A stretch of DNA of 63,236 nt, filler included, from Circinaria calcarea (Eukaryota): NCBI GenBank assembly GCA_051942165.1. It is 4 parts of 4 records of this genome, joined end to end, with 100 filler letters (N's around TTAATTAATTAA, not from the genome) between each part and the next. Parts side by side here need not be neighbours in the genome. Positions count along the whole stretch, not along the records: positions 1 to 15,781 come from JAVECS010000350.1; 3 more parts are not named here. One strand, 5' to 3'. The notes beneath the pieces were generated by a model. It was not told where the DNA came from and ran no database searches. It was given only the letters and a program-made list of their open reading frames with translations. Shown here piece by piece: positions 1 through 63,236 of this stretch; position 1 is the first letter of the stretch; each line of letters begins with the position of its first letter. The position numbers and the translations under genes were made by a program.

Positions 1-1
1 T

Positions 2-1688
2 TTACTCCACTCGACTCACCACCTTGGCTCTCACACCTTTGCTGTTCCATCTGGGCTGCGGAATGAACCAGTCACGTTCCATGTCAACATCGGTAAGATC
101 TGTTTCGTACAGTGCCATATCAAACCGACGGAAAAGAGCGGCCAGAATGAGATACATCTCTGCGTTGCCCAAGTTGTATCCCACACAGCTGCGTGTGCCT
201 TTGCTGTACGGGTGGAAGTGTTTTCGCAAGAGGCTAATTGTGCCGTTAGCCTTCGCCTTCACCCAGCGCTCTGGCCTAAAGGCACGAGGGTCCGGGAAGA
301 TGTCGGGATGGTAGTGAATGAAAACCACGATTGAGCTGATGGGTGTACCTGCGGGAATAACCCAGTCTTTGTAGTGCGTGTCTACATGTGATATCCGCTG
401 GGAACGCGCGGAAACGCCGTTGTGAAGACGGAGACCTTCTTGGATACAGGCGTTCAGAATTGGCAGCTTTTCTAGCTCGGCCACCGATGGTACCACCTTC
501 GGGTCCGGCATTATCATCTTCAACTCTTCACGTAGTATCTTCCCCAATTGAGGCTGGGCTAGCAGATGGTAATGAATAATGGCCAGTACCTTAGCTGGTG
601 TTTCGGCGGCAGCTACAACCAGAATCGATGCCTCGTCTGTTAACCTCGCTGGTTCCTTTTGTGCAGGCGAAAGTTCTGGACTATCTCGCATCTCCTCAAA
701 GATAGTCCTGCGGTGCTTTCCGACACCCCTACTGCCAAGGACTCGCTGGATCTGACTGGCTATACGCTGTAGCTTCATGTCAGCTTCGAGAGCTTTTGGT
801 AGCCAAGAAAATGGACGACCAGGGCCTGACGCGGGAATCGAACTTACGTTTTTATATGAGAGTAATGTCGAAACATCTGGCGATAAAGCCGCCGCTAACC
901 GCGTTGGTAGTCTCTCTAGAAGTCTCGGTAGCCATGGGAATTGGCTAATAAGAGCTAAACTGCGCATTAAGCAAAGGATCTCGTCTTTCCACTTGACATT
1001 GAAATCTGGCAGGTCCAGTAACCTGTAGTCGTCGTCGAAAGCATAGTCGGTAATGACATCTGTGCCATACGCCAAATACGCACACGTCAAATTGACTGGC
1101 TGGCCATTCTGCCTATGCTCCTCGATTCGCTCGCTCAGGCGCTCGGTTTTCTCTTTCATCAGGCACTCCAGGGCAGTGACGCTGCGTTTACTGAAAAAGG
1201 GATCGACGGACGCCCTCCGCATGCGGTGCAGCTCATGTGGGACCGTGAAGCCGATGGCGGTTGTACAGTCGGCGGCTTTGGTATGCCACAAGTATTTGTC
1301 CTTTGGGGCATTGGCGCCTGTGTAGATTTGGTCGAAGTAGTCAGGGTCGAGGATGTGGAGCTCGTGCGGACTGATCCGAACGATGGGACCTGGGGAAACC
1401 TTTAGAAGAGAGAGCTTGTAAGCGCCAGAGGAAGAGCAAGAAATCTTTCATTTCTAGGGAAAGATACATGCCGTATTTCTTATGCATCTTCTCAATTTCC
1501 CAAATGTACATGCCGCTACGGATAACATCATGGTAGAACTCAACCCACAGGGTGGCTGCCGCAAGTTTCGGACCGGGGAATTTGGCCAGAGGGTGAAAGT
1601 AAAGACGATACACGGCGAGACCAATGCTGTAGAGCAGGAATATCACGGCAGTAAACACTGCAGCATCGGAAGTAGAAAGAGAGAACAT
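2..1688 (-). CDS. Cytochrome P450, trichodiene-oxygenase (CYP58)-like; 3 exons (1688-1472, 1389-848, 766-2)
   Basis: N-terminal TM plus [33 protein letters not shown]-helix VAAAETP; EGLR; PERW; heme motif [11 protein letters not shown]. Intron 1 is GC-AG (1471-1390). Intron 2 (847-767, GTAAGT..GCTGAC..CAG) is in frame. Stop TAA at 4-2. Confidence 0.93.
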
Positions 1689-2677
1689 TATACCTTTCAA
1701 ATGTCGAGAAATCACTGGAGCGGTAAAAGAGCTCTGCAAATTGAAGGCTTCCAAGTTAAACAAAGTTGACACAAGGTAATCCATCACACATCGGTTAGCG
1801 CTTTTGATATTTCTAATATGCCTAGTTATTTTTAAAGCATTTGGTGAGGCAGTAATCTAAAAATTCAATAGGGTGGCATGAGCAAAGGAGCAGGGTACTG
1901 TAAGCAGTCATGACACTGTGCAGGCCATTATGGTAGATTGCAATCACACCTACTCTGTATGCAGTATTTCATGAATCGCAATTGCTTTGTGTTTGGCATA
2001 CGTACACTAACTTAACTGTTGGAGTCATCCTTCGGGCCTATATGCGGCGGGTAAGGCAAGGTAGGCAGCAGGTTAGATCACGGATAGTTTCCGGACGATT
2101 GGTTAGTCTGCACGACTACCACTGCTCCACTACTCATCGGTAGATCAAGATCAGCTGCATGAGCAGGGTGACTCAGAGGGCATGGGGGTGGGCTTGTTTG
2201 CACTGCTGCTCAACTCCGACAGCAGGCAGTGCCTCTTACCAACATTGTTTCATTGGGAGGAGTGGGAGGCCATTGCCTACCACGATAACAATACTGTGCA
2301 TCCCCGGTAGTGGACCCTCCGCAACGTGGCTGCATACGTACAGACTCCGCCGGCTAGAACACACAGGGGCCGTATTCTGAATAATGCTGACCTTGAACTC
2401 TGTTCCGTCGCGAAAAAAGTCCGTGTAATAAAACGCCACCCTGGTATGTTCTTGAAGGCGGAGCCTGCACATTCGGGGCTGACACCACCTTTTCCATCCT
2501 TCGGTATTCAGGTGGACGGGTGGACGGGTGGACGGGCAGCTTATGGAGAACACCAGACTGCTAGTGAGATGCTTACGACCAGAAGAGGGTATGACCTGCA
2601 TGAAATCAGCCCTGAGCTTTTTAGTGGAATGATTCGAAAACTATTGGAGGTATTGAAAATGATCTTGACAGATTTAG

Positions 2678-3747
2678 CTATGCTAGTAACGTTTTGGCGC
2701 CACTCGTTTGCCAGAAACGCATCAAACTACTATGATCTTTGAATAGTGGCAACGCATATAAAACCATGGTCCATAAGCACCATACTTTCCAGGTAACTCG
2801 GTCTGCCTCAATGCTTCGTAGCATTAGCACTCTGACAACCAATAATCCTCCTGCCATTAGACTTGCCGCCCATCCTAGCTTTCCCAGTTCCCAGAACCAT
2901 GGGCAGACTATGGACCAGATTATGACTGGGATCGCAATGCTCCACCGCGCAATACCGTCGCCATGTACGATGGGCAATGTTCTGCGGCCGCGGGCCTTGT
3001 CCCCTTCGACGTCGGCCATGTCTTGCATTTGCAGAGTTGAGAAGATGATGCCACCGACGATGCCAAGCCACTTGTAGGCACGGGAGCTGAGGGTGTATTG
3101 TCCGTATCCAGCAGCTACAGTCGTAGCACCGGAGCTGTAGCACATGAATCCGGCACAGTTGATAAGATTTCGTACGATGTAGTTTTCATCGGCCCCTTCC
3201 AGATCGTTGTACATCCAAGTAAGCACCATCATTAACACCGTCTCTTCCACACCACCTAAATAGAGGGTTATGAAGAAGACCACAGGAATAAAAAAAAGAA
3301 GCAACCGTCGTGCGGACGAAGGGGTGATTCGAGAAGAAGGAAGTGCCCGCCAGGGTTTGTTGACCGAGTCTTCGAGAATGGAATTGGGTAGGCGCTGGTT
3401 GGCCACGTCAAAGATCAACACGTTCAACCAGTTCCAGAGGATGACCTGGGGAGTACGAGCCAGGATCGTGGTCAAGGATGGGTTATTGTTAGTGGTGAGA
3501 AGAGGTCCGGAAAGGGCACTGAAGATCCCAAAAGCAGTTTCTGGACAGACTATTGATTTCAGATCATTCCGAGTGAATAACCAGATGGTGTAAATGTTGG
3601 ACCCGAGAGAGCTGGCCTATTCAACTAGATTAGTGATGCATAGGCTTTTCCCAGGTGTCATTTCTATCAGCACATTGAATCAAGGGATATGGGAAGTACC
3701 TTTGAGCCAGATTCTGTAGCCTCTGATTTCTGCTGAGGGATATCCAT
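2678..3747 (-). CDS. UbiA-superfamily integral-membrane terpene cyclase/prenyltransferase, Fma-TC-like; 2 exons (3747-3700, 3616-2678), 328 aa
   Basis: Spliced N-terminus MDIPQQKSEATESGSK|ASSLGSNIYTIWLFTRNDLKSIVCPETAFG. Motifs ANQRLPNSILEDSVNKPWRALPSSRI, WMYNDLEGADENYIVRN and QMQDMADVEGDKARGRRTLP. Many hydrophobic helices. Confidence 0.88.
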
Positions 3748-4621
3748 GCTTGCCAACGAAATATGATGCCAGAGCGGGATTCAAAAGTGAATGGACATTA
3801 TGTCTTGAGATAAAGAAATAGCTAAATCCTCGTACCCAGCACGGGGCTGAGGCCGTAGTTCTGTATTTAACTGTGCAAGAAACAGAGCGTAATAAAGATA
3901 CCAAGCTGGTGAATCAAAAGTAGTAGTATACCTCGGGTATGTTAGGTTTGGAGTCCCGGTATCTCCGCATGCATCCAGACAAGCATCCTTTATACAGCGT
4001 AGGATTCGAGGCATGGTTCCAGATATCCTGGCAAATGCATTTCAGCTCTTACTCGCTCGAGATTCCTGCGGGGCTTTACCCAGCGGATCGGGCTGAATGA
4101 AACCTTCCAAGACCGAAGGATCCCGTATGTGTCCTCTCACTCGTCGTACGGAAGAAGGGCGGGATTACGCAAGACATCACCAGGAAGGCAATGCCGTGCA
4201 TATCGTCCAGTTGCTTCATCAGGGGCCATTTGGATTCTGGGTGTACACGGTTGCGTGGTATAGGAAGCTATCTGGTGTGAGGAAGAACCGCGTGTATCAA
4301 TTAGAAAACTAGCGTGATAGTTTACCGAGTAGCTGTACTAAAATACCATAAGGATGCGCTAAGAAGCGCGCCGTAGCTGTGCGTCAGCCTCTGGATGCGC
4401 CTCGTCCGTTGTGATGGCGGTGGAGACTCGAAAGGGTGTGGATGCTCGGGGGGCACAAGCCGAGAGGCACACAACTCCCATACGCTGGAGACGACGGCTT
4501 CCGCAAGGTAGCTGCCATCTCTCTTCGGTTGCATAAGGCTGGTCATGGCATCTCATAGAAAAGGCCTTGCTTGCTCATCCACATCTTCCACCATCCTCAC
4601 AATTCAACAACCAAGCTCATC

Positions 4622-5652
4622 ATGGCCCCGCTTGTCTGGCTCGTAACAGGCTGCTCATCCGGCTTTGGAGAGATCTTTGTGCACAGCCTCCTGGCCCGCG
4701 GTGACAAAGTGATAGCCACGGGGCGAAATGCCTCGGAGCGTTTGGCCCACCTCAAGGAAACTGGTGCCAAAATCCTAGACCTAGACGTTTCATCCCCGCA
4801 GGAGGTGCTCAATGCCAAAGTGGAAGAGGCAATCCAGTGTTACGACGGTATTGACGTGCTGGTGAACAATGCCGGTTATGTGGAAGCAGGTTTGGCCGAG
4901 GAAGTGAGGTGGGTCCCCAAAGGTCTACTCCTCTCGTCCACTTGGAAGCCAGCCGTCATTTGATACCCTTATGCAGCAAAGAACGATGGCTCGATCAGAT
5001 CAACACCAATCTCTTCGGGTCTGTTAATATGACTCGCGCCATCCTTCCCCACTTCCGCACGAAGAGGTCCGGAAAGATTGCCGTGATCGGCTCCACTGGT
5101 GGCTGGTCGGGTGAAGTTGGGGCAGCTCCATACAGCACGACCAAGTTTGCTTTAGAAGGTCGGTGTTCCATGCCCGAGATCCTACACTAGTGATTGCACA
5201 CTGAAAATGTCTTCTCAGGCTATGTGGAATGCCTCCAAAAGGAAATCGGGCAGTTCGGTATTCAAGCCATCATTTTCGAACCCGGCTACTACCGTACCAA
5301 GATCTTTTCGGCTCAGAACTGCAAGGTGTCGCCGCCAACGCACGAGGACTACAACGACCTCTTCGCCGCCATGGTCGCGGGTGTAGGAGCCGTGGATGGG
5401 AAGCAACGCGGGGACGCGGTCAAATGCGTGGAACGCATGATTGATGTGGTCAAGTTGGAGGGCATGGCTGCAGGAAGGGCCATGCCGAAAAGGCTGCCGA
5501 TAGGACCGGATTCGATGGAGATTATGAGGGCAAAGTGCCTGGAGACGTTGAAGATCTGCGATGAGTGGAAGGACTTCGTCTGTAGCACTGATCTGGAGCC
5601 AGAGAAAGGGGAGTTGAATAAAGAGCAAGGGCAATACAACGTGGTCGCCTAA
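4622..5652 (+). CDS. Classical short-chain dehydrogenase/reductase; 3 exons (4622-4908, 4977-5158, 5219-5652)
   Basis: VWLVTGCSSGFG (TGxxxGxG), DVLVNNAG, catalytic YSTTK, FEPGYYRT. Two GT-AG introns restore the frame. Confidence 0.93.
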
Positions 5653-6001
5653 AAAGGGGTTAGCCGGGGATTAGTTTGATAAGAACAGCCACCTTCAGCG
5701 TTTTTGCGAGGATATAGAGACATCCTGTGTTGCACCTGACAATCCAAAGTCAGAGGGCTATAGCGAAAACCCTTGGCTCAGAAAACAGACTCATAGTCAA
5801 AAAGTGAAGGCTGCTGCATACACTCTTGTCAACTTTTTCGGCCACGCCACTGTCAGATGCCCCATTACTGCGTACCTGCTATTAGACCACGTGAATGATG
5901 CAGGATACTCAGTTTTTCATGGAGTGAAGCAAGAGAATATAGTACACAACGTCACGAACACCAAAAGCCGTCCAGGGGTTTGGGTTCCAATTCCGAACCC
6001 T

Positions 6002-7777
6002 TCAGCGTTTACCCACCACCTTAATCCTCACCCCTTTGGTATCTTCTTTCACCAGCGGCACAAAGCCATCCGCCGCGATCTTCACATCCGCCAGTTCCGT
6101 CTCGTACAGCTCCAGTACTCCCTCATCACCCTCCAGCCCAACGGCATATTTTCCACCCGACCCGAACCGCCGGAAAATGCCGGAGAGGCAGAGGTACATT
6201 TCCGCGTACGCCAGATTGATCCCCAGGCACTGCCGGCTGCCCTTGGAGAACGAGAGCAGATATTTGTCCAAGCCGGGGTTCTCGATCCAGCGCTCGGGAC
6301 GGTAGGTCCGCGAGTCCGGGAAAATCGACGGGTCGTGGTGGATCAGGACGCTGGTCATGCCGACGGGAGTACCGGGTGGAATGGCCCAAGTCTTGTGGTT
6401 CTGGGTATCCGTAAAGAGCATTACTCGATCCGGCGAAATCCGCTGCAGGCGGGACGAAACGCCGTAGCTGAGTCGGACGGCTTCTTGAATCACGGCGGTC
6501 AAGTATGGGAGCTGTTCTAACACTGAGAGCGGGTACGAGACGTTGGGGTTCGGAATTGCGTCGCACAGCTCCGTTTTGAGCTTCCGGAGCGCTGGCGGGC
6601 AGGTGAGAAGGTGATATGTTGCTACGGAAAGCGCCCAGGCGGTCGTGGCGGTGCCGGCGCCGACGACGATTTGCGCCTCGTCCGTAAGGCGTTCCGTCGA
6701 TTTATCGGCGTCTGGTAGATTACTTTGAAGGATCTCATGGAAGAGGGTTGGATGTGGGAGATCTTGGTAGGTATCTTGGGGTTGGGCTTTGATCTCCGTG
6801 ATCTGTTTTTTCACTCTCTACCAGTGATGGTTGGTGGTTAGTAATTTGCGTTTCTGTACTTGCAGCGGTGATTCGAGGAACTTACTCGTGCAAGCCGGAT
6901 CACTAGATCAAGATCAGGCGACAGGCGTGCCGCCAGCGATTCTGGAAGACTCTGGATGAAATGAAGGATCCATATCCATTGTTTCAGGAGAGAGCCTTGT
7001 TTACCGGCAGCCACTACCGTGTCGTGATAGGAAGGGTCAAAATCTTTTGCCTCGAGACGGTGGTCAGAGCGACCGTAGGAGTACTCCATAACAACGTCTG
7101 GTTAAAGATTAGCATAACTCCCAGTCGAACCGGCTGGCAAAGCGTGGCCTTGATAACCAGCCGAGCTTACCATTCGTAAACGCTGCATATGCCAAGTTTA
7201 GTGGTATAACTTCGCTGCTTGTTCGGAACCTTTTAAGGAGCTGCTGCACTCTCTCTTCCACAACCGGTTGTAGTCTCCGCACGCTCGCCATGGAGAAGTA
7301 TCTGTTCAATGCTGCCCTCCTAGCCTTGTGGTGGTCATGTGGAGCTGTGGAAAACATTGCTCCAGGAGTGCCGAACTGCTTGGTGTACCATGCCCACTTA
7401 TCACGCTTCTCACCGCTGGCGCTGGATGCGTAGAGCTTATCAATATACTCTGGATCGGAAATATGGAGCTCATATGGATTGATACGAACAATAGGGCCGT
7501 ATTTGGCGTGCAAATCGCGGATATGGAATGTGTACTGACCACGCAGCACCACGTCATAGTAGAATTCGTACCTGTGTCATAAGTTGAGGATGCATATTTC
7601 CCAGAAAATGGCTAGAGAGTAGGAGTACCATAAAGTTAGAGCTGCCAGCTTTGGGCCGGGAAACTCGGATATAGGGCTAAAGTACAGGCGGCGGATTGCT
7701 CCGAGGGCAACATAACAAGCTGATATCACAAACACAAGTGGCCAGATAGACGACGCTGGGAAAACCCAGAAAGCCAT
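6002..7777 (-). CDS. Cytochrome P450, trichodiene-oxygenase (CYP58)-like; 4 exons (7777-7629, 7571-7171, 7097-6886, 6817-6002)
   Basis: [42 protein letters not shown]-helix GAGTATT, EAVR, PERW, heme motif FSKGSRQCLG. Three GT-AG introns. Confidence 0.95.
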
Positions 7778-8766
7778 TGTAAAGGTAAAGGGAGTACAAG
7801 TGGAAACACGCACGAGCTGGGTCTTCAAATGTATCGAGAAAGTTACCTTGGACAGGAGTGTTGAGAAGTCGAGGCTACAAATAAGGAACTCTACAACCGG
7901 TATTTAATTGCCGTTAATGTGTAACAGCACCCGATTTCAAACCCGTATTGGTGTGTATTACATTGTTTTATGATGATATGCAATCAGAAAGTTTTTGTGT
8001 ATACAAAGAAGCACAGCTGCGGCAAAGCTAATAGCCTCGGCTATTTCGTTTACAGGACCGTTCGGTTCCCGCCCACTCGGCGCTGATCAGCGCACAAGGG
8101 GGCTATGACAGAGAGGCCCCAGAAGGACCGGTGGAAGGAAAGGGAAGGAGAGAGGGATTCGTGGAAAGGGATCGGGATCGGGATCGTATGTAGTGTGCAG
8201 CCAACAATGACCGTCGGGAGAGCAGTTTGTTATCGGTGGAAAGGGCAAGAGATCGTTTAGGGTGTCAAGGTAGTGAGCACACCCCCGAGACGAAACTGGC
8301 AAGGCCCCAAAGCGAGGTCGAGCAGCAACAAGCACGACGAAACGAAAGCCAAGATCTAGCAGCATACCAAGTATGGAGGTTGAGACTTTAATGGACGAGA
8401 GAAGTAAGAGGTCTCTACACAACTCACAGCGATCAAGTGCTACCTACCTTATCCACCGTTAACTGCACCAGGTCGATCAAGTTGAGAGGAGTTAAAAATA
8501 TGGCAGTTTTGCGAAGCAGAATTGCTTGCATTGGATATATACTGGCTAAGCAACCCGTATCTAACGCGCCACAAAGCTAAAAAGGCCAGTAGGATCGCAC
8601 ATCGCTGTAGAATACCTCCCCGAGCCGTTAAAACATCCATAAGAACCCCATTTTTAAAAGTTGTAGAGCAAATGCTGCAGGATGCAGAGCGTGTACTGAA
8701 TGTCACCTCTTTAGCTTGTCGCCTCAATATACCGAGTGTTCACCTGGTAGCTTCACTTGAGGTACT

Positions 8767-11700
8767 TCAGGTTACCGTCCTCATCGCGGAGATGGGCGTG
8801 GCATCGTCATTTCGTAGCTTTTTGTAGTCGAGGTAGGTTGCTCCATTATCATTATGTCCCATATCCGAGCCTAGTTCGCTAACCTCATCCTCATGCACAA
8901 TCTTGGTCGAGAGACCAGGTTGCGAGAACTGCCCACTTCTCCGGTTGAAAGTTGTGCTTGAGCTGTCAATACTCATGGATGTGCTGGACCTGCCGTGAAC
9001 TAGATCTGGAGTGGATGGAATGCTGGAATGTCTTCCGTCAGGGCTCAAATAACTCGAGTCATCGAAGCCACCCTCGGAGACACCTTCGCCTAAGTCACTG
9101 CCCTCAGTACGAACAGAATGCGAGTGACTATCTTCGAAGGTGGAGATATCACGCCTAGCGCGTTTCGGGCTTGCTTCTTGGTCTTCTTCCTGCTCGGCAC
9201 TATGAGCTAGTTGGAGTCCTTCTACGGCAGCAGCGCATTGATCGGATATATTTCGAATAATATCAGCAATCGCATCTGTCTTGTCACGCAAATGCCTATC
9301 TGCAACGTCTGCCATGCTAAGCTCGCTATATCGTTTACTCCTTTCACCGGCCGGCGGAGTGAAGAAGCGACTTTCCATCTCAGGTGTGACGTGGTCACCG
9401 TCAAAGTTCTTGAACATTCCGTCCAGACTGCCCGTAAGACTGACGGAACGTCGCGAGTGTTTTCGCATGCTTGATGGAATCCTGCCGGATGTGACACTGC
9501 CTGCAGCTTTGGAGTACTCGCTACCGGCAAATGATTGCCCATCATCGGCCTCCTCAGGCGCATCTACGTACTCTGCACCAATATATCCCGTAATCTCTGG
9601 TGCTTGGTTGAGCGAGCGGACGATGTGCTCCATGTGATGAGTTTGACCATCGATAAGGCTACGAAGATGTATGACCACCCTCTGCGCTTCATCACGCTGC
9701 CGATGAATAGTCTTGTTGGTTTGTTGCAGCGAGGAGAGTGCTTTCTTATTCCTCTTTCGCTCTCTTTCGAGTTCTTCTGCGATTTCCTGCTGCAATACTA
9801 ATGCCTCCAATGCATCATCACGCTGTTTCTCGGTTCCTGATAAACGGACGGTAAGGCGAGCAGCATCGTCTTTTTGCTGGTCGATGAGGACAGTAAGGCG
9901 GCGATTTTCGCGCTTGTGAGACTCAATCTTGACCTTGAGATCTTGGGTTTCCTTGGTGAGCTGTTCGGCAAAGGTCTGAAACTTGAGAAACTGCAGATAA
10001 AGGATGTCAGTGTGAATTGGGAGACTGGAAATGTTGGAGTTACCTGTTGCTTCCAGTTTTCAAGCTCCTCCACAAGGAAGTTATTCCTCTTGGATACCTT
10101 GGATATCTCGGTATCCATTCTACCTTTGAGGTTGATGAAATCTTGCCAGGCTTCCACAGCATCTCTGTTGTATTGGTTACGTTCGCGAACAACCTCGTTG
10201 AGGTGTCTCATTGACACCTTGGTCATCAAAGGCTTCTTAACCGCACCACCGAAGATGGCTTTCATGCCAGAGTTTCGTCCCTAATCAGACGTTGGCATAG
10301 TTCACGTACAATAGAAGAGAAGTAACTCACAAGTTTTTCGCAGACATGGTCCATGATACTCATGACGTTATCCTGATTCCACCATTGTGGATCCTGCACA
10401 CTCTCGACCTCTCCGCGCATCACTATGATCTGACCAGCTGGAATCAACTTTCCGCCACCGTACGCTGACCGTAGGTGAGCTGGTACCCCGGACGGCGTGA
10501 CATCACCGCTGAGGGCTTGAGTGAGTCTGTTGATCATCTTAGTTCTCTGTCCTGCAGAGAGAGATGACGGCGGACTCGAAGTAAGGACGAAATTTCGGTC
10601 CAGGTCAATAACGAGGGCATCAGTTGGGGCAGTGAACAAGGTACGGCATTCTGCCGTAACACCCAAAATATATGGGCCAGGCTCCTGAACCATTTCATTA
10701 ACATGACGCGCATGGACTACAGGTTCGTAGAGACCACTCCACTCATACACGCGGACACAGAACCGGACAGTCTCGGCGGCCACAGTAAGCATTGCAGGGT
10801 AGTGGCTGACAAATATAATTCGTCGGGTGGGCGACACAGCGGCTTCAATCACGCCAACAATGTTGGGGATCGACAAACAGGTAAAGAGAGGCCACATGGA
10901 GAAATTCTGGAATCCGGTCGGAGAAGACGGGAATTGGTAGCAGAGCGCGTAGTCCTTCATGTCAATTCGGACGAGATCGTTCAATCTGGGCGCTGGAAAG
11001 CTGAGGATGCGTGAAACTTCCTCAGCGTGGAAAAGGTTGGTCGCTTTATTCCAATGAATCCACATTCCTCGAAGGTAGTCTCCAAGCAGGTCGTACAAAG
11101 GATATCTAGACAGAAAGCTGAGGCAGTATGGGATCCAGTAAGTCTCTTCCGGCGAGTCGTAGAAGTCGGACTCCGACTTCCTACGCAGATCACGTATTGT
11201 TTGTGCGCGTTTCTCATCAGCTCGCGACCACACGCGTAGGGCAATGCCGTACAATGTGTGAGACGAATCTTGCTGGAGGACGAAAGAGTGGTGTACGCAG
11301 TGTGGTTGGCTGCGACCAGTAGATATTTCCACATCATGAGGGAAGCAGGCCTAAGAGTCATTAGCTACCAGCAATTGGATACACCGGCAGTATTGGTTAA
11401 GTGTTTTAGGGTCACTCACCCTCATGGCTGCGTGAAGGGCTCGAGCAATCTCGTTGTCTTGCTCGATTCTCGGGCTGCTCCCCAGTATTTCCGGAAGCCA
11501 AAACTGGGCCACGGCCCCCTTCATGTGGCCTATCTTGCCTTGAGTCGGAACTGGCGCCTTGAGCCACTGTGATGGCTCCCGACCCACACCGCACACCATG
11601 TAGGCATGAGTCAGGGTCTTCGGCGTCCTTTGGGTGGGCTTCGCGTTGAGAGTGGACGGGATGGGTTGGGTGATGCGTGAATGAAGGGAGGAGGTCCGGC

Positions 11701-11800
11701 TAGGAACGACGACAAGATGGTCATTCTGATCATGGGTAGAAGGCCTTTCTCGTATAGCTGGACGGACAAAGGACGAATGGTCCCGCAGTGAGGGACCCAT
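8767..11800 (-). CDS. DENN-domain protein (putative Rab GEF) with coiled-coil C-terminal half; 4 exons (11800-11420, 11350-10331, 10280-10044, 9990-8767)
   Basis: uDENN/DENN-type segments ACFPHDV, HSFVLQQD, YWIPYCLSFLSRYPLY, RRIIFVSHYPAML, PGPYILGV, VIDLD. Heptad-rich region then Ser-rich tail. Canonical introns join four ORF-track pieces in frame. Confidence 0.85.
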
Positions 11801-14800
11801 TGCACCGAGTTTGTCGGTGTCTTCACGATTCAGTTCGGGTAGGACCGTTAATTTGACCAATTGGAGATAGACCAGCTACGCGCCTCGACTTGAGTTGGAG
11901 TCAGACAAAGTCGATCGTAGGGATCGTCAGGCACCAGAGGGCACCTGGCTTGAAGTAATTGGCACGATGAAGCTGAGGGTCAAGACATTCGAACTGCAGC
12001 AGTTTGTAGGTAGAAGAAAGGATACTGTATACCGGGGAGGTGAAGTGATGAAGAAAGGTTGGTGGGCGGTGATGGAGGAGGGTAGTGGTAGTGGTGGTGA
12101 TGGTGATGAAATAATGAAAAATAGTACCGAGTAGTTCAGGAGGAAGGGCCATAGGAAAGATCGCGCCCTCCTCCTCCTTCGATGTCTCGTGGCGCACCCT
12201 GGGACAAACAAGCCTAGAATTGCCGTGATCGACGCCAGGGATCCGATGGATCTGACCAATAACTGGCTGAAACGGGGGACGAGACTGGAGATGGCTCCGA
12301 GAGATAGGCCCGGCAAAGATCGCGGGGCTGTTCTAGCATACGGCCGGGTCGCCTCACGATATGTACAGGGGGTGGAGACTTGTACTCCGGAGATGTTTGC
12401 CCTGAAGTTCGGGCATCCCCACGCGAGTCGAGCAGAAATATTCATTGCATGCTTCTACTTGCCAAGCCTCACCTCGTTGAAGAATACCGACTTTGTGCCC
12501 GTTGATTTTCCTCTCGAAGCACGTTGTTGGCAACGGTGTGGCAGTATGCCGACTCCACAGGGTCCCAATACCGGTATTGGGTCAAATCAATAAAGTAAGG
12601 TAATGACTGCATGTCCCTGATTCACATGGACAGTAGGGCCTAATCTTCTGTGGTCCGGGGTCCAATTACGGGACATCTTTTGTCCAACTGCCGATGGACG
12701 AGTGAGAGCTCGGCTAGCGGAAATGTTTAATCTAATTCTCCGAGAAAGTTGCAAACGGTTAGGCTGTCGCAGTCCATGAGACAAGTCGATTTGCGGGACC
12801 CATGGGCGGGAGATCCAATGTAGAAGACGACTCCGCACCGGAAAGGTCGTTTGCAGACAGGTAGTATGGGCGCCTGTCAACAATCCCCTTTATCCCGTGT
12901 CAACGCTTCTGTCGTGGGAAACTTGCCTCGGAAGACGATAAGCTGACGCTGGTAATTGAGTTTCAAACGACTCCGCTAGGTAGAGTGTTCCCTACCTAAG
13001 GTTTACACGGAAAGTGGGCTGCAGGCAGTCCGTTGTCACGCCAACTTCATGCTCGACAGGTTCCGCTGGCTGGGCTGGCTGGCTGGGCGCGCATGCATTT
13101 ACAGTACATGGAGCAATCTCCCGGGAAAGCCATGTGGAGTCATCACGTGATTCTCTCTAAGCCCAGCCAGGGGTAAATAAAGGCCCTACGGAGTAATATA
13201 TTTGCCGTTCTCCATTGCAATACCTTTAGGTAGTATCGAGACCCCTCGGCGACTATGGATTTCTTCAGTCCCATCACTACTATCTCCGTGTTTCCTATAT
13301 GAATTTTCTGGTCTTAGCGGATAATTCACTAGAGGAGAAGCTTTTACGTGAACTGAGAGGGCACAAATCCGTTACAGGCTCGAGAGTAAAAGACTACATG
13401 GGTAAGATGGGAGGAGGCTCCCTAGGATCTTTATCCCTTGGTTCAACCTCGATGCTCTCCACTTTGTATCAAGTCCCGTTGCATGCTCCAGCGTGTCTCC
13501 ATTAATGCAAAAGTTCCTCCTCACAGGAAAATGTCTGTCGTTGGAGCCCTTGGACTTCATTGGACCGCCCAAGAAGTCATCTTTTCAAACTCGAAGATAA
13601 CTTATCTCGCACCCAAACACTACAGGATGATCAGACTGTCGAAGGAATTATCAAAGTCTATCTACTCGATCAGAGAGTCGAGGCCAGAAAGTGTCACCTT
13701 CAATCCTCGGGAGGAGAGACATCTCCCCTCAAATCAATCGCATTCTCCTCCTTTGGTGTTATTCCTATCCTTGGTTCACATGCGTATACCCTTTCTTTAG
13801 GTCTGGGATTCTGTTTCAATCAGCTAATTCCTCCCGTCTGACCCCACGCTATGATGCTTCGCTCTTTACGCATGCCTCAAGGTCGCATGGTTCGCTGCCT
13901 ACCTAGATTTGTAGTTCTGCGGAAGGCAGTAACACTATCTAACCTGATATCCTCTTCTACCATAGTTACTGTTGGAGCTAGGAACGAGTTTCAGGAGAAT
14001 CTAGAGTGAACGAAACATCTCGTCCCAGTGCTTCCTTAGGAATACAGAACGTCAATAACCTGCTTACCCCTCTTCTGCAGCCTCTACATAAACCATCCGA
14101 AATCCGAACGAGAACGGATATGCCATACCGCTGCAATCCACATCCGTTTGCCTGTCCTTCTCCATAGCGACTACTACTTGTAGGTCATCTGTAAGCTCCT
14201 TTCCGCTGCGGCTGCTCTCAAAGTACAACCGGCGTACTATACGCGTCACTGATATAGGATGAATGGCGGATATCTCCGAACGCGATTGCCCATCTCCCGT
14301 GTCATTAATCATACATTCCCATCACTTTCTATAGACCTGCCTCTTCCCCTCCCACTTACCTAGGCATTGTTTCTTCCATCAACAGATCTATCAACGATCC
14401 TAACCGCAAATCGTTTCATGATAAGCACTTTAATGCTCATTTCCTGCGTTTCTTACATACAAATCTTTCTGCCTGTTTTTATGGTCGGCACAGCCTATTT
14501 CTACCATAATCCTTCAACACACAAGCACCTCGAACCTCGTGCCGGCCTCCACATCTCCGACCGATTTAGGAGCAATTCCTTCGGCTCATATTCCACTCAA
14601 GTTGGACTAAACACTCTGTGGTTTGTCGGTGCTTACAGAAGCGGTCCTTGACGCTTCTTAGCGGTAACCAGTAAAGCTCGGTGTCAGTTTCTCCTCCTAG
14701 CCCCCTAGCTTCACTTGGCTGAGCTTCGGTCATCCCATCAGCGATGATTCCAATGATCGACCATGTTCTAACTAATCGCGCCCTGCAGCAAAAGTTCCCA

Positions 14801-15781
14801 ATATCGTTTGGACTGCTCCTGCTGCGTCGATGGCGCAAGTTAGATGGATACTGCACGAGACCTTTCCGCATTTTCTGCTTTTCTCATGCCAAGTATCTGG
14901 CTATGGTTCTACGATATAGGCACTCCTTCCATGCTATCAATCAAACGATATCAAAATCTCCCTCGCCTTTTTCAATCACAAGCGCTAAACCATCAGGTTT
15001 CTCACCCACGTTACCTTTCCTATCCCATGTTTATTTCCCCCCCCCCCCCCTTCCCTCTCCACTTGCTCTCCTACATCGTTCCCCATCATCGTCACCTCTC
15101 CACCGCCAGAATTTAATAATTCCCGGCTCTCCCCGAGCGAGCCAAAACATCCACCACCCGCGTACCCCACAACCCTTATTTTGTGAATTTGGGCCCCTAT
15201 CCCCCCCTCTCCCTTTTTGGCCACGGCCTGCCTCCGCCTATCCTCTCCCTTGCCCACACCTCGTAATACCGGAACCCTCAAACTCTATCACCCCGGTTGA
15301 ATCGTCACAAAACGGCCAAAAGCTTCGCGCCGCAAAAGTCGTCCGGATCCCACCCGGATACTACGGGCCACCTCGCGCGCTGCGGCCCACCACTCGATCG
15401 TTCTTGGTCTTGTCATATTCCATTAACTAGAGAAGATACCCCAGTAGCTGTTATCGCAAACGAGCGATGATCCAAGGGGGGCCGCCATCACGCTCGTCCC
15501 AGTCATTTTTTTTAAAGCTGTTTGCTATTCTGTAGAAAAAAAAATCCTTCGTTTTTTTCGGAAAACAAGATGGAAAAATTTCTGCGAACAACGGGGGTTG
15601 GGGGGGGTTTTTTGGGCAACTGTACATTTTATCTATCGAAAAAGCTTTTTTCACAGTTTTAAGTTACCTTTTTCTGTCCAATTTTCATGCGCGGATAATT
15701 GGATGTTTTTTCTTTCTTTTTTTTCCCGGGTTTCCACCTCGGGCACACACAACACCCACCTCTGGCAATCTATTTATATCC

Positions 15782-15881
15782 NNNNNNNNNNNNNNNNNNN
15801 NNNNNNNNNNNNNNNNNNNNNNNNNTTAATTAATTAANNNNNNNNNNNNNNNNNNNNNNNNNNNNNNNNNNNNNNNNNNNN
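15782..15881. other. Artificial contig-joining spacer
   Basis: N44-TTAATTAATTAA-N44; the 12-mer gives stops in all six frames. Confidence 0.98.
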
Positions 15882-16325
15882 TCATTGAGCTTAGAAGGTT
15901 GGCGTCGATCTATTCAAGGGCCTGTACGATAGCTTACAGCTCTTCTCACAGGTTCATGGCACTACCGCAACACAAGAAACTTCCTCAGCCAGCTGAAGGA
16001 ACTACCTTCACGTGAGGAGTTAGAACGAGGGTTGCCTCGAGGGCTGGTAGGATGACGAACTTATGAGGAGCGGGAGTTTCCCATTGGGCATGCATTAGTC
16101 GGCGCCGGATATGGCTGTGGCATATACATTCATGAATTATGTAGAGGTCTCTATATCTGAGATAGCTTAGACGCGTGTATTGATCCTGCTATGCACCTTT
16201 TCAACCAGGCACGTGACAGGGTGAATCGGTTCTTCGCTTGAAATTTTGTATAAGGGAATCCTGACGTGACTGCTCCTTACCATTCCCACGTCCCATCTTC
16301 CCCAAACAGTGTTGAGGGACATGGC

Positions 16326-17282
16326 ATGCCACGGCACTTGATCCCTAACAAATCGGGAGTGCATCGCGCAGCATGTATGTAGCACATTCGTCGGATTGAA
16401 ACACTCGTTGCTAATACTCATGGAGAAAAAGGCATCTCTCTCTATCGCGCATTGCTCCGGCAGGGACCCAAGCTTCACCTTGACTCACGGCAACTCTTCT
16501 CCTTTAATCACATCGTGAGGGAGAATTTCAGTAAGCATGTCAAGATTTGCAGTCCTCGCGACATCAGGAATGCATTGGGGCTGGGCTATGAAGTAATTAA
16601 AGCGCCCCGGACGCTATACGACCCTCATTAACCATACGAACAGTCACTTCAGACCCTTAAAGCATTAGTCTCGAGCAACGGGGCTCAGTTGTCACGGCTC
16701 TCATGTGCTCTGACCCATTTTCAAGAACTCAGGTCCTCGAATACTCCATCAGCCGCTGCTCCGCAAACGTCCGCTATAGTAAAGAAAAAGGTGCCCCATC
16801 AGCTTATTATCAAGGCAAGACCCAATACGCCTTCCGTCCTCTCGCGTCCATTTCTTTCGCTATCAGGGCCTCGCCACGTTCCAAAACTTGTCAGTGCGAA
16901 TGGTATTCCGTTCCTCCGCTTCAAAAAGCCCCAATCACCGTATCTTAGCCGCATCATTCGCGACAAGGTCAAGCAGCATTCGAGGCGATTTGACCACCTA
17001 TACGACCTGGAGCACCAGATCGTTTTAGCTAAAGATGAGGATCATTGGGATAAGATATTGGATGAGACCTGTGGCTTGCGCAGGGAGACTGAAAACGGCG
17101 ATGATGTTCGCTTTACATCGTGGGCGACGGTTGTTCAACACGCTAGGGCTATTGTTAGCTGGAAGTTGAGAGAAGAGACTTTGAACAATGCCGAAACAGC
17201 CAGGAAAATGTACAGCATCATTGAGCAGGAGAAGACTTTGGCAGCAAGGGAGCAAGATCAAGGTAAGAAGGCCGCCGAGTAG
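16326..17282 (+). CDS. LYR-motif (complex I LYR family) protein, probably mitochondrial; 3 exons (16326-16374, 16432-16592, 16644-17282)
   Basis: Spliced N-terminus MPRHLIPNKSGVHRAACISLYRALLRQ; later PKLVSANGIPFLRFKKPQSPYLSRIIRDK. Two GT-AG introns with CTAAT/TTAAC branch sites. Confidence 0.75.
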
Positions 17283-17993
17283 CTCACTGAGCAAGATTCT
17301 GCTACACTCGTTAGTTTATTAGCATTTTCTAATGGCCTTTGATCATGCTTGATATACTCTGGTCGAATGCTTCTATAGAATCACGCTTTTCATACCAATG
17401 CTCATTTATGCCTCCACTCATACTTAGCAAGCTACCGTTGTTTTGGCTCTTTGATTCAGTCATCACAAGTCCCATGGCAGCTCCTATTGCTCAAATGAGA
17501 TTGTCCTTAGCCGCTGAAGCAAATTTCGACACTACAACCTAGGAAACAAGATGTCTCGATCAAGGCAAAGAATCACTTTCATTGCGAACGTTGGCTACTA
17601 ATAGATAATATTGGAGATTTCTGCAAAGGGGCAAAAGTGTGACTGCTACCGATGACGGTAGGTAGAGCTCAGTAACGACCCCTGTTAGCAGTCCGATCGG
17701 AATATGTTGCCACTGGCTAACATACCCGCCTCATTGATACAATACCGTTGTGAGAAAGCAGCAATTCAACTCAGTATCGAATTACTAGCAGTGATAACCT
17801 CCTCCAGTAGCCTTCAGGCAGTTTTGCAAATCCTATTCTCTTTCCAACAACCCTATCATTTACCATATACCTCACCACCTCCAAATCGTCTCAAAGCCAT
17901 AGTAAAAATATTCTGAACCAACCAGCTCTGTGCAAATACACAGAGCTTTAGTGTGAGAATAACCACCACTTGTGTTCGTGGTAGTCGCAAACG

Positions 17994-18878
17994 TCACTGA
18001 TGTATGGAGCGGTAAGACTGTCGATGGTATCGCCCTCTACTCCCGCGTGGAGAACCCGATGCTTGCATTTCCTCCATCACCACACCCAAATGACATACAA
18101 TATCCCAAGATATGGGACAAAGGCTTCTTACCCTGCCCCAGTACTTTTCACAAAAGTTCCCAGGCGATAAAGTCTGCCACGAAACGACGCAGGCCACAAT
18201 CCGCAGGAGCATCGTCACAGAGTTCCCTGTGGACATCTAAGAGCATGTCTAGATCCAGTTGGTTCTCGATGGTCCACGAACTTTGTGATAATAACGTTCT
18301 GAAGACTAATATCCATTAGTAGATGGGCCAGACAGTATAACTTCATAAGCAGCCTCCAAACGTCTTCATCATCCCATTGTCCCACGACCACGCTTTATAC
18401 AGCCATGTGATATACTTTTGCGCGATTGTAGGATAGATAGTTGGGAGGCTCATCTGGTTGGTGACGGTCTCGAGTCACCGGCCCCTGCATGCCTTTTCAA
18501 ACAATAAAGAGTATGCGCAGTCCAGCACGCGATGGACAGTAAAGGCCTTTATATTGGTTCCTTCCCCGGCCAGGACCTTGATTGTGTCGTTCATGTTGGC
18601 CCTATCAACATTAGCTGGTTCACTTTACTGGCAGTCCAGATTTGCGCTTACTCAAGGGCACGGGTGGTTTGGTATTCTATGTCCGTTGGATAGCACCCTC
18701 GAACACGTACTCCCTCCAATTGGCTGTCAATATCACTCGCATACTGAGTCAGGAGGTTCTCCAGTGAAAGACCGTCCTTTAAGATGCGATAGTTGTTGAT
18801 GCTGACTGCATCCTCTGTTGATGTAGGCACAAGCAGCCAATCCATAAGATCTGTCATCTCGTTCGAGCCTGTGGACAT
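17994..18878 (-). pseudogene. BTB/POZ-domain pseudogene
   Basis: After an intron the frame reads IKVLAGEGTNIKAFTVHRVLDCAYSLLFEKACRGR*LE..MSLP..YITWLY. After a frameshift it reads WRLLMKLYCLAHLLMDISLQNVII. TGA stands where fungal BTB domains usually have Trp. The 3' end is approximate. Confidence 0.65.
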
Positions 18879-19999
18879 GTTCAATTGATGGTGGGAGATG
18901 CTATTCGAAAGTACAACGCTGCATAAGTAAGGTTAGCGCCTGGTGCGATATTACGCAGAATCAACCTGCTCAAAGAAATCTAGGAATTACGAACCCTTAC
19001 CGGTGGACTGGATCTCTTGATTTGGAAGAGACTCGAACAGCCCATCTACTCTGAGAAAGATATGTCGAGTGTGGAAGGGATGATTCGTAAAGGATGTTAT
19101 CGACTTGAAAGATGGTAAGTAAATCTTTGGCTAAAAGCTGATGCTGGGTGTGTCTTATAGCCTTCAACAAATGACCAATACTGTGTTCAATAATTGATTC
19201 AACACTTCCTTCCATCCTTAGAAGCCTATAACACTTCGAGCACTCACCGGTCAAAACCGTGCTACAGAGAAGTGCGGACAGTACGCTTCTTCTGATACCT
19301 AGATCAACTGTAGCACCGTTGAATCTTTAGGGTATGTATGCTAAAGCCTCCCTTGCTGCTAAGTGAAGTTCGTCCAGTGGCACAATTCATAAGGATGTGC
19401 CTCCTTAGATGAGACTAATACTAATATTGTGGAAGTCCAGACAGTATCACTAATGACTTTTCGGAAGCAAAATTAAATGATTCCCTCGGCATACATTTAA
19501 GCTTCAATCATGTATAGTGATCGATTATGTTGCTTTTGTAAATGACTCCGCTTGCCTACGCTCAGATTTGATATTGAGTTGTATTCAATGGTCATGGTGA
19601 AATGCTTCTGGTCACGTTGTGCCTGAGCATTGGAAAAGGAAATTAGATAGGTTGAAGTTATCGAATTGCTATGGGATAGTCTTAACCCTGTAGCTTGCCC
19701 ACTTGATGCGGAGCAGCAAACGAATGAATAAAGGTTTCAAAGAAACCCTGCAGGAATGCTCTGAACAGAACATACTAATTCTCAGCGTTTGCATGAATTT
19801 AGCGTTTTTCAACAATTTCAGTGCTTACGCCAGAATATCGTTTGATGTCCGTGTTGTATCCCCTGGCCAACACTCTCGAACTCTGCAGACCGTTTTCGGG
19901 GAACCACGGACGAGCCGCTACCTCCATACCAAAGCCAAAGATCTTCTCATGATGAGTCGTGGGCCGGTATTTCATGCCTTACACGACTGGAATTGAAAA

Positions 20000-22900
20000 G
20001 AGGTAATGGTAATGTACTGTTCTCAAGTATCGTTTTCGTGGGCGGTAGCAAGGTTTCGCGCCTGGACGATAGTGGCGCTGCACTCGCTGATCAGAGACGG
20101 GGGAAACCTCTTTTCGTCAGCGTTTCAACGGCGTTTTGATGGGCTGCAAAACTCACGGTCAGGCAGCTCTTGTGCAGCGCGGCGCAAGAGTCGCACTTGC
20201 TCAAGGGCGTCTTATTATAGACCAGGCTGGGGTCCTCCGCAAGGCGTCCTGAACACCGCTGGCACATCGCCTCCAGTAATTCCGCCGGGGACAGGCTGTG
20301 CGCTGTGCAATCGGAGAATCGGGAGCTTGGAAAAAAATCACGTTCCTAAAATAGTGGTAAAGGGGCTTCTCTTTTCGCCTTATTTCTGGCTCCTTTGCTA
20401 AGATTATGGCTCTAGATAGATTGGCTCTTTCGTATATTCTTTTCTCCTGCCGAATTTTTTTTTCGAACCTTGTTCCTTGGTAGGTCTCCTCTTGTTTAAA
20501 CCATCTTGCCTGTATTCGATTCAAGGAACCTCGCATTCTCAATGGGTTAGGATGCAATCCTCTTCGCTCTCCTCGACGTCCTCGCGGCCTTCGTAACCCT
20601 CACTTAATTCCTGCATACTTGCCCAGATATCCCTTAACCTGAGTGTTATACTGTACCATAGGTAACAACTGCTGCTCGAATAGCGGGTGTTTACTCTGTG
20701 GCTGAGAAGGCTGACCGCTATACCCCTGGGTTGGTGGAACGTAGTGGTCGATTGCTGGCTGATTTATTTGTCAGTCAAGCGGCCTCTGCATAGCCTCACT
20801 AGTCGTATTATTCTATTGGCTTAGCTCTCGCTGGAGTATTATATATCGCAACTAACCCCCGTACCTGCATTTGAATTTTCAGGTAGTCCGTTACTATAAT
20901 AGCTTTTTCTCCTTTTTTTCAGCCGGTCTCGAGTACTTAGAGCATTAAGCTCCTTCTCATAATCGTCTCGTGCTCTCCGCAACACAATCACCATCTAAAG
21001 CTTCAGAGTTAGAACTCAAACCTCTGCCTTTGATGTTTGAACTCCGCTTTCACCTTGTCCGATTGCTGCTTTCTTTCCCTCTAAACTATCGATGGTCTCC
21101 TTCTTTAGTAAATTGTATTTAGCCGTAAGGATACTCGCTGCATGACATAGCGGAGGGGACATTTATCGCCTTGAATCTAGCACCGAAGTATTACCCACGA
21201 TTTTCCGTCTCAGCTGTCAATATTCATCTGCGAGATGACTCGCAAAACACTGCACTGCAGCACTCCAGAAACAGTTTGCCCCATCATTCAGGAACCTTAT
21301 CATGGCATTTGGCATAGCTACGGTCCTTGCTCCCGCCTTGCCATCCTGCTGCCCTAGTTACAAGGTTCTCACAGAATCCTGATATAGGATTTCTTATCGG
21401 CAATCTGTATTTTCCAAACGCTGAAGTTTTATTATGGGCTCTTAGGACTGCGTTTCCTTGGCTTGCGTCGAAGACGACTGGCTTTCTTCCGCGCGGTGCG
21501 GCGTTCCTTTGCCGATTTGGAAGGGGTGGCCCTAGCCTGGTGCGATCCATAGCAGTGGTGGTAGACTGTGATATTGGCCCTTTTTTACCTCGTAAAGAGA
21601 TTCTCCAATCCTGGAGAAATAGTAATGGAGCCGGATTTTTTTCTTCCTCTAACTTCGTGTCGCCCTTTATCGAAAGCCCTTCTCTGTTATATTCTATAAA
21701 ACGTTCACTTCGACACTAGATGCCAGTTGGAGATCATCGGCTACAGCAAAAAAATGTCGAATATCATAGCCGTCCGATACCTTTAATTTCTTGAGGTCGG
21801 ATCATTGCTGCTGCTATTAATTAAGATTTCTCCGTATGTTCCAGAGATGGGGTGCCGGCAAAGCACTCTTAATAGGAACATGAGCCACCGCAAAAGCTGT
21901 TCCACCGCTGGGTGATTCAGCAACCATTTTTGAGTTTTCCCGTAAAAGAAGTCTTACCCAGGCCATCCGAATATCTCTTCTAGGCTGGCTTACCGATATC
22001 GTGAAAGCAGCAGTAGCTAGCTTACCTGTTGCAGTACTGGCTTTGTGCTGGAGACGAGGCCAAAAGCCGCTTGATAAAGACAGTGGAGTTTCCATTTCAT
22101 CATCAGGATCCCCTTTAGCAGTCCCGGAAAACCTGCTCATCCCCCATAAAGAGCTCAACACGACCGACATAGCCCCACCCAAACGCGTAATAGGAAAGCC
22201 CGGACCATGAACTCCTAAAATCCCTTCCTTATATAGAAAAATAAACTCTGCAAATGAGCACCACTTTCGTAGGAAACATAACGCCTATATCTAAGTTTTA
22301 CCGATCTCGTCTCCCCTTCGATACAGACTAAAGCTCCGTATTTTGGCGAATTGCTTTATATTCTTTAGAAGTAATTAAGATCTCCGAATGTGTCGTTTAG
22401 CTTTCTGAACTCGTGTCCCCAGCCGTGGAACGCGATGGTGATGGTGAAGGCCTGAACGTTGCCGATTACCGCAATCCACCTTTCCGTATACTCAACATGT
22501 TACGGCATTGTATCAAAGATTGCTTTCTTTGCTACCGGTCGAACCCTGCTGCTTAGCTGGTGAAGAATCGACTTGGGTTGATTGCTAATATGGAGCTAGT
22601 TGTGCGGGTTTGGTTTAGCCTCTTGGGTGAAAATATGATGAGTGGCGACGATGGCTTGTTGGGTGAGTCCTTCCTTAGCGAGAACGCAGTTCAGGTTGAC
22701 AGCGGCTCCTCTTTCCGCAGTGTGTGGGGTGTGGGAGAGGTTGATGGCTGGTAATATTGCAGCCATTTACTGCATCTCAACGGAGTTTCTCGTAGCTGGC
22801 GTGCTGCGAGTTCCTCGGTGTCATGGTATCAAGCCGAAATAATAGAAATATCAAACCTAAACCCAAGAGGCCAGAGAGCGCAAAAAGTACAGAATATCAT

Positions 22901-25000
22901 AGAGATATAGATGTAAAAACACGAGTCTCGGTAACGGATATGCAACGGAAAGCACAGCAGCATTGTTATAAGCAAAAACAGTAGCCGGCCAACTCCAGCG
23001 CCGGAGCAAGCGAAGACTATCCTCCAGCACGTCGATATTGCCAAAGTAATAGACCGCTGGCATCATGTATTTCGAATATTTTGAGTTCTGGAGGATAGGT
23101 TAGAGGGCGCAATATAAGCCTTCGTTACGCTTGGAACAGCCTTGGGGGAGATGCCCGGATTTATCTTTTTTGAAACCAAGCAGTCTTCCTTAACTAGCGC
23201 CGGTGGGAGGTCATACGCCGAAATCTTAGTAATCCTATGCGTGTGTGCTCACTTTTCACCGACGGGTATATTGCTGGGTTTACTATTAATTAATTAATGC
23301 TTCCTAATCTTAAAAGTACGATTCCCTTTGGTGAATGCGGATGCCGTGAACTGAGTAAGCCAGTTTTTAAGATAAAGGTAACGAAAGGTCTCTTATTCGC
23401 GGCGGTATGCGGGTGGCAATTTGGTCTGAGAAGGTGTCGTCGCTTTACTCGTCGAGCTCCCTTGTTAAGGGTTATAGAGATCGGGATCTTCTCTCTAGGT
23501 TCCTTTTTTTAAAGATATAATAGGAAACCGCTGGAGTAATACCCAATAACTTTGGTTTTAAGCTGACGAACAAAGATGCTCCAAATCCTCAATTTCGTAT
23601 TCTAGCATATTTCCCCCAGTTTTTCTTCCAGGCTACTAGCTTAGACTCTTACGCGGCAAACAAGTACTTTGCTTTGGCTTCTTCGGTGAATATATGCTAT
23701 TATTTCTTGACCCGGTTACTCTCCAATCCACCACAGTCTTCGACGGTATCCAAAACCGTCGATTACTCGCCTTATGTATTGGTCGCTCGGACTTGCAAGC
23801 AAGCCTTTTTTAACCAAGGCTATTACTAGTACTCTTTATCGGAACGTAATAGCTTGTAAAGCCTTTATCCAAGCCCTAGTACGGATGCTATCACTTATAA
23901 TAACTGGATTCGCGAGATGGCGACGTCTATCCCACAATATCGTGATTGTATTGTTTCGTTTCATGAAATCATCCTCCTCTGCCGGCAGTTCCCGTCATCA
24001 TCCCGCGTCAAAGATTCCGGTAACAACTGGCTCAAAGCTGTCCGATAAGTTTAACCCATTTACGCCTGACACTCTTGCCTTCTAGTATTAGAGTAGTAAT
24101 GCCTGTCCAACAAGACTCAAATAACGTGCACAATAACCTGGTTGCTTATTGAATTCGAAACATCCTTGCTGTTGTAACGTATCAATCCTTCCGGCTTAAC
24201 CAGAGAAGTTTCTGCCATATCAGATGAGGGAAGGGCGTTGGGGCATGAACAGAGCCAGCATGACCTCGGATCGACAACCCCACTGGGGCATGAGGATGGG
24301 GAACCCAAGAAGGAGCAGCTCGAGGAGGAGGAGCAGCTTGAGGAAAAGCAGCCCCGGGAAGAAGAGAGGAGTGGCAAAAAGCCGGTGCCTTAGCTAGGGC
24401 TGTTCGGGGCAATATTGTACGGTATAGAGTATTAGAAAAATAAGTAGATTGTTATCTCCGAGTAGGATATCGGCATCCCAGCCATCTAAATTGCCGGAAA
24501 AGCTAAGAAATAATACAGCAAAAGAAAAGGACAGACCGTTAAAAATGGCAAAAAATGCCAGAGGATAGGCCAAGATATACATGCTATTTGGCGCCAAACT
24601 CCTTCCCCGGATCAGGAGCAAAGTAGATTAGCTTGCCTGACATCCTGAAGTAATACCTCTTCTTGGAACAAGAAGTAAACCTTCGATCATCGAATCTTCA
24701 TCCCTTTCTAGCCCGGTTTAGAGAAGTTGTATACTCGGAACCCACATCCCGACAGTCACTGATTAGTCTCGCAACTTCCCTTATACACATACCGGCACCA
24801 CATGTAAAACAGGAACCAGACTTGTCTTTCTGTATCTTAAAAGTACATCCCACCATCATGAATCGCAAGATGTAAAGTATTCTTCCCAAGATATTTGATA
24901 GCAGCGGGCTTCATTTCGTAAGGGAGCGAATTTTCACCAGTAAGAAGAGGTTGAGAGTGCCGAAGACGAGAGCTATGAAAGCGTGTATGTCGATGCGGTC
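20000..25000 (-). pseudogene. Decayed coding-like sequence (unidentified gene or element), RIP-like
   Basis: Minus-strand translations read as charged/coiled-coil protein interrupted by many stops; TpA-rich by eye; no ORF above about 130 aa. Boundaries approximate and family not recognised. Confidence 0.35.
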
Positions 25001-25927
25001 CCAAGGTTTACGACAACAAGATTCCTAGTCTACCTCTATAAAGACACAGTCTCTTGTGAGGAGTCCCTAGCTTCTTTATTCTTATGTTACTGAGACTCTT
25101 AAACAAAATATCATAATATACACCAAAAGCTCTTTCAGTCCCGCGGGTTTAGAGAATAGTCCTTTCGTCAATGTTACCCAGTAAAAAGCTAAGGAGACAT
25201 AACCAGAAGGAAACCATTGCTAGAGAAGCTAGGATTGGACAATTGACTGCTGCACTACATGAAAAAAGTAACAGTCTCGCCGTCCCATGGCTCAAGACCG
25301 ACGACGCTTACAATAACTTCTTTATTCAGGATGGCACTCTCGCTTTCATGCATCATATATATTGAGGGATCACCAGATAGAGATAATGAGGTTGTTATCT
25401 AGAATACTCAGTTACGCGCCTATCATTCAATATTTTTATAGCAAGGTATAGTGAAGCTAGATATGTGAATAGCATGATTATCGTAGTTTGCTGTTCCAGT
25501 TAGCTCTTCTAGTACGTAATACAAAATGGATAGGGGAAGTTGGAAAGAGATTGGTATGATTGTAATTGCAGCACACATGACAAAGAAACGTCGACAGTTA
25601 TAGATATTGGCCAAGGTTGCTGAGAGCGCATTGGTGCATGATTATTCACCTCAGGTTCCTAGCTTTATTCACAGCCAAGTCACTCCAGCCACTAAATAAG
25701 TATGCAGAGGTGTATACAACAGAGGGTTTACCAGCAGTAGGCCATCTATCAGAGGATTAATAGAAGTTTAAGTCTTCTTGGCGTGTAACGCTGCCAGGTG
25801 TCCAAGACATGTTAGTACAAAAAATGAGAGGTGTGGTAGTCGAGGATGATAAACATTTGCCGGGATAGTTGTGCAACTTGCATCATTGCATGATTGGAAT
25901 ATCCTGGTACTTTTCAATTTTGTCACA

Positions 25928-26856
25928 TCAGTCTTCCACTTTCAACTTATCTATATCTCTTAATGCGTCATGTCCATCGTCTTCATCATCATCCTCTACC
26001 TTTCCAACCAGTCCTCGCTCCCATAGTTGCCTTCCAGTCAGCTTCTCCTCAACTTTGACCCTTTTCTTCTTATCCTCGAGCTCCTTTTCTTCCCTTTTCT
26101 TCTCCTGCGCTTCTTCCATTTCCCTCCGAAACCTCTCCCTCCATTCCAGGAAGCTTTCCCTTGTCACTGATGTTCCGTGAAACTTCCTGTTCTCTTCCTC
26201 TTCCAATTTTGCGGCTTCGACGTCTTTGATGGCCTGGGCTGCGGCTTGACGCTCTGAGATGAGGAGTTCGGCGCTATCCTTCAAAGTACTGACTAAGGTG
26301 AACACCATAGCCATCCCAAGGTTCTCTTCGATGATAGGCTCGAGAGCGGAGAGAAGGCGTGGCTTGTCTTCCTGGATGTCCAGGTAAGCATACTTGGGGG
26401 TGTTTGGGGGTGTCGATAGATCTAGTGTTGGAGGGACTTCAGGGTAGGTTTCGGGGTATGTGACCGTAAGTAGGATTGCCGCTGAGAAGTGATTTTAGCC
26501 ATGGACGACAGCATGAATTTATAGAAAGTAGGTGAGCGCCATTGGGATAGCCACATGATACGGCTACAGGCCTACAAATTTGCAGCTTCATGGCTGGTAG
26601 TTCTTGTGATTGACAAGGCACAAGAAGCCTCTGTGATAGTCGGAAAAGCCAAGACTTACGAGGCGTCGATTCCTCCTCATCTTGCTGAGTGACATCTAAT
26701 GCTATCGAAATCCGGTACGATGTATCCGAGATATCTGACGCGGCTTGATTAGCGGCGGTTCTCTCAAAAAGCTTGAAAGTATTGAGTACCTGTGATTTCT
26801 TCTGGAAAGATAGATTCAAGGACCTCACGCTCCTCTGCTTGTTCATCACGACCCAT
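25928..26856 (-). CDS. GIR2: RWD-domain protein (Gir2/RWDD1 family); 3 exons (26856-26790, 26734-26660, 26481-25928)
   Basis: MGRDEQAEEREVLESIFPEEI, YPETYPEVPP (RWD YPxxYP motif), ENLGMAMVFTL, FHGTSVTRESFLEWRERF, KLTGRQLWE. Confidence 0.9.
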
Positions 26857-27147
26857 CTTTTCTGCCGTTGAAATCCAATACCTTCGGGTGAGGTTGGACA
26901 TAAGGCTTAGCGTCGGCCGTCGACAAGGGGCTTCTACGGAGTAGCCCTGCAGGGAGGGCTACATGACACTGAATTGCCCACTCCCTTAAACCCTAAAGTA
27001 CTTCAAGGCTAATACCGTAACTCGTCCATATCAGTTATAGTCGTCTCGGCTTATACGTTTACATACAGAGAAACCATAAGACCTCTCCTTATATACCTAA
27101 GTCCTACAAAAACCCCTTTTCCGGCCCTGCCAATCGATGATCTGGAA

Positions 27148-28517
27148 ATGGCTGTTGATGCTGCCTTCACTAAGAAGCTTCCAAAAATCGAGGTACGGTC
27201 AAGATGATCAAGAGTGGCATGATGCTACATTAATAAGGTCCCTATCGCTAACGAAGGTGTCGGAAGCTACACGCTCACCTCAGCGGCAGCATCTCCCGTC
27301 AATGCCTCCACAAGCTCTGGGAAGATGCGAAGCGTCATAATCCGGATCTAGCATTGGAGGACCCGATGATCGCGATGCCAATAGACAAGGTAGATTATGA
27401 TATCAATACGTAGGTCGATTTTGACATGAGTTATGATAAGGTTGCTCCTCCTCTTCGCTTATACATCGCGCGCTATATCCTGTGAATCTCATTAAACCTC
27501 TGGAGTGTTTGCAAATTCTCCGCCCATATGCCTTTTGTGGCCATCGTCTTCTTTGCTTACTTAGGGAAGTCCCTCCAGTCCATTCTGACCTGCTACCGTC
27601 GGGATTCCTAGCTTCTTCCCCTTGTTCTCCAAGTACATCTACCAGCTCTGCAATACAGAGTACCGCATCGCTGAATCCACCATCTCTGTGCTACGTGACT
27701 TCGAGGCCGATGGAGTAGTCTATCTCGAGCTTCGTACAACACCACGTGCTTCCAGTGGTTCTAGCGGCTCCGGAGGGTTCTCCAAGGACCATTATGTGGC
27801 AGTGATCCTAAACGCTATCCACGATTTCGATAGATTTGCAATGTCGGTCTATCTCATCCTCTCCATCGACCGAAGTAACACGGCTTCCGAAGCAATGGCC
27901 GTGGTGGACTTAGCAATCAAATACCAATCTCAAGGTGTCCTTGGTATCGATCTTTGTGGAAACCCTCTAAAAGGCGATGTTTCCACCTATCGAGAAGCAT
28001 TTGCCAAGGCGAGATGCCACGGTCTCCGAGTGACGCTCCATTTCGCCGAAGTACCTGCATCATCGACGGGGGAGGAGCTCCAGACCTTACTCTCATTCAA
28101 GCCGGACAGACTCGGCCATGTTATTAATGTTCCTGACACGATCAAGAACGAAATTATCGACAGGAGGCTGGGATTGGAGCTCTGTCTAACTTGCAACGTC
28201 AACGCGAAACTCATCAGTGGCGGGTTTGCAGCTCATCACTTCAGCTATTGGCGGAATAAGGGGTGTCCAATCGTACTTTGTGTAAGCAACGACCCATAGA
28301 AGAAGTTGCTATTGCTAACAATATGACATAGACCGACGACGTAGGCATCTTTGGCAGTACACTCTCAAACGAGTATCTCCTAGCCGCCAAACACTTCAAC
28401 TTGAGTCGGAAGGAGCTGCTTGATCTGTGTAAGAGCGGTATAGACTCGGTCTTCGGCAGTGAGGATGATAAAACCAAGCTCCGTGGAGTTATGAAAAAGA
28501 TTGAGGACGAGCTCTAG
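27148..28517 (+). CDS. Adenosine deaminase-like protein (ADAL / N6-methyl-AMP deaminase type); 4 exons (27148-27192, 27267-27409, 27612-28281, 28332-28517)
   Basis: LPKIE|LHAHLSGS metal motif, YLELRTTP, GIDLCGNP, HFAE, RLGH, ELCLTCN, C|TDDVGIF. Confidence 0.9.
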
Positions 28518-29087
28518 GTGGGGCTGGTTTGTTATAATTGCTACAACCGATTTCCTTGATAGTGACCCTCTCGGGCTGCAGTTGTTTGGATCAGATGCAA
28601 CTTTTCGCTCCCTTTACGGCGGATGAGGAGCACGGGCTGGGGTGAATCACTGAACCTTGAATATCCTATTAGATGCTGATTGCGCTCACGAAGGAAGAAG
28701 AGAGGGGGGTGGGCTAGAATCTTCTGGCATCCCGGCATCTAGATGTCCTTTAGCTTGTACATAGTCTCTATTTAGAAAGTATTGAACGTAGCTGGACATC
28801 GACGAGATATATTGAGAGTGGCCGCTGTTTACCATCGCTTGACATCGCTCTCCAGCCATCAAAGGCCTATCAGCATTTAGATTTCGATTCGTCCTTTACC
28901 ACGCACTCTATCTAAAACAAGGCTTCCAATAGTGCAGCCGGTGCAGTGCGGCTTAGCAGTGCACGATATAATGTGCACTGCCAAGCCCGTACTATTAATA
29001 CAGTATAAACTACCTACACTACATAATAATATAATATAATGAGGGTGCACTACATTATACTACCAGTATAAAGTATATTATATTATT

Positions 29088-29307
29088 TGTAAGGATCCTT
29101 TACGGATGGTATGATGATGTTACGAATAAGGGTCGGTAAACTGTGTGATAATGAGCTCAATTGGTTCGCATGGCGTATGAATTATTGCTAAAGAATTCTG
29201 GTATGACGCTTCGCGAGGAAAACCTTTCTCGCTAAGCTAATACCTCGTGACCTCGGTATAATGTTCACCCGTAGGGTTCGTAGGGGTTCTTGGGTAGAGC
29301 CCTTACA
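29088..29307. mobile_element. Possible solo LTR (220 bp)
   Basis: Bounded by TGTAAGG...CCTTACA (TG..CA ends, 7-bp inverted repeat). The 5-bp flanks TTATT and ATACG do not match. Confidence 0.4.
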
Positions 29308-29320
29308 ATACGAAAGCAAA

Positions 29321-29618
29321 TAATTGGGGCTTTTAGCAAAATTCTGTAAGAGGTTTGTTATGTATGGGAGCCCGGCACCGATACCTTAAGCCTGATATAG
29401 TAAGGACAGATCGTAGGCTTATCATAATCCATGCCCTGGTATTGGTCAGAAAAGGTCCATTAATATAATATAGCTCCGTTGTGGATATACAACGGAGCTA
29501 GGTAAAGCTAAGCCGGGGGCTCTTTCTATACAAGGTATGTATTGGTTGGGATTAAGGTTATTCCGCGCCTAGGCTTATATTACACTAACATAATAAGTTT
29601 TGCTAAAAGCCCCAAATA
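29321..29618. mobile_element. MITE copy A (298 bp)
   Basis: 18-bp perfect inverted repeat TTGGGGCTTTTAGCAAAA / TTTTGCTAAAAGCCCCAA. Internal 12-bp hairpin at 29471-29500. Interior homologous to the reverse complement of copy B. Confidence 0.75.
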
Positions 29619-29857
29619 AAGGAAAATTCGTTCCGCTTATGTATAGCTCGGGGATTAATGCGGAGCTAAAATTATAATTAATTATCACGACCTTTTTAAG
29701 TGTGGTGTTTTATTAAATAATAACAATATATATTCAAAATTATTAAATTAGGCTTAACTTCAGGGTCTGAGGGCACTGAATTCTAAGTTTCCCCACTATA
29801 AATCTTCACTTAATAAAATAGTACGCACTGGCAGTACAGTGCGGTGCACCACCATTG

Positions 29858-30164
29858 CAGTTGAGGGGTTTAGTTTTTTTTGTTATGCTCGGAGGATGTT
29901 AGGTAGGCCCGGAATAACAGTGCTCCCAGCCAATCGATACCTCGTCTACAAGGCCACCCGGCCTAGCTTTACATAGCTCCATTACACATCTACAACGGAG
30001 CTATGTTATGCTAGTGGAGCCCTTCTAACCAATATACCGACTTAGATTCTACGCCAACAAGGTAGGCCTACCACCTAGGCTTTACGACATCTAGCTTAGA
30101 GTATCGGTGCCGGGCTACCGTGCATAACGTTGTTCTTACTAGAAGAAACTAAACCCCCCAACTG
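29858..30164. mobile_element. MITE copy B (307 bp) with Tc1/mariner-like CAGT termini, inserted in the right TIR of the outer element
   Basis: CAGTTGAGGGGTTTAGTTT / AAACTAAACCCCCCAACTG, followed by TA on the right (TG on the left). Shares AGCCCGGCACCGATAC, ATAGCTCCGTTGT and GTAAAGCTA blocks with copy A in opposite orientation. Confidence 0.8.
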
Positions 30165-30410
30165 TACTATCGGTGCAGTGTAGGTAGCCTGTACTGCACT
30201 GATAGTACGGGCTTGGCAGTGCACACTGCACCGTGCACTGCCAAGCCGCACTGCACCGGCTGCACTATTGGAAGCCTTGAACTGATCGGATCTGGCTTCT
30301 ATAATTCAGAGCTGGGCCAACACATTCGAAGACTGAAGCTCCTCTTTGCTATCTTGTTCTCTCCTGGGAAGTCTTTAGTGCACTCTCACGCCCCTTGCGA
30401 CTTGCTGCGC

Positions 30411-31623
30411 TTATTTTTTTTGCTGTTCTAAGAGCATCAGTTGCATCTGATAGTCTTGCAGAGCCCTCTTCTCTCTAGTTTCTTCGGATACGAGTCTGGC
30501 TACATCTAAATCGAGGTTTTGGTTCATTGAATCAGCGTTTCTTCTGTAACCACCAATATCGTAAGCGAATGGTCGCTGTCCAAAGTTTGCTCTGATGCTC
30601 TTTGAACATAATGGATATATTGCAGGTATAAGACAAGGCTGGGTGTTGATGAAACTAATTCCTGCCAAGTAAATCAGCTGGACTATATGGTTTGCGCTAA
30701 TTCGGAATAATAGAGGAGTATTACCATGGTTTCTACCGTTCTTAACAAAGAACAAGCTGCGTCTTTTAAGGTCTATACCGCAACCAAGAATGTCGTTGTT
30801 TTGAAGACCATAACATTCAAAGCCAGTCATACTATCAAGTGGACATGGCTGTCCATTCTGAAAGTTGCACCGGTGTGTTCCATGGATGTCTTGTGCTCGA
30901 TTATTATCAATTTCTTCTTTTCGATATCTGGATGGTCTGAGGTTCCGGTAGCCGATCACCATGTCTCGTGCACAAATAGCTGAGTGGAATGTGGATCTTG
31001 TCGCAAAACTTGACATAAAGACTTGAATCTCAAAGTAATACACCCCATCCTCCGGAGTAATAGGGGAGTTAGCAACAAGTAATGGTGTATAATTCAAGTT
31101 TTCTTGCATGAAAGAATGATTGTGCAAGTTATAACTTGAATGATCATATGTGTAATATTGTGAATGGTTATACGTATCATCAAAATAAGCTGTCAACGTA
31201 TCTTCACTGAGAGTAGTATAAAGCTTCTGGCGGACACCGAGAATGATCAATCCTGAGGGATTCGTCAAGGTCATCTCAACATGTACTCTTTTGACCGAGT
31301 TCAGAATTAACGCAATCTCTCCAGGTGTTAGGGACATATTAACTTGTGCCTGAAAAGGCCACGGCTCCAACTGGCTGAATCCAGGCGCTTTTCGAGGCCT
31401 AAGCCGATCTATCCTTGATGTCTTACAACCTCTATGGCTATAGGCACGTCGGACTGTGTTATTAACTCGGTTAGCATTACCTGGAGATGAGGCTTGCCGT
31501 GCTGGTCGTGGTCTAGTCTCGACGACAAATTCCAGCCTGCACTCATCACTAGCTTCAGAGTCAGTATGACCGCGATAGGGAGATGACAGACAATCGGCAG
31601 ACTTACCAAATAAGAGAAGACAT
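30411..31623 (-). CDS. SPRY-domain protein; proposed exons 31623-31607, 31548-30725, 30661-30411
   Basis: GVYYFEIQV, DILGCGIDLKRRSLFFVKNG, LIPAI, IRANFGQRPFAYDI. In-frame 63-nt intron at 30724-30662. The start is tentative because it lies 33 nt from the contig end. Confidence 0.75.
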
Positions 31624-31656
31624 TTTATTTAGTCTTCCTATACCACTGCATTGTAC

Positions 31657-31756
31657 NNNNNNNNNNNNNNNNNNNNNNNNNNNNNNNNNNNNNNNNNNNN
31701 TTAATTAATTAANNNNNNNNNNNNNNNNNNNNNNNNNNNNNNNNNNNNNNNNNNNN
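31657..31756. other. Artificial contig-joining spacer
   Basis: N44-TTAATTAATTAA-N44. Confidence 0.98.
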
Positions 31757-33047
31757 TAGGACACCGTGGCACCTTCCTCCTGACTCTTGCAAACGTGCTG
31801 GATCTCTTCCCCAATCCAGTCCTGAACTTCAGGGTGCGCTGCGAGGTGGGTGATCACATAAGTCAAGGTAATAGCAATAGAATCGTGACCCGCAAAATTG
31901 AAGACGAAGATGTTGCCGAAGATCTCGGACTCGGTTAGGCCCATGTTGGAGCGACGCCCCTCCATCTTGCCATGATCCTCTTCCGCCGCCGCCTTCGCCT
32001 CTTCAGATGCGCGGACCATAGCGCCGATAAAGTTACCCGTGTTGCCCTTGCCTTCGGCGATCAGGCGTTTTTCCTCTTTGATTGTCTTGGCAATATGCGA
32101 CTTGAAGATGCTCGTCGCTTCCCCGACGAGAGACCAATGTTTGGGGAGGTAGCGCCGCAGGCTACCCGTGAGGACTTTGGGGCCCAGAAGCATGATCAGG
32201 ATCGCGTTCTCCAGAATTAGATGGAGCGAATCTTTATAGGTCAAGGAATTTCCTTGTTGAACTTCTTCGGCCGCGCGATCAAAGGAATACGATTTCCCGA
32301 ATCCGGTGGCCGAGAGGACATGCAGAGAAAATCGCCTCACGTCTTTGCCAGTGTGTCTAATATCGGGAGTTCCTTTCCAGTATTCGAGCATTTCTTTGGC
32401 CTGGCGGATGCATTCGGTCCAGACAAGATTCATGTTCGGTTCGCCGAACGGAGGGCCAGTAGCTTTACGGTGTCTTTGCCAATCTTTACCCTCAACCTAG
32501 GAGAATAGGTTAGATGACTTATATTAATGCAAGGAAACGATAATACATGCAGTAGAGAGATTAGGGCCGAAGACATCAAGCACCGCTATAAAATCAGTTT
32601 CGTCAGCAAGTGCCGTAGAACAAAAAATAAAATAAACGCACCCATTATCTCCAAAGGTCTTTTAAACTCGGTCCTCCGTTGAAGTAATTCCGTGAGCGTT
32701 TCTGCATTGCAGACGTACAGCCAGTTCTTGCCAGTAGTAACTAGAATAAACGCATCACCGAGTTCAAGAAAAGTATTAGCCCTGTCGTGAACGTCCCATC
32801 CGCGATGAGCGTATCGAGTAAAAGATCCTGACCCCAAAGGAATCCAGCTCAGCACGTAGTCGATGTAGGGCCCGAGATAATCGCTGACCAGCATCCACGC
32901 CGGGCTCTCAGGATTGACGGGCACCACGACGATAGGAGCCCCAACACGGCGCGCAACTGCGTAGTTGGAGGCCAGAGTGTATGCATTCCACAAGACCCAG
33001 GTGATGGGGAGCAAGAGCAGCGCCGACCAGAGTCGGAGATCCGCCAT
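31757..33047 (-). CDS. Cytochrome P450, 3'-truncated by contig end; exons 33047-32642, 32585-32551, 32496-31757
   Basis: N-terminal TM; FGPNLST|VEGKDWQRHRK; I-helix GNIFVFNFAGHDSIAITL; LAAHPEVQDW. Intron 2 (32550-32497) is GC-AG. The heme motif lies beyond the gap. Confidence 0.88.
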
Positions 33048-34787
33048 TGCCAGTCACAAGCAGTCGATTGGAGGGCAGTTAGCAAAGGAGAAGTCTTTTC
33101 GGTCAGATGATGGCCGGTGGCAGAAAAAGATGGAGGTTGTAGCAAGCGACGGGTGTGCTGTGCTTGCGGATCCCCTTGTTTGTTGGTTACACTTTCGATC
33201 AGGTGAATGAGTTAATTAATGCACGCCTGTGCCTCCTATACACATGAGTCTGGAAATGGATTGATTGGACATGCTGTTCTTGGGCAATCGGCCTGTGTTA
33301 CGGTATGAGTCAATCGACCGGCCGAGGTTAGCACATTCAACCACCATCTCCATCTCCGACAAGGCTCAGCGTGATAGACCTATTCTACCTGCAAGGCTAC
33401 AGCTTCAGTAGGATGTTCCCTTGCAATTTTCTTTCCTTTGGGTGCGGCGCAGCGTTTATTGCCAGCGCTACCTTAGTGGCTGTTGTTACACAGAATCCCT
33501 ACTGATACAGGGCTGCTTAAGCATTATGGTGCCCGGTAGCTAATGCGCACGAATCAAGCGTCAGACGCGAGACTAAGGGAGTATAGTACATAAAATACCG
33601 TCAGATTGATTTTCGAGACAAGCCTTGTGCGTACCGCAATTAGAATTAGCTCCTTGTACCTCCGTTGTCTCCTTGCCCACCAATATTCTGCGTGTATCTT
33701 GGCCACACTGCTTTTGCCAGCTGGAGCGGAGCAGAGCAGTTTTCCGCACCCCCTTCGTCGACGGCAGGGATTTCATCTCGACTCGATTCTTCCTCGGTCT
33801 CTCACCCTGTTGCCTAATCTTGGCATGAGGTGCTGTCTTAGCTTCGCCGCCAATACTCTCCGCACATTGATCAGCCGGCACACAGTGACGTTTTCATGCC
33901 ATCCATGACGGGCTCCTGAGGCTCGGTAGTATGTCCTATGTGACCTGCGCCCCCTTTGACCGAGACCGATAGCCTCCTCCCCCCCCAGTTCCTCTCTCAA
34001 TTCTCTCCTGCTCCCTTCCATCCCATGATACCCAGACACTCCCGACTTCCCAGAAACCTCAGTTTTGGCTCCAAGAGGTTTTCTTTCGACCTCAAACTTG
34101 CAAAACTCTCTTTCTTGGTTCGCCATGCTGCTCAGTCCCGTCGTCCTTCAGCGTCTCCAGTTTCCCAAGTCTCAGCAGGATGACTCCAAGCGTTTCTCCT
34201 CTACGTACACGACGACCACAGCCGCTGCACAGGTTCGGTTCGCCGCTTCTCAGCAGCCGTTCTCCAGCGCCCTGGTGAGATTCGCCGTCGTGGCACTTAT
34301 GATAGCGGTTATCTGGGCCAGGGTACAGGCCAAGGATCACAACCTATATAATTTGGAGTGGGATGATTGTAGGTTTCGCCCAGCTATGCCTCGGACACAC
34401 TTTATTTACTACTAGGCGAATGGCTGATAGAGAGTTCTTTTTAACTAGATGCATCTGTGCTTGCTTTGGTAAGCTACCACGGTATCAAGGTTACTACCGT
34501 GTAAGAGTATTAACCAAGATTGCGTAGCTTGGTGTGCTGTACACGAGAAGGCCATTAGTATGTGTAATTGTGTAAAATTGGGGAAAAGGTAGTGGAGTTT
34601 TTAGTTTGACTCATGCAGCCTTTCACTACTACCTTACTATTATAAATTAGATATCCAAGGCGCAGTGAAATTTACTCTTCGGGAACTATGGAATCCAAAT
34701 AGTATACATTCAGACGAACGTTGTCCTCCCTCCGCATGCATTGCACCGGCCTACTTTTCTACCCTTTGAACACCTCTTCATATAACA

Positions 34788-36077
34788 CTAGACTCCTAAT
34801 TCTCGAGGCCGGGCATAACTAGACATCTCGAATTCATTCCGTACATACACTCGGTTAGGAGGTATGATATGTTCTTGCGAGACTTTGGGACCACCACTTT
34901 TCTCCGTGGTCTTGGGAATCGTCGAACGAAACCGCCAAGAGGAGTTCCACAAGGCCAGGATCCCGCGGCCCTTGATAGATCGGGTCCCGTATAGGATCCT
35001 CTTGCGAGACTCTTTTGTGTAATCAGGAACCTTGACTCTTTGGTTTTGCTTTGTGAAGAGAGCACGAAACGAGGCTAGGCAAATGATGATTATAGCTATA
35101 AAGAAGCCATCTCCGATCAGCCTGGGGTAGCTCATTTGGAAGGAGCGAATCAGAACGACTCACCGATAGTATTTTCAATTGTATTCCAAAAGTATAACCA
35201 AGTTTGCTCGGGCTGAGCGGAGAACCGCATAACGACCGCAAAGCGGATGATAGAGATTACCATGGTGATGACGACGAGGCAGAAAATTGCGGCCAAGGCA
35301 AGCTTCTGCCGGAGACGAATGCGTACTCTCCACAGCATACGGATGGGGATCGAGAGAACTGCAGGGTCTGTTAGATAGAGAGTAACTCACAGGGGGAGTT
35401 GATTGGAAGGTCATGCTTGCTAAGTCTGTTAAAACGTCCATTGCACAGTTGGTACATAGCGTTACACGCTGGAATTGTATTGCCTGAGAAGTCGAGCAGT
35501 TCCTAACGATGTCTACAAATGGTGGTGTAAGACAGTTGAACTGAATCGTCCCAATACCAACAAAATAGGTCGCGAGAGTGAACGAGAATGTGATCCACCA
35601 ATGAACTTGTTGCCCAGAAACATTTTCACCAAGCCGTCGGAAGAAAAGAAGAAAGGAGATCTTAACGCTCCAAAGTCCTGACATGAAAAAGACTATGATA
35701 GCGAGCATCCCCCTTAGGTAGGTCTGGCTATCCGTGATAAAGGTTGGAGGGATGCTCAACGACTCTCCACTGGCGAGGTGCAATGCCTGGTACATGTACC
35801 CGCTGATGCATTGCCATATAATAGCATTGGCAAGCAATAACACCAAAGCAGTCAGAACGAAGGCATCATCCAGAAAGAATTTCTTGAAGCTGCGAAGGCG
35901 AACCCAAGCACGGAAGATAACAAATAATGTTGCGAGGGCGAAACCACCCCAAACGAAGGCCTGGGTAAGTGTTAGTATGGGAGGCTGATTCCGTAGTAAG
36001 TCGGATTACCGTACGAGGAAAGTATCTTGTCCAATTCTGGGTTTTGGAGTTAAAAACCCGGAAGGGACGGAGCTCAT
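34788..36077 (-). CDS. PTH11-like (fungal rhodopsin-domain) integral membrane protein without CFEM; exons 36077-36015, 35960-35417, 35358-35164, 35095-34788
   Basis: FRAWVRLRSFKKFFLDDAF, LWSVKISFLLFFRRL, DVLTDLAILSIPIRMLWRVRIRLRQKLAL, WNTIENTIAIIIICLASFR. About seven hydrophobic segments. Intron 2 needs a GC donor. Confidence 0.85.
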
Positions 36078-36883
36078 CCTGTCAATGGAAGAAGGTACGT
36101 CGGATGTGTAGCTTAGAGCTTGGAGTTACACTATAAACGGAGGTTCAGGCTATGATAGCTGTGAAATAAGTGGGAATAGTCCCAGCGTTGTTATACTTGT
36201 CGATCTTAGTCGATGACAGTCGATGACACGATCTCTTAATAGGAATGCGGCAGCAGATTGAGGCATTCTCGATGCTAATGCTGGTGGAGGCTTGCTACCA
36301 CGAGGCGCAGCTAGTTTTCCCTCGCCATAGATGGTCATCTTTTAGCGATTCGGAGGTTGGGACTGAGAAATATAGCGTGCAATCCTGCGGAGAGGAGTCA
36401 TGCACGGCGTATTAAGGTAAATATAGGGCAAAGTACATGTAGGCAAGTTAGTCGAAGTAGGTCCCGCCGCATGCCCGAGACCACCCCTTGTCATTTGTTT
36501 GACCCCAGTAAGCGCTGGAAGCCGATTTTACGCGTGCGTATCGGAAGTCTTCCGATTGACGCTAGGGTCAACCCGAGCTGTCAGGGAACTGTAGTCTGCC
36601 AGAAAGTCTAATTGCCGACGGTAATCAAGCGGCATGGAGCTGAAACACTTTTTGAGGGAATAATTAATTTCATGGTTTCAGGCAAGCAAGCGCAGACAAT
36701 GCACTAGTCGGATATCCCTCAACCGTCAGCGCTAACATCATCTCCCTTCCTCGATAGTCGATATAGCATGGCTTATTTGTTTGGCAAGACCGCCGCAGCA
36801 TCAAATCTGCCCGCTCCAGCCACTCAATTAACTAGACATTCAAAGTACACGATCCAGAGCCTTGCGCTCCTGCCTACATTCTT

Positions 36884-39000
36884 TTACACTACCTCAGCAA
36901 GCGGTCTTTTCTCAAGTCTATCCGAAGTCTTTCCCCGTTTTGCTAGGACCTTCAGGTTCAGCCACTCCATGCCGAAAGTGAATATAAGCGCCACGCAGGC
37001 GGCCACCAATGCATAGATAAAGACAACATGAACTGCAGCTGCGTAGAGTTCACGGAGAATCTGGAGCATGTCCGGGGTCGGAGTCAACAGTTGCAAGTTC
37101 GCGGCCCCAGCCGAAATCAGTGCAGAAGGATCCACTGTTGGTAAGCGTTTGGAGACACCCTTAGATAGATTGTTTATGAAGATATTTTGGCTGATAGAAG
37201 CTGCGAGCGCACTAAGAGAGAAGAGTTAGAATATGCCAAATTGTAATCACTCCTTGGAGAAGCTTACCCTCCAAGCTGCCAAGAAAATACGGAAATAGCT
37301 ATAGAAGGATAATTAGTCCTGAGACCAGAAATCTTCTAGGGATACTCACCATTTCCCGTTGGAATGTCGTCTTCACTATGAACAAATCAGTACTAATCGG
37401 TGGTTAAATGACAGCGAGCCAAAGGTACCTGAGGACGGCCTGTAACGCAGTATACGGTACGTTCATTCCAGAACCCATACCTAGCCCGCAGATCGCAAGG
37501 TATGTAGCCCATACAACGGTGGGAGTACCGACTCCAATTGTAGTTAATAGCCCATAACCTATTATGCTAATAATTGTTCCTGTAATCATATATGGAACCT
37601 GGTTATCAAAACTTAGCAAGTGCTATTTATAGGCTGATTACGGTGGTATACGAACATAATATCCGTATTTTGCTATTAGTCCGCCGACAATAACTGTAGC
37701 TGTTATTTGTGGGGCTATTAATGCGATGAACTTAATACCGCTCTCAGTAGCGGAGACGCCTTGGATCGATTGGAAATAAATAGGCATATAGTAAGCGTAC
37801 TACGACCAAGCTCCATTAGCATATCAGAGACACATTAGAAGCTAGCGTTACGTACCACTATAGATGCCATTCCTAGAAAGAAGAGAAAGAGTGCTCCCAT
37901 TAAGATTGACCGCTGCCGTAAAACGCGTAAAGGAATAATAGCTGTCTCGCCACGCTTCCACTGGATATAGGAGAAAACAAGAAGAAGCACAACAGCACCA
38001 GCGAAAAGTCCAATAACTATAGGAGAATTCCATGGCTTACTTTGCCCACCCCATTGCAATGCTAACAACATACAGCAGACAGCCCCAATGAAGAATACAG
38101 TACCTAAACCATCCATTTGTCGAAGCTTCTCTTTGAATGGTAACTGCCGGCGACCTTCCTTGGAAATTTTTAATTTCAAAAAAACTAGAATGGAAAGCAG
38201 GGTAAAGCCTCCTATGGGAACGTTTATCCAAAAGCACCATCGATATGAAATATGGTCGGTGAAAGCACCTCCTAAAACAGGCCCAACACCTACACTAATA
38301 CCAAACATACCCACAAGAAATCCGAGATGCAGCGATCTTTTCTCCATAACAACAGTGTGAGCAACGATCACTAGAGCTCCTTGGAAAAGACCTGCAGCGC
38401 CGATACCGGCAATGGCGCGTCCGACGATGAAAGTTGGCGAGTTTGTGGCCGTTGCACATATAATCGAGCCGACTATCAAATTGCATACTGTTAGCAGCAA
38501 CGGGCAAACAGAGCCAGGGACTTCAGACCTTCGAACAACATAATCGAAACAAGATATACAACTTTGACGTTGAAAAGCTTGTATAATGCTCCGAAAGTGG
38601 GCTGAAGGGCAGTAATTCCCAGGAGGTAGACGCTCGCATACCACGAAATGTCATCTCTTCCGGGGAGCTTAGTCTCGTAAGATCATCAGAGCTATATTAC
38701 TTACAAACTATGAAAATCTGTTGTGATCCTGGGTATTGCCACCCCAATAATGGCAACGTCCAGAGCAATAAGGAATGTACCAAAACAAAGCGATAGCATT
38801 ATAATCGCCAGCTTCCACCCATGTAGATACTGATCTGCTGCATCCGCCGACGGATTGATAAAGGCGGCATTGTCTCTCGAGCCTTCGAGCACTTCTGAAG
38901 ACTGACCTTTACCATGTTTAATGATATGAGATTCAGCCACAACGTTGTGCAAGGACAGCGAATCATGGCGGGAGACTGGAGATTTAGGACGATTGTTCAT
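36884..39000 (-). CDS. MFS drug/toxin efflux transporter (DHA2, 14-TM type), about 8 exons
   Basis: [90 protein letters not shown]. GT-AG introns join the pieces in frame. Confidence 0.92.
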
Positions 39001-40131
39001 TTTGTTAAATGGAAATAACTTCGTATTCTGTTGCTATCTCTGGAATATCAACTCTCGCTCAAGAATACCAGCCGGTCAGTAGCAAATAGGAAGAAGTTCA
39101 GGTGACTTTTACTAACGAGAAAAAGTAAGTAGCCCAAACTTTCTGATATGCTTGGCTGTGGGCTCTGCTGTCAAGAAATTAACATGATAGGCAAGTTTCT
39201 CTGATTGGTACCGATCGACTAGATCCCGCAAACACTATTCGTGGCAAAACGCCCTAACTTGCTATTCTACATCCTTGAGGATGAGGGCTACCTACCTAGG
39301 TAGTCAGACATGCTTGACTGCCTGCATGAGAGGGCCTAGGCCGTGTTGACGGAAGGGGAGTTTGGGTGGTTCGGCGATCGAACAAAATCTCTGCGTACCA
39401 AGCTCCTAGCTCCAAACTGCAACTCGCAGGTTGAGGGATTTAATAACGTGGGAAGGTTGGCGTTAGGTGGGCTGCATTAACCCGCGCTATACTGCCTAAC
39501 CAAATAATACGCCATTTTCGCGATGGTGAGCTAATCATAGATCCCAGACTCCACAGGGTATTAATTCTTTTACAGCGCTTGTAATATAACCAACCGAACT
39601 TTTCGCTTTAGCACAGATCTTCGCCAAGATCGCTTACGAGTATTATTGCCAACAAACAAACGGCTGACCACTTATTCTCCATTATTTGAATCGGCCATAC
39701 ACCGAAGAAGTAAACTTGTCAGAGACCGCTCCTACCCGAGTACAGCCTCCACGCCGTGCCTCAGCTGAGTCTATGAGATCGCCCATTTGGTTGGTTTCTT
39801 ACCGGCATTAAACTGGGTCTCGGGTGGCACATATGAGCCATACACAGCTCTTCCAGGCCTACGCCCGAATGCGGGAATATGGGGCAGAGAGACGGGAACA
39901 GAAAAGGAGGAGCCGTATCAGAAAGTGGGAAAGGATGAGAAAAGCAAAGTGGTTAATATATTCATCTCGCAGAGTCCGAATTGCTTTGAAAAGTTGTAGC
40001 ATATTTTCGAGCAAGCCACTATCCACATCTTTCTAGACATTTTATTCAAACTTCATATCAAGCGTACCTCACCAAGTCGTCCGAAGTGTTAAACCGAATC
40101 CGAATAGTATATCTACAATTCTTCCGCGAAT

Positions 40132-41959
40132 ATGTTTCTTGAAGCGCTTCCAGCTTTCTTATCCGCACAACAGCCTTTATGTGCCATTCCACTTCCAATA
40201 TTAGCAGCTGCTGTTCCAGTAGTTTTGCTCCTTCTATGGCGGCTCTTGCGATTTACCATTTTACCTGCTTTATATCCTAATCGGCCAAAGGAGCTTCCCT
40301 ACTGGTTTCCTAGTGCGTGTTCTATATCCAAATTCTTTCCAAAGTTCTATTTATATATATTGCTAATATCTTGGTCTAGTTATCAGTAATTTTCAACGGA
40401 CATTCATAGTATTACTCACTACTGATCTCTCCTTCAGGTCATACTTGGTCTTTTTTTAGAGATCCAGTAAAAGTGGTCGAAGCTGGAATGTGAGTGGTCT
40501 TCACCGAATGTGGATGATTATGAATTGAAGCTCAGCAGCAACCTCACCAATCACACTCGAGAACCCTTTGCTATACAAATATTAGACCGGAAATTCTACG
40601 TTATTACGGCGCCCGAAGACGTTACCGCTGCTTACAAAGCCACCACAGCATTATCGTTCGATCCGTTTTTGAACGAGTCTCTACGTGCTTTTGGACTGGA
40701 TGCTCGTTCGGTAAAACTTGCATGGCACCCTCCATCTCCAGGAGATGCCTGTTACCGTGAACCGAACCCCGTCAATCCTAAACAAAAGCCCTTTATTCAC
40801 TGGATAAAGGATATATACCGACAAGCGCTACTTCCAGGAGAAAAGATGACTCATATGGCAGGCCAGTTCCACGATTGTCTTGACCAAAACCTGCAATGGC
40901 ATAGAATATCAACTTTTGCTCTAAAACATATAGAGGAAAAGGGTGCAATTCGTCTATCTCTAAAAGATTTCACCAGAACAACAATGTTAGAGGCTATCAC
41001 GCAATCATTGTTCGGCGATCGTCTTGTCAAAGCCGAGCCAAACCTCATCAGATACGTCGCCGAGTTCAACGACAAGGCCTGGGTGTTGATATATCGTTAT
41101 CCGGGACAGTCTGCTGGAGTGTTGGACAAACGAACAAAGATCATGGCCGCTTTGGACCAATATAGACAAATCCCAAAGGAAGAACGAACCGCAGGTGGCG
41201 AATCTTGGGCCATTGAAACAGCGATAACCGGACAAGGTATCCTCGGCATGAGCAACGAGAGCGACAACGCCCTCCTTTTGCTGATATACTGGGCGTATGC
41301 AACACGGAAGCTCCATTTGACAGCTACGCTAACTTTCAGACAGAGCGAACTCCAATACCTCCTGGCTCTGCTTCTGGCTTTTTTCTCACCTTCTGTGGAA
41401 CAAGTCTCTCTTGGCTCGCATCCGATGCGAGATCGCCCCGGCATTCCAAGCTGGAAAGCTTGACTTCGCCTACCTTCTGTCCTCGTGCCCGCTCTTGAAC
41501 TCAGCTTTCTTGGAAACACTGCGACTGAGTGGTGGCACCGTGTCCACTCGCAAAGTCATGTCACCAACCCTGATTGGGGGGAAGCTCCTGCAGGCCGGCG
41601 GAGACGTGCTCATCATGCACCGAGCTCTGCATTCGAATGAAAATGTGTGGGGGAGCTCTGCCGCATGCTTTGATCCCGAGCGCTTTCGCAAGGAGAAGGC
41701 GCTTAGCACCCATGCGTCTTACCGTCCCTTTGGAGGCGGGTCAACGTACTGCCCCGGGCGAGTCATTGCCCGGCAAGAGGTGTTTATCTTCCTCGCTCTG
41801 ATGCTGGATCGTCTGGACGTGGAGCTGGCTCCCGACCAGACATTCCCGTTGCTCGACAACACCCAGCCTTCGATTGGGATTACTGGGCCTCGGCCGGACA
41901 TGGATCTCTATGTGACCGTGAGCGAGAGGAGGTATCCTGCGGTTGCTAACGGCAACTAA
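40132..41959 (+). CDS. Cytochrome P450 of the CYP7/CYP8-like (sterol 7-alpha-hydroxylase-like) group; multi-exon with a probable 6-nt micro-exon
   Basis: PNRPKELPYWFP, REPFAIQI, spliced I-helix WAANSNTSWLCFW (WAxxxNT as in CYP7), ETLRL, FDPERF, heme motif PFGGGSTYCPGR. Confidence 0.9.
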
Positions 41960-42581
41960 CACGGGGAAAGAAAGCTTCGGTAGCATCTAGCGATTATTAT
42001 TTATTTTTTTTCTATTTTTTTTTGTGTGTTATTCTAGCGGCGATGGCATTCAGTCGGGTTTGGTAGGCACGAAACGGGAATTATTTCGAATCCCGTCTAT
42101 CGAATTTTACCATTGCTCACTCGCGCTACCCCAGTTCCACCTTAAGCCCGCTAAAAGAAACCTAGCACCCCCCGTAGCTCATCTGAACGACAAAAGGGGG
42201 CATAAGTAACAGAGACAAACTTTTTAAAAGTTTAGGGCCAGTCAGGCTTAGTTGGAGAATCTCCCCCCCTCCAAATCCATTTGAATACCTTTGACGAAGT
42301 ACTGGGTCTCCGTCGCGCCGATTCCAGTTATCTCACTAATAATATCAAAGGAACCGGGCTCAATTAGGGTTCTGGTTCTGCGATGACTCTACTCGATTTA
42401 ATGGATTAGATAGTGTGGGCGTACTAGAAAAAAATCTAAACTAGATAATGCCCCCAACGGCACGCATTCCATCCAAATTTAATTGGCTAGATTAATAACC
42501 CCTGACGATGCCAACCAGAGAAGCAAAATGTGGGAATCAGCCGGGCCAAGAAAAAACCGCCACAAATCCACCCCGACGCCC

Positions 42582-43935
42582 TTACGCCTCATACCCATCC
42601 CTCTCCCCCTTCCTCCCCACCATTAGAAACATGGGGGAGAAAATGCCCTCCCGGCCTCCGTCCACCAAGCTCCGTGCCGCAAGCTCCAACGTCTCTGCCG
42701 CTCGCACCGTTCCCCCGGGACACAGCCTCAGGCCCTCAAGGCTCTTAAGCAGCCCAATCACGGCCATGCGGCCCCACTTGGCCGTCCGAAACACCGTCAG
42801 CGCATCCCACCAGCTCTGTATATCTCGCCACCGCCCCGCGAGTGGGTACCACCAGGGGACCCGGTCCCTCTTGTTGGCGAGGTCGTCTTGGCGGGTCAAG
42901 GTGAAGCCGGCGGTGCACATGGCCGCCAGAGCCTCGGACTGGGTAACGAGATGAGGGATGCCGTCGCCGAGCTCGATGCGGTGCCGGATAGAGCGGTGGG
43001 CGGGGTTGAGGGGAGAATAGGAAGGGGTGAGAACCCACTCGTACACGGCGAAGACGCCGCCGGGTTTTAGGACCCGGTGGATCTCGGCGTACACGGCTGA
43101 GAGGGAGGGGGCGTGGAGAGTGGCTTCGATGGCGTAGATGGCGTCAAAGGAGTTGGAGGGGAATGGGATTTCCTGCAGGGGGGGACCCGCGAAAGAATTA
43201 GCATTCGGGGCTTTATATACTGCGGATGACGGGTGGATAGGGACGATGGATTAGGTTGGAGGGGGACAAGCCAAGCATATCGTACCATAAAGTCTCCCTT
43301 GACAAACTCCACTTGACTCTCCAGGCCAGCATCGTGGGTATGCTTCCTCGCGCGCTCGATTTGGTACGCATTGTTGTTCAGTCCGACGACATGGCAGTCC
43401 GTGAAGGTGGCGATCTCACGCGCGGGCCCGCCGACACCGCAGCCGACGTCGAGGACTTTCATCCCAGGCTGAAGGTTGAGCATGGAGGCGAGGTAGTGTT
43501 CGTGACGGGCCAAGGCTTGGAGAAAGCGCTCCCCAGGGTGAAAACGGCAGAGGTGGAAAGATTGCGCCCAGCCGGACTCGAAGAGGTCAGTTACGAGATC
43601 GTAGTAGCTGCAAGATGAATAAGCAGCGATCGAAAAGAAATATATTGAACGAAAGGGAGAGGGAGAAAAGAGTGGTCGCAGTAGAGCACGCACTTGTTTA
43701 CCAGCAACATATATCGGGATTCTCTGTGCTGTCTCCGCTCGTCAGTGTCCTCTGAGTCTTTTCCGCCTTTTCCCCAATGCGTCAAGTACTCGTTCATCAC
43801 GCGCCGGTGGGAAGCATCGTCTTTTTTCATCATCGACATAAAAGGCGTCTTCTCATGTGCGGAGTCTCCGTGCATCGTCTCTAGAGAGCTTGCCTCGAAG
43901 CCGGCTTGTTTTTCAAAAATTGAATAGGATGCCAT
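42582..43935 (-). CDS. Sterol C24-methyltransferase (Erg6/SMT family), divergent copy; exons 43935-43694, 43607-43286, 43172-42582
   Basis: YYDLVTDLFESGWAQSFHLCRF (Region I), ARHEHYLA, VLDVGCGVGGPAREI (SAM motif), GLNNNAYQ, YAIEATLHAP, YAEIHRVLKPGGVFAVYEW, IELGDGIP, IFSPMFLMVGRK. Confidence 0.93.
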
Positions 43936-46255
43936 GTTAACTCGAAAGGATATAAAGCTCAGAAGTGGTACTGATGTCAAAGAGGGGGAAAAAACTGTAC
44001 TCGAACATTCGAAGTGAAGAGACTTTATACTCTTCTTATAGTGACAGTAATAACTATGTCTACCTTGGGGTCAAGCTCCGATACAGCAATGCTCCGATAG
44101 GGGAGACACTGGGATGCCGCCTCCATACTCATAGGCCATACGATCGAAGGATTCCGCCTTTAAGATCCAGATGTGCTCACGGGCTATGCTCAGCATCAGC
44201 TGTGATGCTTAGCGTCCGTTTCGAAGAGTGGATTGTGATGCGCCCCGTCACGACCAGCCGGACAGCATCTTTCAGCCGGATACTTGGTTTGAGGCAAAGA
44301 TAGTGCGCGCCGCTGAAGCTAAAACTTTAGTGAAAGATTGAGTTGGATCGTGGGAGTTATAACGACCCTGCCAATGTGTCCTGGACGTGCGTGCCGCATG
44401 TGGTGGTCCATAGCCGTATGGCCTGAGATTGTTCCGGGTTCGCCAAAGTCTCTTTTTTCCATCCTTGATTTGGTGCCCGAGTCAGCTTTCCAGCATATTC
44501 CACAAGTAGGCTGCAGCTTTACCATAGGCTACCTGTCGTGCAGAGCCAATTAGAAGAAACTAGCCCAGGATTATGAGCGGGAAAGTTCTCAGCCTTGTTT
44601 GGTGATATCTTGGCAGAGATAGCTTGACAATGGGAGTGTACAGAGGGGTGACAGCTCGGGCTAGAACACACAAGGCCGTAGCATGATAAATACTGACCCG
44701 GATCCCTATTTTCCCACACAAAAACAGTCCGTGCTGTAAAATAACCACCCTGGTGTATTCTAGCCCGAGCTGTCCACCCTCTGTAAACGTGCAACTTGAG
44801 GGGGGTGAAAATGCACTTTTTTAAATTGGTGACCTGAATTTGGGATATCTGGTATTCTTTCTCCCGCCAATCCTCCTAATAAGGTCATTCTACCCGTTAT
44901 TTTACCCCGTCCCCTTTTCATTTCCCTGGCTCCTCTCCTCCCTTTCCGCCTTCCACTTCCTCCCACTCCCCCTTCACCTCCTTCCCGAAAGCCCGGAATT
45001 CCCCCGCGCAATCGTTGATACTGCCCGTGATTTGACTTGTTAGCAGCAAAGAGAGGAAACCCACAATCGCGGCCCGTATCAGGAAATCGGTCGGGATGGT
45101 ATATTCTTGATTCGTGGACTCGAGGCTTAGTTTGATCCCGGCTAATGTATTCGCTGTTCCCTTTTTTTGGGTAGCGTTTTTAGTTGGTTCTTTCGTTTTG
45201 GTATCCGTTTTAAGCTCCTCGGCAGCCGCCAGCATGCCTGATGTTTGGAAATCGGTCGGAAGGGTAGTCTAATCAATTCAGCAAGAAAAGCCTATTGTAC
45301 AGTCGAAAAAAGGTTAACCAGCACCGAACCTTTATTTATATCCACTATTCCTGCATCATTGCAGTCTATACCGCACAGAATCGGGTCGCTTCTTCGTCGA
45401 GGATGTTGAAAAACGAGGAGCGAGTGCCTCAAACAATCGGGTTCTTGCGGCTCCACAGTCGTAAGAGGATGCTCGAGAAATGCCAACTCCGATGCGTTGA
45501 TGTAGAGGAGCGTATGAGACGGCTTGGTTGACTATTGATCGACGTACTAATGGCATAGACATCGCCTTTATTGGGGATATTCAAGTTGGGACTAAATTAG
45601 AACGTCTGATTATTTGATTATCCGATCAAAGGCTCTGGCAGGCCGACCCTATTAGAAATCTCATGGGTCGGAATAGGGGTAACGAGAAATGAAAATAAGT
45701 AGCGTAAGGAAAACATCCTCGATGGTAAGTAACGCAAAACCTACATCTTTACAGATATAGCGAGGTAAACATATACACCATCGTTACAAAGGTCTCTTAA
45801 CTCCCTTCCGTTGATAATACTATTCAATCTAACCGAAAGGCCTTGTATGCAACCCATCCCTCTCACTCCCAAGCATCTAATGCTAGCAGAATATAGATGT
45901 ACATACCACTATAGAGAAATGGAAAGCACCAAGGGCCTACAGCAAGACCGAAGCAGGGAGGCTTATAGCTTCAGGATAGACTCATTATAAAGGGGATGCT
46001 CAAAGTTAATCATCTTTCGCGTAGAGGTATTCCCATCGCACTCCACATGCTAAAGAATATCCCCCAGTGATCCAAGAAGCTAGCATTCTCTCCTCAGTGC
46101 TTCTAATCTCCAATTCTCCATCCAGTTTTTGCTATCCCGACATTCAACTGTCCCAAAAGCCTGCGCAATCCTGACAAGCGTGCACGCTGCTTCCCCAATG
46201 GTTTTTTTTGGTTGACCGGAGCAAAGCCCAGAGACCTCCACTGAATGCCACACGC

Positions 46256-47065
46256 TTAGACGCCCAATTTCCTTGCCGCCTCGTCATGGGTACACATCTT
46301 CGTGACGAACTCAACCATATCACAGACAACCACGAACACCAAGACATAGCCACAGCACTGTAAAACCCGCTTCCACCGCGGTACTCGATTGGCTAGTACG
46401 TCCTGCCACCCAACGGCATTTCTTTGCTGGTTTGACAATCGTGGCTCCCGCCTCCTCGTGTCGTTATCGACAGCTGTCATCAGCTGATCCACAGTGACTG
46501 TGCCAGATAATCCCAAAAAATGAAGGATGCCATCGCTGCCGTGCCAAGCTTTGTTATCCTTCGGGATGATGAGGATACGGTTCAAGACCGCTAGTCTTTG
46601 GCCTTTTGATAAGCGTGGTATAGCCTTCTTCTCGTCTTTCCCCACCGCCGACCATAGGTTACCGTAGGAGGCAGTATTATGGAGTCCTAGGCGATTGTAA
46701 ACCTCTTGGATTTCAGCGTCGGGTTCCCTTTGCGTCTCTGTTCGCAGGATGGTTCTAGCTGTCGATATGGTTGGTTGCGATGGGGTCCAACAAGACTGCA
46801 ATTGTGGATTGCGGGTCTCAAATTCATTCTTTGTTTCTAGAACAGTGGACGAACTTTTCCAAGCACTTTCGAAACTTTTCCCTGCTTTAGGGCCACTATG
46901 TATGTAACAGTACTGAATAAGTCGAGATGAAGCTATCGTACGATCTACCCTCCCGCAGCTTCCTGGCAGCACCAGAGGCAAATTGTGTGTGATCCTAGAG
47001 AATGGTTGTAAATAGGCGGTAAATAAACCGGTAGAGCGAAGTGATAAGGTTTGTAGCAACGACAT
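46256..47065 (-). CDS. Hypothetical protein (269 aa), possible mitochondrial presequence and C-terminal hydrophobic segment
   Basis: Long ATG-started ORF with Ser/Arg/Leu-rich N-terminus and GYVLVFVVVC near the end; no family recognised. Confidence 0.4.
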   Translation of the reverse strand: MSLLQTLSLRSTGLFTAYLQPFSRITHNLPLVLPGSCGRVDRTIASSRLIQYCYIHSGPKAGKSFESAWKSSSTVLETKNEFETRNPQLQSCWTPSQPTISTARTILRTETQREPDAEIQEVYNRLGLHNTASYGNLWSAVGKDEKKAIPRLSKGQRLAVLNRILIIPKDNKAWHGSDGILHFLGLSGTVTVDQLMTAVDNDTRRREPRLSNQQRNAVGWQDVLANRVPRWKRVLQCCGYVLVFVVVCDMVEFVTKMCTHDEAARKLGV

Positions 47066-47470
47066 TTCAACTAAAGTGCGATCGAACAGCTCTCTCTCGG
47101 CGACTAAAGTAGAGATAAAATGCAGAGGAGAGCCACAATAAGAGGTCTGAGAAGTTCTCCCTAAGTGGTATCAGCATTCCACCCTTGCATACACGAAGCA
47201 GGAATTTGCCTTACAAGCCGCATAAAGGAATGTGCGGCCAAGTGCTTCCGGGGTGACACAAAGCCAACTTTCCGGACCTCTTTACAGCAGAACAAATATC
47301 AGACCGGACTTTTCTGATAGACTAAGCAAATGATTATTGAATACGCATTTAATGCAGCAATCCTTCCTTCTAACAACGCACAAGACGTCCCTGTCTCTAG
47401 TTGTATACCAGTAAATATCGTTTAGCTGTAGCCATCTTGCAGCATTATTCTGCGTAACGTAAAAGAACCA

Positions 47471-47570
47471 NNNNNNNNNNNNNNNNNNNNNNNNNNNNNN
47501 NNNNNNNNNNNNNNTTAATTAATTAANNNNNNNNNNNNNNNNNNNNNNNNNNNNNNNNNNNNNNNNNNNN
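47471..47570. other. Artificial contig-joining spacer
   Basis: N44-TTAATTAATTAA-N44. Confidence 0.98.
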
Positions 47571-49020
47571 AGATAACTCCGCACCGCCCCGTACACGGGC
47601 TCCAGCTGCGGTTCGGCCCACATGAGCTCCGGGCTATCAAGCACGGAGCCTTGGAGGTGGATATTGATACGGAGGATAAAGAGTTCGCCGATTTTTTTAT
47701 TAATGGAGAGGCGCGAGAGGGAGATGGAGCCTGTGGTGGCAAGCAAGGCAGGGAGGGGGGTGGTTTGGGAGATTGTGGTTGCGAGGAGGTCTTCGAATAG
47801 TGAGGTCTGTAATGATGTTAGGTTTTGAGAGAGGAGAAGAAAATTGGAAAATGTACCTTGACGCTTTGAGCCAGGGCATGACTAATGGCGAGTTTGGTCA
47901 TGTAATTCTTCTTCTCCCTCAAACTAATAAAATCATTATATATCCGTGCTTGATATTCCCGCGTATAGTAAAAGTTAAAATTCTCCGTCTGCACGTCGTC
48001 ATCGCTGAGTTTCTCGGTTTCGAATTTCGAAATGTCTTTGAGGAAACGCTCTTCTTGGGCCAGGGTCATGCCCCAGATAACAACAGTACCGTAATTGAAA
48101 AGAAACACTTCGGGCGTATGGACTTGGGTGTCAAAGTCCAGAGTAGAAGCATCAGGCGGTTGCGGGATGGACATCTCAGCAGCTGTATGGTTTGGCACGG
48201 AGTTTCCCCCATTCTCCAACGAGATATCGCCTGCTCCGGTATGTAAGTCCATAAGGTCCTCGAGCCGTTGATGTTTAATGTCGTCCACCTCGAGAACGCT
48301 ATCTGAATGTCTCCGTTCCCGCATTGAGGGCACCGAGGTACTTTCTCGATTTGTGTCATTCAGATTCCCATCCAAGTCCGCGGCGGACATCTTACCGAAC
48401 GCTCTCGATCGCCCATAGTTGTAAGGCGAGTAAATGCATTCATCGAATTGCTTCGGATTGGCTCCCCTTGTCCTCCCTCTTCCCTTGAGAAACTTCATCA
48501 AACCCTCCAGCCGGTAGGAATTCGCGGTACAATACGCTGTTACCCTGGGCAACTTATCCCTGTCTGCTTTACCTAACCTGGCCGCATCTCGTCGAGCAGT
48601 TGGATCTTTGATTCTAGTGAATTGCGAGTAGACATCCCTTCCGCTCTCTTCGTCTGGCCCATCGTCACCGGGGTCGGGGTTTGGTAAGAGTTTCAGCTTT
48701 TGGGCGGTTTTGGTCGTTCTCTGCGGACCTATTTTCGGAGCCGGGGGAAGCATTGGAGGAGCAGAAAGTGGTGAACCATGGCTATTACGTCGTCGGAGCT
48801 TGTCGTTAAAGGCAGAGAGCATCGGCTGACCGGTTGAGCCATATTGAGCAGATGGGTAGGATGGAGTAGTTGCGGGAGGCGGCTGGGGTGCCAGCGTACT
48901 AGCAGCTGATGCGCGTGGGGAGTTAGGTGCGGCTTCCGAATGAAATGTCACCGTTCGCTGAGCTCGTGGTGGTGTCAAGGTATGCTTCTGAGACTGAATC
49001 AACGGCGAGGATTCGGACAT
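47571..49020 (-). CDS. RMD1: RMD1/DUF155-family protein, 3'-truncated; exons 49020-47857, 47806-47571
   Basis: LPRVTAYCTANSY, EVFLFNYGTVVIWGM, KLAISHALAQSVK|TSLFEDL, IGELFILRINIHLQGSVLDSPELMW. Confidence 0.88.
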
Positions 49021-50125
49021 GGTAGGAGCGATTATGTGCTCCGGCGATAGTGTCTAGAGAATGAAGAATTACCTGGACAGTGGGTTAGGTTTCAATTGAT
49101 ATTGGCGATTCTCTAGATCGCTTGACGGTTTTGACAGCTGCAGGTACTTCTGTCCGTCGTCATATTGCTTTTGATCGGCTTTCCCGAACTTTCGGTAGCG
49201 ACAGCCGTTGCATCTAGCCTCATTGAGAGCCATCAAATGGGTAGCCCTAATCTGAAATACACCGTCAACATTCTAGAATTATACATATCACCATTGCTGG
49301 CTACCCCTTCAGATAAAAGACCATTTGTATTTATGGAGACCTAGATGTAGCACCTGACTTTGTTCACAGCCATCATTCCTTAACCACTAGCTGCTAACCG
49401 AACAGGGTTGCTAATTCTGTGGAAAACTCTCCGTGGACAAACATAGCATAGGGACGAAAGCCCGAAAGCTAATCGAATAAATTGGCCTTGATTGATTATC
49501 TTTTCATCTTCAGCAGCGATTTCAAGTCGACGACCGAAGCTAGCCGGTGTGGACAATAGGGGTAGACGACAGCCATAGGTATCTACCTAAGGAACCAGAT
49601 GCGGCAGCGTTAATGCGACATTAGGTCAGGTAGATTCTTCAAAGTTCCTAGCTTGTCTTCCGAGTGAATAGAGGATAATTCCGAACCCTCAAGTAGTGAA
49701 TCACGTAACGACCAAGGAATACGATTGAACAGGCTTTCACTCTAGATCCGGCCTAAAGTCCCAGAAGCAAAGGTCTGATCACGATGTAGACAGCACCTTT
49801 AAGTTCCAACAAGCAAGACCTATGTTTGGGCTCCATTGTACACTCGTAGCCAAAGTTAGAATGCATAGGCGCAAGTCAAGGAAACTGATGCAGTCTAAAT
49901 CAGAAGCACTCCCCTGACTTAAATGCCATCATCATTTCGTTCTAAATCACATCAAAAGGGATCTTGCAGTATCTTGAGAATCGACTTCTCGGACTCATTT
50001 TCAGTTTCCATGGATCCCACCCCATATCGAAGAGCCTGTTCACAGATCCTCGACAGAAAGCAACGAGCACAAATCTCAAGGTCAAAGACGCTCACTAGCA
50101 TAACCACAGATCAACGCTTCCGAAC

Positions 50126-50650
50126 ATGGCGGCCAACAATGACAGCATGGTAAAGGTCAAGTCGTGGTCTACCGGCGATGATAGACATCTCATGCAAATG
50201 GCATCGGCGGGTAATACCCTCTTGGTGCGAACCGCCAGTTACTCGGATTCTTGGGGGACCATGGAACCCTGGGGCTTTGATGAGGAGGAGCCACTGATCT
50301 CCAATTGGCAAGCCGATAGCAGTGACCAGCCAAATGGTGACTATGAAGACCAAGTAACATCGAGTCAGGACAGCAGCACAAGCTCTGCTGACATTGAATC
50401 CTGGCAATCTAATTCACACCGGCTCCAGGAATTTGCAAATGAGAACTCGAGGACTTGTTCATTTTTTTCTAGGCTAGATAGAATCAGTGCAGATGGAATC
50501 ATCTGCTACGTTCCTAACTGTGATATATGTAACCATACCCGGGAAGAATTCATCCTAGAAAGCTTGTCGCCAGACAATAGCAATCCTTCTGGGGCTAGTC
50601 CCAACTCCTACGCACAAGATGGTGCATGTGATGCTCCGCAAGAAGGCTAG
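50126..50650 (+). CDS. Hypothetical acidic/Ser-rich protein (174 aa)
   Basis: ATG-started ORF, convergent with the next gene, containing CYVPNCDICNH; no family recognised. Confidence 0.3.
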   Translation: MAANNDSMVKVKSWSTGDDRHLMQMASAGNTLLVRTASYSDSWGTMEPWGFDEEEPLISNWQADSSDQPNGDYEDQVTSSQDSSTSSADIESWQSNSHRLQEFANENSRTCSFFSRLDRISADGIICYVPNCDICNHTREEFILESLSPDNSNPSGASPNSYAQDGACDAPQEG

Positions 50651-50777
50651 GAAGACTCTTAGTGGCGACCAAAGAGAAAGCAAGCTCGGACTTTCTTCGG
50701 TATCCGGTTTCGCAGCCCAAATTGGCGGAAGCTCCGCTCACGATTATCTGGCTCCCCCGCGCAAAGGTTGACCTCTT

Positions 50778-52329
50778 CTATTTCCTCAAAAACCCACCCC
50801 CCATCTTCCGACGAAGCGAGCCCACGCCGCCTCGTGGTCCCCGACGACCAGTAAGCCAAGACTCCTTCAGTGACTTGCTTACTTTGGACGCTCTTGGTGG
50901 TAAAGTAGAGGTATTATCTTCCAAGACTCGAATACGCAGAGAACCACGCTTGATATCTTTGGGAGGTTTCGGCTCCATATCAATAAATCTATGCTTATGA
51001 GACTTTGATGACCGAGAATCTGGAGGGGGCGTTGGAAGGCGGATCACTGGCTTTGATGCAAGGATTTCATCGGGAAGATGGAGAGGCAAAGGACCTTCGC
51101 TGTTAAATTTGAATGCCGCCCCAGGTCTATCGTCACCGACACGCGCCAGTAAGGGATCATCAATAGTGGCATCTGGGTCACTCTCTGATGAAGCAGATTT
51201 TTCCTTTCGTTTTTGTCTCTTGGCCGACTTGGCTTGCTCCTTTAGGCGTGCATCCAGTACTTGGCGTTTCTTGCGATTTTTTTTTTCTTGTCTGTCGGTG
51301 TTAGCTTTAGGTAGGATGAAAGTTTTGAATATTAAATGCTCACCTCTCTACTGCCTTGGCCGCATCAGCAGCTGCTACACGTGACTGAAACAATCCTGCC
51401 GACGCAGATATGACCTCCGGTGCATCATCTTCACTGTCATCTTCGATGGTCGTATGATGACTCGTAGATGCGTTGGGGGTGACTTCGCTGGCTTCGGACG
51501 GTGAGGGCTTCTCTAATATTTCTACCTTCAGCTCTTCACTTCCAAATCTTTTGTGTGTTGGCTTCTTGTTTGTAGCCTCGTTCCCAACATGGTTGATGTC
51601 ACTTTTGCGAGCTGCTCGCTTTGCCGATTTGGGACTCTTTTGCAACTTTGTCTCATTGTTCCTCTTAACACCGGGCTTGCTTTTCTTCGTTTTCACAGAC
51701 TTGCCACTAGTGGATTCCTCGGGATCTCGTCCATTGACTAGAGTGTCGGCGCTACTTGTCTCCTTGGAGTCGTCCATGTTGACCAAACCAATGTGGTCAC
51801 TGAATATAGTAGATGCTGAAGCAGTGCCGTCAACAGAGTTCGTTCGAGATTCAGATACCTCGGCAACAGCAGGCGTTTCGTGATGCTGACTGGGATTTCT
51901 GTCTTCGATCAAGTCATCCGCATTGGCCGACGCCACATCTTCCAAAACCTCTGTGACAGGTGCCTTGATCCTGATAGACTCTGACATTGATGAACGTCGT
52001 GCCGGTGTACCGGTATCTGCCAACTCTGTAGCTGGCTCGCAATTGGCCCGTCTTCGCTTCGGTGACAACTGCTCCAGCGTGTTGCTTGACTCATCTTCAT
52101 TTGCCCTCTTCCTAGTCGCACTCTCTTGTGTAGCTGCCCCGTCATCATATAGCACTTCAGTGGCTGCTAAGGCATGGTCTTCCAGCCTCGTAGTAGCCAT
52201 GCCTTCGTCCGCTGCAATGGCGAGGTCTGCCTTGATCTGTCGGTCAGCTGCAAGGCTATGAGAATGTTCCACAGTGAGACTTGATCTCGAAAGGAAAACT
52301 CGGACGTTTTGAAAGAGGGATGAAAACAT
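50778..52329 (-). CDS. Probable U3 snoRNA-associated nucleolar protein (Utp16/Bud21-like); exons 52329-51344, 51291-50778
   Basis: Low-complexity charged protein with HKRFGSEE, DDSEDDAPEVIS, LPLHLPDEIL, KDIKRGSLRIRVL, KSLKESWLTGR. Confidence 0.65.
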
Positions 52330-52490
52330 GTCAGCCAATGAGACAATAGTGCGACGCATTAGTGGACAATGAATTGTGACTTTGTGGGGTTGCCAAGATT
52401 TCGAGAGTGCTAAGTTCGGCAAAGTTGCCGACCAAGCGTGGGAAGAAGGCTGAGAGATGCTCCCGTCTCATGTTGCAATGATCATAGATC

Positions 52491-53856
52491 ATGAGCCTCC
52501 GGCCTCCACGGCGCCTGGCAATCAAACATGCGAGACTCTACAGAACACACAACCTACTTGCTACGAGCATAAGGTTCTTCGCCACAACATCAATCCGTCC
52601 AGCCATTGGCCGTTCTCCTCGGGTAAGGGACATAGAGAGGGCCAAGAAGCACGAAAGGCGGCAACCTATCCAAGCAGAGGCCAGTGAGCGTTGGCCGACT
52701 GCAATCCTCGATGCGGCGTACGGGAAAGGAGGCCTCGCCGTCTCGAGCGCGAATGCAATTCGGATACTAGATGGCTTCCAAGAACTGGGGAGCCGGCCTG
52801 ATGAGAAGTTGGTGCGGCAGCGGTGTTCCCGTCTGTCAAGCCCTTGCATCTCGTCGCCGACAGCATCACTAATTTCTCGCAGAGTGGAACATAAAGCCCC
52901 TGACGCTCACCAAGCTCGCCTTCGTCCTCCTCCGCAGCGGCTCCCAACATCACGCCACCGCCAAAGCCCTCATGATCGCTGCCTCTAAGCAGCGGGACGT
53001 GGCAGCAACGCTCCACCTCATGTCCAAAGCCATCAAGATCAACAATTACCGACATCCCGACGTTGCCTCTGCTCGACAACACCTTTCGGATTTGGCAACA
53101 TCTGGCAACCCCCAGGCACTCACCCTTGCCGGTCAGATCCGCGAAAGTGAGGGCGACTATGAGAAGGCACTGGAACGGTATGAGCGAGCAGCCAGAGTCA
53201 GGGTTACTACCGATACCAGCGGTGCTGTCTCTGATGGAACCATTGCCGATGCCTGGAGCGGAATAGCCCGACTTCAAGCAATCGCCAAAAATTGGACAGA
53301 GGCCAAAGCCGCGCTTGAAAAGGCAGCGTTGCAGCATGACGACCCTTCGGCTTACTACGGGCTAGCTCAGCATTACGAAAGCCTCACATCACCTAACTGG
53401 CTAAACTATATGCTCAAAGCAGCCATGTCAGGTGATGCGGCGGCCGCCAACAAGCTTGGTCGATATTACTTAGGACATGTTTTGGGCATTCTTCCACTAG
53501 CAAAGACCGGGAAAGCGGTTATAGGCAACACCTCCTTGCGGCAAAGCTCTGAAAATCTCATCTTAGCTACAGAATGGTTTACCATTGGCGCCGAATCCTC
53601 AATCACCGCCAGTCAGCTCTATCTCGCAATTGTTCTTCGCGCTCAAGGGCAGATGGAGAAGGCAGTTGACTGGCTTGCAATGGCTTCAAGTGATCGGCAG
53701 TTGGACCATGCCAGTGCCTACTACAAAAAGTATTGGCACAATAACAACTATAGCTTCTTATGGAGGAGTGATACTAGTGAAGAGGAAGACGAATACTGCT
53801 TGAGGACCTTGGTCGAACGGTGGGCGGAGCAGCACGAGAAGATGCGGAGGAGGTGA
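52491..53856 (+). CDS. Sel1/TPR-like repeat protein, probably mitochondrial; exons 52491-52830, 52883-53856
   Basis: Arg-rich acid-free N-terminus; helical repeats ALTLAGQI..GDYEKALERYERAA, DPSAYYGLA, AAMSGDAAAANKLGRYY, EKAVDWL. Confidence 0.75.
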
Positions 53857-54911
53857 TTAGTAAAGCCGGGTTCCCTTTTTCTCAGATCGACGGATTCGGT
53901 CCTCTGGAACAGATGTAGTTAGCAAAAGGTTCAATTTCATGACACGAAGCATCCAATCCACGACCTTTCCCTTGGCTGCCAAAGTAAATCAGCATACAGA
54001 CACTGGCCACCCGTCACGGAGTCCAGAAACCAACCGACACCGATGCGATAATGTGGTAGCCCTACCGAATAGAAAATGTCGGGACAACTCTGGCAAAACT
54101 CTGATCGGGTCATACAACACGGCTAACGAAAGGGTGCTGGAATATCTTCAGAATGGAGGATGGCCAAGTCTACCAGATGGGCATCAGCGGAGTAAGATCG
54201 TATGGACTGAGACGGCAGAAGTCCCCAAGGTAGTTCGTTATCAAAGAGCGCATCCCGCGAATAAGACATTCATCTAAAAACGACACTCTATCGCTAAACC
54301 TCCCGGTGTCCATTATTCTCGCTCATATCTTGATCGCTCGTGAACCAAACAATGCTACTGAAACTGTGAGAGTAGAAAAGGAGAAGCTTCCTGGGTATAT
54401 AATTCCACGTCCAAAAAGAAGTAAGAAATGGGTATATCTAGAATGTCCTCACACAAACGGGAAGACGAGAGCTCCACTGATTCTTGGATTTTGAGGATGG
54501 ATATCTCTCCGTTCCCCCTTGCATTCCCTGTTTCAGGTTTATATCCATGGACTCGTCCTTTGGGGGGAAAATAAATCGCTGCCCTAATCTGGCCAAACAA
54601 ATGGTGCACTGGAAGGCCGAAATGCGCTGATTGGGTTCTCCAAACTTATGCTGGGCAAGAATTCCTGTCATACAATGACTTCTTAACGCGGAAATGTGGC
54701 AAACTTTAATTGAGACGGCCTCAAGATCTTGCTTCGACGTTATCACCAATCCTGGATAGAGTCCGGCACACCTAGGCGGTGGGTAAGCATCATCAATGGC
54801 AGACCTGATGGGCAAAGTGGTGAGTGTGAGGTTTCTGCGTCCGTCCCCTTACTTGGCATAGTGCACTCTAACATGGTCCTGTGAATGGTCCTTTGAATGG
54901 AAGGGTTTTCA

Positions 54912-56397
54912 TTATTTCTTCTTCCGCTTTCTTCCAGGCTTTGCTCTCACGCTATCCTCATCACTTCTGTCACTTGGGCTTCCGCCGCTGTCTGTACCGC
55001 TCCGCTTCTGGCCCTTCTGGGAGGCCTTACCTTCATTACCTTTCTTCACCTGGACGTTTGCTCCCTGCCGTTTGAGATCCCTTGTGAGTGCTGTGCTGGC
55101 CTTCATACCTGGGAAGTCTTTGGCGCTGAATACCTCGAAGACATCGCTCTCAACGCTGCTGACTATGCTCCCCTGGCCACCAGTGAGAGCAAGTTCCACA
55201 TTAAGGTGCATCAACGTGAAGCGCAGCTTATACAGCCCGTTTTGACGACACGAGAGATCATGGAAGATAAAAAAGCATCCGAGTCTGGAATTCTCCGTCT
55301 CACAGGCTGGTGCCTCAGGATCAATGCCCACGAACGGAGTTGCTACCAGAGTCCCCATTAGACGACGGCTAAACTTGCTAGGATTATTAGGATCGGGTAT
55401 GGAGGTTACGTCTATACCGGTGGAAACCGCAGACGATTGATGTGGGACTGAATACAGCGCGCAGTGAGCGACATTCAACGGCCATCGGAGCTCTTCCACA
55501 TCAGCCGCGGATTCGGGGTCGAAGTCTGTAAGTGAAAGCTGCAGTATTGGTGGGGGATCGATAACCCGACGGTCGCGCTCACCAAAGCCACAAGCTCGAG
55601 CAGCGATAGGCTGCTGGCGGATCGTAAGCTTATAACGGCTCAAGCTGAGGATCGTTATTAGCGATAAATAGTCCAGTTTCTCAGGACAGAAATAGCATTT
55701 ACACTTTTTGCGGAACTGGTGATGCCATTGCCAGGCTTGCGTCCTTCTTAGGTTCAGATGTGGGTTCTGCAGCGTAGTCGCTAGACGAAGTTCTGGAACT
55801 AAAACGAGAGGCTGCTGAGTCCCGATGTGACCTGTGATGGGGAGACGGCGGCAGTGGCGCCGCATTGGGTCTATTCTCATTGTTGAAGGAGTATGTCCTA
55901 TTGAAATGAGACCAATCCGCTCTCCCTGGACGATAAGTTGGTGACTCTATAGAAGGCGCTGGATGTGAAAATCTAGGGGTAAGTGTTGTTCGCGGAGAAA
56001 CATAAGCGCTTAACTTTGGTGATATCGCAGGTTTTGCATATGGAGGCGAATACGGTTCAGATTGAAGGAGACTCTCAACAGGAACCGCGGATGGTCGCTT
56101 CCTGGGCGGACTGTGGATTACAGGAGGAAGCTGAAGTCGCTTTCTATCAGTAGGCTCCGTGAGTGAAGGGTAGCTTTGATATCCGTATTGCATATCTCGA
56201 TAGAGAGGCGCCGGAAATGGATGGATATTCGGCGGATGTGGAAGCTGGGGTGACTGGTGAATGAGGTGAGGCGGCAGTGGCGGAGGGAAAGCGTGCGGAC
56301 CCCGGGAGGGCAATTGAGTGGTCGCCATGGTTGACGAGGTCTTGGACGGTGTACTGCTTTTCTGGTGGTTAGGCTGCAAAGGATGGTTGTAGGACAT
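54912..56397 (-). CDS. velC: Velvet-domain regulator with C-terminal velvet domain (VelC-like); exons 56397-55703, 55644-54912
   Basis: YKLTIRQQPIAARACGFGERDRRVIDPPPILQL, FFIFHDLSCRQNGLYKLRFTL, SDVFEVFSAKDFPGMKASTALTRDLKRQG. Pro-rich N-terminus and basic C-terminal KPGRKRKKK. Domain call is firm; the subfamily is inferred from architecture. Confidence 0.85.
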
Positions 56398-59300
56398 GAG
56401 TTGGTCGCATCAAGCCGGCCGGGAAGACAGGGACGATGAATTGACATAAGAATCACACAATGACCTCGGCTGAGCTTCAAGCAGGACAGCAGAGGCAGCA
56501 AAGAGCAGCAGGACCACGCTTATTTCCCACGGTGCAGTAACAAGACGGGTGGCCAGACCTTGATGCTGTTGGAAAGCATTCCACCATATAGATGATGTTT
56601 GGAGAGAGATACCAAGCATTTTGGGCCCCTCATGCCGGACGAGGGATCACCGCGCCTCCAGCCCTCTATTGAATGGAAAGGGTACCGGGGGAAAGGGTGG
56701 CCACACGGGACTCCAAGCCCAGGTCTGTGTAGTGTCGGGAGCAGGGAAACAAACCAGATCCAGATCTGGGGCTAGACGGTTGACAAATTGGGGTGCGTGC
56801 TGCGTGTTTTCGGCAGGCACAGGTTCGAAAGGGACGGGGGGCCGTTGGACATGACCCTGGCCCCCGGGGAGCGTGTCCCTGGACAAGGCCGGCACAAGAG
56901 TCCGCCCGAGTCTGTGTCTCTGGAATGGGTTTCCCTCTCGACTGAAGCGGTGGCCGTCGAACTGCTCCCAGTTAGAGGGAGGTGGCCGCTAAAGTCGGTG
57001 ATCAGCAGAAGATCGGCAGCGCATTGACTGGTTTTCAAAAGCGCCTCTTCCGACGTGATGGCCAAGCTGATTGGTCGACGGGCGAGCTTGAGACGAACGA
57101 CAACCCATCATTTCTGGATCCCCTCAACCGAGTCGTACAGTTGATGGGGACTTCCGCGGCCGATGCAGCATCTAGCATATCGTCGTTGCATACCGGAGCT
57201 TGGGGAATCCAACTGAATTGGGTCGAAGCAATTGTGGGGGGAGGGAAGGGGAAGGGGAATGGGAAGAGGGGCCCACGACATGCTCGATGATGGTGGAAGG
57301 CTCGTACGGTCGGAGGTTTGGTGCAGGCCGCCTTGCCACATGCCAGCTTGGCAGTGCTGTATTGCGACGGGGGCAAACGAGGATGATCCGCGTTACGTTG
57401 AGAGCCCCGGTCAAACTCGTAAAATAGTAGATGGTGTACAGGTGAAGAAAAAGGGTCAGCAGCATGGGCGAAGCTGCAGGACTGGTGGGCGAGCATCATT
57501 CCAAAGACACCAAATGACCCGGCAGGAGATCAGAAAGGGAGGATTGGATTCACAAGGACTGGAAGTCTGGTCACTCTCCGGAGAACCTAGTGGGTGAGGA
57601 CCTAGTGGTAGTGGGTTGCCGCTACCGACCTCTCATTCTGGTGTGGGGAAGGCGGTTCGGAACTTGGACGATCGAAAGGCTTAATCCATTTCAGGTCTAG
57701 CCAATCCATTCCCGCCCACCTCCCCCCCTCCGTTTGGTAGCATTGTCTCCTGTATCTCGTCCCCATCCTCCTCATCATTGATCCTATGACGACTTGAGAT
57801 ACGCTGGCAGCATCAGTCGATCACACGACATGCTGCACATTTTTGTAAGCTGCATCCTTGAAACCTCACCCACGCAGGTGTGCTCACCACCCAGACCTTC
57901 CGAAAATGCGGCGAATCGCTCTGACAGAACCGGCTGCTTCGTGCTGATTTGGAACCGACAGTGATGGAGAGAAACAAGATCGCGGCATCCGAACCTATCA
58001 AACTCGCCGCCCAGGCGGAATTGCTGCTTCACCGAGTTAGCGCGGCATCGCCAGATTGCCCCCTAGTGAACCCAGTCTGCAGCTGTCAAACCAGCAGTAG
58101 GGTGTTGCGCAACCGTGGTTGCCATCCAACTTAACAGGAATTGGAGGGGATGGACGGGCGATAACATATCGAAATGCGTATGGTCTGCATAGTCACCTGC
58201 ACAGCAAACCCGGTATCTACACCGTCCTCCTGGATTTGACAAGCCACTCCCCGCGAGCACAGCCAACCATCCCACCGACGGCACTGATCGGCGCGCCCAT
58301 TCTTTGATGCGCTCCTCAGGGTAAAGACCAAAGGACTCGGCGCTGACATGCCACTTTGCTGATCACCGAAGACCTTATCACCCCAAAGGTGGGAGGTTGG
58401 ACCAACAGAGCTTTGCTCCCTGGTATCTATTATTGGCGCTACTGTGTAACACCCCGTGCTACTTCTGTCTGTGTCAACCAGAATGATATGTCACTCTCGA
58501 CGGCCTATCATTCGACATTTCCGCCCACATGCCCTATTGTCCGGTTGAACACTAAACTGTATCCTACCCGTGTACTTTCAGGATTCCGGCACCGGAGAGA
58601 GAAATACGCTTCTAGGACTACATCTCCAGCAGTTGTCCCGAACAATTTTGGACCGTAGCCAGCCTCGTCCCACATATCGGCCAATGGCGCGCCGATGGTC
58701 TCCGAGTCAGGTGGCAGGCTCCGTTACCAACAGCTCTACTGATTAAGATAAAAACTCGTAGTAAGTAAGAAAAATCCTAGTTGAGTAGGTCAGAGTCCGG
58801 TCGCCTTATTGACAGCAGTTGGCTGAACTCTGTTATGGTAGTAAGTTAGCCTGCTTTTTGCCTACGTATCTATCCTGCTAAATGCCAAAGTATTGCTTAC
58901 TTATCGGGGTGCAGACAAGTATGACGTGATGCCAAGCCCGTCCGCTGGAGACGAGCATCACAGCCACACTGTCCCTGTCTGGGTATTAGAAAATAAGTCT
59001 CTTGATCGATAGCGTCTCTGCTACGTAACATTGGTAAGATGCAGGTCGAATAAGTTCTTGAAAGACCACTACGTACTCGAAACCTTTCTGCCTCGCTGAA
59101 ATGGTTGCGATCGATCGATCGATGCGTTCCGGGAAGACAAGCTGCAGCTGTCAAACCGGACCGTGGGGACAGCAGCTCATCACGTTATGACCAGTCATCC
59201 AGGGGCCCCGACATCTTTTGACAGCAGGAATGCATCAAAGCCATGTGTGAACAAGTGTGATTCGTTTCCGACTCTCTCGTTGTAGCGTATTGGTACGGAG

Positions 59301-61429
59301 TAAGACAGCTGATATCACAATGCATGAGGAGATGCAGGCGGTCTGGATGTCGCTGCATGATGATCCCATCGAGGCACATGCCCAAGTACTTGAAGGTGCA
59401 AAAAGCCGCTCGGATGCCCTTTCAATCGTGCAGACAAATCATTTGCTGCAGTACCCGCCGTCGTCTGCAAATACCGTCAATATAAGTTTTCACTGTAGGT
59501 AAACATGGGTAGGGTCTTGCGACTATTCATTCTGGAGACGCCGGAGAAAGCACCATTTTTGTTTTCGGTCAGATGTCAAGTGGTCAATGCAGGAGAACCA
59601 AAGCAGCGCTTGTAACCTTGTTGCGTAGGCCATATTAGATTAGTACCCCATATAGCGATTTAAAAACCCCTCCGCCGATGTGGAGGATACAAACGAAGAT
59701 AAGTGCTTTTGGTGTGTGACGGCTACATGCCCCATGCTTGCGCAATATTAAGAATACCAAGCACTGATTCTCAAGTAGTTTGATTCTAGCTTTCCTTCTC
59801 GGCTGCTCTGTTAGCATCTCTCAGTTCATCGACGTTTATCCATTGCTGAATGCACGCTTCTTTCCGCTCGTCATCATGTAGATAATACCATATCCACGAT
59901 ACTCATATCTTGCTGGCGGGTGAGGTAGTATCGCACCACGGTTCCAAGAGAAGCTCGGTCTATCAAGAAATCACCCGTGTGTCTTAGATTCCCGTCACTT
60001 GGCAGGTGCCACCGTGATGATTGACCCTGGGTCCGAAATCCATCGTCGCTCTCGTTGACAGCCTCTTCGGTAGCTACCGCTCCTGGTGCCACACTCGATA
60101 AGCTGTTGCTGTCACGGTGGCGTTTCTTGGCATTGATCATAGCGCCCATCTTTCCCTCACTTTGGGCTCAGGTCCCACTTTTGAGATTTGATGGCTGAGA
60201 TCATCACTGGTTTTAGCGGACGATCAGATCCTTCGGCTTTTGGCTAAGCCTTGGTCCGTGATCCAGTGCGGCTCACGGCTTTTCTGCCCACCCGTCCTCG
60301 GAGTTGGATGTCATCTATCTCTCCTGACAGCGTTGACACGTATCAAGCTTGTTCCTTCAAGACAATAGAAAAGGTCGCCTCGAATGCGACAATAGCGAGG
60401 GCTAGAGGAGGTGTGGCTGTACTAGAAGGGCACATCCAAACGACCTATCCCGATTCATCGTACCCTACTATTGTCCCGCCCGCCCTTTCCAGTCCTCGGA
60501 CAGGGTACCAATCGAATCCGGGGAACCGGACTTTGGCCTAGGATACCGGTCCTCTGGGTCGAGGACGATCTGGTATACTCTAATGGCGATTCCCTTCTTT
60601 AATTGCTGCAAGCCGATGTCATTAGCTACATGTCCAACGAACCATCATGTACCACGTCTTTCACGAGAACTAAACCCGAGGCGGTTTCTGTTCTCGCCAC
60701 CACCTTCATAGCCACAATACCCTTCTCTTGTGTGGTGCCAGTCCTTGTCATCTCTTCTTTTGATCTCCGTTGATGACCCGAGATATCCGGAAGCCCTTGC
60801 GGCTCCCGAAATCACGATCATGCTAATCTAGCGAGCCGTGCTGTTACATGCGCCTCCCCAAGGATCCGGTGTACCCATATTGGACACCTCAAACACCAAT
60901 ACCGTGATGCCGTCGCCGCCAAGAGTCTAGATCGGGAAGCAAATCGATGTTCCGCGGCGTGACCCGACTCTAAGAGGAACGATGCAAACTGGCTAGCTGA
61001 GGATACTGATAAGCCGACTCGAGAAGAGATGTTAGCTCCCTACATGATCTGCATTGGAGAGCACCGTTCTGTCTACACGGATTAGTCCCCTCATCAGGTT
61101 TTGTCTGATGATGCTTTAGCATGTGGGATGGAGCATGTTCGAAAGGACCGGAGGCAGAGCGGCTCTAGATTTTGTAGTTTAGCCTGAAACATGTGGCTGC
61201 ATGCGTGCTTTTCGAGACAGTTCATTAGTAAGGGGCAACATCTCAGAAGGTTTGTTCGATAGCCAAGGTGCTGATTTTTGGATCCTTACTTTGTACCTAT
61301 CAATCATCCTTTACCACTCCTTAGGAGTAGGTCAAGCCTCAAGCTAACGATTGTGTAGAAGGCCAGGACTTCTTTATTGGATTGTGGTATTGCTTCATTA
61401 ACTCGTTCCGGTTCTACCTCTTAAGCTGC

Positions 61430-62080
61430 GACTTCTAGCTACCATGGCTTGTGCAGACATTGCACCCATCTCCCTGTAACTCCAACAATGGTAGCTTAAG
61501 GGCGAGATTTAAACATGACATCTCAAATAGCAACTATGAGTTTATTAGGCGCCATCCTTTTACAGACTACCTACTTCTATCCTTCCCTTCTCCAGGATGT
61601 TGTTCAAGGTCGAAGAGTCAGAAAGTCCCTGGATTATTGCGTGTGCATTCGACCGAGCTCCCTTCTCCAAGTCAAGCAAACATTTCCCCCGTACTATATG
61701 CCACGTCAAATTCCTCATCCAAACAATCTTCCTCGCGCCAATCTACGCTCTTCCGCCACTAGAAGCATGCAAGCGGTCCTTCAACACCGAATTACGAGAC
61801 TCCTATCAGATTTCTACAGAGACAAACAAGCCTAATTGCAGACGGCCCAGTGGATGCAATGGCAAACAGAGTTGGCATACTTGGCATCTCCAGCTAGGAA
61901 GGGAGGTCCTAAGGTTATGGTGATCAGCCGCTGCTTTCCGAGCTATAGAAATCCAACCGAACTTCAAACTTGGCCGCTGACATACTTAGAGAAGAGACCC
62001 CCACGGTATTTGTAGGACTACTGCGCTATGGACAAAGGACTGGTACTCCCAATTCTACAACACATCAATCCTCTATTGGT
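61430..62080 (+). pseudogene. Possible decayed fungal PD-(D/E)XK nuclease-like gene
   Basis: Fragments in different frames and in the expected order: WLVQTLHP, KSLDYCVCIRP, ISTETNKP, GICRTTALWTKDWY. Several frameshifts and stops. Confidence 0.3.
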
Positions 62081-62546
62081 GACGAGGTGGCACTATAGCT
62101 TGGGAGACCGGCCGCCAGGCAGACATGCTAGATATATTACTGCCTCGACGTTGCGTGACGGGGCCGAGGGGGAAACAACAAAGCGTCTCATCTTCCATTG
62201 CGAGGCAAAGATGGGCATCCAGATTCCCTTCCCTCCGTGCCCTACCCTACACCATGATCTCCCCTGAATGACCTAGGCAAGGTAAATTCCGGGAATCCGG
62301 TGGCTTTCGATTCTGCTCCCCGGTGCACTATTTCCGTAGTACCCTCCCTCCTCTATACGCCGGATATCACCATCTTCAAACAATCCACACTTCTCCGCTG
62401 TTCCATGTCCTTTCGTTTCCACCTTCCCTTCCGCGCTTCCCCTGCAAAGGCAGGTATCGACAGCCCTCCGCGATTTGGGTCAATCACGCCGCGTGGCAAA
62501 TGCCTTGAATCGCGTGCCTTCTTTTTCAACCGATGGGACGGGGGCC

Positions 62547-62572
62547 GGGAATGGGAATGGGAATGGGAATGG
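62547..62572 (+). repeat. (GGGAAT)4 microsatellite, potential G-quadruplex
   Basis: GGGAATGGGAATGGGAATGGGAATGG, preceded by GGGACGGGGG. Confidence 0.8.
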
Positions 62573-63236
62573 ACCATGCTCGAAACCTGGGAGTATATCC
62601 GAGGGGATAGCACGTATTTTAGATGGAACCCGAAAAGCTCGCCTGGAAACCCTTTCTCCTATCTTCATCCTCGGGCGCCCCGCGCCCCACTATCAGTGTA
62701 GACAATTCTGCCCCGTCTTCCTTCGATCCCCTGACTTTTCCCCAGGATTCCATGCCGAAAACGCAAACGGCCTCACTTCAAACCCCTATATCGAGGCTCT
62801 ATTTACCACAGATCTACCACCCAACCCATCCATCGCTTACGGTCGGTAATCTTTAGGTGTCAGCCTGTGCCTGTAGACCCTAGCCCTAAGTCAAAGCCCT
62901 TACCCTAAAGCTTAAGTCGGACATTTTTTTCATACCAAATTTCCGGCGGGGAGGAGTTTGTAGAATATTATATTAGGGATATTAACAAAGAAAATAAATA
63001 TAGAGTTACGTAATTACGGTAATCAGCACGTCCCGTGTCTCTCTGTCCTTTTTGATATAATTTATACTGTTACGAAATTGGGGGTAAAACATGGGCCAAA
63101 GAGACAAGGACTGCGGATCAACTAGTATAAGAAAACGGGAGCATGACAGGGAGGACACTCTGCTATAGGGGAAAAAAATCGGGGGATGTCCGGCATTAGC
63201 GTCTCGTCCCCCGCTTGCTACTTAGTAACCTGATAG

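Follow-up and report, generated by a model that had tools for sequence, protein, structure and literature searches.

A putative sesquiterpenoid locus built on a UbiA-type membrane terpene cyclase in Circinaria calcarea

Described UbiA-type cyclase systems

Clusters that combine a UbiA-type terpene cyclase with cytochrome P450s are a well-known class, and the locus of Circinaria calcarea described here is one more uncharacterised member. According to the available passages of the sources, 326 examples had been predicted in 581 genomes by 2015, and UbiA and P450 pairs account for 19.23% of the known terpene pathways in another dataset (10.1101/2025.07.08.662937). The thirteen HEx clusters TC1-TC13 share this architecture, and one of them, TC9, consists of a cyclase with two adjacent P450s. 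In the accessible parts of that report, five of the 13 gave oxidised sesquiterpenoids and eight gave nothing; unlike the present locus, none of those in Table 1 comes from a lichen fungus (PMC5895447, bioRxiv 10.1101/247940).

The Pb_bis cluster of Penicillium brasilianum encodes the bisabolene synthase Pb_BisA, the P450 BisB, the GPCR-like protein BisC, and the decarboxylase BisD (excerpts of PMC11393291 and PMC11745945), and Pb_BisA gave beta-bisabolene, assigned by library match, in yeast (PMC11393291). The C. calcarea locus shares with it an 11-residue motif I, the QDxxDxxGD pattern, an adjoining P450, and a GPCR-like gene in the neighbourhood. It differs in that a short-chain dehydrogenase/reductase (SDR) gene diverges from that of the cyclase, in the presence of two or three P450s, and in the interior of motif II; no decarboxylase is seen. 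The ascomycete UbiA-type cyclases of a 2022 paper group with Pb_BisA, and the protein studied here probably belongs to the same subgroup, as compared through citing passages only.

The fumagillin cluster of Aspergillus fumigatus, as described in the available text of PMC7020470, resembles the locus in its membrane UbiA-type cyclase Fma-TC, in motif II, and in the neighbouring P450 and reductase. However, its motif I has another spacing, and no PKS, methyltransferase, dioxygenase, MetAP, or regulator occurs among the genes identified here. The sydonol (syd) cluster of Aspergillus sydowii also contains a cyclase, two P450s, and one SDR, and its product is a bisabolane. In this case, however, the cyclase Syd1 is a class I enzyme with DDxxD-like and NSE motifs that was expressed in and purified from E. 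coli; the SDR is dispensable (excerpts of PMC12434612).

Layout of the locus and its conservation

The window, that is, the whole stretch of 63,236 nucleotides analysed (assembly GCA_051942165.1), begins with a single contig (C350, positions 1-15781), and the remainder consists of other contigs beyond the N-spacer joins (Table 1). The four genes announced by the sequence-only reading within 7.8 kb are intact, and each model reads through as a single open frame closed by a stop codon. The gap between the divergent cyclase and SDR, recomputed from the gene models, has the length then given. A promoter common to both genes may lie in it; a search of the four upstream regions found no convincing common motif, only two 9-mers being present in three of the four (without a control set).

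Table 1. Features of the window and their coordinates.
Feature	Coordinates	Strand	Details
Contig overlap	1..141	.	exact 141-bp overlap of C350 with C3510 (L036)
P450a	2..1688	-	507 aa, 3 exons: 1688-1472, 1389-848, 766-2
UbiA-type membrane terpene cyclase (UbiA-fold protein)	2678..3747	-	328 aa, 2 exons: 3747-3700, 3616-2678
Cyclase-SDR intergenic region	3748..4621	.	874 bp, head-to-head; layout kept in related lineage
SDR	4622..5652	+	300 aa, 3 exons: 4622-4908, 4977-5158, 5219-5652
P450b	6002..7777	-	525 aa, 4 exons: 7777-7629, 7571-7171, 7097-6886, 6817-6002
DENN-domain gene, right boundary	8767..11350	-	outside cluster; Pfam DENN at 10265-11350
N-spacer joins	15782-15881, 31657-31756, 47471-47570

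Both P450s match Pfam p450 (3e-48 and 5.3e-35). P450a, whose first intron is GC-AG, has an AAAET I-helix, ExxR, PERW, and the heme motif [13 protein letters not shown], whereas the I-helix of P450b (520 aa if an alternative acceptor is used) reads GAGTATT without the usual acidic residue, with the heme motif FSKGSRQCLG. A P450 is assigned to a CYP family, such as CYP58, the TRI4 family, when it shares 40% identity or more with one of the named members. The proposed TRI4-like character of the P450s was recovered as a TRI4/SdnE-like resemblance, with the nearest named relatives at 34-43% identity; matches labelled trichodiene oxygenase or sdnE lie at 34-42%, the labels being automatic and Tri4 itself not compared. 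The SDR is of the classical type, with TGCSSGFG, NNAG, and YSTTK motifs (Pfam adh_short 2.7e-15).

Since C350 ends one base past the stop of P450a, the left cluster boundary is not visible in the window. The overlapping contig C3510 joins C1077 (L057) via a second exact 141-bp overlap, and these two contigs (2463 bp and 8665 bp), which lie outside the window, carry a third P450, two PTH11-like (Fung_rhodopsin) genes, and MFS-like fragments. The third P450 is tail to tail with P450a, their stops being 1471 bp apart. The assembly branches to the left of C1077. On the right, the housekeeping DENN gene was confirmed (Pfam 1.1e-39), and the open frame at 8767-10059, without a Pfam match, is probably its 3′ part. 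No PKS or acyltransferase matched among the ORFs scanned in C350 and the joined contigs, and none of the 8 Peptidase_M24 (MetAP) matches falls on C350, C3510, or C1077. Within this scope, the earlier statement that PKS, acyltransferase, and MetAP2 copy are missing is borne out, and the fumagillin-type set (HR-PKS, acyltransferase, MetAP copy) does not occur at the joined locus.

The preferred reading, which is fairly probable, is a sesquiterpenoid locus with a two-gene core of cyclase and SDR and accessory P450s, in which FPP would be converted to a bisabolane-type sesquiterpene and then oxidised. The core is defined by a distant lineage, because it keeps only this pair, among housekeeping genes. 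Nine loci of this lineage are 81-82% identical; the SDR is present in eight (the ninth does not cover its position), and no P450 was found in any of the nine, five of which extend 10 kb on both sides. At L018 the pair is flanked by ALG11, an OXA1/COX18-type gene, PP2C, and TCF25, with a BRO1 gene on the other side. L018-L023 are 97-99% alike and are therefore counted as one lineage. At about 90% identity, contigs of run X1 bridge P450a with the cyclase and the cyclase with SDR and P450b, so that all four genes are collinear. Synteny at 90% identity is expected even without a common function. The proposed four-gene set consequently holds as a collinear arrangement in this relative rather than as a demonstrated closed unit, as it extends to the left and one lineage keeps cyclase and SDR alone. 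Membership of the P450s, judged from these comparisons, is probable.

Alternatively, the functional mobile unit would be the cyclase and SDR only, one conceivable output being a terpene alcohol or volatile terpene with one redox step, and the P450s would be neighbours in a P450- and receptor-rich accessory region. This is unlikely, although it agrees with the isolated pair at L018, with the 90 matches of one P450 exon in the genome, and with the fact that P450 loci are themselves enriched in PTH11-like neighbours (on 16 of 74 contigs). Against it, orthologues of the cyclase (79% identical) and P450a (83% identical) come from records of equal size, 15284 bp, the pairing relying on that size as the record was not seen. 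The cyclase of this record branches outside the P450-less lineage (support 88 and 93), which fits a later loss of the P450s; the quick tree has 101 rows, a selection from the fetched proteins that comprises 30 top matches, roughly half of the 285-370 aa representatives, and 15 of 16 paralogue loci. Moreover, a cyclase and a PTH11-like gene recur at the paralogous locus L038, together with a P450 that shares 49% identity with the third P450.

Orthologues of the cyclase and P450b are likewise paired via equal record size (17221 and 26661), the records themselves not being seen. Relatives of P450b at 55-88% are common in metagenomes, two of the 120 listed being tied to a cyclase by equal record size; this search covered proteins of 149-475 aa only. 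That for P450a scored 7998 candidates of 264-842 aa, in which missing orthologues are not evidence. Cyclase and SDR are under purifying selection (dN/dS 0.05-0.18): the cyclase gives 0.12-0.14 against the related lineage, and two SDR exons give 0.05 and 0.18 against L018. In the cyclase, the differences listed for X1 (18 sites in this stretch, with 40 listed of 570 in all) amount to 8 synonymous codons and 8 non-synonymous ones, too few for use.

The core protein and its candidate pathway

The cyclase model is identical to database protein P0130 and matches Pfam UbiA (PF01040) at 3.3e-18, with 66.3 bits against a cut-off of 34.2. The NQ..ED..NKPWR, YND, and QDxxDxxGD motifs noticed from the sequence alone were located at residues 89-99, 102, 152, and 214, as motif I (N89QRLPNSILED99) followed by N102KPWR, Y152ND, and motif II (Q214DMADVEGD222). 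Residues D99, D215, D218, and D222 are invariant in all 102 aligned relatives and correspond to D100, D215, D218, and D222 of Tps1A, whose Ala mutants are inactive according to the available text of PMC9835599. The same text defines motif II of UbiA-type cyclases as QDxxDxxxD, which is present here, and gives motif I of Fma-TC and Tps1A as NxxxG/AxxxD, 9 residues, whereas N89-D99 spans 11. Of the 279 homologues fetched, 265 have the 11-residue form and two a 9-residue form. Excerpts of PMC11745945 give motif I of Pb_BisA as N95QRHPGSVAED105, and the spacing matches (NQRxPxSxxED), a likeness by motif text alone between these two proteins. Because motif I has this Pb_BisA spacing, Fma-TC, the model first suggested, is not the nearest one.

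The AlphaFold model is all-helical with a pLDDT of 95.2. Its best fold matches are DGGGP synthase and AfUbiA (TM 0.55-0.59), and neither sequence nor fold search returned a solved fungal UbiA-type cyclase. The genome's seven Coq2/Cox10-type proteins split off across a very long branch at SH-aLRT 98 (quick tree, 31 rows, without a characterised cyclase) and have no BLAST match to the cyclase below E 0.9. Motifs, tree, and fold agree with the first assignment and classify the core protein as a UbiA-type terpene cyclase rather than a Coq2-like prenyltransferase. Having one intron, it is a clean, expressible candidate.

In the proposed pathway, FPP, which is presumed to be the substrate rather than GGPP, would be bound by the membrane cyclase via Mg2+ coordinated by D99 and by D215/D218/D222, and then ionised. 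Ring closure would follow, most likely a 1,6-closure that gives the bisabolyl cation, and the compound released would be of the bisabolene or bisabolol type. It could be hydroxylated or epoxidised by P450a and by P450b, and possibly by the third P450, and the SDR would interconvert alcohol and carbonyl; the order of these steps is likewise presumed. The final product is probably an oxygenated 15-carbon terpene, and the chances of a bisabolane skeleton are about even.

The cluster logic would stand if the enzyme formed another skeleton (bergamotene or a different C15 polycycle, a diterpene like that of EriG, or an acyclic terpene or alcohol), which appears rather improbable. In its favour, the enzyme belongs to a broad family, with 410 representatives when grouped at 50% identity (E<=1e-30), whose characterised members yield bergamotene, bisabolene, bisabolol, and cyathadiene in the accounts available, and the motif II found here, QDMADVEGD, is unlike the QDMYDQxGD pattern of Pb_BisA. 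Conversely, the ascomycete enzymes Fma-TC, BibS, and Pb_BisA all yield bisabolyl-derived products in the same partial accounts, and a non-exhaustive scan of ORFs in the joined region gave no polyprenyl synthase. Intermolecular prenyl transfer to an aromatic or lipid acceptor is a very improbable function for the core protein: Pfam, atlas, and database names do read 'UbiA prenyltransferase', and chlorophyll synthase and DGGGP synthase are its nearest solved structures, but it lacks NDxxDxxxD, present by pattern in 5 of the genome's 7 canonical UbiA proteins, it has the cyclase-type QDxxDxxGD, its best NCBIfam prenyltransferase score is 42 against a cut-off of 269, and no gene for acceptor synthesis is nearby.

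Cyclase genes across the genome

UbiA-type cyclase genes occur on 17 contigs of the genome, and nine of them are open with both motifs and spread over the family tree. Canonical class I terpene synthases (PF19086) gave one match, with two candidates scored, a lower bound for intron-rich genes; the TRI5-family search was silent on its controls too and says nothing on absence. A survey of lichen terpene clusters in 111 genomes reports 6.6 ± 3.2 per Lecanoromycete taxon, and its main text is without the word UbiA. At least nine open cyclase genes in one genome, set beside this survey, suggest that lichen sesquiterpene capacity may be undercounted, and in this respect the genome-wide count matters more than the single cluster. 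No paper on a characterised UbiA-type cyclase from a lichen fungus was found in a literature search that had most subscription journals outside its reach.

It is doubtful that UbiA-type cyclases are the main sesquiterpene-forming family in this fungus (17 contigs against one match), many of them packed with PTH11-like receptors as make-and-sense modules, so that a receptor from the same cluster would sense the terpenoid of this locus as a signal within the symbiosis. If true, this would be a layer of lichen chemistry unmentioned in the survey. PTH11-like genes are found on 7 of the 17 cyclase contigs against 16 of 74 P450 contigs (Fisher p 0.12). As P450 loci have the same enrichment, a receptor link specific to cyclases was not accepted.

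A mixed-fungus bin as the source of the many paralogues was rejected, the evidence being three full-length RNA polymerase second subunits. Two pairs of cyclase paralogues are close, at 84% and 93.5% nucleotide identity.

The four-gene set and its core enzyme

The assembly of C. calcarea comprises 31.5 Mb in 5512 contigs, and only positions 1-15781 of the window form the single contig C350, which is followed by three spacer joins. The sequence-only reading had described four intact genes, 874 bp between cyclase and SDR, and a DENN gene on the right. Indeed, the spliced models on C350 are each open with one terminal stop, the gap was measured at 874 bp, the DENN gene was found in that position, and all four protein families were confirmed by Pfam. 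Database protein P0130 matches the cyclase model exactly, and the closest named relatives of the cyclase (56-69% identity) come mostly from lichen-forming ascomycetes such as Trapelia, Lignoscripta, Stereocaulon, Icmadophila, Usnea, and others; the host is accordingly regarded as a lichen fungus. No full-length P450a record from this assembly was among the matches listed in the P450a search; thus, P450a may be mis-modelled in the annotation.

Features of the cluster and of related loci (window positions unless a locus is named)
Feature	Position	Strand	Length (aa)	Remark
P450a	2-1688	-	507	spliced model; first intron GC-AG
GC donor, P450a intron 1	1471-1390	-		
Cyclase (UbiA-fold protein)	2678-3747	-	328	spliced model
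SDR	4622-5652	+	300	spliced model
P450b	6002-7777	-	525	spliced model
P450b I-helix	6002-6817	-		GAGTATT
P450, PTH11-like gene, TRI12-like MFS transporter	31759-38650			together on third contig, unrelated
Velvet-factor gene	54915-55946			fourth contig, unrelated to cluster
Cyclase-SDR pair, related lineage	L018:8294-10927			between ALG11 and BRO1 gene
ORF beside that pair	L018:11524-12033			without assigned identity
Paralogous locus	L038:4275-8304			cyclase, PTH11-like gene, P450 49% identical to third P450 of cluster
PTH11-like genes near cyclase loci				L038, L041, L044, L045, L046, L047, L050, C98, L057, L027

The cyclase is modelled as a UbiA membrane fold (pLDDT 95.2), with DGGGP synthase and AfUbiA as top structural matches. 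UbiA-type cyclases are defined by the motifs NxxxG/AxxxD and QDxxDxxxD, and the activity of one member, Tps1A, is abolished by D100A, D215A, D218A, and D222A (PMC9835599). The query carries the second motif and does not present the prenyltransferase signature NDxxDxxxD, which occurs in 5 of the genome's 7 canonical UbiA hits; its residues N89, Q90, D99, R106, D215, D218, D222, R227, R240, and W298 are invariant across 102 aligned relatives. The proposed check against Coq2/Cox10-type proteins separated the 7 canonical proteins from the cyclase family by a long branch (support 98). As judged from its sequence, the protein probably acts as a UbiA-type cyclase. The earlier likening to Fma-TC is upheld by motif II and the tree as regards cyclase type, but not as regards the Fma-TC branch, since motif I of the query spans 11 residues, a length shared by 265 of the 279 homologues fetched. 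The motif printed for Pb_BisA has this form (PMC11745945, section 3.3), so that, on motifs alone, the Pb_BisA/BibS branch is the most likely place of the query. In yeast, Pb_BisA yields a product assigned as beta-bisabolene by library match, and its identity to Fma-TC is only 24% (PMC11393291).

Extension and conservation of the gene set

The cluster is truncated by the assembly, the stop codon of P450a lying one base from the end of C350. This end shares an exact 141-bp overlap with contig C3510, which shares another exact 141-bp overlap with contig C1077; each has a single partner in the genome search, and the joined contigs amount to 26.6 kb. They hold a third P450, which lies tail to tail with P450a 1471 bp away and can be modelled as an open spliced gene with a provisional 5′ end, together with two PTH11-like (Fung_rhodopsin) genes and MFS-transporter-like fragments without a Pfam match. 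The absences noted from sequence alone extend to the left: no MetAP-family gene is present on C350, C3510, or C1077, and neither a PKS nor an acyltransferase was found among the ORFs covered by a non-exhaustive scan of the joined region, nor was a polyprenyl synthase.

In sequencing run X1, from a relative, three contigs of about 90% identity tile bases 1-7792, one spanning P450a and the cyclase and another the cyclase, SDR, and P450b. The top cyclase matches (P0002, P0004) and the top P450b matches lie on contigs of equal size (17221 and 26661), as do the cyclase match P0003 and the closest P450a match (15284); these equal sizes indirectly indicate that cyclase and P450 orthologues are co-located in relatives. 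By contrast, one lineage, with nine loci at 81-82% identity, keeps the cyclase among housekeeping genes, with the SDR head to head in eight, and no P450 was found near these loci (10 kb on both sides in five). Against this lineage, dN/dS is 0.12-0.14 for the cyclase and 0.05 and 0.18 for the SDR. Both genes are under purifying selection and are the stable core; the pair resembles a relocatable cassette of two genes. A quick tree places the P450a-linked cyclase outside the lineage that lacks P450s (support 88 and 93), which weakly favours a loss of P450s there; the P450s probably belong to the cluster. At locus L018 of that lineage, the pair occupies a different chromosomal context, beside variable DNA.

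Proposed pathway and known clusters

By analogy with the family, FPP would be ionised in the membrane with the assistance of Mg2+ and would undergo 1,6-closure to the bisabolyl cation, which would lose a proton or capture water. The terpene product would be oxygenated by the P450s and undergo a redox reaction by the SDR. In the sydonol cluster, which has an identical gene inventory except that its cyclase is of class I, the SDR is dispensable (PMC12434612), so an SDR reaction cannot be taken for granted here. The P450s share 34-43% identity with proteins that bear the label trichodiene oxygenase, SdnE, or OtaC; the best named match reaches 51%. In the I-helix of P450b, the conserved Thr is not preceded by the usual Glu/Asp, a feature shared by most of its relatives (GAGT[LAIV]TT; GAGTLTT in 42 of 120). 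A missing acidic residue of this pair can accompany unusual proton delivery.

Clusters of UbiA-type cyclases with P450s are an established class; the HEx heterologous-expression study counted 326 such clusters across 581 genomes and obtained products from 5 of the 13 it tested. The present cluster has no match among the characterised clusters compared from the literature. Among the publications listed that join UbiA and lichens, none concerned UbiA-type cyclases in lichens, as judged by title and abstract start, and the term does not occur in the main text of a lichen terpene survey (PMC11457338).

Cyclase repertoire and receptor genes

The cyclase query returned 20 matches on 17 contigs (L001-L010, L037-L052). 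Translation of 15 of the remaining 16 loci gave 8 full-length open frames that contain both aspartate motifs, and 7 that are partial, frame-shifted, or interrupted by stops. With the window's gene, nine open cyclases carry both motifs, two of them a close pair. The paralogues are dispersed across the family tree (14 label changes in 16 rows; a count as low arose in 128 of 500 shuffles), which points to an old repertoire rather than one that expanded recently. The genome's three full-length RNA polymerase second subunits are consistent with one fungus. The class I family PF19086 has at least one match.

PTH11-like matches number at least 165 in the genome. Such genes occur on at least 7 of 17 cyclase contigs (0.7-1.2 expected by length) and at least 16 of 74 P450 contigs (3.9-6.7 expected), a difference that is not significant (Fisher p 0.12); the counts derive from 150 listed of the 165 matches, with 150 of 313 candidates scored and contig sizes interpolated. 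The Pb_bis cluster also holds a GPCR-like gene, and Peltigera has an expanded set of PTH11-like receptors, 37-95 per genome (10.64898/2026.06.16.732702). A bolder and less likely reading, drawn only from copy number and this non-specific linkage, would be a numerous family of cyclase-receptor signalling modules in lichen fungi that has gone overlooked.

Near-duplicates occur at L037/L038 (cyclase 84%, adjacent P-type-ATPase-like gene 96.6%) and L042/L047 (93.5%), and the assembly branches left of C1077; these represent either duplicated loci or a mixture of two genotypes. Six Coq2-like prenyltransferase loci (L059-L064) exceed the need of ubiquinone synthesis, and the extra ones are possibly meroterpenoid genes.

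Follow-up and report, generated by a model that had tools for sequence, protein, structure and literature searches.

Most extra copies of ergosterol-pathway genes in filamentous fungi have no known role. One described case is Smt1 of Aspergillus fumigatus, a sterol C-24 methyltransferase (SMT) paralogue of the non-essential type that exists in addition to canonical Erg6; an excerpt of PMC10441335 gives its identity to Erg6 as 27% for the A. fumigatus protein and 31% for the yeast protein. The SMT described here appears to be a paralogue of the same type, but it belongs to another, intermediate lineage and keeps fixed partners, namely conserved P450 and MFS neighbours. Smt1 itself was not in our SMT tree; the Exophiala/Cladophialophora-type rows, which show an Smt1-like degree of divergence, had 33-39% identity to our SMT. 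Like fungal ERG6, our SMT combines Methyltransf_11 with Sterol_MT_C, has the same length (384 aa), and keeps Region II, E195 and the GG; however, it is only 45-52% identical to ERG6, falls in a separate four-member clade and has an altered Region I. Its P450 partner (P450-2) is, like animal CYP7A1 (cholesterol 7-alpha-hydroxylase), CYP8B1 (sterol 12-alpha-hydroxylase) and CYP8A1 (prostacyclin synthase), of the membrane-anchored microsomal type; however, it represents a fungal lineage far below family-level identity to these enzymes. The MFS protein resembles the TRI12-type/DHA2 pumps of fungal metabolite clusters and matches both the TRI12 and the MFS_1 profiles.

The window (the whole stretch of DNA analysed, 63,236 nucleotides) consists of four contigs of a MAG of the lichen fungus Circinaria calcarea, separated by N44-TTAATTAATTAA-N44 spacers. 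The genes of interest lie on a contig of 15,714 bp (31757-47470) that is cut at both ends; its left limit is an artificial spacer (31657..31756) joining two separate contigs. All five genes of the original prediction (P450-1, a PTH11-like gene, MFS, P450-2 and SMT) were found at their predicted positions. Because 31757 is a genuine contig end, the P450-1 gene called "truncated" is cut there and not degraded. Pfam searches revealed neither a synthase or cyclase domain nor a pathway regulator on this contig. ORFs to the right of SMT (44001-47170) and those between P450-1 and the PTH11-like gene gave no Pfam match, and a 304-aa ORF at 46259-47170 gave no lead in ESM Atlas (best score 0.75).

SMT (42582-43935, minus strand) has three exons (43935-43694, 43607-43286 and 43172-42582, stop included) and is convergent with P450-2, with 622 bp between the two genes. 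The hand-built gene model was identical to a public 384-aa protein (P0001). Its assignment as a divergent sterol C-24 methyltransferase paralogue is based on the Sterol_MT_C match (PF08498, E 1.5e-21), its homologues and a tree; the class I SAM-methyltransferase profile Methyltransf_11 (PF08241) was matched with E 2.4e-11. Motifs and numbering (Region II, E195, G217, Region I) were taken from an excerpt of bioRxiv 10.64898/2025.12.19.695621. The protein keeps the Region II SAM motif DxGxGxxGP (LDVGCGVGGP), E195 of Region III (IEAT) and the Region IV GG with G217 (KPGG). The Region I motif 84-GWGxxFHF-91 reads GWAQSFHL, with G84, W85, F89 and H90 kept and the substitutions G86A and F91L; over this region our SMT has F81, S83, A86 and L91 versus Y, Y, G and F in canonical ERG6. 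The Lambiella relative has G86 with L91, and the Tricladium relative has A86 with F91. In the excerpted part of the preprint, F91 was retained by every SMT tested and G86 was among the residues conserved in functional SMTs (bioRxiv 10.64898/2025.12.19.695621). In view of the deviations at these two positions, these three proteins may differ in function from ordinary SMTs or have only weak activity.

Among 137 alignment columns conserved at 90% or more in canonical ERG6, 13 were altered in all four members of the SMT clade. One of these is a Tyr-to-Phe change at the equivalent of yeast Y81, in the sterol-binding Region I, and is a natural counterpart of Y81F. The altered Region I may allow the paralogue to accept a different substrate or to carry out a second methyl transfer. 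Mutagenesis has connected residues of Region I with repeated methylation of the side chain, and the clade would offer a natural test of them.

The closest relatives of SMT were MMC13_007861 of Lambiella (78% identity, over exon 3), KAH8649752.1 of Tricladium (70%) and one metagenome protein (68%); the homologue search found 42 matches, and the remaining ones had identities of 58% or less. The four-member clade received SH-aLRT support of 100 on a stem of 0.7 and lay outside the canonical ERG6 clade (28 rows, support 95). Canonical ERG6 proteins share 66-73% identity across classes of Pezizomycotina, versus 45-52% between our SMT and the canonical rows; the Tricladium clade member showed 47% identity to one canonical ERG6 from Helotiales. 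Forcing this member into Leotiomycete ERG6 was rejected by the AU test (p-AU 7.5e-9), which ruled out a fast-evolving ERG6 that follows the species tree. Joining the clade to all Pezizomycotina ERG6 was not rejected (p-AU 0.12); the placement outside all canonical ERG6 is thus not robust, and the test leaves room for a fast-evolving ERG6 with a basal position in Pezizomycotina. Tree, identity and AU test together bear out the proposal that this SMT is divergent and belongs to a paralogue lineage of its own, distinct from canonical ERG6. That it represents an extra copy of ERG6 is suggested by phylogeny; a tblastn search of all four contigs of the window with canonical ERG6 gave the divergent SMT as the sole match. 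When metagenomes were searched with the SMT-clade alignment, 3 of 296 pattern matches were confirmed, all on contigs of 1.3-2.4 kb without gene context.

P450-2 (40132-41959, plus strand; 535 aa; Pfam p450 E 4.2e-33) has four exons (40132-40312, 40438-40489, 40536-41294 and 41344-41959, stop included). Exon 4 encodes the ExxR motif (ETLR), PERF and the heme-binding motif FxxGxxxCxG (FGGGSTYCPG), and hydropathy of an orthologue indicated a single N-terminal membrane anchor. A family profile searched against PDB scored 155 bits with CYP8B1, 142 with CYP7A1 and 126-136 with prostacyclin synthase, followed by CYP17 (99 bits) and CYP51 (96 bits), leaving ~27 bits between the top group and the next family. 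In a Foldseek search with the model of an orthologue (pLDDT 88.5), listed ranks 1-14 were all CYP7A1, CYP8A1 or CYP8B1 and were followed by CYP51; TM scores with those structures were 0.68-0.83, at 17-19% identity. Membership in a CYP family usually corresponds to ~40% identity, and P450-2 was accordingly ruled out as a member of the CYP7 family proper. The label "CYP7-like" in the original prediction is therefore correct at the level of the CYP7/CYP8 clan, which holds the nearest solved structures, and incorrect at the level of the family. Only three homologues were found at E<=0.001: MMC13_007860 of Lambiella, KAH8649753.1 of Tricladium and G7Y89_g13100 of Cudoniella. The nearest fungal relatives beyond these four genomes were 27-37% identical. 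None of 89 pattern matches of the P450-2 alignment in metagenomes was confirmed, and ESM Atlas returned only generic "Cytochrome P450" clusters. In the public annotation, which under-calls the locus, P450-2 appears as a 308-aa fragment (Q9187_002527).

The MFS gene (36884-39000, minus strand) encodes an intact efflux pump of TRI12/DHA2 type with 579 aa (Pfam MFS_1 E 1e-19, TRI12 E 2.1e-13). Its eight exons (39000-38705, 38656-38529, 38472-37856, 37799-37656, 37598-37429, 37375-37350, 37298-37268 and 37211-36884, stop included) are separated by GT-AG introns, and the protein is collinear with its Tricladium orthologue. This orthologue, KAH8649754.1 (P0046), was the top homologue, with 78% identity versus 63% for the next match. 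A crude hydropathy scan of P0046 gave 13 partly overlapping segments, where 14 helices are expected for DHA2. MFS homologues are named toxin-efflux or antibiotic-resistance pumps by their sources. The public annotation of the locus yielded no MFS protein of at least 360 aa. The gene models placed MFS and P450-2 in the predicted divergent orientation, 1,131 bp apart, and this intergenic region (39001..40131) is presumed to be a bidirectional promoter. It had one 10-mer in common with the region upstream of SMT (shuffle mean 1.6), and no motif was above chance.

Synteny of SMT, a CYP7-like P450 and an MFS gene, which had been put forward as a check on the original prediction, was observed in other fungi. 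In Tricladium varicosporioides (Helotiales), KAH8649752.1 (SMT), KAH8649753.1 (P450) and KAH8649754.1 (MFS) are consecutive accessions on one contig of 490,795 bp, in the same SMT-P450-MFS order as in the window. In the lichen fungus Lambiella insularis, SMT (MMC13_007861) and P450 (MMC13_007860) have adjacent locus tags. Adjacency in both species is judged by the succession of accessions and locus tags and not at the DNA level. No Lambiella protein was present among the best 120 MFS matches listed; conservation of the pump is thus demonstrated in a single further genome. Among the SMT homologues found, none from Cudoniella belonged to the four-member clade, although Cudoniella has the P450. 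As judged from sequence, SMT, P450-2 and MFS form a conserved unit that recurs in two distant fungi belonging to two fungal classes. A full-text literature search, judged mostly from listings, found no published description of a fungal SMT-P450-MFS module.

Because these neighbours are conserved in two distant fungi, the probable role of the three genes is the synthesis and export of a modified sterol. With middling confidence, we regard SMT, P450-2 and MFS as a small metabolic module that has no core enzyme, is inherited together, modifies a sterol and exports it. The substrate would be a delta-24 sterol or a lanostane intermediate taken from the ordinary ergosterol pathway. The SMT paralogue would alkylate the side chain at C-24, the ER-anchored CYP7/CYP8-like P450-2 would then hydroxylate the sterol, and the TRI12-type MFS would export the product or protect the cell from it. 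Family membership is the basis on which we infer the substrate, how the steps follow one another, hydroxylation and export, and with them an alkylated, oxygenated and exported sterol. A more specific version of this scheme is speculative and improbable as a whole: a self-contained cassette limited to ostropomycetid lichen fungi and the Tricladium/Cudoniella group (aquatic/wood Helotiales), possibly moved between groups, which would turn an ordinary sterol intermediate into a doubly alkylated or otherwise unusual C-24-alkylated oxysterol secreted as a signal or antifungal. The Phe-81 SMT would then naturally catalyse reactions that, so far, the yeast enzyme has performed only after mutagenesis.

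The same three genes could instead remodel membrane sterols. SMT and P450-2 would form an alternative or stress-induced branch for the fungus's own sterols (under antifungal, cold or desiccation stress), and MFS would be a co-regulated pump for drugs or sterol intermediates rather than a product exporter. All three gene types suit a sterol or drug-stress response, SMT and P450-2 are more like primary sterol enzymes than like typical enzymes of secondary metabolism, and the module contig holds neither a core synthase nor a pathway regulator. Duplicates of ERG genes are also common in filamentous fungi, as stated in the excerpt of PMC10441335. However, the module is confined to a few genomes, a narrower distribution than a general stress function usually has, and the 13 SMT changes at ERG6-conserved positions suggest altered specificity, not redundancy. 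We consider this explanation unlikely, although it fares best among the alternatives.

A lower probability is assigned to self-resistance, in which SMT would be an inhibitor-insensitive target copy; it would be part of a larger cluster that continues past a contig end to its core enzyme and whose product blocks sterol C-24 methylation. Both contig ends are cut, a second P450 (P450-1) is present at the left end, and the Region I substitutions could in principle weaken binding of an inhibitor. However, the part kept between fungal classes, in a view limited to the trio, is SMT, P450 and MFS with no synthase shown, and this conservation without a core synthase makes self-resistance less likely. 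The SMT lineage is also old, as its distance from canonical ERG6 (45-52% identity) indicates, unlike a recent target duplicate. Taken together, this reading is quite improbable.

Slightly less probable again, and in our view very doubtful, is a substrate other than a sterol: the SMT-like enzyme would methylate another isoprenoid or lipid olefin, and P450-2 would then oxidise that compound. In a green alga, squalene and botryococcene are methylated by SMT-like enzymes. However, our SMT retains the Sterol_MT_C domain along with most of the residues that are hallmarks of SMTs, and its partner P450-2 is nearest to sterol-metabolising P450s by both sequence profile and fold. The points that speak for such a substrate are the departure of Region I, at positions 86 and 91, from residues conserved in the SMTs covered by the preprint excerpt (bioRxiv 10.64898/2025.12.19.695621) and the A. 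fumigatus paralogue Smt1, another SMT-like protein, to which the excerpted account assigns no role in ergosterol synthesis (PMC10441335). Chance proximity of genes with no common function, which the great number of P450s and MFS pumps in fungal genomes and the lack of a promoter motif in common would permit, is highly improbable because Tricladium again has rare orthologues of the whole trio in a row, Lambiella has two of them side by side, and the P450-2 orthologue group was found in only three other genomes.

With its fixed partners, a divergent ERG6 paralogue becomes a three-gene hypothesis that is directly testable through heterologous expression. Core-less clusters of this kind, which are skipped by standard cluster finders, are recognisable through synteny.

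The conserved unit is claimed for SMT, P450-2 and MFS only; P450-1 and the PTH11-like gene are counted as neighbours of this trio. P450-1 (31757-33047, minus strand) matches the Pfam profile p450 with E 2.8e-20 over 31757-32496, and the contig retains ~400 N-terminal aa of this cytochrome P450. Its N-terminal exon starts with the ATG at 33047, and the model has two introns, the second of which requires a GC donor; the C-terminus with the heme-binding part is lost to the contig end. A search with P450-1 against PDB gave no match at E<=1e-5. Pth11 proper carries an N-terminal CFEM domain. Pfam detected no such domain on the ORFs scanned for the PTH11-like gene (34788-36077, minus strand), and its first exon of 21 aa is too short for one. 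The gene encodes a PTH11-like seven-helix membrane protein: two exons matched Fung_rhodopsin (PF20684; E 1.6e-07 and 2.5e-14) and jointly span profile positions 2-222 of 237. The reading frame is kept only with one GC-AG intron (35416-35359), and is otherwise shifted.

Three N44-TTAATTAATTAA-N44 spacers (15782-15881, 31657-31756 and 47471-47570) show that the 63,236-base window consists of four separate contigs joined in series. The pieces are physically unlinked, and a cluster reading across any spacer would be an artefact. The five genes that the original prediction had grouped as a candidate sterol-tailoring cluster were all present on the third piece (31757-47470, 15,714 bp), as determined by Pfam matches and exon reading. 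The major facilitator (MFS) gene (36884-39000, minus strand) matched MFS_1 and TRI12, in agreement with the predicted DHA2-type exporter. Its exon reading, guided by the Tricladium orthologue, gave eight exons and an open frame of 579 codons, with all introns canonical GT-AG. The P450 gene beside it (P450-2; 40132-41959, plus strand) has four exons, 535 codons, and ExxR, PERF and heme-cysteine motifs. The two genes are divergently transcribed, as predicted, with 1,131 bp between them. The sterol C-24 methyltransferase-like gene (SMT; 42582-43935, minus strand) lies tail to tail with P450-2 at a distance of 622 bp. Our hand model of its three exons was identical to the public 384-aa protein Q9187_002528, which comes from a metagenome-assembled genome of the lichen-forming fungus Circinaria calcarea and was retrieved at 100% identity with an SMT exon.

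The P450 gene at the left contig end (P450-1; 31757-33047, minus strand; Pfam p450, E 2.8e-20; plausible N-terminal exon) had been called truncated. It is incomplete, and what cuts it off at 31757 is simply the end of the contig. The PTH11-like gene (34788-36077, minus strand) matched Fung_rhodopsin in two different frames (E 1.6e-07 and E 2.5e-14), and its integrity is uncertain because joining the frames requires a 58-nt GC-AG intron (35359-35416). P450-1 likewise requires a GC-AG intron (32541-32594) to keep its frame, and both donors start with GCATG. Either the fungus uses such donors or both genes are damaged. The public annotation under-calls the stretch 36884-41959: P450-2 is reduced there to a C-terminal fragment of 308 aa (Q9187_002527), and the matches listed for the intact MFS gene include no 100%-identical public protein of at least 360 aa. 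The metagenome-assembled bin may contain DNA of another fungus from the lichen, although the nearest SMT and P450-2 relatives, judged by sequence identity, belong to a lichen fungus.

Homologue searches, the check proposed with the original prediction, indicated that the neighbourhood is conserved for three genes: SMT, P450-2 and the MFS gene. With SMT exon 3 as query, 42 of 1,756 candidates passed E<=0.001. The top matches after self were Lambiella insularis MMC13_007861 (78%), a Tricladium varicosporioides protein (70%) and, from a 1.4-kb contig, a metagenome protein (68%); all others were at or below 58%. From 1,326 candidates, the large P450-2 exon retrieved no more than three proteins (Lambiella MMC13_007860, 68%; Cudoniella acicularis G7Y89_g13100 on a 14-kb contig, 65%; Tricladium, 63%), a count of homologues found rather than existing, as the word-based search is incomplete. 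For the main MFS exon, 1,576 of 8,000 candidates matched, with a Tricladium protein as best match (78%) and the next at 63%. In Tricladium, SMT (KAH8649752.1), P450 (KAH8649753.1) and MFS (KAH8649754.1) homologues carry consecutive accessions, all from one 490,795-bp contig, in an order that matches the window; in Lambiella, a contig of 190,569 bp holds P450 (MCJ1479176.1) and SMT (MCJ1479177.1). Accessions and locus tags that run on usually mirror gene order, and from this order we infer the physical adjacency and orientation of the homologues on both scaffolds. No Lambiella protein was among the best 120 of the 1,576 MFS matches, and no Cudoniella SMT of the window clade was among the 42 exon 3 matches. 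The range recorded so far is narrow, covering two ostropomycetid lichen fungi along with Tricladium, Cudoniella and a single metagenome fragment, and could reflect many losses or transfer.

The SMT had been predicted to be divergent, and this was borne out by a maximum-likelihood tree that included all 41 matches of SMT type. The window, Lambiella, Tricladium and metagenome proteins formed a clade of four (SH-aLRT 100) with a long stem and a Diplodia protein as sister, outside the clade of 28 canonical ERG6 sequences that unites yeasts and Pezizomycotina (support 95). Canonical ERG6 proteins are 66-73% identical between Pezizomycotina classes; the window SMT shares 45-52% identity with the canonical sequences, and the Tricladium clade member just 47% with the ERG6 of another Helotiales fungus. 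Constraining the Tricladium member to group with Leotiomycete ERG6 cost 207 log-likelihood units and was rejected (p-AU 7.5e-9). A tree placing the clade with Pezizomycotina ERG6 was not rejected (p-AU 0.12), and a position outside all canonical ERG6, including those of yeasts, is not secure. By identity and tree position, the window SMT is best described as a distinct paralogue lineage. According to PMC10441335, Aspergillus fumigatus Smt1 shares 27% identity with the Erg6 of its own species and 31% with yeast Erg6, and shows no role in ergosterol synthesis. That degree of divergence resembles the distant sequences of our tree, which held no Smt1 sequence; judged by divergence, the lineage of the window SMT seems distinct from the Smt1 type.

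The SMT retains the motif that binds SAM, the glutamate of Region III, the glycines of Region IV and, at its C-terminus, the sterol-MT domain. Among 137 columns at least 90% conserved in the 28 canonical sequences, 13 were altered in all four clade members. The most telling change is in sterol-binding Region I, which reads D-[LF]-Y-E-Y-G-W in canonical proteins and D-L-F-E-[SF]-G-W in the clade. In the numbering of a 2025 preprint (bioRxiv 10.64898/2025.12.19.695621), the clade has natural Phe at 81 and Ser or Phe at 83. At 86 and 91 the window SMT carries Ala and Leu; according to the preprint, both positions are conserved among the SMTs assayed there, so ordinary activity should not be taken for granted.

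A profile search for P450-2 relatives in 1.84 billion representatives gave 13,935 P450s at E<=0.001, of which 295 reached E<=1e-30. When the best full-length matches were aligned, members of the orthologue group were 78% and 66% identical to the Cudoniella protein, and 20 other relatives (the named ones from Xylaria, Delitschia, Sclerophora, Teloschistes and Amniculicola) fell abruptly to 27-37%, indicating that the group is rare inside a broader fungal family. The fungal family profile scored CYP8B1 at 155 bits, CYP7A1 at 142, prostacyclin synthase at 126-136, CYP17 at 99 and CYP51 at 96. With the Cudoniella orthologue modelled by AlphaFold (mean pLDDT 88.5), the Foldseek matches listed at ranks 1-14 were all CYP7A1, CYP8A1 or CYP8B1, followed by CYP51. 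Because both rankings favour CYP7/CYP8, the label "CYP7-like" is right at clan level; 17-19% identity to these structures says little about regiochemistry. Hydropathy of the orthologue showed one N-terminal hydrophobic helix, which fits an ER-anchored P450.

The conserved unit of SMT, P450-2 and MFS gene contains no scaffold-forming enzyme; none is needed if the unit taps ergosterol synthesis at a delta-24 intermediate. With moderate confidence, we propose a core-less module acting on such an intermediate. The SMT would alkylate at C-24, on another substrate or as a second transfer; P450-2 would hydroxylate the alkylated product; and the MFS pump would clear it or serve as protection against it. 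Passages of the review PMC2878339 name 24-ethyl sterols as major sterols of Glomeromycota and rusts, and do not report them as major in Ascomycota. An internal branch that remodels membrane sterols, with a co-regulated drug pump, is less likely but deserves consideration. The divergent MFS/P450-2 arrangement fits co-regulation; the MFS/P450-2 intergenic region and the SMT upstream region shared no promoter words above chance. We doubt that the SMT is a self-resistance copy in a larger cluster whose core enzyme lies off the contig. An SMT-like enzyme acting on a non-sterol olefin is about as doubtful; the altered Region I speaks for it, the kept sterol-MT domain against. Chance neighbourhood of the three genes is very improbable beside the Tricladium accession order.

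SMT, P450-2 and MFS gene each come from well-known families. Full-text literature searches listed no description of their conserved combination in fungi. The proposed module would be a tailoring cluster with no core enzyme, centred on a duplicate of a primary-pathway enzyme.

Botryosphaeriaceae supply both the sister of the SMT clade (Diplodia seriata P0005; 57% identical to the window SMT; Region I D-L-Y-E-E-G-W) and the second-best MFS match (Neofusicoccum parvum P0047, 63%), which hint at a related module in that family. A 1350-bp metagenome contig (L001), matched via the clade's Region I or flanking pattern, carries an SMT-like gene 54% identical to the window protein. The 3.5 kb from the SMT rightward to the contig end held no recognisable domain; a 304-codon open frame there (46259-47170, minus strand) had neither Pfam match nor Atlas lead, and is either an orphan gene or non-coding. 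The first contig, separate from that of the module, holds its own gene group (5-7576): a P450 (5-1447, minus strand), a UbiA-type prenyltransferase (2681-3616, minus), a short-chain dehydrogenase (4559-4960, plus) and a second P450 (6005-7576, minus), beyond which lies a DENN-domain gene (10265-11350, minus). This group resembles a tailoring set of meroterpenoid type that the contig end interrupts. The fourth contig, unlinked to the module, carries a velvet-family regulator (54915-55946; Pfam Velvet, E 1e-54).
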